The position numbers were made by a program, and so were the translations under genes. A stretch of DNA of 61,556 bases, counting the filler, from Hausera hauseri (Eukaryota), in assembly GCA_046269625.1 (NCBI GenBank). It is 10 parts of 10 records of this genome, joined end to end, with 100 filler letters (N's around TTAATTAATTAA, not from the genome) between each part and the next. Parts side by side here need not be neighbours in the genome. Positions count along the whole stretch, not along the records: positions 8,718 to 13,032 come from JBJURY010639886.1; 9 more parts are not named here. One strand, given 5' to 3'. The notes under the pieces were generated by a model, which saw nothing but the letters and a program-made list of their open reading frames with translations, had not been told where the DNA came from and did not search any database. Shown piece by piece: positions 1-61,556 of this stretch. The stretch's first letter is position 1, and every line of letters starts with the position of its first letter.

Positions 1-575
1 GGATCGATAGTGTTCCGGGTGCTCTATCGATCGGCACATGTGCAAATCGATTTATCGATCCAACCCCCCCCCCCGGGAGGTTGAGCCAGAAGCGGTATTT
101 TCCCCCTACTAAGATACCATCCTTATTTCAACAACAAATATTGGTATCGAAATCAAAAATCTTTTAGCAGGACAAAATCACCTGCAACTGTCTCATTAAT
201 TTTAGAATTTTTATATTAACACCTTATTTACGGATGACACCATTTGTCGTCAAATTAAAAATTTTTATTCCTTGTGTTATATGGTGAAATATATGTATGT
301 TTTATTTTTATAAGGTTTTTTTAATTTACTAAAAGTGAATTTCTTAAAATTACAATTTTTTGGCCCCCATAACTTTCAGGGAAAAACTGGCTCCTGAGCA
401 AATATAAGTTGGACAGTGCTGGTCTAAATGATATACTTTTCACAAAGGAAAATTCATTATTGTTACACAGATTTTTATAACAGCTGGTCATAGAAACATA
501 GAAAATATAATGATGATTAATAATATCAAAAACCTTTTGCCAATAAATCCAAAACAACAATTTTGGATCTTTTAA

Positions 576-965
576 ATGTTCCAGCTTCTCGTACTTGTTC
601 AAGTATCCCCCACTACGTTTAAATGTTTTGAAATTTCACAAAACTTTCGTTACTTTTCTCGAGATTACATTAATTTATTATTCGATTTATAATTCTTTTT
701 GATGTTCTACCGAAATAAAAAATATCCATCCATTATTCTGTCCAAAGTCTGTTGTCACCCATATGTATAAGAAAATTTATATATGAAAGATTATTTAATT
801 GTTAGTTTGACGAATAAATTTCGGCGTGACAGAATTTACAGAAAACATTATAAATCGAATATTAAAACAACATTGACAATATTTTCATTTCTTTACTCGA
901 GACAAAGTTAAAAATTGCTAAATGTAGAAGGGAAGATTTAAACAAGTACGAAAAGCTGTCACATT
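576..965. repeat. Degenerate inverted repeat (MITE-like), arms about 576-715 and 820-965
   Basis: aatgttccagcttctcgtacttgttcaagt (576-) is the near reverse complement of the 921-965 segment; ttcgatttataat pairs with attataaatcgaa. Confidence 0.55.
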
Positions 966-1123
966 CATAATCTCCCGTCGCGTAATTTTGACTTCGTTAG
1001 TAAAACGTTTTTTCATATTTTTAATATTTTGCACGTTTCTGACTATTCTTTGTAAAAAAATCTATGGGACAGTAAGACCGATATACTCTCTTGTATTCGT
1101 TAGTAATTGGTTAGAATAACTTA

Positions 1124-2049
1124 CAAAGGAACCTCTTTATGCGTCCGGAGGCGGTCGAAGTGAAAATTTCATACAATGTACAGACATAGGTGTGATTTGC
1201 AAATAGTATGCAAATAGTTGCGGAATGTTTCAATTGCCAAGGTGGTGGCCATTGAGAAAACGGTGTTTGAGTAGAAAAATGTGAATAAAAATTCACTGCA
1301 AAATCAAACAATTACATTGTTGTATCATGAAACATGAAAATGATTATATACATAAGTAAAAAATGTAGAAGTAGCATAAATTGTCATTAAGCGTTGACCC
1401 ATTCAAGGTCAGAGTAAAATTTATTACAAGCCCGGATTTGTTCTTCCAATGAAGGATTAGCAAGGGATTCTTCAACATGTAAATGAACTTAGGAAGCATC
1501 AGGCGAAAGCTATGGCGTATTGACAGGCAAAGAAGCTTCGTTTAGTTGGTGACAGGAATGATGTGAATTGAAAATATGGAGAAAACATAAGTGCATGGAA
1601 CACCAACTGCACTGAATGAAAACACTTTCCTGACAATGATCGTTGGGATGTTGATATGAATGAATGTCAAAAAAGAAGCAGACTTGATTAACATTTTAGA
1701 AATCTGGGGGCCTTTCACCGAGAATTGTCAAACCGGTCTCTTCACAAACCATACGGCCCTTGTGATAAACGTAGTAAGTAATAAATTATAACGATTGTCT
1801 TGATTGGATAGAAAATATCCAGGACAGTGTATAAATGTGTGCTAGGTATTTAATGCTGAAGGGACGTAATTTTGCAGTGAATTTTTATTCATATTTTTCT
1901 ACTCACATACCGTTTTTTCAATGGTCACCACCTTGCCAACTGACACATTTCGCAACTATTTACATACTATTTGCACATCACACCTATGTCTGCACATTGT
2001 CTGATACTTTCACCTCAATCGCCTTCTGACACCTATCGAGGTTCCCTTG
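1124..2049 (-). mobile_element. Internally deleted Tc5/Tc4-like (pogo-related) DNA transposon with ~181-bp TIRs
   Basis: TIRs 1124-1304 and 1869-2049 begin CAA(A/G)GGAACCTC and are flanked by C-TTA and TAA-G (CTNAG-type target). Minus-strand remnant GERPPDF*NVNQVCF...HCQESVFIQCSWCSMHLCFLHIFNSHHSC (~1510-1750) fits the Tc5 transposase C-terminal Cys/His domain. Confidence 0.8.
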
Positions 2050-3919
2050 TAAGCTAATTGTGTGAGTCATACCTTAGCAGCGCGGATTGTTTTCTTCAAT
2101 ATAATTCTATTTAAGTGTAAATTGACCCAAAGCAGTTTAAAAACAATTATCCTGAGATCAAAACATCAATAACACAGAAGGTTTATTAGAGACAATTTCG
2201 GTTCACTAAAAATGAAAATTTATGAAAAATCTATGACCAACATAAAGAGCTACGATAGAATAAAATAGTAAACTCATTAATACTGCACATATGACCTTTC
2301 AATACATTTTTTTCGTTGTTTGTCTTTCTCAATTTAATTTTTCCCATCACCGCTTCTATACATGTGGCGTGGTCTCAGCGCACAATTCATTAATAATAAT
2401 GCATACACACCACATGCGACGCCAATAAAATGACATGGATGGCTGCCTACCGCAAGATCTTTCCTTTCCATTAAAATTTCACAGAATTATTTATATTGCA
2501 CAATCAAATCTAGTTATAAAACTGTCACAAGATGCATGATATTTCACCAAGTCATCTGTCTTCAATTATGTATCATTCGTTGCGTGACAAATGTCAATAT
2601 ACACCGTTACATACGTGTCTATGATAGTTGAATTGTAAATTTCCTGGAAATTAGGCGAGAGGAAATATTACAAAGGATAGCTAGATTTTCGAGAAAATAA
2701 TTGGATTTCTGTAGGAAAGCACCAAAATTTAAATGGATAAGTAAAGTTAACTTGTATACCAATTCCTTTATACGCTTCAGAATATAACATATCTCAGTCG
2801 AAATTAGCAAACACTGAAAAATCAAACTATCTCATTTGATTACTTTTCAGTGTCTGATTTACCACGAGGCAATCATTTGCTGGTATTACTTTTATCAGAT
2901 ATTTGAAACAGTTTATTTTAGATATCAAAAAATTATTATTTACTTTGAAGGGAGTAAAGACTTTAAACAACAAATTACCAATTATTAGGTCGATCAATAA
3001 ATTGTAAAATACTTTCAGTATGCATTGAATAAAATAAACACTCAGTTTTCTAGTCGCTTGAATTGAACCCGCTTAACGCTCTGTGTTGCTTGGCAAAGAA
3101 GCCACACATTGATTCATTCAGACCGCTGCGTGGGACAGAAAATAAAATTGCCCAGCAAAATAACTCAGCAAAATCACATCTTTCAATCCAAGATGGAGTC
3201 CGAAAGCAAAACGTACCAATTCTCCTGGGGAAAACACAGTGGTTTTCTTTCCCTTTTGCTTAAGCTAGACTTGAAATCTCTTTTACATGGCAGAGTAAGA
3301 CAGCTACATAATACAAATAAATATTCACATGGGTTTTTGCTGAAATTATAACAAGCGGGAATATGTTCAGACTATTTTTATTTGTCAAAAATAAATCTTG
3401 ATGCCTATTTTAGGACATAGACAGTTGTGTAATGAAATATACATGGTGATAGAAGAAACCAAACCGACACATTAAATTTCGAAAAGTCTGCATGAAAATT
3501 CAATGTGTGGGATTGTAAAATGCTTTTCATATAATACTTCAAAAACCAATGATTCCGTCGATATTTTCACTTCGTCTATCACTTCATTTAGACTGGCAAC
3601 CTTTTCTGAAAGTGAATTCAGCATGCCAGTTGCATTGTCTACATACCTGAATATTTTCACAAAAACCCATTGGCCACTATTGGAATACTTCCCTATTTAG
3701 TTTCAATAAAATTTAAAAACATTTTATAAAATCTGATATAAACCTACGGACTATATAGTCGCGAAAATACAGTACAGTTTAACTGTTGAACACCTTTACT
3801 CATTCCTTATTATCAAGACAATTTACGCATTCGTTATTCATAATAATTTCTTGATGCGTATCTAAAATTACTGAACATATTCATAGTTAAGATTACCTAT
3901 TATTCTAATTCCTTTTTAG

Positions 3920-4065
3920 ACTTTTTTACTCAAATGATTTGGAAAAGCTCAACGGAAGTTGGATTTGGTAGAGCCACATGTGATGGTCACCATTATTTAG
4001 TAGTTCATTATCGTCCTCCTGGTAATACTTCTTCGTTTAAGGAGAATGTACAAAGAATTTCGTGA
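3920..4065 (+). CDS. Terminal exon of a CAP/SCP-superfamily protein (GAPR-1/GLIPR2-like)
   Basis: After a tttttag acceptor (ends 3919) it reads FFTQMIWKSSTEVGFGRATCDGHHYLVVHYRPPGNTSSFKENVQRIS*, containing the CAP motifs FTQMVW and V..Y.P.GN. Not in the ORF track; upstream exons not identified. Confidence 0.8.
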
Positions 4066-4575
4066 GTTATTAAACTCGTAAATCATTTCTCTTTTTACTC
4101 ATTCCAGGAAGGACTATTATTCTATGTATTCTGCGCAGATGTTTTAGGTATTTTTTGCAGAATAAATTATTTCACAATTCTTTAATTACTCTCTAACAGA
4201 CAGAAATTTAAAAAAATTTTTTCAACCAATATTTTACTAAGGTCGTTTATGATTTGTCAAAGTACAATGTATTCATCTAATTATTAGTTACATCACTAAT
4301 ATTTCTTCATTCTATATAAATATTAACTTTACACATGAACAATAGTAGATTGATGTGAGCGCAGCAGGCCAGACCCCTCCTAAGGGAAATAGAAAAGAAG
4401 TGGTTCGGTGGAGTCATGGGGTAAGAAAAATGATACACACGTACACGGTTAATAGGGTATAGATAGGAGACAGTCATGAAATTGATACACACAAGCATGC
4501 GTACTGTATGGATTCGGAGTAGTTTAAAAAAATAGAACTTTGCGCAAAAAAATTTTGTTTTAAATTTGGTTTTGG

Positions 4576-4675
4576 NNNNNNNNNNNNNNNNNNNNNNNNN
4601 NNNNNNNNNNNNNNNNNNNTTAATTAATTAANNNNNNNNNNNNNNNNNNNNNNNNNNNNNNNNNNNNNNNNNNNN
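4576..4675. other. Artificial contig linker. Identical linkers at 8618-8717, 13033-13132, 22075-22174, 27584-27683, 31735-31834, 37377-37476, 42885-42984 and 55814-55913
   Basis: 44 N + TTAATTAATTAA (stops in all six frames) + 44 N, repeated nine times; content changes abruptly at each. Confidence 0.98.
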
Positions 4676-5676
4676 TTTCTAAAAATTACTAACGAAACTA
4701 ACCTACTTATTAACTTCAACACCGAGTTTGCCTTTCCTTCTCACACAGCCAAATTCTCTTTCTTTGTCACTCTTGTCAAGGACAAATGCTTTCAAAAAAC
4801 GTTTGATAGAATAACATATGCTTTTTAATTATAGCCATTGGACTATCAATGTGAGGTAATGCTTCGCTGAAGTGAGCTCGGCAGCGATGTAAATTGCACG
4901 TATGAGAAACAGTTGATAGGTTGAGTGTACGAAATGCACTGTTGATAGTAGAGGCATAGTTAGTCCACTTCTACTCAAGTTACTAAGAAACTCTATATTT
5001 AATCATATAGTCATCGTCCAATTCGGTTTCAAAAATTGAAATAATAGGCCGAAAATTGTGTTCAAAATATCCAGTTTGAAACATTACCTTGTGTTTTATG
5101 CTGTCAGTAGATTGAACTAAATCTTCAGTGGCAATAAAAGTGAAGTCAAATTGAAGTCAAATTGTGCTGAGCCAGTAACAACTCAACGGCTTCAACGTTG
5201 GCTGTTGTAGACTGCACAAATGCCTCTGAAGTTTGCTTGCTGAGATTCCGCATCCGACCTCTAGCACGTGACTATGCACAAAAGGATGTAACATCGCATA
5301 TTTCATTCAATTTCTTGAAACTACTGCAATTCTGGGTCCACGGTTGGCGACATTCGTCACGCATATTAACACCGGAAAACCGATCTTTCACATTCATCAT
5401 GTGAAACTAGTCAGTGACGAGTTTAACAAAAATGATGAAGCCCTCGTATTACTCGTTTGCTAAAAGATTAAAGGAAGTTGTTAAGGAAAAAGATGAACGA
5501 TTCGAACTGAACTAATTATTTTTTCATTAGTAGTGTTTGAGGATCGCGTATGTAAAATTTTATTAATAAATTTCAATTATTGTGGATTTCATGAGTGTTT
5601 TTTGAACCGACACTACCCTGTATATATGCCTTTTTGAGGACAATAATGTTGCAGAATTTGTACAACGTCCTTTATT

Positions 5677-5725
5677 CAACGTTCTAATATTTCGATCTTA
5701 TTAAGACCTTCGTCAGAGAACATCG
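5677..5725 (-). ncRNA. Minimal type I hammerhead ribozyme motif
   Basis: Minus strand CGATGTTCT-CTGACGA-A-GGTCTT-AAT-AAGATC-GAAA-TAT-T-AGAACGTTG: 9-bp stem I, CUGANGA core, 6-bp stem II, GAAA, palindromic ATAT stem III. Confidence 0.65.
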
Positions 5726-6170
5726 GTCGGGCAGATATTTCGACACAAACTAAGCAGTGTCGTCTACTCATCTTTTTGAATCTCGCGCACACAATTTATT
5801 GTACTATAAGTATATGTAGATACCCAATTATCAATAGACAGGTAATCTCACAAATGAAAACTTTTGACAAAACCATTTGTCCCCAAAAGACATTTATATA
5901 TAGTTTATAACGTAATATGTTGCTCCAAAAGAATCCTATTGCTATTTTATATTGACTATAAAGTCATCACCTTGGACACAGCTTTACCAAATAACAACAA
6001 CCAATAGAAATTGATTAAACAAATGATTTTGTCAACAACGTTTTCATTTGTGAGATTACTTTTCTGTTGATAGTTGGGTATCTACATATAATTATAGTAC
6101 AACAAATTGTGTGTGTGCGAGATTCAGAAAGATGAGTAGATACTGCTTAGTTCGTGTCGAAACATCTGCC

Positions 6171-6219
6171 CGATGTTCTCTGACGAATATCTTAATTAGA
6201 TCGAAATATTAGAACGTTG
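6171..6219 (+). ncRNA. Minimal type I hammerhead ribozyme motif (second copy, weaker stem II)
   Basis: CGATGTTCT-CTGACGA-A-TATCTTAATTAGATC-GAAA-TAT-T-AGAACGTTG. Confidence 0.55.
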
Positions 6220-6859
6220 AACAAATTCTGCAACATTTTATAGATAGTTTATAACAAAAAGTAAGTTCCACCAACAATTTTCATACCATCAACTGTTTGT
6301 GTTCAGACTCCTCAATTGTCCACTCTTTGTAACTCTCTGTAATTAATTTTAATTTGGAGGTCATTTCAATTTTGTCAGACTCCTAAAACTGCAACAGTTG
6401 GCTTATCAACATTTCATATCCCACCTGTTCTTTCAGTAGATCAGTCTTCATATTTCCGAATTCTGTTTCTTTCTGATTCACTAACCACTACAGTGCATTG
6501 ATTTGAACTAGGATTTCTGACTAAACTCAAATAGTAATCCATAAAAACGACTAACAATTAACCTGTTTCGTCTCATTTTCATCCAGTGGTAGCTGAAGAT
6601 TTGCAGCGCTCTCCTATTTCGAATTACACGAATATATGTTAACAGAAAATCATACCCGGATTTTCTTGAGATCTTCCGATTTTTCCTCTTTCTTCGGGAT
6701 TTTCTAAAACAAGCAATGATTCATAAAATTCTTGTTTATTTTTTCAACTAGTATTTAAATGAGGTTTCTGCTATTTTTGTTGCTTAAAAACTCGTTTATT
6801 TAAATAAGAAAGTGAATAGTTATATCAATGAAAATATTTTCCTTCGTTCTCTACTTTTT

Positions 6860-7826
6860 CCATCTGTCTAGTAACAAGTGGATTCCCCGATGAAAGAATG
6901 AACTCTTTTTGGCAGCAATCCATGAATTGACCCATTTTTTCACTTGTTCATAAGTAGAAAGTAGTAGTGCATCGATCGAAAAAGGTGGTTATCCGATGGA
7001 GCTAAGTCTGGAGAATACGCTGGGTGTGATAGAGTCTCCTCCTCAAGTTCTAACAACGTTTCTTTCACTATTTTCGCAATATATGGCCGAGCGTTATTAT
7101 GTAACAGAATAACTTTGCGTCGATTACTAGCTATTTCTGACCGTTTTTTGATCAATTCGTCCATCGATCTGTTCAATTGTTGCCGATAGCGATCATCAGT
7201 AACAGTTTAATTTGGTTTTAACAAGTCGTAATACACCACACCCTCTTCATCCCATCAAATGCGAGGCATTGCCTTTTTGCCATGGATATTCCATTTTGCT
7301 GTCGATGTTGATGGTTGACCAGGGTTTAACCATGATTTTTGGTGCTTAGGATTGTCGAAATAGATCCACTTTTCCTCTCCAGTCACAATTCTCTACAAAA
7401 AGCTCTTTATTTTGCTTAGCAAGCAATGAAATTGCAATATTCAAACGGTTCGCAATGGCATTTTCAGTCCGTTCATGTAGCAACCATTTTCCTTTTTTGT
7501 GTACCTTTCACATGACGTTTAGACGTTTGGAAACATCCACAGGAGTCACATCTAATGTTGAAGCTAATTCTATGAGAGTTTGAGCTGGATTTCAGTTCAA
7601 TAAATCTTGCAATTTATTGTCTTCGAACTTTTTTGGCTGTCCTGAACGTTCCTTGTCTTTCACATCACAATTTGCACTTTTCAATCATTGAAACCATTTT
7701 CTACATATTGTTTTTGATGGAGCAGATTTACCAAAAGATTCTTCGAGCAACTGATGAGTTTCAGCCGCAGTTTCTTTTTCAAATCAAAGTTATTAAAAAG
7801 TACGTTGTTCGGAAAGTAATTTCATT
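6860..7826 (-). mobile_element. Decayed mariner (DD34D, Mos1-like) transposase
   Basis: Fragments KKETAAETHQLL...CRKWFQ, RSGQPKKFED, GKWLLHE, IVTGEEKWIYFDNPK, LLHNNARPY and HPAYSPDLAPSDNHLF, with stops and frameshifts. Confidence 0.92.
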
Positions 7827-7983
7827 TTATCCCGACAGAGGACTTAAATGTATTTTTTCACAGCCAACTTCACACTTACGCCCTATAATCATTATATATT
7901 TTGACAACTTATATAGCAAGGCTTGTTTGTGAAAAAGTTTGATTGAATCAACGCAGTAATTTTTAGTTGGTACCCTTTCAAAT

Positions 7984-8617
7984 GTGGGAAGTGAAAAGCA
8001 GCATTTTCGGCATTTTTTACTTTTTTACTATCGAAAAGGTAAAAATGCTGTTCAAGCAACAGAAAAATTATCTGATGTGTATGGAGAAGATGTATTGACA
8101 GAACGCAAGTGCCAAAACTGGTTTGCAAAATTTCAATCCGGCAATTTTGATGTTGAAGATGCACCACGTTCTGGAAGGCCAGTTGAAGCTGATGAAGACA
8201 CAATAAAGACATTGATTGATGCAAACCGGCGAATAACAACTCGTGAGATTGCTGAGAGATTAAATTTATCGATTTCGACCGTTCATGATCATTTAAAATG
8301 CTTAGGTTTAATTTCAAAGCTCGATATATAGGTTCCTTATGTACTCATGGAAAGACATTTGTCCTCTTGCGGTGGCGTCCGTAGCGTCTGAAGTGCATCA
8401 TCACTGGGGATAAATAATGGATTGTCTACAACAGTGTTGAACGCAAGAGATCATGGAGTAAAAAAGATGAAACGGCTCAAAGCACTTCAAAAGCCGATTT
8501 TCATCAATAAAGGTGATGCTATCTGTTTGGTGGGATTTCAAAAGAATTGTTTTTTTATCTTCTACCGGACAACACAACGATCAATTCTGAAGTGTGCAGT
8601 CATCAGTTGGGCAAACT
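7984..8617 (+). mobile_element. Decayed mariner transposase (mellifera-like), cut by the contig end, divergent from the first copy
   Basis: KQHFRHFLLFYYRKGKNAVQA...WFAKFQSGNFDVEDAPRSGRP...KLDI*VPYVL, then ITGDK*WIVYN and VMLSVWWD. Confidence 0.92.
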
Positions 8618-8717
8618 NNNNNNNNNNNNNNNNNNNNNNNNNNNNNNNNNNNNNNNNNNNNTTAATTAATTAANNNNNNNNNNNNNNNNNNNNNNNNNNN
8701 NNNNNNNNNNNNNNNNN

Positions 8718-8898
8718 TGCTGCATTGTTGGAAGGCTGACATGGTACCAAGCAAGTCTTTCGTAGCCAATTTTATTTGAGATTGTAATTCCCCTGGAATT
8801 CCGTGTTTTTCTATCAAAGCAACATTAGTTCTTGTATCAACCATAGCGTTCAGGTCAAAAGTATCAAAATGGAATGTTGTATGCGGTCGATAGTTCAA
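8718..8898 (-). pseudogene. Retropepsin-like aspartic protease, N-terminal half, cut by the contig end
   Basis: YRPHTTFHFDTFDLNAMVDTRTNVALIE fits the RP.....(10)..ALVDTGA.VSLI pattern; DTG appears as DTR (AGA, one change from GGA). Confidence 0.6.
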
Positions 8899-9584
8899 GG
8901 AACTTTAATACATCATTGTGATCGTATATATGGGGTTCCATCAAGGTGTAGCTGACAGAGCAATGTTAGGTCGTACCGTTAGCTAATATGACTGCTAAAC
9001 TTTCCAGTAATTGTGTATCATTTTCTGACCTTCTGGCTTTATCCTTAAGTTCGGTCAAATCGGGGTAGCAACTTACGTGTTTCAGAGTAGTTTGCTGTTT
9101 ATCATTGGGTTCAAAAGATGAAATATGTGATTTTCTATTCTGTTGTACCTCCATTAATCGGATTATTTGGTGATAAGATACTGGTGGAAGCGTAGCCAGT
9201 TTAGGTGAGACTGCTAATGTTAATCGATTATTTTCCATATTTCGTGTAATAATGGATTGACGTATCTATTCTTGAGAGTATTTTGTTAGGCTACGTAATT
9301 TTGTATAATCTTCTTTTTATGCGTAAGGATCCGTTAAGTCCGTTAGATTAGGTAATTTACAAATGGTCATTATTTTACTTTCATATGGTGCAGCAGGTAA
9401 TTTGTGTTTATCCTTTTTCTTTGATTTCATAAACTTGAATTTTCTCCTCTTATCCTTAGGAATTCATGCTGTGAGATAGCATCCACGGGCATTGTTTTCA
9501 TCAGAACTTGATGATGTATCTTTCGACCATTGCTTGTTTGATTTATAGTCAACATGTTTTTCTAATTTACCTCGCCACTATTTT

Positions 9585-11380
9585 TCATGGTAGGCTTTTG
9601 ATGAATTTATCAAGTGGGAAAAATAGAGCGCCTATTATGCTTAGAGATAATCCTGTTAAGTTGTAAATCTCATAGGCATTTAGTACAGAGTTGATACATA
9701 CTTTCAAAGTTTGTATAATGAAATATATAACCAGAAACCCCGAAGCCACTTGGCCGAATCTCAGGAATCCTCCCCACATTTTATACCATAAATTTGAGAC
9801 AATTTTGTTATAGGCATCAGATGTCCACAACCGATCCGATTTTCCTTCTACTGTATCGTCGATTACTCGGTGTATTCCACGATTTACTATTTGTTCTCTC
9901 TGTCTGGGATATGCTAAAAACTTCACAAAAGAATCAATTTCCTTTTTGCTATATAATGCGGATTTGGATACATCGGTAAACATGTGGGTTTCAATCGCAT
10001 GTTTTAAATTCGTCATGGTTAATTTCTTTGGTTTTTCTTTAACTCTCACGGTCCGGCAATCTAACCCAAAGGTCTCCATTATCATACTTGATAAACGGCT
10101 TATTCAGTGCATAGCAATTCTGAATCTCCGTAGGTATTGTATGGGGTGCCAGGAGCACTCTAGTAATAGGCTGAACGTATCGGGTTTCCTCGTTGTATTT
10201 GACGGGTATTTCAGAGTAACATGGAGTGCCCGTAATTAATGGTAATTCTAGTCGTTTACATTTGTATGTATATAATACTTCTAGGACTCTGCCCTGGATT
10301 CTTTCGCCAAATGGGAGTGTTATTGTGATCATCTCTGGGTTAGATGCATAAATGGCCAAACGATTTCTTAGTTTCGACATTCACTTTGCAAAAATTTTGA
10401 TTTGTCTCAGAGCATATTTCTTCGATTGCTTTATGAGTTAGAATAAAAAGTCATCTCGGTTTGCGATATAATCGGAAATATTCACTAACTGAGCTCTATT
10501 GGTGGGAAAGTTATCTGCGTCTTTAATTTCTTTTTCTGATATAAGATAGTTATTGTAGTTCGTACTGAATACTTGTTGTCCACATTTTATAATCGCATTT
10601 TGTATAAATTTGACTCCTCCTTTGATATCCTTGGATATTACAATCTTAGGAGTTTTTTCTTCCGGAATATCTTGGATATTGGTATGCTCGAAATTAGTCT
10701 CATAGTGGTGGGCATAACGTTTCTCTGTAATTACATTAAATTCTCCTTTTCTTATTTGTACTAAAGTACAATCGTAGCTCGTTCGTGATGTCATAACTAT
10801 CGTAGATGTTATTGTACGGCAGTGTCATGTAACTTACAAAAAGATGCGTCTACCATTGTATTTGTACTAGTCTCGAAGATAGGTATTATCATTAATTTCA
10901 ACCTCGTACTGGTCATGTACTACGATGCCTGCTTCGATACCTTTTCCGGTGTCAAAATTTCCTTCTGTACAGTTTCCTTTTTCATCTTTGTAACCGGAGA
11001 TCCATTTCTCTTGTTGGGTTAATTGTTCTTTTATAGCGGTCAATAAGATGTCTCCCCATTTCAACTGTTGGGTTTCTCCCGCATCTTTACAATATGTAGG
11101 ATTTACTGACATATTTGGGTATGGTAGTTGGCTTAATGTAAGAGTCATGATGCAGATGACCACAGTGAGAAATAGTGCGGGATACGCGTAAGGAACGCTC
11201 CAATCCCCTTATGTGTAACAGTTTTATCATCGAAAATATATAAATTGTGTTTGAGTCTCTAATTTCCTCGGAAGGGCATCCGGGCATGATTGTAGATCCG
11301 TCAATGAGTAGTAGCTAATCAAAGGCTAATATTGTTCCAATCTTCTTAAAATTCGAAAATAACACCAATAGGAGTAACAA
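9585..11380 (-). pseudogene. Chuvirus-like (class III-type) fusion glycoprotein, frameshifted
   Basis: Hydrophobic leader ILLLLLVLFS..ILAFD, then YSLTDLQSCP, PCYSEIPVKYNEETRYVQPITRVL, LYSKKEIDSFVKFLAYPRQRE, WGGFLRFGQVASGFLVIYFIIQTLK..INSVLNAYEIY..GLSLSIIGALF. These match Chuviridae glycoprotein/EVE signatures in order. Confidence 0.82.
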
Positions 11381-11383
11381 AAT

Positions 11384-13032
11384 TTACAAAAATATTCCAC
11401 TGGACTTTGCATCATCACTTTTTTGGATTTCCTCCTGTAATTGACTCGACATTTTCTCCATGACAATGGGGACAATTTCTTCATGAGCTGCATTTTGAGT
11501 AATTTCCTGAATAGCCCTTTCTACAATTGTCTGTTCTATCTCGGATTGCTTTTCGTTTTCGTTTCGTAGAAATAAATCACTCCATTTTCCATATTGTGGG
11601 ATTATTGATTTGCTAGCATGAATTATTTTGCCTGTTGTAGTTTTCAATTCGGTTTCATTAAGTGTCTCGGATATTAATAACAGTATCGCCTTTTCAAAAT
11701 TTACACGAAATGGTTTCTCTAGGATTAGCTGCACGATATCATAAATTGTGAAGTTCTTCCATTGTGAATTTTTCTTAAGGCTCTTCATAAATTTTAATTG
11801 CTCTTTAACTCGTTTTTTCCACTTTGGAGATTGAGGAGTTATTGGATCCTTCCGAACCTCTATATAGTATATTTCTCTAGCTAGTTTCATTACTTCTTTG
11901 TATTCTTTGTACAGTTTTGGGGTTTCATAGTCCATTATTTGAGTAGCAAAGTTCATTTCAATGGTGATCAATTTGTTCGGTTTACTATGTTTGTTAAGAT
12001 TGAGCAACATCCTTCGTACTATAGGCTGTACTATTTCCGCGTTATCTGTATCAATAGTCGGTTTCCCCAAGTTTTCAATTATCGTTTCTTTTAAATATAA
12101 ATAGGCTTGTTTGTATTGAATTCCCATAATAGATTCGTCTTCATGTATACTCTCTCCATTTATTATCTTTCGCATAACGTCTTCTTGAGTTAGTTCGTTT
12201 GTTGACGTAACTTTGACCGCACTAATGTTTGTGGGTACCATTCCAACATTCATTAATAGTTCTTCCGAATCTAAGATTCTATTGTAATATTCTATCCTTA
12301 AATGTTTCATAGTTCTCTTAGTTTGACATTTAATCATTTGTTCAAGGTCTGCGACTCGACTGTCTAGACTCATCTCTAGGTTGGGGAAAATATTTCCATT
12401 GACGACAGGTCGAACTATGATTTTCTGATCTATATAGTCTTTATTACTTAGCAAATATTTTCCTAATAATTTCAATAGCGTTCGTGGTGTAGCATTATGT
12501 CTCCATTTGTCTGCAGCTTTACTAGCTAACTTCTCGGCAGCTTCTAAAATTTCGTGGATATTTCCATCCTTGTTGAGGTATGTCATTAATAAATTATCTA
12601 ACTGCTCAGAAAACTCTTGTAGAGCAATCATTCTCTTGAGTAAAGTTCGTCGGGTCGCTATTCCTTCATCTGTTTCTTCATCTGGAAATTTATCGAAATG
12701 AATTGTATCCAAATCATATTCATTGAAGTCGGTAATATTTATGTCGTCTGCGAAACTGTAATCAGTCGTGTCACAGAGAGCTTCTTGCACTACATTGACT
12801 GGTGCTTGAATTTTCTCTTTACCAATTCTTATATCACCTGGCCTGTATAAACGCATCTTCTTCATAGTAGGTTTTCTTTTGATTTTGGGTGATATTGTTT
12901 CAGTTAGATCGGCAGTATTATTTTCGATTTCTTCTGAGTAGATTACTCTTTTTGCGTGTTGTATCTTATCTGCTTGTTTTTGGGTTGGTCATTCCAATTT
13001 ATTCATTCTTCTTTTAAAATCTGTTTCTTTAT
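11384..13032 (-). CDS. Uncharacterised helical protein (493-aa ORF), in frame with the glycoprotein across one TAA; frame continues to the contig end through one TGA
   Basis: ORF 11384..12865; ...SSGIFL*ILLLLLVLFSNFKKIGTILAFD stays in the same frame. Confidence 0.6.
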
Positions 13033-13135
13033 NNNNNNNNNNNNNNNNNNNNNNNNNNNNNNNNNNNNNNNNNNNNTTAATTAATTAANNNNNNNNNNNN
13101 NNNNNNNNNNNNNNNNNNNNNNNNNNNNNNNNCTC

Positions 13136-14934
13136 TTGGCTGTAGTTCTAGCGGTAAAGCATTTCAAGCACTTGCTTCTTTCACGTCAATTTACCATCCA
13201 AACCGACCATAATCCTCTACTTCACATAATGACTTTGAAACAGCCCTCACCCAGACAAGAACGACAGATATCATACCAGTTGACGTTTAGTTTTTCCATG
13301 AAATATATTTCAGGCACTGAAAATTTAGTAGCGGACTTTCTTTCGCGGTCGGTTAACTCAATTACCGTTCAGCAAATTTTCTCCTGTGAGGTCCTGAGAA
13401 GCAATCATCCATCATCTGATATTCTCCGAGCTTTTAAATCTGCTGAAATCATCGATGGCATCCCTTATGACACTTCCAACTCGACCAACAAGAAAATCAT
13501 TCTTGCTCCATCGCTACAAAAAACAGCTTTCAATCACTTTCATTCTCTTCATCATCCGGGTTCAAAAGCTACATTTCGTCTGCTGCAATGCTACGTTGTA
13601 TGGCTAACTATGCGTACCGATGTACAGACCTGGGTCAAGAGATGTGCAACATCTCAACAATACAAGGTTCATAAACACCTCAAACCACCACTCTACCACT
13701 TCCCTTGCACTTCTCGTTTTGAAACCGTACATCTGGATCTTGTGGGTCCTCTACTTGCCTACAATGGTTATCAATATATCCTATCCATGATGGATCGCGC
13801 TTCTCGCTGGCCGGAAGCCGTTCCGCTTCGATCAACCAACACTGACTCAGTGGTTGATGCATTTATCAAGATATGGGTCAGCCATTTTGGTTCAACACGT
13901 CATATCATAACGGACCAGGGTCCGCAATTTGAAGCTAATCTTTTCAAATCTCTTGTAAATCACTTGGGGATAGCCCATCTCCATACGACGCCGTACCATC
14001 CCCAAGCAAATGGACTTCTCGAGAGATTTCATCGTACCATGAAGATTTCCTTAAAAATCCTGGCAAACAACAATCATAACTGGAACTCAATTCTTCCTCT
14101 AGTCCTGCTCGGTTGGCGCAACACGCCATCCACCATTACAGGCTGTGCTCCAGCTGAGGCTCTCTTTCGGACATCAGTTCGTGCACTATTTCAGCTCTCC
14201 AATCTCGACGAAAGTCGGTCAGATGAAGTCATTCGTGCGGCACAGACCCACTTTGCTGATGTAAACTCGAATGCCTTCTGCCGTTTTATAAACAAAGACA
14301 AATCTTATATCCCAGAGGACTTATAATTAGCCACGTTTGTATGGCTGAAGGATCCGTCACCTTCTGGTTTTCGACCTCAATACGTTGGACCTTACAAACT
14401 ACTCAATCTTTCTTCGCACACTGCCACTATTTTACGCAAAGACCAACCTCATACTCTACACATTTCTAATCTTAAGCTAGCATTCTTCGTTGATGATGAC
14501 CAGGATAACAGCATTGTTTCAAATCCCAACTTTCACTTCTCTACCCTCGAGCCATCATCTAATTTCCTTGATTATTTTAGTCCTTCGCAGCCATCACTAT
14601 CGCGTCACGATCCGTTCTCTTCACTTCCGTCATCATGCACTGCTCTTCACCGTTTGCTTCTCCGTAATCGCCTGCACATCCACTATTCATTTCACTTTCA
14701 TCGCACGATTCGTCTTCTTCGCGCGATCGTTTTCCTTTTTCAGCTTCTTCTCCACTTTCACCTCTTCATGAAGCATTCTCCCTAAACACCACAAAATCAA
14801 CCACATCTCTCTCTCAAACGACTCCACAAGTACCAGCAACATCTAATACATCACGTCATGTGACGCTTAGTACTTACAGCAGCAAGAAGTTCATAGACGG
14901 AGTCAAACGTCTAACACGAACCAAAACCGAATAG
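13136..14934 (+). mobile_element. Ty3/Gypsy (CsRN1-like) pol 3' part: RNase H end, integrase with GPY module and P/S/T-rich tail
   Basis: TDHNPL, ADFLSR, HSLHHPG...WVKRCATSQ, HLDLVGPL, ITDQGPQF, NGLLERFH, YVGPYKL; terminal TAG at 14932-14934. Confidence 0.93.
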
Positions 14935-15001
14935 GTACGAGTTCTTCTTTTCATACTATAATCTACATTTACTCTTCTCGTTATAGTCTTCATCTGGCCA
15001 T

Positions 15002-15035
15002 GGGGGGATGATGTGGTGCCGCGGTCGCGGACACA
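15002..15035 (+). promoter_or_regulatory. Polypurine tract followed by TGTGGTGCC...GGACACA (putative 3' terminus)
   Basis: GGGGGGATGA then TGTGGTGCCGCGGTCGCGGACACA; related GCCA-purine-TRTKGTGCC motifs at ~60718-60741 (+) and ~26358-26386 (-). Confidence 0.55.
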
Positions 15036-15136
15036 GTTTGTGTCCTATCAACCACTTCCATTCCAAAAAATAGATACTGAAGTCAGCTCAAACACAAATG
15101 CAGATGTTCTATATTTATTTCGTCAGATATGAAACT

Positions 15137-15540
15137 TGTTACGTTATTTCACAATTTTACAATGTTCCTTTCTAAGGAAATAGCTATTCGAGTTTGATTA
15201 CATCCAATATTACACAGATTCCTAGGTTTGATAATGTTCAAACCGCGTTTTACAAATTTAGCAAATTTATTGGTTTTCAAGAAATTTATTAGAAATTTGC
15301 AATTGTCCATTGTAATATTGAAACCAGAACAATTTTCCGTACTCATATGACAATTTTGAAAAAATATTTAACTGTATACAGAATTGATTGAAAAATTGAT
15401 TGTGTTGTTTTGTTTGAACTTATAAATCAAAAACAATAAAAAGCATTATTTAGCGGCTTCATTCATTTTGGACTTAACTTCATTTTGGATTATACTTTCG
15501 AGAATTAATTCGATCCCTAAATTGGTGTCAAAAGTGGGAT
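15137..15540 (+). mobile_element. LTR of a second retrotransposon family with a tRNA-Leu primer-binding site
   Basis: Starts TGTTACG; TATAAA ~15421 and AATAAA ~15435; TGGTGTCAAAAGTGGGAT at 15523-15540 is one mismatch from the Leu PBS TGGTGTCAGAAGTGGGAT. Confidence 0.7.
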
Positions 15541-15659
15541 CGTCAATCAGACCAATCATCAAGCTCATCATCAAAATGTTTTAATCAACTCATTCAAGAT
15601 CTCATTTCATCTTATCAAACGCAACAGGAAACTCTATCTCAACTATTAAACACAAACTT

Positions 15660-18352
15660 TTGAGTGCAATGGAAAAGTTATTATATGATGTACAAAACAA
15701 TGTTGAGTCCTCTCTCTTGGCTCTTTGGATTTCACAAACAATCATGGAAGGCCTTTCTAACAGACTGAAAAATGTCGATTATGGAAAGCACTTAATGGCT
15801 GTTGAAGAGCTTCTTAGACAACATGAGTTAATCGCTGCAGATATAAAAGTTATCAATCAAAGACTTGAAAAATTACTTGGTGAATCAGATCAGTATATTC
15901 GATTCGCCGACAAAGATTTTCGAGAAAATACTACTGCAAACAAAGAAATGATGGTCCAAAAAAGACTTGCCACCATTCAGGATTTCAATGCTTTGCTTGA
16001 TATGTCAGAAGAAAGAAAAACCGGTTTGAAACAATCGCAAGCTGCTTGGCAGTATATTGTCGATATTTGTCTTGAAGAACAATGGATCAAAGAACTTTTA
16101 GATATTATGAAAAATCCAGATTGCGGAACGGATCTTAGTTCAACAGACCGAATTTTGAAAAAGCATAAAGCCGTCGAAGCGGAGATAAGCACAAGACGTG
16201 TTGATTTAAAAAACAAGTTGTTAGATGGAAAAAGACTGGCGAATGAATTTCCTATTGGTTTTGATGCCATTATGACAAAGAACATGCAAATACAGCAGCT
16301 ATGGGATGATTTGATTGACAATGCAGAAGCCAGAAAACTAAAACTTCTTGAATTGTTTAATTTCTATCAATTTTTATCCGACAGCGACGACATGGATTCT
16401 TGGATAGATGAGTTCAAACGCTTTTTTGATCTTTCACATCTAGAAGATCGAATGGCTCACACTGAATTACTTATTATTAAGAAACAGCAGAATACGAAAT
16501 TTATTGAAGATAGACGGGAAAATCTTGAACAGTTACGCAGTGAAGCTGAAGCTCTACTAAATTACACATGTTGATCCTAAGAATGTAAATGAAAGATTTG
16601 GAAAAGTTGAGAAGAACTTTCAGAGTCTTGTACAGCTCGCTCATAGAATGCAAGAAAAATTGCTTGACGAGTTAACGGTGTTTCGCCTTTAAAACGATGT
16701 AGATTCTGTTCGATCACGGATTACAGAAAAAGAAAAATTTCTAGTTAATTTTATACCAACTGATGATATTGAAGAACTAGAAGTAATGAAACTTCGGTTT
16801 GAAGTTTTCGATTCTGAATTAACCAAACGTGCAGAGAAAGTTTATCACTTTAATACATAGTCTGAGAACCTGGTTTCAAATGGAAATCCTAGCTACAAGG
16901 TCATAATAAACAATGAAGACAATTTGAACAACACATGGAATAAAATGGCTGATGTTATCGACCTAAAGCAAGAAGAATTGCTTCAGAAATATCATTTCAA
17001 TACATTCTTTTTCGAATGTGAACAAACCGTGGAATGGATGAAGGAGAAAATACAAATCCTAGAGTCTTTGGAGAACACAAATAACGACTTAGAGAGCCTT
17101 ACACATGTTCAAAGACGCATAAACCGTTTACATCGCGATATGTGCGTCATTGAAGCAAAAGTAGACTATTTGGACAGTCAAAGGGAATTGATAATTCGAA
17201 GTAATCTTGGTAGCAAAAAAGAAATCGAGAGTCATTTAGACATTGTTCATGAAAATTGGGATCTATTGAAAAGAATGATTAAAGAACAAGAAACAAATCT
17301 ATGCGGTAAAAGCGGCATTCATCGATTTTTGTTGGACGTTGAAGAATTCCAGACATGGTTAAACCAATTGCAGTCAAAAATGGCTATTCAAATCATTCCT
17401 GAAACGCTTGTCGATGCTGAAAAAGCCATCATGGAATTCAATGCTTATCGAATCGATATTAAAAAACAAGCACCCATATTGGAGAATTTGTTGCATCTTG
17501 GTAAAGATTATCTAAGTCAAGTAGAGAGCCGTGTACAAAGCGAATTGATCCAACAACGTTTAAATGGATTAGAAAAAGGATGGAAAACCCTTCTTGAATT
17601 GGCCGAAGAAAAGGAACGAAAACTTGAGCAGTACATGAATGTTCTAATGGTTTTCGAAGATGCCAAAGAAATTAAAAAATGCTTAATGTTCAAGAAAGCT
17701 TTCTAAACAAAGATATTCGTTCATCAAATCTATTGATTTTTACACGAAGCTGCAAACGATACTGATGAGTTCATACGAAAATTGGAACTTGAAGCAAAAT
17801 TCTTACCAACTGTTTTGGATTTTGGTCATAAATTAATTGCTGAAAACAATTTTCAAAAAGATAAAATCAGTGCTAAATGCCGTTCATTTGAAGACCGATG
17901 GAAAAAGAATTTAGATGTTGCACGACAACGGAAAAACTTTTTAAAGGAACAACTTATTCTTTTTGATTTGTTACAAGATATCGATGACTTGGATGATGCT
18001 CTAATTAAAAAATTAATCTTATCAATCAAATCACGTTTAGCAGTGATAAATCTAAGAGTAATCAATATATTCACTTTAAAGCTTTAGAGGAAGTATATGC
18101 TCAAAAAACAGAGATTCCTCGAACTCAATGAACTTAGCGCAAAAATGATAAAAAATTATCAAAATTTTAAACCGGAAATTGACGGAAGATTGGAAAATTT
18201 AAAATGTACATGGTAAGAAGTTACAAAGGCTCTCGAAAACCGACTGAAGAGCTTCAAGGATGCTGATAGAGATGCCGCATTTAATGAATCGTCACAATCA
18301 GTAATAGATTGGCTACAATCCAGTGAATCACAGATAGTATCCGATGATTACT
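15660..18352 (+). pseudogene. Intronless, disrupted beta-spectrin-like fragment (several spectrin repeats)
   Basis: DYGKHLMAVEELLRQHELIAADI, AWQYIVDICLEEQWIKE, FYQFLSDSDDMDSWI, FFFECEQTVEWMKEK, HRFLLDVEEFQTWL follow beta-spectrin repeat order; stops or frameshifts near 16572, 16690, 16858, 17706, 18087 and 18214. Confidence 0.85.
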
Positions 18353-19108
18353 ATCTGCAGTTTAAAAGGACTATTTCACTTGTATCATCAGCAGAACGTC
18401 ATCATAATATTATAGTGCTAGTTTTCTATGCTAATTATGAAGACAAGCAAAATTTGCTCAACACAAGCAAACGAATTGAATAAGATCTGCAGACTAGATC
18501 ATTTTCTGTATGGAGTGAACCAGTTATTGAAGTAATTTCAAAAGATGAATACATAAATGTTATAATTCAAGCCGAAGTGATTGTTGCTATCACGTCCGGC
18601 AACTTTACCGAAAGCAAACTTTGTATGACCTTTTTTACTCTTTCAAAGAATACACTCAGAAAAAATGTCTTTGATTGTACTTGACAAAAATTATTCAGTG
18701 GATAGTTTGGCATCACAACCACATCAGCATACGGGGGCTGCAAACTCTGTTGGCAAATTAATATTTGATACAACATTCAATCTACCATTTTATCCATCAA
18801 TAAATTTGCCTATCGGTTCGCCAATTTCAACTACAAAATCAGCTACGGTATTATCAAATATTTTTGAAACCGCGTTTTTGATAACTTTGGTGGACCATAC
18901 GAAACAAATTGTCAAAGAATTATTGAAATCAGTTCAGTTGATGCAAAAACCTCAGGAACGATTGCCAGAGTCGCTATCAATAAAAGTAATTATGATAGAT
19001 ATACATATTGTTACTCCATCATTTATAATGCGAAACGACGTTATCAGTGAAAGAGCTATCGATAATTTGGGTGAGAAATCGAGCGTGACCGCCCCCGCTG
19101 CACTGCAT

Positions 19109-22074
19109 CCCCTTTCCCTTCTTATTTTTTTCAATAATAAACAAATGCACACTAAGGGTTGCATGCAAACATGCGGCGCACATCCTTTATTCTGCATTGT
19201 CTTCCTTTTTCGGCTCCTCCGACTTTTATTGCATGCACAATGGCTTGACTCTGTTACCTTCCGACTCTGTTATCCTTTGCATCCGGGAAAGATTCAATGA
19301 TTCTCGCCATCCATTTTCGCATCCGTGGTGGATCAGATCCTGACCTTTCCGCCCAAAATTTAACCAAAACCAGATCTGGTCGTCGTCCTGCCGACCCCAC
19401 ACTAACTACATCTCCAAATCTTCCTTGCACAGACTCTTTTTCTTGATAAAACCAAGTCGAGTCGCACTTGGTTACAGTTCCATTTGCAATGGCTTAAAGC
19501 CAATCATATCATAGACTCCTTTTTGCGGGCGAACAGTTTGCTGCTATTACTTCCAACTAATATCAAGCAGCAACTCAACAATCTTGCTGATATACTTACT
19601 TCTTCAAGCCCATATAATATGCTTTATGAATCGGTTCTGCATATCACCGACCCTTCCACTGACAGCATAATTCAGAAATACTTTAATGAACACGCCATCG
19701 GAAATCAAAAACCGTCGGATTTCCTTTAAACTGCAATCTAACAATTGAGCTCCTTGGGCGTCACTCCCATAAACAATGCTGATCTTCTTCGTCGGTATTT
19801 TCTTTCACCCTTGCCAACCTTCATCAGAGCGCTGCTCACGGTAGTGGACGACTCAACGGCCCTTGAAAAGCTCGCCCTATTGACAGACAAAAGTTTTGAC
19901 ATTTTGCAGTCTAATAATTCACAAACAATAGCTGCAGCAACCGCTCATACACCATCATACACAGATAACACTTCATTTTCACAACAATTGCAAATGATGC
20001 AACAGCAGTTTGACGAGTTACAGCAGTCGATTCTAGCCATTACCCCATCTAAATAATCTTAATGGGCTTCGACGAAACGAAACCAGACCCTCAAGGAAGA
20101 GAAGCATTTCTAGACACTGTTCGATCCATTTCACCTGGCAGACGCATGACTTGCTTTTATCACACGCGATTTCGAAGGGATGCTAGGAAATGTTTATTGG
20201 GTTGTCGGTTCTACAGCCAACGGTACGCTGTGGACAACCCCATTTGCGTGTATCACAATAAGTTTCACTCACGGGCTAGATAATGTGTGTCTGGTTGTAA
20301 GCATTACAACGATAAATCTCCTCTTCCTTTTCTCCAAAATTTTCAAAAAATTAACAACGTCACCAGATGTCACGACACATTTTGGCGCAGGCAATATCGC
20401 TCAATCTTCTGGCCGTTTCAACACCGCCTCTGCAGTCTTTCTGTTGAAAGCTGATCTGTTATGCAGAGATACTTCACATATTGACTTCCTTATAGACTCA
20501 GGTGCTGCCTTTTCGCTCCTTCCCCTGTCCTTCGTTCCTACATCAATTATGATTTCCTGTCCACCGCTTTTCAGTGACAATGGTCAACCGTTGCATGTTG
20601 CAGGAACTACTGAATTGATTTTCACATTCGCCAACTTGCCAGATAAATTTGTCTGGAAGTTCTACGTGGCCAACATTAAATCTCCCATAATAGGCTCAGG
20701 CTTACTTGCCATACATGATCTATTGATCGATTGCAAATACAGCTGTCTTTTAAGCAGGACCTCGATTGCAAATCCAAACATGTATCTCGTAGACAACTTA
20801 GCGAGCAATTCACTGAACTCATATATGAACCTGTTGAACGCTTCGTCATCTATAAAATCTTCCGATAAAATCGGTAATATTTCAATTATGAACGACAATC
20901 ATAAATCTATTCTAAAACAACAATCCAAATTAGGCGTCAACAGTAGCAATGCCAGTTGCTTTTCGTAAATCACTGGAGCTATTCTCTCTAATAATGTACC
21001 TCATTCATTCTTGTCTCTAGATTCCAATCTTAAATCATACGTCACAACGTCCTGCTTTAGCATAGTTAAAAGGGACGTCAACTTCAAGCCTCCATCCACA
21101 ACTTATCATCACATAGTAAAAGAGCATCAAAGGCCGATCAAACAAAAGGTCAGACCCTTGTCGCCACGCAGACGTAAAGCTGTGGAACAGGAATTTAACA
21201 AAATGGAAAGCTTTGGCATCAACCGGAGATCGAATACACCATGAGCTTTTCCTCTTCATGTAATGGTAAAGAAAGATGGAACCTATAGGCCATGTGGCGA
21301 CTAACGACAACTAAACAATCTAACTATTACAGATGTCTATCTACTACCACTCATTAAAGATATTCTTCATTGCCTAAACAACACCAATACCTATTCTACC
21401 ATTGATCTACACAAGACCTACAATCAAATTCCCGCTGCCCATGATGACATTCCCAAAATTGCTGTCATCACACCATTTGGTCTTCAGAGTACATCTTCAT
21501 GCCTTTTGGCATACGTAGTGCATCTCAGACCTTTCAGCGCCACACTGACACCGTTCTTTCTGGTCCTGATTTTTCTCATCCATACATAGATGATATATTA
21601 GTCGCTTCCAGCTCCATCAAACAACATTTTGAGCACCTTAGAATCATTTTCCACAAATTGCATCAAAGCGACCTGCAAATTAATTTTGCCAAATGCAATT
21701 TCTTCCAGAAACGCGTCAACTTCTTAGGCCACATAATTACTCCCGAAGGGCATTCACACCAGCCTGATCGCTTACAACAATTAAAAATGTGATGTTGCCA
21801 ACTACTACTTTCGATATGATAAGTTTTCTAGGGACATTACATTTTGTACAAAAATACGTGCCACACTGCTCCGAACTAACGGCAACTTTCGCACACATCT
21901 CATCTGGAAAGAAAAGACATTTAATCCATTGGACTACTGATCTAGTAAACCAATTTGATCGCCTTCGTGAAGGTGTGAAAACTGTGGAAGTCTTGGTCTT
22001 TCCAAAACCAAACGCTGAACTAATATTAACTACCGATGCCTCAAGCACAGCAACTGGTGCGATATTACACGAAA
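19109..22074 (+). mobile_element. CsRN1-clade Ty3/Gypsy 5' part: UBL-gag, protease, RT, RNase H start (decayed, cut by the contig end)
   Basis: IHFRIRGG; gag IGNQKPSDFL and FLSPLP; two CHCC knuckles CFYHTRF..DARKCLLGC and CVYHNKF; PR FLIDSGAAFSLL; RT HPYIDDILVAS; RH TTDAS. Confidence 0.92.
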
Positions 22075-22174
22075 NNNNNNNNNNNNNNNNNNNNNNNNNN
22101 NNNNNNNNNNNNNNNNNNTTAATTAATTAANNNNNNNNNNNNNNNNNNNNNNNNNNNNNNNNNNNNNNNNNNNN

Positions 22175-22600
22175 GCGTGGTTACGGTCGTTGATTTTTGG
22201 TGAAAAGTGAAAGGTGATGGTTTAGAGGTAGTCTTGTCAGTAGTGTCAATGGTAAGAGAAGAATCCATGCCACCACGAATGCGAATGTGTACACGACTAA
22301 TGATATAACGGGATGAATGCACAAAAGGTGGCGAAAATCGACGTTAATTACAGGTAGGTTGTTGTAAGTGAAGTAAAAATCAGAAATATTACCGAAACAT
22401 AGTACATAATGGTGTAAGAAATATGCGTCAATAGAATCCGTTGTATTAAGTGTGAGTACTTGACAATTAATGATGAAAAATAAAAAGGAAAGAGTCGGTG
22501 TAGGTCCTAGTGGTTGATGTGGTGATGGAACGGACCATGGCGTTGGATCTACTGATATTGGACAAAAGGCCGGATAGTCGGTCACACTGCGACGCACCTG
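22175..22600 (-). mobile_element. 5' end (UBL-gag N-terminus) of another copy of the same Gypsy family
   Basis: LSFLFFIINCQVLT...SDFYFTYNN...VHIRIRGG|MDSSLTIDTTDK aligns with 56175-56430 (IHPRIHGG|MIYSLTSDITDK). Confidence 0.75.
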
Positions 22601-22859
22601 AAAATCCGGGATGACCGAATCCCCTCCAAAAACTCTTGGCTGAAGAAATAACTTCAGGGGTTATAAAAGTATTAGGCTATTATGTGGAAAAATGTGAATT
22701 TTCAAAGTATAGGGACTTTAAACGACAACCACTTCTGAAGGCTCTGTATAGAAGGGGCGATGCTGTGTCAACGGTGGGCATATTATGAACACAAACATGT
22801 AAGAAAAACAAGAAATAGAAATCGTTAAAAAAGGCAAAATAAAAAATGGTTGCCAGACG

Positions 22860-25412
22860 AATAGTACACAATGACAAATATCACCCATCGCGTATCCGTT
22901 TCACTGACGAGCATAAAATCGAATCGTCCGTTTCTTCTGTTGGAAATAGATATTCATGGAAACACAGATGTTTGTACAGTTGAGCAGCCGGTACCATAGG
23001 TTTCATCTATCCATCGCCGCAATGTTGACAAATGGTATGGCCATTTCGGTCAATAGGTTTCTTTAATACATCCGATAGTGTACCTGGGACAGCTCTAGAC
23101 TCGTAGTTGCAGTCGTGTTTATTACACACAGATGAATTGTAATACGTCCGAATTAGCCGCCTTTGATCAATTGTTATCTTGTTCATTATGATAATTTCCT
23201 TCAACTGTAACTTTATTGCAAATGGTATTTGAACACTTATGATGTAGGTATCTAACCACAGGATTCGTCAATTAGAAGGGTTCTTTACAATCCGGACAAC
23301 GTATTTCCAGTTGTTCGCAAACAACGAATTTGTTTACACAAGATACAACACTAGAGTCGATTCCATCATCTTCATTCTGTATATATTTGACGAATTCTCT
23401 CGTATCCAGATCCAAACTCTCTGCAACAGTGAACGGACTCATTCCGTCGACGAATTCAATCCGATTACTAACGACGGAGTGAAGTTGGCGTATCAAATGA
23501 TATTGAATGTCCACCTTATCTTTAAATTCATTGGGAATATACCCGGGTTTGCTGTGTGGATTTGTTGAGCAGTCACTGCAGATTATGTCTTTCACAATGT
23601 TATTAGATATATAATTTCGCAGACCCCGTATTGTTAATCCTTAGTTACTTGAACGTGCAGTAAACTTGATGCATCTGGGTATTCCTCGCGAATGACTTAA
23701 TGACTTTGTAATAATGTAATTATCCAATTTAAGTTTGTTGTTCGTCATATCTGCAGCAACTGATTTCAGACAAAAAGTGTGTATTATCTAAATCATCTAG
23801 ATTCCTCTCACTTTCCAGAAGCATCGAGACAACTTGTCTGCCAACCTCAATGGCCAATTTGCACCAGTCTCTTAGAACAATATCAAGACCTTTTATTTCT
23901 TGTTTTGTTATCAATATATCCGACAAGGGATATTTTTTAATCACATCCGATGCTGCGTATTTCTTTTTCTTAACTAAAAGAAGCTTCTGGAAATGTTCTT
24001 TCAATTCTAATATTTTCTGAACATTTATCTTTTCCTGTACCTTTAAATCAAGAATTCTACAATAAGATGCATTTGACAGATTTCGACGAATGGACAGATT
24101 TTCATCATATAACCGTCTTTTATACGTCTTGTCTTCGAGGAAATCTGAAAAGTAACAGCTGAGCAAAGTGATAAAATCTTTTGGAACACTGTTTGTTAGA
24201 TTTCTAACTTCGATAAAATTGAAAAATTCAACTTTACTTTGTAACAGCTTAAAATCAGTACACTGACCACTTGGTGATTTTGAAATAAACTACGACCATC
24301 GATTTGGTGTTTTACTCAACCCGTCATTCAAAAAATCAATATTTTACTTCATTACAGAGAATAAAATTGTTCAACTTTATTAGTGTTAGCCAAGTAAAAT
24401 CATCAATGGCCAGAAAATATTTGGAGTATTTATTGAACATCTCAACGTAATAGTCGGAAAAGAAAAACATTAGTTCGCACGACAAAAAATGTTCGTAAAA
24501 CGAATATTTCTGGTACAAATCCATTTTGCCGAACGTAAATCCAAATGTCGATTCAAATAAAATCATAGCACAATTGAAATAATCCAAATGAAAAGTGATT
24601 AATCGGGAATTTGATGAGATCAATTCGTAAGCATTCAAGAGAATGGTTAGGACGTGAGGTTCGAGATTATAAAAACTCCCGTTATATCGTAGTCGTTTCC
24701 AGGACTTTTTATGTTCTATATCAAAGTACCCGAGATCATTGATGAAACTCCTGGAATCGGAAAATAACATTTTATATCGTTTGGTTATACCAATATAGGT
24801 GATTTTAAGAATTCCCTGTTGGGTGATTCTTATGTTCGACGGATTGAGGTCTTTGTGAATGATTCCAGTATTATGTAAACTTGACACTCCATTAATCAAC
24901 TACAAACTTTCATGTTTTACTTCATAACCAAGTATTTTACTATGCAGTAAGTTCATTACAAATTCAAGACTCAAACTCGGATTATACTGGAAAACGTACC
25001 AAACTGATTGACTTTCAGCATTTTCCATGAGGAGTAATCGTTGGATCACTTTTTCCACATGATTTCCTTTCAAGTTAAGCAGTCTATCTGAGTCGCGAAT
25101 GAATAGCTTCGTTCGTTTTGTGGAATACGAATCAAAAATATGTTTAAGAATAACCTTTTCGTGAGATAATTTTTTAACGGCGAAAAAACAAAAGCCCATA
25201 TTGTTGAGATAGATTTGTCGTAAATGACTAAATTCGGTAAAGTTCGCCTTATTTTCTTTGAAATTCTTTATTGAATCTAGTATACCGTATTTTAGCAATG
25301 TCACCAAATTTCCTATGTGTTTGTAAAATACTTCTTCCATAGTTTTAAAATGGATCTTCTGACACCATTGTTGGTTTTGGCTTAAATCCGTAATTTTACT
25401 TAATTCCGTCAT
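22860..25412 (-). pseudogene. Intronless, disrupted kinase-like gene followed by a Cys-rich (zinc-finger-like) region
   Basis: ORFs 24900..25412 and 24336..24899 are in frame across one TAG (ESL*LINGVSSLHNTGIIHKDLNPSNI...LKITYIG; DFG absent). Downstream fragments carry CSDC, CPDC and CQHC; joining them to the kinase is inferred. Confidence 0.6.
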
Positions 25413-25494
25413 TTAAAAACAATAAAGGAATAGCAAACACAAATTATAATTTTTTCAATTAAAAAAAAACTCAATAAAACATATTTACAGATCA

Positions 25495-25790
25495 TTAGCA
25501 TAACTTAATATAATTGTCAATTGATGTTTTGTTGTAGCAGTTCAACAGGAAGATTGTTAGCTTTTTGAAAACGTTAATGTACGTTCGACTACCCAACAAC
25601 GTGTGAACTTCGTCTGGGTAAACCATGACATCGAAGTCGTAATCGCTGTCAACAAGAGTTCGAATTAATTGTGCGCTGTTTAGGAAATGTACACTGTCGT
25701 CTTTAGTTCCATGAATAAGAATATATTTTTGTTAAGGAAAATGACAACCAGTCGTGAGATATCAGTTTGAGACTATAGGTCGAATATTCG
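25495..25790 (-). pseudogene. C-terminal fragment of a DPP4-like S9B peptidase
   Basis: KYILIHGTKDDSVHFLNSAQLIRTLVDSDYDFDVMVYPDEVH...FLLNCY...* contains the catalytic Asp (HGT.DD.VHF) and His (Y.DE.H) motifs; frameshift just upstream; not in the ORF track. Confidence 0.85.
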
Positions 25791-26442
25791 ATGATTATTT
25801 TTATTTTGGCACAACAACAAGAAAACACTTGATCAAAACTTTTTGTTGACATATTAATTAACTTGCCTTTGAACTTTGTTTCAATTATCGATTGTTGTTA
25901 TATTGCTACAAAATTGTGTATCGAATCACCCACTGCTAATTTAATCTAGCGTTGATTTTATGGTGTCCTCATATTTAGTAATTAAAACATGACACTGACA
26001 AATGTTTCTTGATCACTCAGATATTTATTTGATCGGATTTATTTGACCTTCGTCTTCCACTGATTAGTGAATATTAACGATACCGTTCTAGAATAATAAT
26101 TGGTGTGTTGTATAGTCTGGATTGAGGGTATCCAATATTTTGATGTTGCGTTCGGATACAAGGAAATCGTTCCGTTGGAAATTGAGTCATTTTGTCAAAT
26201 CTCAATTAGAGATCTATAAATCTGGATTATTGCGGTCCTGATGAGATATTCCAGCACGATGAGATAAAAGCCGCAAAAGCGTGTCAATTTATCGGCAATT
26301 GCAAAACAAATAACAACAAATGAGAAAACGAAACAGAGTATTTAAAAATCCGTGTTGGGCACAATATTACCGCCCACCTCGTGGCAAAGCAACGACTAAA
26401 GAGGTAATAAATGGGGTGATGTGTAGAAACGGTGTAGGTTGT

Positions 26443-27583
26443 CTAAGTGGTCTTTGTATGAATAAGACGTTGTACCATGCAGTGTTAATCTCCTTACTGT
26501 ACGTACTAAATATGACTGATTTGCTCATTGTCAATGTCTTTGAGTCTGGTTGCGGAGAAGATTGAGGTAAACCAATTTCGGATTTCGGCGTTGAAGGTGT
26601 TTTGTGGTTCAGTGACGAAAAAGAAACTGGAGGAGAAGATGTAGGAGAAAAGGAAGGAAAGTTGGAAGGTTAGTAGAAGGGGAGTTTGGAGTAGGGTCCG
26701 ATAAAGGAGTTGGTAAAGGGATCGGAATAGAAAGGGATGTAGGGGGTGTAGGAACTGAAAAGGTACAAGGCGGAGGAGTAAAGAAAGGGGTAGAAGATTA
26801 AATTTGGGGGGGGGGGGTCGTCTACGAAAAATGCAAGCTTGACGTTGTTGATATGCGCCGCTAGTTCCTTACCGTCTTTGGAAATAATGGCATTGTGAGA
26901 GTGAAATTGAACGAGTTTATAAGGCCCAAAATACCGTGGCTCAAAACAGCACGGTGTCTGGTTTTTCAGCCAGACAAACTTTGCAGAATATAAATTGTCG
27001 GGTAGATACGTTTTATTGTTATGTATTATTCTGAAGGATGAATCTTTTCTGACTGAAACAAAATGATTCTGTACCATTCGGATAGCCTCCTCTGTAGGTG
27101 TATCTTTTAAGGCAGTTAACTCAAATAATGAACGTACAAGTATTCCGAAGAGGGCTTCCGTAGGTGAACAACCTGTAGAAGTAGAAGGAGTGTTTCGCCA
27201 ACCCAGTAGAACTAACAGAAGAGTAGTCCAACTGCTATTGGATTCAGCGAGGATTCTCAGTGACGTTTTTAGTGTTCCCTGAAATTTCTCAAGAAGACCA
27301 TTCAATTGGGGGTTATACGAAGATGTGTGTATATGGCTGATTCCTAATCGGTTAACGAGAGATTGAAACAAATTGGACTCAAACTGAGTACCTTGGTCTG
27401 TAATAATAAATCTAGTGGATCCAAATCTGCTAATCCAAGTTCGTATGAAAAAGTCGGCTATTGTGTCTGTGTTAGTGCTCCGTAGTGGGACAGCTTCTGG
27501 TCAACGTGAGGAACGATCCATCATGGTCAAAATGAACTGATGACCGTTGTCAGGAGGAAGAGGGCCAACGAGATCAACATGAA
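26443..27583 (-). mobile_element. Ty3/Gypsy integrase of the same family, with GPY and P/S-rich tail
   Basis: VDLVGPL...DRSSR*PEAVPL...ITDQGTQFES, LNGLLEKF, YFGPYKL, terminal KSVIFSTYS...GVQRLIHTKTT*. Confidence 0.92.
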
Positions 27584-27900
27584 NNNNNNNNNNNNNNNNN
27601 NNNNNNNNNNNNNNNNNNNNNNNNNNNTTAATTAATTAANNNNNNNNNNNNNNNNNNNNNNNNNNNNNNNNNNNNNNNNNNNNCGGTTAAAATGTCATTG
27701 TCCAATCTGTGAATTTCACTTTCGGTATACTATTCCATTTGATTTAGAGTAGTAGTAGTAATGTTGATAAACGTTTATAGCCCATTTTGACGACGTCTGA
27801 GACTGCAGTAAGGGGAATAAGTTATGGTGTCTTGTAATTAAATTTATTTATTTATAATTAATACATTTTTATTTATTTTTAGTTTAACATTTACTTTAAT

Positions 27901-28443
27901 TTGTTTATCATTCAGAAATGTTCGCAATATCCCATGTATTGCATCTCCCGCATACACGAGGGTGGTCAATGCAACAAGGAAATGGCCAAATATTATTCAG
28001 TGGCCAAGAACACGTACCTGTGTCCCGTGTGTTTTATTCAAAACACATGCCCGTACGCCGACTTTTATGAGATGCGCAAGCATCATCTCGGCCCGTTCAC
28101 GCGGTCCAAGATGATGGTTCTGCATTGCCCCACATACCCGCGATACTGTAGTAGTAGTAGAGTGCATGACGTTGATGGTTGCCATAGTGTAATGGAGCAG
28201 TACTATAGCGCCACAACGGTGCACGGTAAACGGGCCTACGTTTGTCCCAGTTGTTCTATAGTTGATGAAATCAACTATGAACAATTCTACAACGTTCAGA
28301 AGGACTACTTGAACCCGTTTCAGAGGTCCAAAAAGGAAATATTAATGGACGCAGCAAGAAGCAGCAGCAGGAAACGTCAAGCATCATCAATCCTTGACGA
28401 ATACTTTCAAAACAACAGAAGTCAGAAGCAGCAGCAGCAGTAG
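27901..28443 (+). CDS. Cys/His-rich protein with a tandemly duplicated putative zinc-binding domain, immediately upstream of pPolB
   Basis: Two ~65-aa copies of C..YP.YC...H...C...M..YYS...Y.CP.C......Y..FY...K..L.PF.RSK; possible ttcag acceptor at 27911-27915. Confidence 0.6.
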   Translation: MFIIQKCSQYPMYCISRIHEGGQCNKEMAKYYSVAKNTYLCPVCFIQNTCPYADFYEMRKHHLGPFTRSKMMVLHCPTYPRYCSSSRVHDVDGCHSVMEQYYSATTVHGKRAYVCPSCSIVDEINYEQFYNVQKDYLNPFQRSKKEILMDAARSSSRKRQASSILDEYFQNNRSQKQQQQ

Positions 28444-31400
28444 GAACTGTCAAGTACGACCTGAACAGATTGTACGTGGACATGAAGGTGGACATGTCGG
28501 CGAAAACAGCAACTGAATTGAAGGATGTACTCGCTAATGTGCGTAACAGGTTGGAATCAGCGGTGGCCAAATTCAAACAACACCACTACAAAGTGAAATA
28601 TTATGCACTTGCAGAATTTGAAAATCTGCAGTGACAGGAAACAATGGTACCCGTCACATCGAGCCGTACCATATTCTGAGGATTTTATTGCTGATGTAGG
28701 CGAAAAGATTGACGAAAAAATCGCCAACTACACCGAAAAGGGCAGTGGTTGGCGAATTGTAAAGATTGTGACTCTCGACTTTATTCTGACCAAGACGAGT
28801 GACATGATTTACCTGTCCGGATGTTCATTCATACCGACGAATACAGCTTTATTTACAGCATTTTGGTCATATTGAAATATGATTGTGTCCATACATCATG
28901 CAAATTGTCCAAAGCAGTACAATAAGTATTTCTCAGAATTGGACTACGACGAGTGTTGGATGCCGATGAAACTCAAAACCATTCCGGCTTTTGAACGGCA
29001 TAATTCTTACACTGGCAATCAACGTGTTCCGGTTCAACACAATCGTAGAGATACGGGTGGATGAGGAAATTTACAAGAATCTTTACGTGGACATAATTTA
29101 CCGCAGTCGAAATCCAATTGGACGCCCGGTAAATTTGTTGCTGTTGGAGAATAAAAAGTTTCATTACACGGCCGTGACCAATTTGGACAGATTGTTGAAC
29201 ATCGAGCATGACCAGTTCATCAAAAAGCGTATACGGTGCAAATGGTGTCTTGTGTTGCTGCATGGATTCCGGTTAAATGAAACATGGGAAAAGCATGTGG
29301 CGTTGTGCAGACAAACTTTGTCAGGAACCACAATGTATGTATTGCCAGTCAAAAAGGAGTTGCGATTCAGTGACTGGTCCAAAACGGACAGTCCTGCATG
29401 TGTTGTATACCGATATCGAAACAATTCTACCACAACACAATGTATACGATCAAAAGCACGTTCCAATTGCCGTCGGTATGTTGCTTGCACAAATAAAAAC
29501 CGCAGGACGACCGCAGTATTACGTTTTCCATGGTTGGAACTGTGTACGTGATTTCCTGCAGCAGTTAGAAACCATAGTGGAAACGGAAATCGCGCCATGG
29601 TATTGCAACAATTGCAATAAGCCATTGATTTGGGCAGCCGATGAATGTTATGTGCCACAAAATAATACTGTTATGCACAGGAATGGCTCGTACCGGATCC
29701 CGACTATTTCACCGGTCGATACTTGGGAGCAGCATGCAATTCATGCAAATTAGCAAGGCGAGTGCGACCATTCCTGCCGGTGATCTTTCATAACTTCCGA
29801 GGTTGACTGTCACCATATTCTCAAAAGGGTCATTAACGGCTTTCCGCACTTGGAACTCCATAATTCCGACTACGATGGAGAAATACCTGTTACTCTCTGC
29901 TCGTATTAACCGGTTCCAGGTACGCTTCCTTGATTCATTGAAATTTCTCAATGAATCTCTGGCAAAGCTGGTAAATGCCTTGCTACATGTGCCGCTAACA
30001 TTGACTCAGTTCCCCACATGTTGCACAGCAAAGACATTCTCGTATGGATTTGTGATATCGTACGGGTGGCTCTAGACGACATACGAATTACCACCTCAAT
30101 GGTCTGGTATCACAGAAGAAGAGTATCACAAAGCACAATCGTTTTGGACAGAGTTCGGCTGCAGAAACCTGTTGGAGTACATGTATCAGTATCTGAAATT
30201 GGACGTGTACCTGTTAGCCGATATGCTTCAGACATTTCGAGCTAAAGCGTTGGCAGAAGATAGGCTGGATCTACTCAACTTTTATTGCAAGACCCAGAAA
30301 TGTTACGAATGTTTGATGTTGGTATTTGCGGCGGCATGACATTTGTCACCAAGCATCAGGTCAGTGCTACCGATACCACATCACTGCTGTATATTGTTAT
30401 TAATAACCTGTACGGCTGAGCGCTTTCGCAACCCTTGCCGTATGGTTCATTTGAATGGGTAGCCGACAAACAAGATCCGCACAACATAATGGTCAACCTA
30501 CCACGAGCAGACATGGCAGGCTCAGCCGAATACCTGATGGAGGTCGATCTCGTGGTACCAGATGAGCTACATGACGTTTTGGACGATTTACTAGTTGCAC
30601 CATTTAACCAATGTCCGCCAGGCTCAAAAGTGAAGAAACTCCTCATGACGCATGAACCGAAGCTGAATTACGTGGTCCATTGGCGTCTGCTACAGTTTTA
30701 CATGCAGCTTGATGTACACGTCACAGCTGCATCGTGCAATCCGATTTTCTCAGGCTCCCATATTCAAGGCGTACATAGATGGAAATTCGGAGAAACGAGC
30801 CACAGCCTGTACAAAGTTCGAAAAGGACTACTACAAGCTGAACAACAATTCCCTGCACGGAAAAACAGTGGTGAATCTTAAAAATCGTCCCAATGCGCGC
30901 CAATATAACTCGAATTAGCGTTTGGTTACGTATACCAGCAAAGCACAGTTTCGGCGGTCAATGCACATTGCCGATAGATTGGTTGCCGTTTTTTTAAATG
31001 GGGAAGAAGTCGTTCTGGACTGGTCTAGTTACATCGGACAAGTGATCTTGGACCTGAGCAAGTTGCGGATGTATGAACTGCAGTATCGCGATTTGTCACG
31101 TTATCGTCAAATGTTCGGCGACGGTGACGGATGCAGGATCAATATAATTGCCGGCGACAGGTAGTTTTTTATTGGAACTGGAAAACGTCAATCGCGAACA
31201 ACTACTGCAGTAAATGATGACAGACGGATTACTGGACACGTCAAATTACCCACAGAATCATCCATTGTACAGCAACGCCATCACAAACAAAATCGGCTAT
31301 TTCAAGGTTGAAAGTGAAGGTCGGGTTCAGTATCGGGAATGGATATTTCTACGGCCAAATGACGGTGGACCAAAAATGCGCGCCAAAGGAGTTCAGTTGG

Positions 31401-31594
31401 CCCAGACGGAAATAAACCACGGTGATTATCGCCGTGTCTATGAAGAAAAGGACAATCGAAGACTGTTTTGTCTCAAACGATCATTCGATCAATTGAGCAC
31501 CAGCTATATACAGTTGCTTTATTATGCAATGATGATAAGTGAAAGTGGGTGTGGCGAAATGAGTTGGACGTACGGACATTGGCGTTTGAGATAA
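28440..31594 (+). mobile_element. Decayed protein-primed family B DNA polymerase of Polinton/Maverick type with an EndoVII-like insertion
   Basis: GSGWRI, HYTAVTNLDRLL, YTDIET, DPDYFTGRYLGAACNSC, FHNFRG, RFLDSLKF, YLKLDVYLLAD, GICGG, NNLYG*AL, YKLNNNSLHGK, YIGQVILDLSK and KIGYFK in order, with many frameshifts. Confidence 0.9.
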
Positions 31595-31834
31595 CACACA
31601 TTTAGTGTTCACAAACAGTTCAGTGCAAACATGCAATTCAGTCCAGTTATATCATTTACATTTGTGATCTTTATTTTACATTCATCTGCTGTACATGTTT
31701 TGTTATATATGATCAATAATGTATTTGTACACTANNNNNNNNNNNNNNNNNNNNNNNNNNNNNNNNNNNNNNNNNNNNTTAATTAATTAANNNNNNNNNN
31801 NNNNNNNNNNNNNNNNNNNNNNNNNNNNNNNNNN

Positions 31835-32914
31835 GGTTCTGAAGACGAGCTGCGGTCCATCTGCTCCTCCAACTTCAAGCATAGGCATAGTGTGGACCTG
31901 TAATTTAGGAAGAGCATAATTGTCATCATTTTGTAATGTGTCATCTGACTCTTCATCCTCAGAGGTGTATGTTGCGCTTGTTCCTGGTGTAACTGTTGCT
32001 TCTTGTGTGTTGGCCAACAGTCTTTTAGCCTTTTTCAGTTCAGCTTTTGTTTGTGCAGGTTTTTTCTTCATTTGTTCTTTCTCAAGGGCCGTCTGTGTCC
32101 GTGTTTTCCTAGCAATCAGAGGACTTGTTGTGTCTGGGCTTGTTGATGTGACTTGCATTACCTGAGAGTCAGGTGTCCCTGATAAACCTTGATGAGGATC
32201 TGGTCCTGCTGCACCTGCACCGTGAAGAGGTTGATCCAGTTGTAGGTTTACTGGAGCAGGAGCTGCACGTTGTCCCACATAATCATCATCAGTTGACAGA
32301 GCCCAAACAGGTTTCAGTCCAGAAAGCTTCTCTTTTGTTATATGGTTGTATGGAGGCGGCTGCAGCTGCTGCAGCTCCGTGAGTGAGGGGTAGAGGGAGG
32401 TGGAGGGAGTGGTTGGATGAGGTCCTTGGCTCTCCGGTGTACGTGCAGAGACAAGAGAAAAGGCAGAAAAAGATTTGTTACATCTGTGTTTTTTTGTCAG
32501 ATTTTTCAGGTGTTTCTTTAGTTTGCTCTGTTTGTTTTTCAGTTTGCATTTTTTTTTCTGAAGCTCCACCACTTTCTGGGTCATCTGTATAACTTTTGAG
32601 TCTGCTTTATTTGCTGCTTTTTGTGATTCATTTTTCCACATTCTGAAAGCTTCCTCGTGATCGTGCATTGTTACAAGCTGTCGTTGTGAGATTCTTTTCT
32701 GAGCCATCATTTTTTGTTTCTGTTTTAATAAATTTTCCTCAAGGTGTGTAATATGATCCGGTTCTAAAGAACCGTGTGCTGGAAATCCGAATTTATAATG
32801 CCATTGGTTCACAAACCTCACACAAAATTCACCATGTAATCTTCTCATTTTATCTGCAATAAGACCGTACGGTATATATTCTGGTTCTAATTCAGAGCTG
32901 TTTTTCGTTCCCAT
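31835..32914 (-). CDS. gag: Retroviral Gag N-terminal part (matrix, late domains, start of capsid), epsilon-like fish ERV type
   Basis: MG start (myristoylation), W...GFP..GS matrix motif, LYPSL and PPPY late domains, MPMLEVGGADGPQLVFR capsid start; open to the contig end. Confidence 0.75.
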
Positions 32915-32920
32915 TTTTCT

Positions 32921-32972
<52 letters not shown>

Positions 32973-33038
32973 CGGCAACTTCAAACTCTAGCTATTTGAA
33001 TCGGTAGAAAGTTGAAGCTGTTTGCCGCGGTCTTTTTA

Positions 33039-34334
33039 TTATATTGTCCCTATTTTTCTAATGTTGATATGAGTTTTTCTAGGAGTAGTATCCCTGTGTA
33101 AATCGTGTCTTTTTGAACAATGGCTTGTAAGATATCTACACACTTTATTAGGTAGTCTTTTTGTACGAAATTGCTCATTTTCCATTTTAAAACTGATCGC
33201 GTGTGGAGCATAATCATAACGTAATTCTGTCGGCGACACTCTGCGGAAAAAGGGATTTGCTAATCGTCTTCTGCGTGAACTGACTGAGCTACTTCGACTT
33301 GAAGAACTACTTCCAGAACTACTTTCAGAACTACTTCCAGAGCTAGAGGGGCTTGGGCTTCCTGAGCGGCGGCTTCGGTTTGCAGAGCCTGAAGGGTTTC
33401 CGGAGCGGCGGCTTCGGTTTGCAGAGCCAGAACGGTTTGGGTTTCCTGAGCGGCGGCTTCGGTTTGCAGAGCCAGAACGGTTTAGGCTTCGGTTTGCAGA
33501 GCCTGGAGGGTTTCCGGAGCGGCTTCGGTTTGCAGAGCCAGAACGGTTTGGGCCTCCTGAGCGGCGACTTCGGTTTGCAGAGCCAGAACGGTTTAGGCTT
33601 CGGTTTGCAGAGCCAGAACGGTTTGGGCCTCCTGAGCGGCGGCCTCGGTTTGCAGAGCCAGAACGGTTTAGGCTTCGATTTGCAGAACCTGAAGGGCCTC
33701 CAGAGCGGTTTACAGCGGGGCTGGGAGAGCGGCTTCGGCTTGCAGCGTCAGAGGGTTTTGCAGCAGAGCGGTTTACCGCGGGGCTGGGAGAGCGGCTTCG
33801 GTTTGCAGCGCCAGAGCGGTTTACCGCGGGGCTGGGAGAGCGGCTTCGACATGCAGCACCAGAGCGGTTTACAGCACCCGAGCGGTTTACAGCGGGGCTG
33901 GGAGAGCGGCTTCGGCTTGCAGCGGGGCTGGGAGAGCGTTTTGCAGCACCCGAGCGGTTTACAGCGGGGCTGGGAGAGCGGCTTCGGCTTGCAGCACCCG
34001 AGCGGTTTAGGGCAGGGCTTGCTGGCCTAGGTATATTCACTAGAGATGCACTTTTTTTAACACTTTTTTGAATTCCCTTCAATCTGCTTTTGGAGGGTTT
34101 GATTTTACCTTTCGGACTCCGCAAAACTGTACGATTTCTGAGCCGGATGACCGATGGACTCTTTTGGGGTTGGGAGATCCGGCCTGGCGATCCAGTCTTT
34201 TGTGGTCCAAAGATCCAACTTTGGGAGATGTCAGGGAGAGATTTGGATTTTCCTTGGATTACCGTGGAACTGAGGTCAGGCATCCACCCTCGGTCTGCGC
34301 TCGCAAAACTCGCGTCCGAGCCCGAGCTACTCAT
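33039..34334 (-). CDS. Basic Ser/Arg-rich repeat protein (putative viral nucleic-acid-condensing protein)
   Basis: Repeats RSRSPSPAVNRSGAA and GSANRSRRSG.PNRS; likely ATG at 34334, 2 nt after the upstream stop; AATAAA overlaps the stop. Confidence 0.7.
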   Translation of the reverse strand: MSSSGSDASFASADRGWMPDLSSTVIQGKSKSLPDISQSWIFGPQKTGSPGRISQPQKSPSVIRLRNRTVLRSPKGKIKPSKSRLKGIQKSVKKSASLVNIPRPASPALNRSGAASRSRSPSPAVNRSGAAKRSPSPAASRSRSPSPAVNRSGAVNRSGAACRSRSPSPAVNRSGAANRSRSPSPAVNRSAAKPSDAASRSRSPSPAVNRSGGPSGSANRSLNRSGSANRGRRSGGPNRSGSANRSLNRSGSANRSRRSGGPNRSGSANRSRSGNPPGSANRSLNRSGSANRSRRSGNPNRSGSANRSRRSGNPSGSANRSRRSGSPSPSSSGSSSESSSGSSSSSRSSSVSSRRRRLANPFFRRVSPTELRYDYAPHAISFKMENEQFRTKRLPNKVCRYLTSHCSKRHDLHRDTTPRKTHINIRKIGTI

Positions 34335-34336
34335 CT

Positions 34337-35227
34337 TTACTTTTCGCTCAGGATCCAAAAGACATTATCCACGATCGGTCGGACATCGTAGAGGGCCGCT
34401 ATCATGCACGCTTCCTCTTGGGTTTTCGGAGCGACAAAGGGTATTCCGCCAAACGAGGACGGCTGCAGTTGAAACTTTCGATCGATGGTGTGAGACTTGT
34501 AGTAGGGCAGGAGACTCACCAGCGTCCGGGCGTCGGTCACGTTGCCATCCGCCCACTCTTTGCACAAGAGCGTGTCGATAATCTTTTGGACGAATCGGTT
34601 ATAGGCCTGATGACCCTGCTCGGGAAAACACACGACGAATCGGTCCACGTCCTGCTCCACCAAGGCGTCGAACGCGTCGAGAAACGCCAGGTGCATGCAC
34701 AGCGTTTCCTTGTGGAAAGGGGTGAGATCCACCACGACGTAGGTGTCCTTCTCGACCGCCGTCTTGCCGGAGATGACGACCACGTTCGCGTGGCTCGCCC
34801 TGACCAGGTCGACATTTTCCGCGAGGATGGGAAAGTCCTGCCGTTGTTTCAGGCTCTGGACGCCCTCGACGTTTCTCGAGAAGAAGAAACAGACGTCGAC
34901 CCACTTCTCCCCCCCCGTCTGGAAGCTGTAGTGGGACGCCAAGACGACGGCCCGCGTGGCCAGAGGATGCTTCTCGACCCGCTCCACGGAGGGGGGCTCC
35001 AGGTAGACCAGGAGATCGCACTTTTCCACCGCGTCGCCCTTTTTCACCACGCGAATGCGAGGGTCCCAAGAACGGAAGGGATAGAACGGGGAGACCACGT
35101 TCACCTCGATCGCGGGGACGGCCAGCAATGCCTCGTAGACCACCTGCGGATGGCGTCCCAAATCTCCAAACACAATGCTGCGCTCCTGGCTCAGGATGAA
35201 ATGAAACAGATCGCGTATCGTTTCCAT
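34337..35227 (-). CDS. Hypothetical protein (296 aa) of a compact GC-rich virus-like gene cluster
   Basis: Intact, intronless, GC3-rich, protein-like composition; 10 nt from the upstream stop. Confidence 0.75.
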   Translation of the reverse strand: METIRDLFHFILSQERSIVFGDLGRHPQVVYEALLAVPAIEVNVVSPFYPFRSWDPRIRVVKKGDAVEKCDLLVYLEPPSVERVEKHPLATRAVVLASHYSFQTGGEKWVDVCFFFSRNVEGVQSLKQRQDFPILAENVDLVRASHANVVVISGKTAVEKDTYVVVDLTPFHKETLCMHLAFLDAFDALVEQDVDRFVVCFPEQGHQAYNRFVQKIIDTLLCKEWADGNVTDARTLVSLLPYYKSHTIDRKFQLQPSSFGGIPFVAPKTQEEACMIAALYDVRPIVDNVFWILSEK

Positions 35228-35237
35228 CGCCGCTTGA

Positions 35238-36860
35238 TTAAGAAATCACACAACCGCCTCCTTCCCTTTCTCCTCCTCCTTCTCCTGCCCGTTGCTGGAG
35301 GATCCGGGCCTCGTTGATAAACTGGACCGTCTGCTCGTCGACGTAAAAATCAATCGACGTCTCCGCAATGTGCACGGCACTGCTTCCCCCCGCTGGGACG
35401 GCGTTCATCCGAAAGCAAATGTTGTGCTTGGCGAGCATCAGGGCCAGTCGGACGATGCCGACGTCCATCGGGAAAGCCCGGTCCTTGACCTGTCGGAAAA
35501 AGTCCAGCCAGTGCCGCACGAGACTCGGCGCCTTCACCAGGGTGGGGGCGTCCTCGGCGGCGTGCGCTCTCAGACACCAGCACTCTTGCGCCACGTCCCT
35601 CAGGCGGACGCGCAAGAGGGCATAGTGCTCATCGTGCTGGTACGTGTCGAGCACGGTCACGTTGGGATCCTCCTCCTCCTCCTCCTCCTTTCCTTTCTTC
35701 TGAAAGGGGAGCGTCGACAGGAGGTGATGCGTGTTGGCCGTGAATTTGGGATGGCCCTCGAGGAGCGGCTTGTCAAAGCAGAAAAACACCTCCCGATACG
35801 CCAATCCAATCACCACGGTGTCCAGCACCACCTTCTTCACCTCCAGCGTGGTGACGAGCGAGGTCAGGCAGAGGTAGATCGGCGTCCAGGGGCCCGGAGG
35901 CACGTAGGCGTACTCGAGGTAGCGCTCGTAGGGACGGCCCACCTGCAGCACGCGCGTCGGTCTCGGGTGGTTGATGGCGAGGGCCACGTACGTGGAGTGG
36001 GACAGGGAGGGCTCGGGCGCTCGGCCCCCCTGATAGCTCAGGCGCAGGGGCCACTCGACGAGGATCCCCAGGGCGGCGGCGGCGGCGTCTGGACGGGGGT
36101 TGCGCTTGTAGTACGAGAGGAGAATGTCTTGAAGGAGCAGGGAGGGGTGGCGACTGCTCAGGTTTTTCTCCACGACGCCCGTCGAGAGGATGGTGGAATC
36201 CGCGTAGATGGGGTTGGGAAGGGGCTGGAAATCGATAAACTTGGGAAGAGCCTCCGCCGCGCGCGTCAGGAAAGGAATGTGCAACACGCCACTGCGCGTC
36301 GACCATTCCGAGGCCAGGTCCAGGACGTACTCGAGCGGCTCTCGCGTCAGGAACAGGATCCGGTAGTAAGGCGTCGGCTCGGAGCGGTCAAAGTACGATT
36401 CGCCGGGGCAGGGCAGGTCGTAAGCGTCCAGATACAGGATCGTGTTTTTGTAAAAATAGACGTGCTCGTAGGCCGGCTGCAGGGAGCCCTGCAGGTACCG
36501 TTTCACGATGTTGGAGTCCTGGACAAAGTACGTCGTCGCGTACAGGTGCAGTTTGGAATCGGGGTTCAAGTCCTTGTGCACGGGATACACCATGTACTCG
36601 TTTCCCAGGCAGATGGTAAAGAGGTATTTGGTGTTGCAGGTCACGGAAGCGACCACGTCCGTCCGAAAGTGCGCCTTGAGAGCGTACATGAGGGGTTTCT
36701 GAGAATGGATCTGAATGGTCGTGTAGGGATGCATCCGCGAGAGAAGAAACGTCTCGTAGGGAGAATAGGCGAGATCGAAAGCAATCACATTCTCTCGCGC
36801 AAAGGACACGGTACACTGGTGAAACTGCCCGTAGTACGAGCTGTACGAGTGCAAGTTCAT
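35238..36860 (-). CDS. Hypothetical protein (540 aa) of the virus-like cluster
   Basis: Intact, intronless, Tyr/Leu-rich ORF preceded by TAATAAAGTC. Confidence 0.78.
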   Translation of the reverse strand: MNLHSYSSYYGQFHQCTVSFARENVIAFDLAYSPYETFLLSRMHPYTTIQIHSQKPLMYALKAHFRTDVVASVTCNTKYLFTICLGNEYMVYPVHKDLNPDSKLHLYATTYFVQDSNIVKRYLQGSLQPAYEHVYFYKNTILYLDAYDLPCPGESYFDRSEPTPYYRILFLTREPLEYVLDLASEWSTRSGVLHIPFLTRAAEALPKFIDFQPLPNPIYADSTILSTGVVEKNLSSRHPSLLLQDILLSYYKRNPRPDAAAAALGILVEWPLRLSYQGGRAPEPSLSHSTYVALAINHPRPTRVLQVGRPYERYLEYAYVPPGPWTPIYLCLTSLVTTLEVKKVVLDTVVIGLAYREVFFCFDKPLLEGHPKFTANTHHLLSTLPFQKKGKEEEEEEDPNVTVLDTYQHDEHYALLRVRLRDVAQECWCLRAHAAEDAPTLVKAPSLVRHWLDFFRQVKDRAFPMDVGIVRLALMLAKHNICFRMNAVPAGGSSAVHIAETSIDFYVDEQTVQFINEARILQQRAGEGGGEREGGGCVIS

Positions 36861-36875
36861 GACTTTATTACTCGG

Positions 36876-37253
36876 TCATGTGGAGTTTGAAATGTTTTTT
36901 TTTTCCACACACAGTACGAAACCTCTCCCAGTGCGAAACTTGTGCAGCAGTTCGGCGTGGACGAAACATTTCCATTCTAGGCTGTTGAGCGACTGGTCGA
37001 CCGTAAACCTAGGATTGGACAACTTCCAATAGACGTTGTTGAGGAGATTGGAAAAGATTTTCATTTGCCGCCACTTGGACGGAGGGTGGTTTATAAATTC
37101 CACGGGGGTCAGATGGCGACAGCGGTATTGTGCCTCGAGCATCGTATCCATCCACAGTGCCCACCCTTTTCCCGGCCGAGCATCCTCCTGAGGGTCCCAG
37201 ATCTCCCGACTCTGGAGCCTCTCGTTCATCCACTGGTGGAGCGAGTCGTTCAT
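36876..37253 (-). CDS. Hypothetical protein (~125 aa) of the virus-like cluster
   Basis: ORF track 36876..37274; first ATG gives MNDSLHQW; TATATAAA lies upstream. Confidence 0.65.
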   Translation of the reverse strand: MNDSLHQWMNERLQSREIWDPQEDARPGKGWALWMDTMLEAQYRCRHLTPVEFINHPPSKWRQMKIFSNLLNNVYWKLSNPRFTVDQSLNSLEWKCFVHAELLHKFRTGRGFVLCVEKKNISNST

Positions 37254-37295
37254 CTTCGTTTTGAAACTACCCACCCCTCCCCCCGTTTTATATAT

Positions 37296-37363
<68 letters not shown>

Positions 37364-37999
37364 CACTTCTTTTTTTNNNNNNNNNNNNNNNNNNNNNNNN
37401 NNNNNNNNNNNNNNNNNNNNTTAATTAATTAANNNNNNNNNNNNNNNNNNNNNNNNNNNNNNNNNNNNNNNNNNNNTGTGAGGAGGAATTTAAACGAGTA
37501 TTAATGTTTAAATTCAATTCAAAGTCAATTCAATAAATAGCCAATATAAAGTCAAGAAATTCCAAAAAGGATGGAAATAAGACTTATTTAATGAGTGAAG
37601 GAGATAAATGTTATACAAACTTTTATAATAAATTTCTAATGCATAATTCAATCTTACAATCATCGAATGACGTTGAGGTCGAAATGGTAGAAACGCGATC
37701 TACTAACACTGGTAAATGTTCAATTTTCTTTTTCTTTCCTTTCTTGCGAATAAAACCATACGGTCAATGAAAAACTAGACGTAACAAATTAGACTTATTT
37801 AACTCACAATTTTCGATTCTACCAAACTGCCGATTTGCAGTTTAATCAGACAATATTTTTCCCACTCTTCCAGTGGTACCCCCTTACTTCTATTTTGCTG
37901 TTTTTATACTTTTCGTCTTCCCGTTAAATCCATACAACAAATCATTTAAATTGATGAATGAAGCTCAACTTCCTCTATCAATCTGTACCAGTTTTTGGT

Positions 38000-39020
38000 A
38001 CTACCGCTATTAGTCATTTTTTGTCTTCTGGTGTGTTTCTTTCCTTTGCTAAACATCGTCAAATTGACCTGAACTTTTTCGATGGCCTACTAACAATTTG
38101 CTTGAACCGTACCACTTGGTGGGTGGATGCAGCTGCAACTTTAAAGCTAGAAAAATGGGCATTGTCCCTCTTTTTTGTTTGGGTCCCTTTCTTCCGGCTA
38201 AGCGAATTTTGACTAAATCTGTTCACTAAATCTGTTAAATGCGTCATGTGCGGCTCCACAAACGTACATGTTTTTCTATGGTGTAACTCTTTCCAGAAAA
38301 AATTGGTAATTTTTCTCCTTGGATTTTCTCCCGAATGTCGGACTCTTACGAACTTGACTTGTTGTCCATTGTACTAACCGTGTTCGATTTGACAAAAACA
38401 CTGTCTACGCTTCAAGCACGCTTCCTATTGGTCATTTGGGGAGGGGTGAGTGAGAATGTCCATTTTCTCTCTACTCAGATGCAGTATCAAAAATGGGTTT
38501 GAGTTAATTCAGCCAAATTTTATTTTGAACATGAAAATGCAAAAACTAGAAAATTAAAGGTACAACATGTTGAAGTGGTCCCAATGAATTTTGAATGAAA
38601 CTAAAATATAACGACGTCCGACAGAACAACAGAAATTGACACATGAATACATTAATATTCCATTGAATGGGTGAAAAAACGTTATAAATAGATGTAATAT
38701 AAAATTGTGTCATGCAGGTTGGGTTAAAATGTACAGAGATATAAAAATTTGTTTTTCAATGGAAAATTTTACAGATATTGGTAAATTGGTTATTTCAAAA
38801 TGTTATATTTGCCAGAGACGTAAAACATACTTTGGAAATTAAAGAAACTCCCATAGAACTAACTGAGACCAAATCGTTTCAAAATAAATTCATCGATTTC
38901 TACTGGCCATTAAAACAACGAGATGGAAATAAACATATAATCTATAACAGATCAATTTATCAAACATATAGTTCTTCAGGAGGTATCACAACAAGATGAA
39001 TATTGGCCGTAACGATATTT
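38000..39020. mobile_element. Highly decayed LTR-retrotransposon remnants (integrase-like on + ~38620-39020; gag-like on - ~38000-38370)
   Basis: CQRRK followed by PIELTETKSFQNKFIDFYWPLKQRDGNKHII resembles the integrase core start; the gag call is weak. Confidence 0.4.
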
Positions 39021-39307
39021 GTGGATAGAGGTAAAGTTTGGTAAAACATATAATTACAAAATTCAGTTTTTTCGTCCCTACCATACCGGTTTACGAATGA
39101 TTTTAAACTACTTCAATGATATCCCCCTGGTGTGTATAAATAATTCGTACATCTCGTCATTTATCTGAGGGCTGAAGTGGAAATATTTCCCATATTTTTA
39201 TAATTATGTCGAATATCCGTATAAAATTATTCCCAATTAATTTACATATAAATACAAAATTGACATTTATTCCAATCAAAAGTAACAACAACAACAAAAT
39301 AACAAAA

Positions 39308-39889
39308 ATGACCAAAGACATTGAAAATTCGATAATTGTAGGCGATCTCCATCACAATGTCACTGAAGACTGTCTAAAGGGCGTATTCAGCAAATACGGT
39401 TCTATAACGTCCATAAAATTTCTCAACAAACGATCACCGAATATCCCGAATAATGCCCGAATATCATTCACAACCGAACAATCAGGTAGGACAATTTTGT
39501 CCATTTATATTCATTAATGACCACGACCACCATATTTTATAGCCAAATCAGCAGTCACAAAAGGTAACTTTACTCTCATCAACAAAATTCCATGTCGAGT
39601 ATCACCATTCCAATATCCTTACGTTCCTCAACAACCTCACATTTTTGTGAAATGTCAAGATAAATCAGTGACTACTCCACTGTTATTCAATCATTTCAAT
39701 GAAATATCTCCAGTAAAATTATGTTCTCTATCATTGGACGAGTCATGCATATCCAGAGGATATGGTTATGTCACATTGGATGATGAGAAATGTATTGATT
39801 GGGTTGTGCAATCTCTAAATGGTACTCGATTGGGTAGTGGTTTGATTGGTGTTACAAAATATGATAGACCAACAAAATTCAGTGGATAA
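39308..39889 (+). CDS. Two-RRM PABP-like RNA-binding protein (174 aa; exons 39308-39485 and 39543-39889)
   Basis: IIVGDLHHNVTED...; a 57-nt GT-AG intron (39486-39542) joins the frames; NFTLINKIPCRV, IFVK..DKSV, SRGYGYV and LNG resemble PABPC RRM1-RRM2; AATAAA at 39953. Confidence 0.8.
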
Positions 39890-40612
39890 TACATGTTCAG
39901 GAACATGGAAAGTAGATACAACAAGAATGAGATGAGATGCAGATAGATCAATAATAAAATATAGATTTTTATTCGTCAGTTTTTTCTTATGACGACAGTT
40001 TTAGTCAACTTTCCTGGTGTGAAAAGCTTTATCAGATTCTTATTTACTACCCGTATCATTTTTTTAAAATTCATTCTGGGAGTTCGGAACGCGTGAAAGA
40101 TTGATTTCCTTAATTAACTGTATGTTCGTGCGAAACTGATTGTTCATAATACTCATTGAAATTTGTTGATAGACTTAAGTAGCAGTTGCTAAACTTGCGA
40201 TGTTTTTCACTTGTGTAAAATGCGTAAAGTTAGAAGTCAATCGTGCATTTAAACAAAAACCATTTTATTGAAGATGTGGGTGAATCCGTCACTACAATAT
40301 AGTGGTACTACAACGATAGTTCCCTCATGAGTCGTTATGAATACAAATGCCTTAACAAGTTGACACGAGTGTACAACAAGTAAATATCTACACAACACGA
40401 TGTATTTAACACTACCTTAATGGAAGTCAGAACAAGAAATCTGTACACATATATTTCTAAAATGATCACTACCCATTTAGAAATGTGTCAAATTAATTGT
40501 ACAGAACAAATAATGCATTGCATATGGTAAGAGACAATAATTTTTATTAATGCTACGAATACGAGAATAGAGATGCATAAAAAGCCGATAGCAAATTATA
40601 TTCAGACGCCAT

Positions 40613-42798
40613 TTACGTTCTAAATGATATCGGTGGAAAACCGCACGACATCATTTGCTGCTGTAGTAATTCTTCTAATTCGAAATCGTTACTTTTGTTC
40701 TGCTGTGCGGCTTTCGTGATTGCACAAGGGTCTTGTTTGTACCAGAAATCTGTCCGGTTATCCAAAAACACAGCAGCTTCTATCGTTTCGCTTTGAATGG
40801 CTGCCGAATAGTTTTCTTTCTTCTTTTTTACGCCTGACAAACGAATACAATAAACTTATCCAGAAAATTAATTCGCTTTACATTCTGGAATGCTGTGTGC
40901 AGTTTTAATGAGTTCGCATCTGTCGTCTACACATTTAATTCATCAGGAATTGAATGTTTTATGAAAATACTTTCAACTTCACAAATTTCATTCATGAATA
41001 CTCGATCTCCCGCCTGTACACCCATCAGTGTTCTCAGGCTGGGTTTTTTGAATTTTATCGGAGGCATTTTTTCTGGTAAATCAAAGTCGTATTTTTTCTT
41101 AACTTCCTCGTCTTTTTTCTTAGCCATCTTTTTCTTTTGCATATGTTCTTGTTTTTTGCGAAGCTTCTCAAGTTTTGCTGCTTTAATTTCCTGTCAAATG
41201 AATGAAAAATGTTAGATTACGCAAAAAATCTAAATTTTATCTGTAGTATTGCACTGGTCCAGTACGCTGCCCCTATTTTATCGCCAATAATTGGTTAGTT
41301 CAATAAACAGCAAATCGAGTCCGAATGATGGAAAGAAGCAATTAAATATTCCCTGGAGAAAAACAGCATCTCTGTTTCGGGGAAGATAATGAAACAATTT
41401 CGAAACTGGTAATTTGAGTTTATATTGATTGGCACTTATTCACTATCCTCCTCAAGATAAAGTTACGTCAATTATATTGTCTTTATTTGGCCACTTATTG
41501 AGGGATAATACTGGACAAGTGCAGTGAGCAACTATTAAACTCTGATCTGCAAGAGAAGTGATAAAAGTGTCCCTAATATCGATATACGAACAATTAATCA
41601 GGTCATTTTCAGTCATATAAGAAGAGTACAATGACAATGTAAAAGTACTGTGATTGTCACGAGAATAAAATGGCATGATCTTCTTCAAATGACAAAATAT
41701 CACTACGAAGCTACAAATACAAAAAATAATGTAAGGCATTTTGGCACTTAACATTATGCCCTCCACAAATTGTCTAGAACAAATGAATGTCGGCATGGCA
41801 CACACACATTTATTTGGCCATAACAAATAACCTCATAGAAACCATCTGTCAATTTCTACTAATAGAACAGATATTGTGAAATATAAGACGAACTCAAGGG
41901 ATTCTCATACTTACCGGAAAAGCTTCATCGTTAAATTCTTGAAGATCCAATTCATCATTGAGTTTGATTTTCTTTGGCTTTTCTAAACGGTAGAATTTTT
42001 GTTAATGAATTTCATATAATTATAATAATCAATATAAATACAATATTCATGAAAATATGTCATTTTTCCCTTTTTCGAAAATTTCTACTTTAATAGTATT
42101 TATCTATTATGATTTTAAAATATAGTATTAATGTTGTGTGCCTATTAATGTCCTGTAAAATGGTATGAGGACCAAAGATTTCAAATTAAAATTGATGTAT
42201 ACTATATATTCCAGCACGTGAGAGGAATGAACTTCATTCAACGTAGNNNNNNNNNNGTAGTATGCCTAAATTTGGCGTTTATCCAATACAATGACTATCT
42301 GAAGACACCTACCGGCTGATGCTGCATTCTTGATACACAATTCACATTTGTTGACACCCTGTTGAAATTGAGGCATGGTCAATCTTGTTCGATTACCTCG
42401 ATGGAAAATGGTTAAAGCACTTTCAAAGTCGCCTTTCTGATAATAAATTTCCCCCTTGAGTAACAGTGCCTAGAGATGCATAAATAAATTACCAATAAAA
42501 AAGTAACCTGAGCATTCTTCTTCTCCATGGACAGGGCAGTATTTATGTCAGCAATAGCCTTTTCATATTTACTCAGTTGCAAATATCCATATGACCGGAA
42601 AATAAACGGTTTTACTTTTTCTTTGCACTCTTTAATTGCCTGAATGGTGGTAACGATGATTCTTTGTTAATTTGTTACTTGGCTCAGATACCAAACTCCT
42701 CGCTTGTATTGTTTCATCAGTATCAAATGTTTTCCCATGATATAAAATGCTTCATGAAGATTTTGAGCTTTGCCTAATCCTGATCCATCAGAAGACAT
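40613..42798 (-). CDS. TTC25: TTC25/ODAD4-like TPR protein (outer dynein arm docking), multi-exon, N-terminal-type short form
   Basis: Spliced FIFRSYGYLQLSKYEKAIAD...ALLLKGEIYYQKGDFESALTIFHRG...FQQGVNKCELCI, later SLRTLMGVQAGDRVFM and FLDNRTDFWYKQDP; GT-AG introns 42640-42678 and 42470-42507; internal 10-N gap at 42247-42256. Confidence 0.75.
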
Positions 42799-42984
42799 GA
42801 ATATACGAAATTAAATATCGATATAATGATCGCAATTTTACATAAATAATGTTAATGATCCACAACTGTAGTTTTGTTTACTAANNNNNNNNNNNNNNNN
42901 NNNNNNNNNNNNNNNNNNNNNNNNNNNNTTAATTAATTAANNNNNNNNNNNNNNNNNNNNNNNNNNNNNNNNNNNNNNNNNNNN

Positions 42985-45799
42985 CATTGGCGGTATATTC
43001 ACTCGGAGCATTGGAATAAATGTAGCTTGGCGGTCCTTTAGTCCATGCAGTAGAAGGCTGAATATTGTAGTATTTATCTCGTTTACGATAAAAAGCACCA
43101 CCATTTTCGATTGTAACTATTGCTGGAGTATTGATATTTAACGGAGATCCACCATAGGTTTGATCCTGCGATAAACCTTTGTGCCTCTTTTTGGTTATTC
43201 CGTTTACTACAATAGTTTCAACTTCATAGCAAGCGCCAATTTCAAAATAAGTTTGCTTGGTTTCATCAGCTTCATCCCGGATGGAATAGATCTCAATCCA
43301 GTTGTTTCTTCCTACTGGTGACAGTAATGTTAAGTCAAATGGCGTTCCTGGTAAATACTGGATATAGATTTTATCCCCGGTAGTAGATAATATTTCATAG
43401 TCATACTGAAACTTATAAATCGTACCACCTAACTGCGCCAAAACTCTAAGCCGATCTCCCTTTTTAAAAGTATAACTTATCTCGGCTCCTAAATTAGCAT
43501 TGTTAACGTAGTGGCCAATACTGCTCATATCAATCTCCCAATAAATAGGATTGACTATTGTTTGCACAAATTGATCATTCACTCTGTTTACTTGCGCAGG
43601 GAAGAAGCACAGATAACTCTCTTCGGTAAGATCCGGAGTAATTACAATCTGATATTTAGTAGCCCAACTCGGAGGCTCATGATTTATTTTCAGTTCCAAG
43701 TATGGAACGAAAGCTTGCGTATCTAAGTTAGTAAAAAAGGTATTATCAAACAGATGCGGTATTTCGATAGGTTCTTCCGTAATTACACAAACACCACTCT
43801 TGCGATCAGCATTATCATAATAGACAATACCCACAAATCCTTTGTAACCATACTTAAACCCTCGCTTAGAAATGTATGGAATTGAAGTGTAGAAAAGAGT
43901 GTTTAAAATATCAGTATATTTTACCTCAATAGTCGCATTAGGAACGAGAGAATCATACCCCTCGGTAATTGCTCCCAACCAAATTCTTTCATCAATATAA
44001 GCCATGCTTTCAGCCTTCAATGGCACTGCATGATAGGGTAACAATGCAGTGGAAGTAGCAGCAGCAATGAATAGCTCGTTGCTGAAGTAATTATATTTTC
44101 TACCACTGATTGTCGCAAACTCATGTCGATCAAACTCTGCAATATCTCCCCACGTTACCCCATTATCTTCACTCACAGCCAGGCGTACTTTTTTAATTGT
44201 AGATAAATAATTGATATTATTCAGCCATTTATCATCGAAGTTGACCACTACGAATTTATTGTAAACGGTTTGTAGCAATGGCATTTGACCGATAGCACCA
44301 TACACGCTCTGCTCGTAATCTAAAAAAATGTATCGGCATCTGAATAGTAACGTTTTCGATAGGATGGAATAGTTTATGAAATTTGATACTGTTCCAGTAT
44401 CAAAATCAAACCAGTATGCAAGCGTAGTAGCTCCAAACGTAAAATTGGGGCCATCATCAATATTCACTCTGAACTCGATTTGGCTGGTTGCTAAATTTAA
44501 TGCGCTCCATGATCCACCTTTAACCTCGCACGTACACGCAAATCCGGTTACGATCATTGATATTCTTCCGGTAACTCCGACAGTATAAGAGTTAATGTTA
44601 ACGGTAATATTGAATGTTCCGGCAGCATTAGCCCCTAACGAATGATCATAAATTACCGTTCCATCGCTAAGGGTAAAAGTCAATGTGCTTGGTGGTCCGA
44701 AATTCCATGCAGTAACAATAAACTGAATATTGAAAGTAAAATCAAATTGCTCATTAATAGTAGCATTATAATAATCCAATGGCTGCGGAAAATTACCGGT
44801 TAAATTCCAGTTGGTAGTACCAAGCACAAAATTTTGACCAAGAAAGAAAGCTGCATTACCATCGAAATATGAAGTAGGAGGGCAAAACGGAGGGTATTTA
44901 ATCTGCTTAAATACATCAAGTGTTAGTGGAGGATAACTTACTCCTGCACCTAAAATGTAATCGGCATAGTGGTTTCCCGGAAGAACAATACTTTGGCCGA
45001 TATTCGGATTTGAAGAAGTGCTGACCACGTTTATAAAACACTCGCCCTTATTCAAACTCGTTAAAGTTAGATACTGACCTTTATTTTCATAGGAAAGGTA
45101 AGTAGCAAAATTTATATCCGCATCAAAAGCATTGATAAGATCAGTAACACGATTAGCCATTGTTGTTGCCGAACTGGTAACAGCAATGGTGTAAACCGGT
45201 GCTACGATACCTTGTCTGTATAGATTGATAGTATAAGTAATCGTATCATTTATATCCAGCGGATTAACATACAACTCAAAGGAAAAATTTTTGTTTGTAT
45301 TATTTGCCCTTTTAACGTTGATGCATTTTGGCTCTTCGCTATCATCAGTAATAAAAAATAGGTCGTCAACCAGCTCTATGCCGGTAATTAATTTGTTCTC
45401 ACTGAAATTTAGCGGTGGCGGGTTTTGTGCTGTATAAAGAAAAGGGTATCTTACTTGATAAATTGTTTGTAATTCACCATTAGGAAATTGAGCATTGCTA
45501 AAATAGTATCTGAACACTCCATGATAACCATTTGAATTGTAAACGCAATAGATAATACTATTCCCAATCACATCCTCAAACGTACCAATACATTTATTCT
45601 TTCCATTTTGCAGGAATGGATTAGCAATTAAAACATTCCCTGGCACATCCTCAATAGCTTTAAAATTCTGTCCATCGGTAATTACATTCCGGGCATTAAG
45701 GAGCATCCGATAATTTCCCTTGGGCATAAATCTGCCCTGGGTATCAGAATCCATAACACCTTCAAAAACCTGGACATCCTTTAATGATTGAACTGCCAT
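42985..45799 (-). CDS. crAss-like phage muzzle / tail stabilisation protein (3' truncated)
   Basis: N-terminus FEGVMDSDTQGRFMPKGNYRMLLNARN...AIEDVPGN, LNFS...LITGIELVDDLFFITD...EPKCIN, VPLKA, RIWLGAITEGYD, GIVYYDNADRKS; follows three ring genes. Confidence 0.75.
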
Positions 45800-45804
45800 A
45801 CTGA

Positions 45805-46563
45805 TTATCGTTTAGGTCCGGATAGAGTTGTTGCATACATTGAATCAAGATAATCGCTTACGTTGGGCGCAAATTCGATATAAACACGTTCTCCAAACGC
45901 AGCATTATATAGCCCCATTAATCTTTGCTTTTCCCCTCCATCTACCTTACGATCATAATTCACCAATTGCCAGTGAATGTATGAACGAATTACCTCAACG
46001 TCTTTACCATAAATTAATGTTGCTCCACTTGTTTCTTCATCGGCCACATACTCCATTACTATTTCAGTTGCCGGGATATTGTAGAATTGGAACTGCTTCA
46101 TTTCATGATCCACCCGGAAATATCCAAGCTCGTTGAAGCCTCCACCCATTGAATACATTTCACCAACAAAATATCCGTTTCTATAATGCGAAGCCCAATA
46201 ATACCCATCGGTATATCTGAACGGATCCATTTCAGCAGTGATGGGCGCTGCCACCATTTCAGTTTGCTCTACTCCGCACTCATATCTCCGATTTAAGGGA
46301 ATATCCTTGTTTAAGGTAAGAGTAACCAACTGCCCACCAATATTGATCGCCATTTTAGTGTAATACTCATAATCCTTTGGAAAGGGAGCATTGAGTACAG
46401 CATTGGGAGTAAGGTATGCAACCTTTATATTTTTATTCGTTTTGTAGCGCAAAATATGGCGTAAACAATGAATACCATACTGCAACATCCTACTTTGAGA
46501 ATGAGTAGTAAAGTCCTGCACATCCATTTGCACCAAGCTTATTACATAATTTAGGTTCTTCAT
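45805..46563 (-). CDS. Phage tail ring / head-tail connector protein
   Basis: 252 aa with P.DY..Y.K and IVMEY.AD motifs; directly before the muzzle; 4-nt overlap with the upstream gene. Confidence 0.6.
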   Translation of the reverse strand: MKNLNYVISLVQMDVQDFTTHSQSRMLQYGIHCLRHILRYKTNKNIKVAYLTPNAVLNAPFPKDYEYYTKMAINIGGQLVTLTLNKDIPLNRRYECGVEQTEMVAAPITAEMDPFRYTDGYYWASHYRNGYFVGEMYSMGGGFNELGYFRVDHEMKQFQFYNIPATEIVMEYVADEETSGATLIYGKDVEVIRSYIHWQLVNYDRKVDGGEKQRLMGLYNAAFGERVYIEFAPNVSDYLDSMYATTLSGPKR

Positions 46564-47204
46564 GGAGTATTCGGATTGCTATTGTTAGATACTTTGATCG
46601 GAGTTTGTCTTGTTACGCTCATAATGTTCTGTATCGCAGCCAGGATCTCCAGTGCGCTATCTTCTGAAATCGGAAGATCGTCGTCATTGTTATATCCTGC
46701 AGCGCCACAAACCATTTTAACCATTACGGTTTTCTTGCTATCATAAATTGCTTTTGGCATATCCGGAAAGTAAATATTATCACCTTCCACCAGCGCCATG
46801 TAAACACCATCCGGGAGTGCACTACATTCAAGGTTGCTCAACACCTGGTAGCTGCTGGCATCATTTATTACGAATGTAGGACTTCCATCTTGCACGTTCC
46901 AGCCGATCTCTCTGATCCCTCTGTTATCCTGCAATAGAATCGGTTTTGCCGGAAGCTTAATGCGACATTGACCGCGAATCTGATCATACTTAATTCTAAC
47001 ATTGTAAAATGTTTTGATCCAAGCATTGTCAACGGTAAATGTTCCATTAACCAAATCCTGCTTAACAGCTTTGGCAATAAATGAGTTTATCGCAACATTA
47101 ACGTATTGAGCGATAACGTTGGGATGATATTTTCGATTGTCAGGAGCTGCGCCCCCGGACAAAGAATCAATTACTAATTCAATAAAAGCTTTTTTTGACA
47201 TCAT
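46560..47204 (-). CDS. Phage ring / connector protein
   Basis: 214 aa, N-terminal ...LSGG..PD...; coupled to both neighbours by ATGA overlaps. Confidence 0.55.
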   Translation of the reverse strand: MMSKKAFIELVIDSLSGGAAPDNRKYHPNVIAQYVNVAINSFIAKAVKQDLVNGTFTVDNAWIKTFYNVRIKYDQIRGQCRIKLPAKPILLQDNRGIREIGWNVQDGSPTFVINDASSYQVLSNLECSALPDGVYMALVEGDNIYFPDMPKAIYDSKKTVMVKMVCGAAGYNNDDDLPISEDSALEILAAIQNIMSVTRQTPIKVSNNSNPNTP

Positions 47205-47995
47205 AGCCCACTAGTTTTTATGTATCTACTCCAGTCAACAAGCCCTGGCTCACGAATAGTTATACCAACTCGGTCAAGTATTGTCACAGCCAATTCATCT
47301 ATACAAATTTCCGGCAGCTCGACATCTTGGCTTCCACTTTGCGTATATGTAGGAATACCATTTACATTGGTATAATTCCATACTGGCTTCTTCGGATAAC
47401 GAATGTAAGTCAGCCTTACCGACTTTATATTTTGTGGGTAGAACTGGATCTTGTTGTTATCTTCAAAAATCGCAATTGGATATTCCTTTGTAGGTTTTCT
47501 AAGCTCGCTTCCAATCCAGGCGTATCGTTCGTTGTCAGAAACCACCGTAACCGGAACCCATTGCACCTCGTACATTGTTTTCTTAATGTTGGCTTGGGTA
47601 GTCTGAATCGTTTTACTCTCATCGCAGCACTCTTCTGCTTTTGTATCTTCCTCGGTATTCTCTACAACTTGCACCCAAGATGCTCCAATGCTACTTTTAT
47701 GAAGGTAGTCGGATGGCCTTGAAGCCAGTCCATTTTTATCAACCGTAAGGATTACAGTTGGTTTTAACTGTGAAATATAATCCGTTACCAATTGCGTCAC
47801 CTCCCATGATATTCCCGGGAGTGGCGCACCTGGTTGATATTGCTCCGGAAGTCCGTAGTACTTGCGAACAATCTTGTTCGTCAAAATAGCTACGCTGTCA
47901 TTGAAATCATTAGGGGGTATATAACCTCCGCTAATATCTTTTGCAGCAAGATATTCTACGTACCTCTTTAGTTGATCAATATTAATTATTTGCAT
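47201..47995 (-). CDS. Phage ring / connector protein
   Basis: K...GGYIPPNDFN, P.DYLH, PTKEYPI, YP and YIRYPKKPVW, typical of crAss-like/Flavobacteria phage ring proteins. Confidence 0.65.
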   Translation of the reverse strand: MQIINIDQLKRYVEYLAAKDISGGYIPPNDFNDSVAILTNKIVRKYYGLPEQYQPGAPLPGISWEVTQLVTDYISQLKPTVILTVDKNGLASRPSDYLHKSSIGASWVQVVENTEEDTKAEECCDESKTIQTTQANIKKTMYEVQWVPVTVVSDNERYAWIGSELRKPTKEYPIAIFEDNNKIQFYPQNIKSVRLTYIRYPKKPVWNYTNVNGIPTYTQSGSQDVELPEICIDELAVTILDRVGITIREPGLVDWSRYIKTSGL

Positions 47996-47996
47996 C

Positions 47997-50687
47997 TTAC
48001 AGATTAATTGAACTATACTTTTTAAAGTAGTTGTTGCTTATCTTCTCAACGGTATAGCTGTCACCTACCGCAGTCAACACTTCTGCAGCGGAATCGGAAC
48101 CAAACTGATTTCCTGCAAGCGGAAGCGCAGTAGGAGTAAACGTTACTGTGCCGGCCCCTTGCACCCATCGGAATGAAACCGGAAACTTTTTTAAATTTTT
48201 GATATTGGAGTTTACTACGATTGACGTTACGTTTTGTCCATTACATCCATACAGATAAATCACCCCTGCATGACTAAGCTCAATTGGAATAGTCAAGGTT
48301 CCGGCACTGAAGGCAGTCGCCATATTTAAGAAGCCCCATGCAGCACTAGAGTTATTATTAATACTCACAAAGCCATAATTAGCCCCAAAGGAAGCTAATG
48401 AATTACTTTGAAAGCTTAATGCTGTATTGTTTCCATCAACGGTAACACCATCTATGTCGAACGTGTCAAATGACGTTTGTACGCCAGTCACAGCGGGGAT
48501 TGTAATTGAACTATCAAACAAAATATTGACTACTTGACCATAATTGCCATTCAATCTACCTCTGATAATACTGCCAGCAGTATTCCAATGTACATTATCA
48601 ACCTTACCTTCATTCATAATTTGAAGTTGAGAAACAACGCACGATGAAGCTGGTAGGGCCGGATAGTTATTGTTCTCGCAATTTTGAATATACCCATTTA
48701 ACAATTTATTAAATGTGGCAGCCATCCCAATATTTGAAATGATTGTGCCCATCTCAAAGCTGTTACCGGAAATATTGCAATTTTGGTTTAAAGTAATCAA
48801 ATTGTTTACGGTTAACCCAATCCAGTTTTTAGATCCCGAATTAGTATCAATTGTGCAATCAGTATTCCCTTGTATATTAACATACCCTTGATTGTTGGTA
48901 ATATCGGAGGTAGTATTTGTACTAATTATACTGTCCTGCATATTGTTCGAGCTAAAGGCGGCACCAGTATTAGATGAAGTTGCGCAATTAACAAGAAAAT
49001 TATTTTCAACAGTATTATATTCATCACCAATACTACTTGTTTTTATAAAAACGTTGTTTTGTAAAAATCCTCCAGTCGGAATAGTATTGGCCCACGAAGT
49101 ATTATTTGTAAAGCTATTATTGATACACGTACCTGCTTGATTGGCCAAGTAAGCAACAGATCCATCAACATTGTTATCGGTACAAGTATTATTTCCCCAC
49201 TGAAAATAATCCATAGCATTTACCCCCGAAGAAGTAAAGTTTTCAAACGATTGATTTACCACATTGTTTCGCCTATCTTTTCTACAAGAAATATGGTTGT
49301 TGCCTAAATCGTAGAGAATAAAATCAATTTCACGAACATAGCGCGAATCATTAAAGCTAACAAGTGTCCAATTTGTTGCATCGCTATCGGGATCAGTGCC
49401 CACAGCTCCGGTGACACTCGAGTACATTTTTCCATTGAAAGCATATAACTTATTTATCGTTGGAACTCCCATTGTTGCGTACCATGTTCCACCATAATCA
49501 CCGGAAACATTATTGTAATCCGGATTAATAGCAAGATATTGGCCACTCAAACTAACAGCGTTGGTCTTTGTTCCGGTAAGCAATATCCCTCCTACTCCTA
49601 CATCAGTTACGAAATAGGTTTGACCAATTTCAATGGCGCTGCTTGTTACCAACGTAAGCAAAGCTGCTCTGGTCAACGAAACAATACCGGTTCCAGTAAC
49701 GCTCCTTGACACCTCTACAAATATTCCTCCCAAAACAGCATCGAAAGTATACCGAAGCAAAATTGCTTTGTTGTTCTGCAATATAAAATTGTTTTGATCG
49801 GTAAGATAAATATTTGGCGATGGAGTTACAGAGGCGTTTGCTGCGTCTTTAACCGTTAAAGCTTGTGCGGTGGAAGTGCTCTTAATTAATAATAAATCTC
49901 CATCAACAAATTTTGTAGCATTAATGTACTCTAAGCTGTCCGTAGCAGCGCCCCCCTGGTTGGTGGTGGTTAATTGCGTAATGGCGCAAAATCTCTCTAC
50001 TGAATTGATCGCATCCGTAGAAATAGTAGCTTCGATCGTTCCTACTCCGGTTTGAAAGCCTCGCATAACCATGTACTCTGTAATCTCAACAGAGTTGGTT
50101 AAACTTGTAGGGATAGCTGGTGAACCTCCACTAACTCCGTTAGCATCATAATCAGCATTAAGGAAAAATCTTCTTCCAATTACTGAATCATAAACACCAC
50201 CTTCGCTCGATCCATACGCAAACGCAGTTGTCGTAGCCACCAATGCTCCACCGGTTGCGCTGTATGATACAGCATAGCCATTTGATGCAGCTCCAAAGCT
50301 TGCCGGGGTGAAAATGTAAACAAAATCCCCTTGCGCACTCGCTACGCAATCCGGACCCGATGCCGGGGTAAATGCATTAATCGCTGCTGCAATTAAAATC
50401 GCTGCTGCGCTATTGCTTGCCGACACAATGGGGATGTTTGCCCCAATTTGGTTTACGCCATTCACATTAACTGCTGTAACGTTTCCGGTAGCTGCTGCAG
50501 TGGTAACTTGCAGTATTCCATACGCAGCTCTTTTTGCCGCGAAGGGAGAAACAACAGTACCAAGATCACGCATATTGCGTACACCCGAAGGTGAATTGGG
50601 TTGGGTGCTAATGATAGTTGTACCATCAAGAGCAGTCATGTAAACATAGCCAAGATTGTTTGCTATGTCTTGTATTCCTTTTGCCAT
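47997..50687 (-). CDS. Fibre/spike-like virion protein with an Asn-rich beta-helix region
   Basis: 896 aa; A..IAAAINA, DGDLLLIK and LT...LLTLV.....GQTYFVTD motifs followed by N/S/T/G-rich short repeats. Confidence 0.6.
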   Translation of the reverse strand: MAKGIQDIANNLGYVYMTALDGTTIISTQPNSPSGVRNMRDLGTVVSPFAAKRAAYGILQVTTAAATGNVTAVNVNGVNQIGANIPIVSASNSAAAILIAAAINAFTPASGPDCVASAQGDFVYIFTPASFGAASNGYAVSYSATGGALVATTTAFAYGSSEGGVYDSVIGRRFFLNADYDANGVSGGSPAIPTSLTNSVEITEYMVMRGFQTGVGTIEATISTDAINSVERFCAITQLTTTNQGGAATDSLEYINATKFVDGDLLLIKSTSTAQALTVKDAANASVTPSPNIYLTDQNNFILQNNKAILLRYTFDAVLGGIFVEVSRSVTGTGIVSLTRAALLTLVTSSAIEIGQTYFVTDVGVGGILLTGTKTNAVSLSGQYLAINPDYNNVSGDYGGTWYATMGVPTINKLYAFNGKMYSSVTGAVGTDPDSDATNWTLVSFNDSRYVREIDFILYDLGNNHISCRKDRRNNVVNQSFENFTSSGVNAMDYFQWGNNTCTDNNVDGSVAYLANQAGTCINNSFTNNTSWANTIPTGGFLQNNVFIKTSSIGDEYNTVENNFLVNCATSSNTGAAFSSNNMQDSIISTNTTSDITNNQGYVNIQGNTDCTIDTNSGSKNWIGLTVNNLITLNQNCNISGNSFEMGTIISNIGMAATFNKLLNGYIQNCENNNYPALPASSCVVSQLQIMNEGKVDNVHWNTAGSIIRGRLNGNYGQVVNILFDSSITIPAVTGVQTSFDTFDIDGVTVDGNNTALSFQSNSLASFGANYGFVSINNNSSAAWGFLNMATAFSAGTLTIPIELSHAGVIYLYGCNGQNVTSIVVNSNIKNLKKFPVSFRWVQGAGTVTFTPTALPLAGNQFGSDSAAEVLTAVGDSYTVEKISNNYFKKYSSINL

Positions 50688-52315
50688 TACGATTCGATGT
50701 TAATGTTTAAAGCTAAATATAATACGTTACTTCCAAGCAACTGATAAAGATCAGCTAGTGTCCAGGGCTGTCCGGTTTGAGGGTTGTAGAAACGAACAGT
50801 GAGCGCCCCGGTTGCACTTGCCGGATCGAACCAAAATACTTCTGCTTCAAGATCCTTTAAGTCGTTCGGTACGCCTTCGTTTGCATTATGAACTCTCATG
50901 ATGTTCGCAGTTGCAATGTAGGTTTTTGCGCTCGTCAAGAAATTTCTGAATGACATTAATGCAATATCAGTGCTCACGTTAGGTACAGATTGTCCTAATG
51001 TAGAGCCAAAGTTTGCCGGAGCTTCTGTATCAACTCCTTTTGAGTAAACTGTGGTAGGGGTTAACTGCATATAAGCAATACCCGGACCGCTATTTAAGTA
51101 AGCAATCCGATACTGCATCTGAATGATCTGATTGGTATGAATCAGTCCACCAGTCCATGAAACAGTGTATGTTATCGGATTGGTGCCGGTAGCCACCACT
51201 TGAATAGGCGATGTTCCTGCTACTTGTACTACTTGAATATTGTTGATCGCATTTTGCAATGCTGCACTCACTTGCAGCGAGAACGTTGTAGTATTACCTA
51301 CAACACTGGTCACAATGGCTACGCTGTTATCCGGAGAGTTTAATACGTAAGTAATGTTGTTGCTGTTTCCTCCACTCGCTGTAGCTTGAACAATGCTAAT
51401 ATCATCATTGCAATCGCAGTCACCACCGCATCCGCTATACTTTATTAAGCTGTCGTAAGCTTCTGCAGCCTTTGTTTCGTTACCGGCAAAAGAAGCTGCC
51501 AAGAACATAACCAGGTATCTCCATGATGGTCCAATTACATTTTTAGCGTAAAGCTCTGCCTTACTTGGCGAAGAGCATAAATACGATTCATAATTTTTAT
51601 TGATCTGTGATAAGCAGCACAGAGCTTTGCTTAAAGATGTGTCGCACGTTACTGCGAAATTCTTCACTCCCGAAGGCTGCATGATAACAATTAATCCATC
51701 GGTTTGTAAATACGTAATATCCGTAATTACTTCCGCTTGCCAATTTGTTGTGTAGATTGGCGAATAAATGATTGTAGCTAAATTAGCAGTCAGAGAGGGT
51801 TGGCGCGAAGCTGGAGGGGGATATAGTGTGTGCGCCCGGGTTAAACTCGTAATGGTAGCATACTGTTGCACATAATCAGTAATGTCGGTGCTCTGCGCTG
51901 AACTCAATGAACAATTCACCTTTGTATCAATGCAAATAGTGATGTCTTGAATCAAAAAGTTAAAGTTGAATGATTGCGTAATATCTAAATCAGTTACGCC
52001 ATCAGAAGCAAGCACTCTGTACGTGAGTGTATAATTGCCTCTCAAAACATTCCCATCTGCATCGGTAGGAAGATTGATTGGATTTACATTTGATGTTCCG
52101 TTGGAAATAATGATGTCAGGGCCATTACCACCACTCAAATTATCGTAAACACTAAAAGTAGAGGCAGATAATTCGCACTCCAGTTTAATAAATCCGGTAA
52201 TTGTATAGGTGTTGGGATCAACGCCCTGGCCAGCATAATCAGTGTTATCAACGATTCCTATCAACCCACTCACAAGGTTGAAGGTCATTTGAGGGGTTAG
52301 TGTAGTAAGTGGCAT
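50687..52315 (-). CDS. Putative virion structural protein (542 aa) with a Cys cluster
   Basis: Beta-rich N-terminus, CCL and CGGDCDC, S.D.SV.I fibre-like motifs; located in the structural operon. Confidence 0.55.
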   Translation of the reverse strand: MPLTTLTPQMTFNLVSGLIGIVDNTDYAGQGVDPNTYTITGFIKLECELSASTFSVYDNLSGGNGPDIIISNGTSNVNPINLPTDADGNVLRGNYTLTYRVLASDGVTDLDITQSFNFNFLIQDITICIDTKVNCSLSSAQSTDITDYVQQYATITSLTRAHTLYPPPASRQPSLTANLATIIYSPIYTTNWQAEVITDITYLQTDGLIVIMQPSGVKNFAVTCDTSLSKALCCLSQINKNYESYLCSSPSKAELYAKNVIGPSWRYLVMFLAASFAGNETKAAEAYDSLIKYSGCGGDCDCNDDISIVQATASGGNSNNITYVLNSPDNSVAIVTSVVGNTTTFSLQVSAALQNAINNIQVVQVAGTSPIQVVATGTNPITYTVSWTGGLIHTNQIIQMQYRIAYLNSGPGIAYMQLTPTTVYSKGVDTEAPANFGSTLGQSVPNVSTDIALMSFRNFLTSAKTYIATANIMRVHNANEGVPNDLKDLEAEVFWFDPASATGALTVRFYNPQTGQPWTLADLYQLLGSNVLYLALNINIES

Positions 52316-52341
52316 TTCGATAATTTTATGGGTGAAATTTA

Positions 52342-52377
52342 ATAAAAAAAGGAACTATCAGATAGCTCCTTTTTTAT
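52342..52377 (-). terminator. Rho-independent terminator (potentially bidirectional)
   Basis: ATAAAAAAAGGAACTATC-A-GATAGCTCCTTTTTTAT hairpin with A and T tracts, downstream of the gene ending at 52403. Confidence 0.75.
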
Positions 52378-52402
52378 GATTTATTTGCATTTTGGCTGTT
52401 GA

Positions 52403-53332
52403 TTATGATTTGCCAAGAAGCTCTTGAATTTTGTTGGCTTTTTCCTTCAAAGCTTTAAAAACCTCGTGCTGTCGATCAAATCTATTAAACCAGTCGGCCA
52501 GCGCCTTGTCGTGATCTGCATTTGTCGGGATTCGCATGATAACCTTTCCAAGATTGGCACCATCGGCTTCAACCCAATCATTATTTACAACCTTCACCAG
52601 TCCTACCTCTTTAAAGCGGCTTACCTCTTTAATGAAGTCGATCTGCTTGCTGCTCACAATATCTTTGATTGCCACCGGATAAGTAGATCCTAATCGTGCC
52701 AGCTCAACTCTTAAATCATCGGCTGTCATTTCCTCAATGTTATGAAGCTTGTGCGCAATACGGTAATCGTTAGCTGAACGCACCACCATTTCAGCGTATG
52801 CCTTCAAATCAGCTTCACCGGTTTTCTGCTTATCGAAGAATTTCTGCGTTAACTCCGCAGTAATTTTAAGCTGCTCTGCCAGCGTATCGCGATTCTTCTC
52901 CTTGCGATACGTTGCAAAATAGGTTTCTCCCTTTTCTTTCCAGTTTGGATGCTCCGGATCTTCCATCACAACCTCGTTGGCGGGATGATTGTCTAAAAAG
53001 AAATTCAGCTCGGGATCAGTCGAAGTGATGTAACCCTGGTACGGAAGTGAAATACGTGCAGGGCTGTAATCATCCCTTTTCGTATCTTGATTGTAAACCT
53101 TGCTCTCATAGTACACCAGCTTGCCCAATCGTTTACGCACCGTACTTGCCAGTTCGTAATGCTGATATTCCGGGTTAATGTGGACTGGAGCCACTTCAAC
53201 CGGTTTCAAATCCGGATCTAACAGATTTATTTTGATGTACTGCTTTCCAACGCGAAAAACCATTTTCGTGCTGTACTTTTTCAATTGAGCTGTTGATAGC
53301 TGAAAGGGTTTACCCTCTAATTCTAGTGCCAT
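52403..53332 (-). CDS. Post-capsid phage protein (309 aa; start MALELEG)
   Basis: ATG at 53332 follows an A-rich leader; FL..HP.N motif; the longer track start runs through the MCP 3' hairpin. Confidence 0.7.
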   Translation of the reverse strand: MALELEGKPFQLSTAQLKKYSTKMVFRVGKQYIKINLLDPDLKPVEVAPVHINPEYQHYELASTVRKRLGKLVYYESKVYNQDTKRDDYSPARISLPYQGYITSTDPELNFFLDNHPANEVVMEDPEHPNWKEKGETYFATYRKEKNRDTLAEQLKITAELTQKFFDKQKTGEADLKAYAEMVVRSANDYRIAHKLHNIEEMTADDLRVELARLGSTYPVAIKDIVSSKQIDFIKEVSRFKEVGLVKVVNNDWVEADGANLGKVIMRIPTNADHDKALADWFNRFDRQHEVFKALKEKANKIQELLGKS

Positions 53333-53359
53333 AAGATTTTTTTTAGTTATAATGTGAAT

Positions 53360-53387
53360 AAGGGGATCAGAATTACCCAATCCCCTT
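53360..53387 (-). terminator. Hairpin after the major capsid gene (leaky terminator or mRNA stabiliser)
   Basis: AAGGGGAT...ATCCCCTT stem with a weak U tract. Confidence 0.5.
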
Positions 53388-53404
53388 TTGATTAATAACC
53401 ACAA

Positions 53405-54835
53405 TTATGCAAACAAACGCATCATCTGATTTCCTCCGCAATGCTCTGCACCGAAGTCAGAACGCATACAGAGTTTGTTTACGTCACGACTGGTAACCTT
53501 GATTCCAGGACCAGCGCCAAGTAAACTGAACACCTCTGTTTTGCGACTGTAACCACCCAATGCACGATAAGTCATACCCATGTAAGGGATCTTATTGTTC
53601 GGGTTGTTCTTGTCCGGCTTAGAAGCAAGAGGCCAAAACAATCCAAGCTTGGAAGTGTTGTAGCCAGCAGCTCCCCACATTTTTGCCATGTTGAATTGTG
53701 GCATACGTGTGAAGCACCATGTACGGTAGCCTTTTTGAAGGTAGCGGAAATTTACCGCCATCGACAAGCCTGGATTGTCACCAAAAAGATCCGCTTGCGC
53801 TCTCTCTCTTTGATAATCCTGCATTGTGTTTTGGAAGTAAGCTTTTAACACATTGTCCTTCTCATTGTCAAGGTCGGTTCCTAAGAAACCGCCCATCCAT
53901 GCTGGCGCACCTTCCTGCTCCAACAATTTATCCATATAGTCAAACAATGGAATTGAGAAGGTTCCCGGTACATAAGGAATGTTCTGACCTTTACGTTTGA
54001 TGTAAGGATCAATACCTTCGGTAGTTTGGATCGGCTCGTTGGTGTCCGGATCAACAATGCTGATCTCAGTTAATGCACCAAAGAGAAGCGCTGCGTCAAT
54101 CGAAAGAGCATGCTCGTACTCGGTATTTTCCTGCCCTACGATGTAGTAAGCCGGAATACCTTTGCCATCGCTGTACTCTTTGAACCAAGGCTGTGTAACA
54201 GCTTGTGATCCAGTATGCTTGAACGTGCTTTTCACGATCTGCGTGTAAGAGTAGTCGATCAATGGCTTGTTTACAATACCATCGTTTTGATCGGATCCTT
54301 CGGAGAAGGCATTGCCGGTGATGATCAGCTCAACACCCGATACATAATTTGCAAGGGTGAACGGTCCTACCGTTGGGTTCATGTGCTTCAAAGTCAAAGT
54401 ACAAGTAGATCCAACAATGGAAATACCGGTAATCAAAAGCTTTGCGTTATTCTCCGGCAGGGTGATAATATCCCACTGCTTTACCGGGAATACATACTGG
54501 CCGGAAGTGTTGTATGGAGAAGTAACGTTGGTTTCCAAATAGTCAAGGTTTCCGGCAGTAGTACTTAATTGAAAAGTGTACTCATTAGGATTACCCGTTG
54601 CGGTCATGCTGTTGCCAAGATGGATCGTATTATGAATCCAGTCCTCTTCATATTGGCGTGATTTATTCTGCGTGATCGGTCGGGAATACCCAAGCGATTC
54701 AAGGATTGCGAAGAAATTCATGCCCTGGTTACCACGAATACGGAAGAGTTGGGCGCGTACTTCGGGTTTGTCAATATCGAATGTGGTGATTATCTTGCTC
54801 GCGTCAAGTGTAACTGCACCAGTAGTATTACTCAT
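53405..54835 (-). CDS. Major capsid protein, crAss-like / Bacteroidota phage type
   Basis: 476 aa; GNAFSEGS, YTQIVK, IDAALLFG, TEGI..YI..RKG, F.YL.KG..TW, SDFG...GGN; follows a scaffold-like gene. Confidence 0.8.
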   Translation of the reverse strand: MSNTTGAVTLDASKIITTFDIDKPEVRAQLFRIRGNQGMNFFAILESLGYSRPITQNKSRQYEEDWIHNTIHLGNSMTATGNPNEYTFQLSTTAGNLDYLETNVTSPYNTSGQYVFPVKQWDIITLPENNAKLLITGISIVGSTCTLTLKHMNPTVGPFTLANYVSGVELIITGNAFSEGSDQNDGIVNKPLIDYSYTQIVKSTFKHTGSQAVTQPWFKEYSDGKGIPAYYIVGQENTEYEHALSIDAALLFGALTEISIVDPDTNEPIQTTEGIDPYIKRKGQNIPYVPGTFSIPLFDYMDKLLEQEGAPAWMGGFLGTDLDNEKDNVLKAYFQNTMQDYQRERAQADLFGDNPGLSMAVNFRYLQKGYRTWCFTRMPQFNMAKMWGAAGYNTSKLGLFWPLASKPDKNNPNNKIPYMGMTYRALGGYSRKTEVFSLLGAGPGIKVTSRDVNKLCMRSDFGAEHCGGNQMMRLFA

Positions 54836-54864
54836 TGTTTAGTAAGTGTTAGTAGGTTAAACTA

Positions 54865-55813
54865 TTAATTTTGTAGTTTGATCCCTCTTTGTAAAGCCAA
54901 GAATTCGGCAACACCTTGCTTTGGATCGGGGATCGGGGTCGGGGCTGCTCCCAATCTTGGATTATGCTTTTGTTGAGCATCGGCAGCTTTTTGGCTGTCA
55001 ATCATCGTATCAATGATGTTCGACATTTCAAGTACCATAAGCTCCTTTCTAACTATGGAACGTGCAAATTCCAAGCCTTCTTCATTCGGCATGGCTTCTA
55101 CAAGTCCACTAGAAATGACCTCTTTAAGCATTGTTTCTGCTTTAGCCATGTTCTCCGGGCTAATAACAAATTCATACTTACCGGTCTTTCCTTCAACAGC
55201 CAAGTTTTTAAACTCTGCCATGACTTGCGGTAAAGCCGGTTCCCAAGCTCTCGTTTGGGCTTCAATCATTCTTTCTTTTGGCGGTGTCAACTGTTCCGCT
55301 TTGTAGCCGGACAGAAAATCTTTCGCCTCGGTGCTGTGAAGTTTGGCATTTATTCTCGCAAGTTTCACTTCCGCATTGTTTTCATCTTCGTTTTCGCCAA
55401 AACGATAAGTTGAATCAATCAGAAATTCAGCTTCTTCTTGCGACAACTTATCCTTGAACATAGCTCGTAGGACAAGCGCCTCCCTTTCATTAATTGTGGC
55501 CATGTCCAGATTGGCGACCTGCTCATAAACCTTTGGATCGATACCATCTTGTATTGCCTTGTTCAATCCCTTTACGTAATCATTCACGAAAGGATCTACT
55601 GGCTTTGCATTGGCCTTTTCCTCTAATTGGGTTACATGATCAACCAGTGCCGTAGTATTTGTGAAGCGACCTCCTAAAATCCCTTTAAGGTAGGTTTCTT
55701 CTACTGTTGGTGCTGGTGGATCTCCCGAAGCTGGTGCACCACCCGGATCTCCGCCTGAAGTGGGTGGTGCTGGAGGTTGAGGCTCTGCAGGGCTTGGGTT
55801 TCCCGGTTGCGCG
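54865..55813 (-). CDS. Scaffold-like protein (5' truncated, Pro-rich N-terminal region)
   Basis: Frame is open upstream of the track start to the contig end (AQPGNPSPAEPQPPAPP...); acidic and helical; directly before MCP. Confidence 0.65.
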
Positions 55814-55913
55814 NNNNNNNNNNNNNNNNNNNNNNNNNNNNNNNNNNNNNNNNNNNNTTAATTAATTAANNNNNNNNNNNNNNNNNNNNNNNNNNNNNNN
55901 NNNNNNNNNNNNN

Positions 55914-56097
55914 TTATATTTCCACGAATTTGTTCAATTTTCAACTTTCGGAAAAGCGGATAAGGGACTTTAATGAAAAGTATCAACTCCCTATTGCTAT
56001 CGAATTCAATCAAGATATCGTATTAAAACCCTTTAGTGGTGCAATGAAGAATTATTTACTTCTTTTTGTTAGTAAGAATTTTGAAGACAATGCTTCA
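55914..56097 (+). pseudogene. Protein disulfide isomerase b'-domain fragment
   Basis: IRDFNEKYQLPIAIEFNQDIVLKPFSGAMKNYLLLFVSK resembles PDI [39 protein letters not shown]. Confidence 0.65.
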
Positions 56098-59000
56098 GTG
56101 GCCCACAACGGCTGTAGGACAAGGGACACAATATGCGGGGATACCGCACTACTCATCCTGTTGCTTATTGCCGCCATTTCTCATCTACCTTTGTTAATAA
56201 TAAATTAATACATACTGCACATGTAACACAATGTATCGACACAATACAATTATATGACCTCATCCATAAAACCACTCTCCTCAATGACTTCTATCTGACT
56301 CACAATGGATTTATTTTAACTAGCCTCCCACACATCACTTCTTCACAATACTATCTATGTATACATATTCACCCCAGAATCCACGGCGGCATGATATATT
56401 CACTAACCAGTGACATCACAGATAAGGTAACCACAAAATTTAAATTCATTTTCTACTATCCAAAATCAAACCATCAATGTCCTTCAACCGATACTAACTT
56501 TTTACACAAAACCCGTACTATTACACCCTCACATTGCACCGAATACTTTACATACAATGAAAACTATAGTAAGACTTGGCTTCACTTCCATCAACTTTGG
56601 CTACAGTCCAACAGCATAACCTATTCGATAATTAAAGCACGCGTTTTGTCTCAAGAAATTGATCATCGTCGCCGGTGCGGTCAGTTATATGTTATCATAA
56701 CAAATTTAATAACGAAGCTAATAAATGCTGTTTAGGGTGTAGATATTATTCTTCGAATCTACAATAAGATAACATTGTTTGCATCTATCAGGCAAAATTT
56801 CGATCTAATGTTCGGAATTGTATTTCAGGCTGTAACTATAAAACCAATCATAACTACACCACCGATAGACGCTCTAGTTTTTCTAACATTAATCGTCCCA
56901 ATTCACCAATCCAAAAAACTGATTTTGCCGCCAGTATTCACGGCAGAATCTGGCAAAAGCAATTTACCTAATTCTTCTTGCCGACACACTTCTTTTGCAG
57001 TCTTTACACTAAATGCTGCTATTTCCACTCCTAACATTCAATCCATAGGCTTTCTCATCGATACTGGTGCAGCCATCTCATTACTACCACTTTCTTTTTC
57101 GGTTTAGCATTCTTCACTTCAAACAAAACCGTTATACACCGCCTCCGGTCAACTCTTTTATATTTCCGGAACATGCAAATTATCTTTCACTCTCCCAAAA
57201 TTTTCCTCACCATTTCATTGGACCTTTACAGTCGCTAACGTCCAGACGGCAATACTTGGCTCCGATTTCCTGTCACACTATACCTTGGTGGTTGATTGTA
57301 ATCAACGATACCCAACATGAAATACACATGAAGACTGTAGTACAGGAATAGGCAGCACCTTGACGACGGCACAGCCAACAGTAAATAGACAATAAATCTT
57401 AAAATAATCAATACCTCTTCCTATTTCTCTTAACTATCACGCTTTACCTCGTAAGCTTTCAAAAGATAATGCCGATAGTCAATCACAGCTCAATGTCGAC
57501 ATTCACGATCTTGTATCTCCAGTAAAATTACTAAACAACATTAATTACTCAAATAAGATCTTTGACACAACCATTCTACATCAAATTCCACCCGATATCC
57601 CATCAACAACCAACCAGCATTTACCAAGTACTGCTAGCAACATCGGTTCATCGTCACTTCCAATATTCCGGCAACTACCCGTAAGTTTGCAACAATTCAT
57701 CAATACCTCTTGTCCTCGTATACTTCAAAAAGATCGAAATTTCATTCCTGGAAACGGCATATACCATCATATACTTACACAACACCAAAGACCAATTCGA
57801 CAAAAGGTTCGTCCATTGTCACCGCGTTTCAGGCAGGCAGTAGAGACAGACTTTTTTGAACTTGAACAATCAGGTATTGTTCGTAGGTCTAAATCCCCAT
57901 GGTCTTCACCTCTTCACGTTGTCCAAAAAAGATAGATCCTTCCGACCATGCGGCGATTACCGCCAGCTTATTACTTTAGTCATAATGGATGCATACCCAC
58001 TAACATTGATCAAATACATCTTACGTCGGTTTAATTCTACTACAATTTATTCAACAATTGATTTAGCCATAACTTACCACCAAATTCCTGTCTCACCGGA
58101 AGACATCGAGAAATCTGCAGTTACCACTCCTTTTGGTCTTTATGATTATCGCTAAATTCTGTTCGGTCTTCGGAATGCTGCACAGAGTTTTTTGCGACAC
58201 GACGATTCAATCATTTCAGACTTCCCTTTTGCGCATCCATATATTGACGATATCTTGGTTGCTTCTTCTTCTATCGAAAAACACGAGAAACACCTACGAT
58301 CTATCTTCAAACAACTTAATCAGTTAAATCTACAGATTAATTTTGCAAAATGTAACTTCTTCCAAAAACGCGTTAATTTTGTTGGACATATTATCTCATC
58401 AGACGGCCATTCAACTCAGCTTGATCGAGTTGCGACTCTCAAAAACGTCCAACTACCACGGACAACCACAGAAATGCGCAGTTTCCTTGGTACCTTGCAT
58501 TTCGTCCACAAATATATTCCATATTGTTCGGAACTCACGGCATCTTTTGCACACTTAAGCGGAGGAAAGAAACACCATAAGATCCAGTGGACACCACAAC
58601 TGGTTGATAGATTTGATAAGCTACGCAAAGGACTAAAGACTGTTGAAATACTAGCATTTCCTAAGCCTGACACCGAGCTTATTTTGACCACAGATGCATC
58701 AACCATCACAGTAGGTGCCGTATTACATCAGTTGTATAAAGGCGAAAATCAGCCTCTATAATTTTTTCTCCAGAAAATTAACCCAACCAGAAACTAGATA
58801 TTCAACCTTCAATCGAGAACTTTTGTCAATAGTTCTTGCCTTAAAGCATTTTCCCACTTATTTAGAGCTCGCCATGTTGTTATATAGATTGATCACACAC
58901 CTTTGATTAATATAATGTCAATGAAACATCCTTCAATTCGACAAGAACGACAAATTTCATATTTATTCACATTTTACTTCGACATTAAACATATTGACCG

Positions 59001-60755
59001 TGTTAACAATCTAGTTGCCGATTTCTTATCTAGATCAGTCGGTTCAATTAATATTTCACCAATTTTTACTTAGACAAAACTTCAAAAAAATCAGCCATCT
59101 CAAGATATTCTGAAGTCGTTTAAGTCTCACCACATCGTTGACGGCGTGGCTTTAGATACTTCTAAACCAGGACAATCCAAAATAATTCTTGCCCCATTTT
59201 ACAGAAAAAAGCATTTGATAATGTTTATTCATTACATCATACTGGTTCCAAGGCAACTTTTTGCTTATTTCAATTTTAAGTAGTTTTGCCTTCGATGCGC
59301 TCCGATGTGCAAGCATGGGTTAAACAGTGCGTGGCTTGTCAAAAATATAACACTATAAAACATTTAAAACCACCATTATACCACTTCCCCTGCACATCAC
59401 GTTTCAAAACAGTATATATTCATATCGTCGGTCCCCTCCTAATAGACAACAGTCATCAATTTATTCTGACCATGGTAAACCGTTCCTCGTGATAGCCGGA
59501 AGCCATCCCGCTGTGGAACACAAACACCGACACAATAGCCAATACTTTCTTTTGTACGTGGATTAGTAGGTTCGGGTCCCCTGATTATATCATCTCAGAC
59601 CAAGGTCCTCAATTTGAATCAAATCTGTTTAAGTGCCTAGTCAACCGATTGGGAATAAGCCACATTCATCCCCAATCGAATGGCCTTTTCAAAGGTATCC
59701 ACCGAACATTGAAAACATCACTTAGAATCCTTGCACAATCCAACACCAATTGGAATATCCTTCTTCCGTTAGTTCTGCTTGGCTGGCAGAACATTCTTTC
59801 CACTTCCACAGGATGCTCACCAATTGAAGCCTTATTCGAAACCCTTAAACGGTCAATATTTGAACTAACCGCCCTAGAAGAGACTCCTGCAGATGAGAGG
59901 ATACGAGCAGCACAAGATTATATCGTTACAATCAGCAAGGATTCGTTCTGCAGGCCCTTACATAATGAAAAATTTTATATACAAGAAGACTTATACTCGA
60001 CAAAGTTTGTATGGTTAAAAAATCAAACACCATGTGGTTTTCAGCCACAGTACTTAGGACCCTATAAATTAGTTCAGCTGCATTCACACAATGATATTAT
60101 CCTCAAAGACGGAAAAGAATTTGTAGTGCATATAACTAATGTAAAACCCGCCTTTTACGTCGACAATGCTTCCCCAATTGAAACCTCAACCTCGTTTCTC
60201 ACCCCTGTATCTATCTCTATCCCGACTTCAATTTCCACGTCTACCTTACCCCATACTTCTGCTCCCGTTTCTATTCCTACACCTTCACCTCCTAATTCCG
60301 TTCCTGTCCCTGTTTCTGCATCTTTCTCTCCTTATACTCATATTCATACTTCTACTCCAACCTATATTCCTATTCCTTCGCCTATTTGTACTTTCCCTCT
60401 GCACTTACTACCTTCCAAAACTTTCTCAGACAGCTGGATTCATTCACCATCAGTCACCCCTCCTCCTTCTTCTGTCTTACCTCCGCCAGACACAACACCC
60501 AATCGTGCAAAATCTGATATTTTTCCTTCCCAACAACTTTAGCAGTCAGACAAAAAAGTAAAGATACATCGCAAATCAGTTACATTCAGCACCTGTAGTA
60601 GACAACTAAATAACGACGGATTAAAACGTCTTGTACGCACAAAAACTTATTAGACAAATTACACTGTTTGTTCTCGGGATTTTCTTTTTAATTTTATCGT
60701 CACAGTTCTTCATCTCAGCCACCGGAGGGTATTATGGTGCCTACCGTCAACCGCG
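56098..60755 (+). mobile_element. Near-complete decayed CsRN1-clade Ty3/Gypsy element (UBL-gag, PR, RT, RH, IN-GPY, P/S/T tail)
   Basis: UBL IHPRIHGG; PR FLIDTGAAISLL; RT RPCGDYRQL and YIDD; RH TTDAS; IN ISDQGPQF and YLGPYKL; terminal TAG 60651-60653; purine tract ~60724. Confidence 0.93.
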
Positions 60756-61204
60756 CTTTTACCGTACGTTAAGCCTTTGTCAATGTCATATTTTTCTTGC
60801 ATTTTGATGAAAAGTTAATGTACATAATTTTATGTCTTAAATTGTTGTAAATCAAATTATACAGTTTGTAGTATCCTATGGTGTTATTTTGTACTAAATT
60901 ATTTAAATTAATTATTTAAGTATGACTGCTTACTTCAATACGTGTATATAAGTGTATATGTAATTTTATTTGTGCTTTTGTTTTGTGCCGAGTAATAATA
61001 CCAAAATTATTTCTGTGGAATAGCTGCTGGGGTTGCGGGACAAGGACTGAGTTCTGCCTGCCTTGTAATTTTATTGTATCAAAACATTTTTTTGTTTTAA
61101 TATGAATACGGTAGTTAATAAGACAGAAAGCGAGTTTTTTTAAAATTTAAATATAAATATTGATATTTATTGAATTTTACTGATTATCATGATAATGATT
61201 GTTA

Positions 61205-61556
61205 AAATAAAAGGTGGTTCATTAGATAGTTGGCAAAAATCCGCACTTCGGAAATCGTCTATGTTTTGTTGGTGCGTAGAAAGTGGTTTGGGGGTACTTC
61301 AAAGCACCAACAAAACTCGGTTACAAGTTTTATGTTATCCAATAATATTTTACACTTAGAAGAATTGAATTCTACCTTGGAAGCGATTCAAATATACTAC
61401 AGAAGTAATGATTGTTATTAAACTGTCAGAAAATGCATCGGTAATTTTGTCGCATCGCTTATCATAGAGACGTTTAATAATCTTAAACATCCACTGGACA
61501 GTTTATAAATACGCAATGAACGATTTTGTTGAGTTCGTAATTTTGATACAAGGTGA
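61205..61556 (+). mobile_element. Possible Tc1/mariner (DD37D-like) 5' remnant
   Basis: TAAAAGGTGGTT TIR-like start; IQIYYRSN.C..TVRK resembles an N-terminal HTH; heavily decayed. Confidence 0.3.

Follow-up and report, generated by a model that had tools for sequence, protein, structure and literature searches.

A decayed LTR element in the Hausera hauseri assembly with a fusion glycoprotein in frame between Gag and protease

Results

A decayed reading frame on the minus strand

Contig C (JBJURY010639886.1) lies within a window of 61,556 nucleotides, the whole stretch of DNA that was analysed, in which ten records of the Hausera hauseri assembly are joined by filler. The following features were assigned to it.

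8718-13032, minus strand: contig C, central part of a decayed LTR element
11384..13032, minus strand: pre-envelope part of the polyprotein, with a coiled-coil end, acidic linker, helical stretch, ubiquitin-like domain and helical domain
12200..12430, minus strand: likely ubiquitin-like domain (Pfam, PDB, ESM-Atlas and a profile of relatives)
11560..11850, minus strand: conserved helical domain (dN/dS 0.13), in the slot of a Bcl-2-like domain in Burro and three relatives
11318..11400, minus strand: internal hydrophobic leader, signal-like by translation, cut in contig C by a TAA at 11384-11386
9590..11330, minus strand: fusion glycoprotein (PF24664), broken by several frame changes and stops
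9681..9752, minus strand: main transmembrane stretch of the glycoprotein, predicted from the translation
8895..9590, minus strand: basic cytoplasmic tail and linker to the protease, with four point stops (dN/dS 0.20)
8718..8895, minus strand: N-terminal half of a retroviral-type aspartyl protease, truncated at the contig end, its active-site motif degenerate

A preliminary description read contig C as one decayed minus-strand ORF, and six-frame translation and an ORF list confirmed this. The stop-to-stop frame at 11384-12988 encodes 534 aa, or 493 aa when counted from its ATG, and continues through an in-frame TAA into the hydrophobic leader of the glycoprotein, as had been described. All 19 other copies compared have a sense codon in place of this TAA. 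The 493-aa ORF is genuine, but it is not the start of a protein because all 13 other copies compared have a sense codon in place of the stop at 12989, and the frame extends upstream to Gag. Downstream, the translation also contains the reported hydrophobic stretch near 9681-9752, the frame change near 9600, a tail with point stops at 9464, 9317, 9266 and 8966 that enters the ORF ending at 8966, and a final frame change near 8895 with the protease-like motif. The tail stops are sense in 27/28, 27/29, 30/30 and 32/34 other copies.

The glycoprotein is decayed, as first noted, but has more breaks than had been listed. There are additional net frame changes near 11110 and 10040, and reading the translation against natural ORFs of paralogues revealed short out-of-frame stretches near 11320, 10880-10820 and 10440-10380. 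Five stops in contig C, at first apparently common to most copies, were considered as programmed stops and rejected because contig C has left the family frame at those sites. The reading frame is not a product of chance, since dN/dS was 0.07-0.34 in all 10 in-frame stretches tested.

Paralogues join Gag, envelope and Pol in one frame

The 59 paralogues compared match contig C at 74-88%, and paralogues are colinear with it over all 4.3 kb. Pieced together, they carry in one frame Gag (CCHC), coiled coils, the ubiquitin-like and helical domains, the PF24664 glycoprotein, protease, RT, RNase H, integrase and a second membrane module. Gag was recognized in upstream paralogues by Pfam (Retrotrans_gag, E 3.1e-4; zf-CCHC, E 2.5e-5). 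The proposal that env lies upstream of the protease in a single polyprotein is borne out by natural ORFs that cross both junctions: L015:3-833 runs from the last part of the 534-aa region into the beginning of PF24664, and L053:534-1892 (453 aa) contains both PF24664 and RVP. Moreover, the unbroken database proteins P0002, P0009, P0013, P0017 and P0151 carry env-PR-RT-RH-IN as one chain.

Across the family, 23 of 26 landmark junctions were spanned without a stop by an ORF of one or more copies, a count that includes the landmark-donor copies by construction, and the other three were closed with finer landmarks. The most sparsely crossed junctions were helical domain to env (2/14) and RNase H to integrase (1/13). 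The summed frame is ~4,860 codons, calculated from overlap offsets between copies, and the whole element is estimated at ~16 kb. This map is assembled from overlapping copies of subfamilies that are 70-88% alike; no copy spans the element, and the longest contig examined is 8,115 bp. Some copies appear to lie in tandem. All copies examined are decayed. A search of sequencing runs listed no RNA run for the family and one run with 0.29 of the query words, which is no evidence in either direction.

An LTR-end motif was present, with 61 exact matches versus 0 for a reversed control. Behind it, 12 of 29 loci carry a PBS-like 12-mer, which we take to correspond to tRNA-Lys, and gag lies downstream in 9 loci; the other 17 loci have unrelated sequence or the contig end at this position. 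Among the family copies, we found neither the left end of the LTR nor paired LTRs or target-site duplications. A long LTR enclosing the end of the ORF was considered and rejected: no left boundary was found within the coding sequence, which is itself missing upstream of two LTR-end loci.

The glycoprotein groups with polyprotein-embedded envelopes

PF24664, the Monjiviricetes fusion glycoprotein family to which chuvirus G belongs, matched two pieces of contig C (E 1.5e-10 and 5.2e-23) and a 459-aa natural paralogue ORF (E 1.3e-40). The paralogue ectodomain covers positions 66-486 and 494-631 of the 653 in the profile. The leader is a hydropathy peak in the natural ORF of L015, and the transmembrane stretch is the only 19-residue window above threshold in that of L053. 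With dN/dS of 0.07-0.20, the whole ectodomain has been under strong purifying selection. The envelope is ~30% identical to its nearest database relatives, and distant relatives keep the ectodomain at 22-31% identity. These envelope polyproteins were found by HMMER, while a word-seeded protein search returned one protein; a PDB sequence search with the envelope gave no match.

Envelopes embedded in polyproteins are the best database matches (E 1e-56), and in the tree the query clusters with them (SH-like 93), apart from named chuviruses. This placement bears on whether a chuvirus glycoprotein was recently inserted into a gypsy element, or elements were nested, leaving a frame that is continuous by accident. 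Chuvirus glycoprotein fossils often adjoin gypsy fragments, as PMC10084718 describes, and the named chuvirus glycoproteins P0021, P0023 and P0025 are among the envelope matches (E 4e-24 to 6e-19). However, single natural ORFs with env and protease in effect exclude this reading, both junctions are in frame, and the paralogues remain colinear. Together with the tree, these observations make a recent insertion very improbable.

Protease and Pol are of the Ty3/gypsy type

The retropepsin call was upheld in paralogues; in contig C itself, the protease half has no Pfam match and the motif is degenerate. We make the call for contig C because its paralogues carry RVP (E 5.8e-7 and 2.1e-5) and the canonical active-site motif, the latter in 28 of 36 copies. 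RT had been predicted beyond the contig end, and RT, RNase H and integrase indeed follow the protease in paralogue L022, which is 79% identical to contig C along the full length of that contig. The order in L022 is PF24664, RVP, RT_RNaseH, Integrase_H2C2, rve; RT_RNaseH_2 is also among the family ORF matches, and RVT_1 matches occur in L126 and L134. Between protease and RT lie ~100 conserved aa for which a 20-copy profile had no PDB match, and the Pfam scans of ORFs gave none there.

The preliminary description cited BEL/Pao elements as known to have captured chuvirus glycoproteins, and the Pol data point elsewhere. Among solved structures, the RT piece is closest to yeast Ty3 RT (E 5.5e-24), with foamy and MLV RT ranking lower. 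By Pol order, RT and integrase profiles, and LTR-end and PBS-like motifs, the family is of the Ty3/gypsy type, an assignment made by profile rather than from a tree of named references. A BEL/Pao element of the Anakin type with a captured chuvirus glycoprotein would likewise be ordered PR-RT-RH-IN, and glycoproteins of this family are known beside BEL/Pao. We nevertheless regard this origin as highly unlikely: Pfam gives Retrotrans_gag, RVP, RT_RNaseH_2, Integrase_H2C2 and rve, all Pfam scans of family ORFs lack a Pao peptidase or BEL gag family, and the nearest solved RT is that of Ty3, with the reservation that the PDB may contain no BEL RT.

After integrase, the frame continues into a hydrophobic leader, a ~400-aa cysteine-bearing domain without a known family, a transmembrane helix and a further hydrophobic stretch. 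It is doubtful that this module is a second virion surface protein. If it were, one polyprotein would yield a particle with two glycoproteins, a gB-type fusogen encoded ahead of pol and a distinct attachment protein encoded behind it. Such a herpesvirus-like division of labour had no retroelement counterpart in the literature examined.

The pre-envelope region has several parts

The region upstream of env, described earlier as one unknown domain, resolves into the several parts listed above. It is stop-free for 534 aa from 12988, and its dN/dS is 0.13-0.34. A ubiquitin-like domain before env is likely from four weak, partly dependent lines, all below curated cut-offs. First, Pfam ubiquitin matched 12200..12430 at E 0.049 in contig C, with a best member at 0.0094 and matches in 3 of 20 members. 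Second, 2DAF was second among six weak matches in a PDB search (E 0.085). Third, all five named sets shown by ESM-Atlas were ubiquitin families (0.76-0.77, lead level). Finally, a same-slot profile built from four relatives, with segments picked by eye, placed this region at the top of 5,395 ORF pieces (best E 2.5e-5).

For the helical domain at 11560..11850, profile and fold searches did not find Bcl-2, the models having pLDDT of 50-55. These two AlphaFold models (pLDDT 54.5 and 50.4) were too poor for use, and Foldseek returned nothing for them at E <= 0.001. A Bcl-xL row in the Foldseek output (E 5.7) was discarded as noise, and ESM Atlas gave no usable match for this domain. In relatives, the same slot has weak Bcl-2 matches (P0006, E 0.001; P0019, E 0.055; P0003, E 0.2), and P0019 has the order CCHC-ubiquitin-Bcl-2-env. 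Profile comparisons of our family with P0019 were not significant, and residues 170-520 of the 534-aa region had no homologue among proteins of 293-935 aa.

The host is probably a flatworm

The assembly is mixed: it contains at least seven COX1 types from animals, a mitogenome with the flatworm code, and exons of a molluscan hemocyanin. Against this background, we consider a flatworm the probable host. The hemocyanin exons were first read as evidence for a snail, a reading downgraded because CpG o/e in those contigs is 0.22-0.43 versus 0.93 for the element. It is now unlikely that the assembly's snail is the host; if it is, gB-type gag-env-pol elements reach molluscs. A search of the assembly for arthropod cuticle proteins gave no matches, its controls likewise had none, and its result is uninformative. 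A literature search found no Burro-like elements in molluscs.

Discussion

We propose that contig C is probably the middle of a dead Ty3/gypsy LTR copy that encoded Gag, env, Pol and a second membrane module in one frame, and that its active ancestors were likely enveloped and probably lived in a flatworm. The parts of this explanation with direct support are the domain order, the single frame at every junction tested, purifying selection, and the LTR-end and PBS-like motifs.

How might such a chain work? The ~4,860-residue product would be threaded into the ER, with Gag and the ubiquitin-like and helical domains remaining cytosolic. The internal leader would place the glycoprotein ectodomain in the lumen, where signal peptidase would cut the leader, and the single transmembrane helix would bring the chain back to the cytosol, the workplace of protease, RT, RNase H and integrase. 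The second leader, after integrase, would open another lumenal domain, and the element's protease would release the cytosolic parts. Capsid, envelope and enzymes would thus be made one-to-one and would start out anchored on one membrane, an arrangement that would link assembly with budding. We predict that the ubiquitin-like and helical domains serve as accessory cargo that modulates the host.

Budding retroviruses make far more Gag than Pol. The fixed one-to-one ratio of Gag to Pol differs from this, and would suit a glycoprotein of the same one-frame architecture whose sole role is to anchor assembly, or to carry capsids between adjacent cells or compartments within a single animal, with no infectious extracellular particles. 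For Burro, PMC6431247 calls the provirus reading a hypothesis and reports no particles in its Burro section. However, selection across the whole ectodomain, coverage of most of the fusion-protein profile, and retention of the ectodomain in distant relatives argue against a purely local role. We consider that role a minority possibility and favor enveloped ancestors.

Our findings add a compact, divergent lineage to the small class of retroelements in which capsid, fusogen and enzymes would be produced as a single chain threaded through the membrane. They suggest that a ubiquitin-like slot before env is common to distant members of the class, and locate further membrane cargo after integrase. 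Because all copies examined are dead, the family is a comparative data point and not a model system.

The layout itself was taken to be unreported, yet it is published for Burro (GYPSM1), a group of giant gypsy-like LTR retrotransposons found in planarians, whose env occupies an in-frame position between gag and pol (Arkhipova and Yushenova 2019, PMC6431247). The contig C family therefore adds a lineage to an already published layout. As described there, Burro1 has one ORF of 4,873 aa, similar in size to the ~4,860 codons here. Both have Gag with CCHC, Smc-like coiled coils, a ubiquitin/SUMO-like domain (likely here), a mononegavirus-like env in frame in the gag-pol interval, PR-RT-RH-IN and further cargo domains, and both have a flatworm host (probable in our case). 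This likeness is to the published description, as no named Burro sequence was among our search results. In contrast to this family, Burro exceeds 30 kb and has two or three CCHC motifs rather than the one seen here. Its MATH, BIR and ankyrin domains have no Pfam match in the ORFs we scanned, which make up most, not all, of the frame. Its Bcl-2 and dUTPase-like domains were not detected, and conserved sequence fills their slots. Conversely, the Burro section of that paper mentions no signal-plus-transmembrane module after integrase. Knockdown of smedwi-2 leads to transcription of BURRO1, whereas the copies examined here are all decayed.

Among other known systems, Anakin elements also combine an LTR element with the same glycoprotein family (Dezordi 2020), but they belong to BEL/Pao, whereas here the glycoprotein sits within the gag-pol frame and clusters away from named chuviruses. 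The closer parallel is with GAG-ENV-POL errantiviruses of Nematoda, Bryozoa and Platyhelminthes, whose env is termed HSV/gB-type (Chary and Hayashi, eLife, PMC13524379). Finding the gB type in a mollusc would be a first, since the mollusc rows examined there (45 of 46) all have F-type env. The main text of that paper does not contain "single ORF", "polyprotein", "fused" or "Burro", and does not address in-frame fusion. Like our family, in which PF24664 lies by sequence profile between Gag and RVP, these elements combine a Ty3/gypsy pol with a chuvirus/gB-type env placed before it.

Results

Contig C (G000:C639886) is one of several unrelated contigs strung together in the window with N spacers between them. 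It covers positions 8718-13032, and the feature fills it entirely. Read on the minus strand, it gives in order:

Minus strand: 534-aa stop-free stretch, 493 aa when counted from its ATG (translation and ORF list)
Minus strand, next: TAA, hydrophobic leader, glycoprotein pieces, hydrophobic helix
Minus strand, last: basic tail with point stops, then a protease-like motif, truncated where the contig ends

The preliminary description took the whole contig for one decayed ORF. All the parts it described are seen in the translation, but the contig is more decayed than it stated because, compared with the natural stop-free ORFs of other copies, the frame changes near 11110, 10040, 9600 and 8895 and is briefly departed from at three further places.

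A DNA search of the assembly returned 1,949 candidates; the 40 that were scored had 78-87% identity. Among 145 distinct loci are 59 other copies that align with contig C for 300 bp or more, with a median identity of 80% (range 74-88%). One of them, L022, is colinear with the entire contig and extends 3.8 kb further through RVP, RT, RNase H, an integrase zinc finger and the integrase core, as expected if this were a retroelement with RT beyond the contig end. RVT_1 is matched in copies L126 and L134. Upstream copies encode coiled coils, a CCHC knuckle and Retrotrans_gag. Canonical motifs are kept in 28/36 copies for the protease, 7/12 for RT and 15/22 for the knuckle, and the nearest solved structure to the RT piece is yeast Ty3 RT. 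LTRs, which the preliminary description had suggested looking for, are also indicated: an LTR-end motif has 61 exact matches, against 0 for the reversed control. In 12 of the 29 loci examined a PBS-like 12-mer comes after it, and gag after that in 9 of those 12.

The copies carry a single reading frame. The TAA between the 534-aa stretch and the glycoprotein leader is a sense codon in 19/19 other copies, and one natural ORF of copy L015 spans the end of the former and the glycoprotein start, so the domain does run in frame into the leader, as had been proposed. The four tail stops are sense codons in 27/28, 27/29, 30/30 and 32/34 other copies. In copy L053, one natural 453-aa ORF spans the glycoprotein end and the protease, which places env upstream of the protease in one polyprotein. 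From Gag to the C-terminus, 23 of 26 landmark junctions have at least one copy whose ORF runs across without a stop, landmark-donor copies counting as crossing by construction; env-TM to tail is crossed in 8/20 copies and tail to protease in 15/29. The three remaining long gaps close with finer landmarks, at which the denominators are undercounts. Adding up the offsets from one copy to the next that overlaps it gives about 14.6 kb (4,860 codons). By approximate counting, dN/dS against other copies is 0.07-0.34 in all ten in-frame stretches of contig C, indicating purifying selection.

The "unknown domain" reported upstream of the glycoprotein is present, but is only part of a longer region that precedes the envelope. 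A likely ubiquitin-like part lies at 12200-12430: weak leads from Pfam, PDB and a language model concur, and a profile of the same slot in four relatives (segments chosen by eye) ranks it first among 5,395 ORF pieces. The helical domain directly before env occupies the slot where relatives give weak Bcl-2 matches; several sequence and profile tests gave it no link to Bcl-2, and predicted models were too poor for use. No dUTPase match was found between protease and RT. The frame continues past the integrase. A hydrophobic leader is separated by about 400 aa from a strong transmembrane stretch, after which come one more hydrophobic stretch and several hundred further residues. ORFs scanned there matched no informative Pfam family. 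This membrane module and a long uncharacterised C-terminal region lie in frame at:

L125:2550-4276, minus strand
L127:204-2155
L135:3038-5934

PF24664, the fusion glycoprotein family of Monjiviricetes, is the sole significant Pfam match in contig C (E 1.5e-10 and 5.2e-23). The label "chuvirus-like" fits this match, but the envelope groups with polyprotein-embedded envelopes, apart from three named chuvirus glycoproteins. Its best matches in the protein library are long chains, five of which run unbroken from env through protease, RT and RNase H to integrase. In a FastTree of 50 rows (the 45 best among 118 full-length ectodomains, plus every long chain and the query; 69 were left out), its long branch is basal in the group of polyprotein-embedded envelopes (SH-like 93). 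Four library proteins (P0151, P0004, P0009 and P0003) have several tandem aspartyl-protease domains after env, with up to seven matched stretches in P0151, and the set also bears C2H2 fingers and ankyrin repeats. Another, the env-PR-RT-RH-IN polyprotein P0002, is listed by NCBI as a hypothetical protein from a metagenome-assembled bacterial genome; animal DNA has probably been binned with bacterial sequence there.

Several features of the termini were seen in passing. ORF end, LTR, PBS and gag share one contig in L121:1-2500 (G000:C185861), L158 and L145, a layout resembling tandem copies with one common LTR. Of the five copies that bear the PBS and extend far upstream, three show it and two (L122 and L192) do not; it reflects either real tandem arrays or assembly joins via the LTR. 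A purine-rich tract lies immediately 3' of the PBS-like site in most copies. That of L121 is a near letter-for-letter repeat (1585-1605 and 2341-2375) of a tract about 750 bp upstream, which looks like a polypurine tract. LTR ends are A/T-rich, not CA. Across L190-L218, the upstream (U3) part of the LTR diverges strongly between copies and the last 350 bp are common. An internal deletion at L122:4172-4173 has put the helical domain that precedes env next to the early coiled-coil region.

The assembly is mixed. It holds several unrelated animal COX1 genes, presumably snail, vertebrate and arthropod judging from their motifs, and 20 molluscan hemocyanin matches. In a 14-kb mitochondrial contig, AAA occupies three positions where asparagine is conserved, which is the flatworm/echinoderm code. 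A diverged copy of this contig (88% identity) contains stops, and two more pieces are 85-86% identical to that copy, as would be expected of nuclear copies. CpG o/e is 0.93 in element copies, with little excess CpG decay, versus 0.22-0.43 in six hemocyanin contigs, and a spectrin from an adjacent contig of the window shares just 34% identity with a land-snail spectrin. We consider a flatworm the probable host; a snail is unlikely, as is a host outside both groups.

Other window contigs hold further features. Between gypsy fragments at 15585-17706 lie long spectrin-like ORFs that are poor in introns and very divergent (best match 59%; named animal spectrins 23-34%). By eye, 42985-55813 is a phage-like contig with virion-type genes in its ORF list, again pointing to a mixed assembly; the GC-rich contig at 31835-37376 has a Gag-like ORF, a Ser/Arg-rich repeat protein and further ORFs resembling large-DNA-virus genes; and the adjoining contig has a mariner-like transposase fragment (7960-8331).

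Discussion

The observation is real and well supported, and we are fairly confident that an enveloped one-frame gypsy polyprotein explains it best. Beyond the observed order, frame, selection and terminal signals, we infer that the polyprotein would be inserted co-translationally via its internal leader and one transmembrane helix, leaving Gag and the enzymes cytosolic and the ectodomain lumenal. The second, weaker hydrophobic helix should not cross the membrane, because the enzymes would otherwise be lumenal. Signal peptidase and the element's protease would then free the parts, and budding would yield an enveloped particle. The main rival accepts the same architecture without infectious particles.

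As an enveloped polyprotein, the element is of a kind already described. PMC6431247 describes the giant gypsy-like Burro elements of planarians, in which env sits in frame between gag and pol within a single ORF. PMC13524379 reports that nematodes, bryozoans and flatworms carry GAG-ENV-POL elements whose env is of gB type, and that chuvirus-like glycoproteins adjoin gypsy pol; in its first supplement, the 45 of 46 mollusc rows examined are all F-type. We call the element "Burro-like" because it lacks Burro's size and cargo features and any direct kinship with Burro is putative. Its way of working is that of Burro, and it is a member of the GAG-ENV-POL gypsy class.
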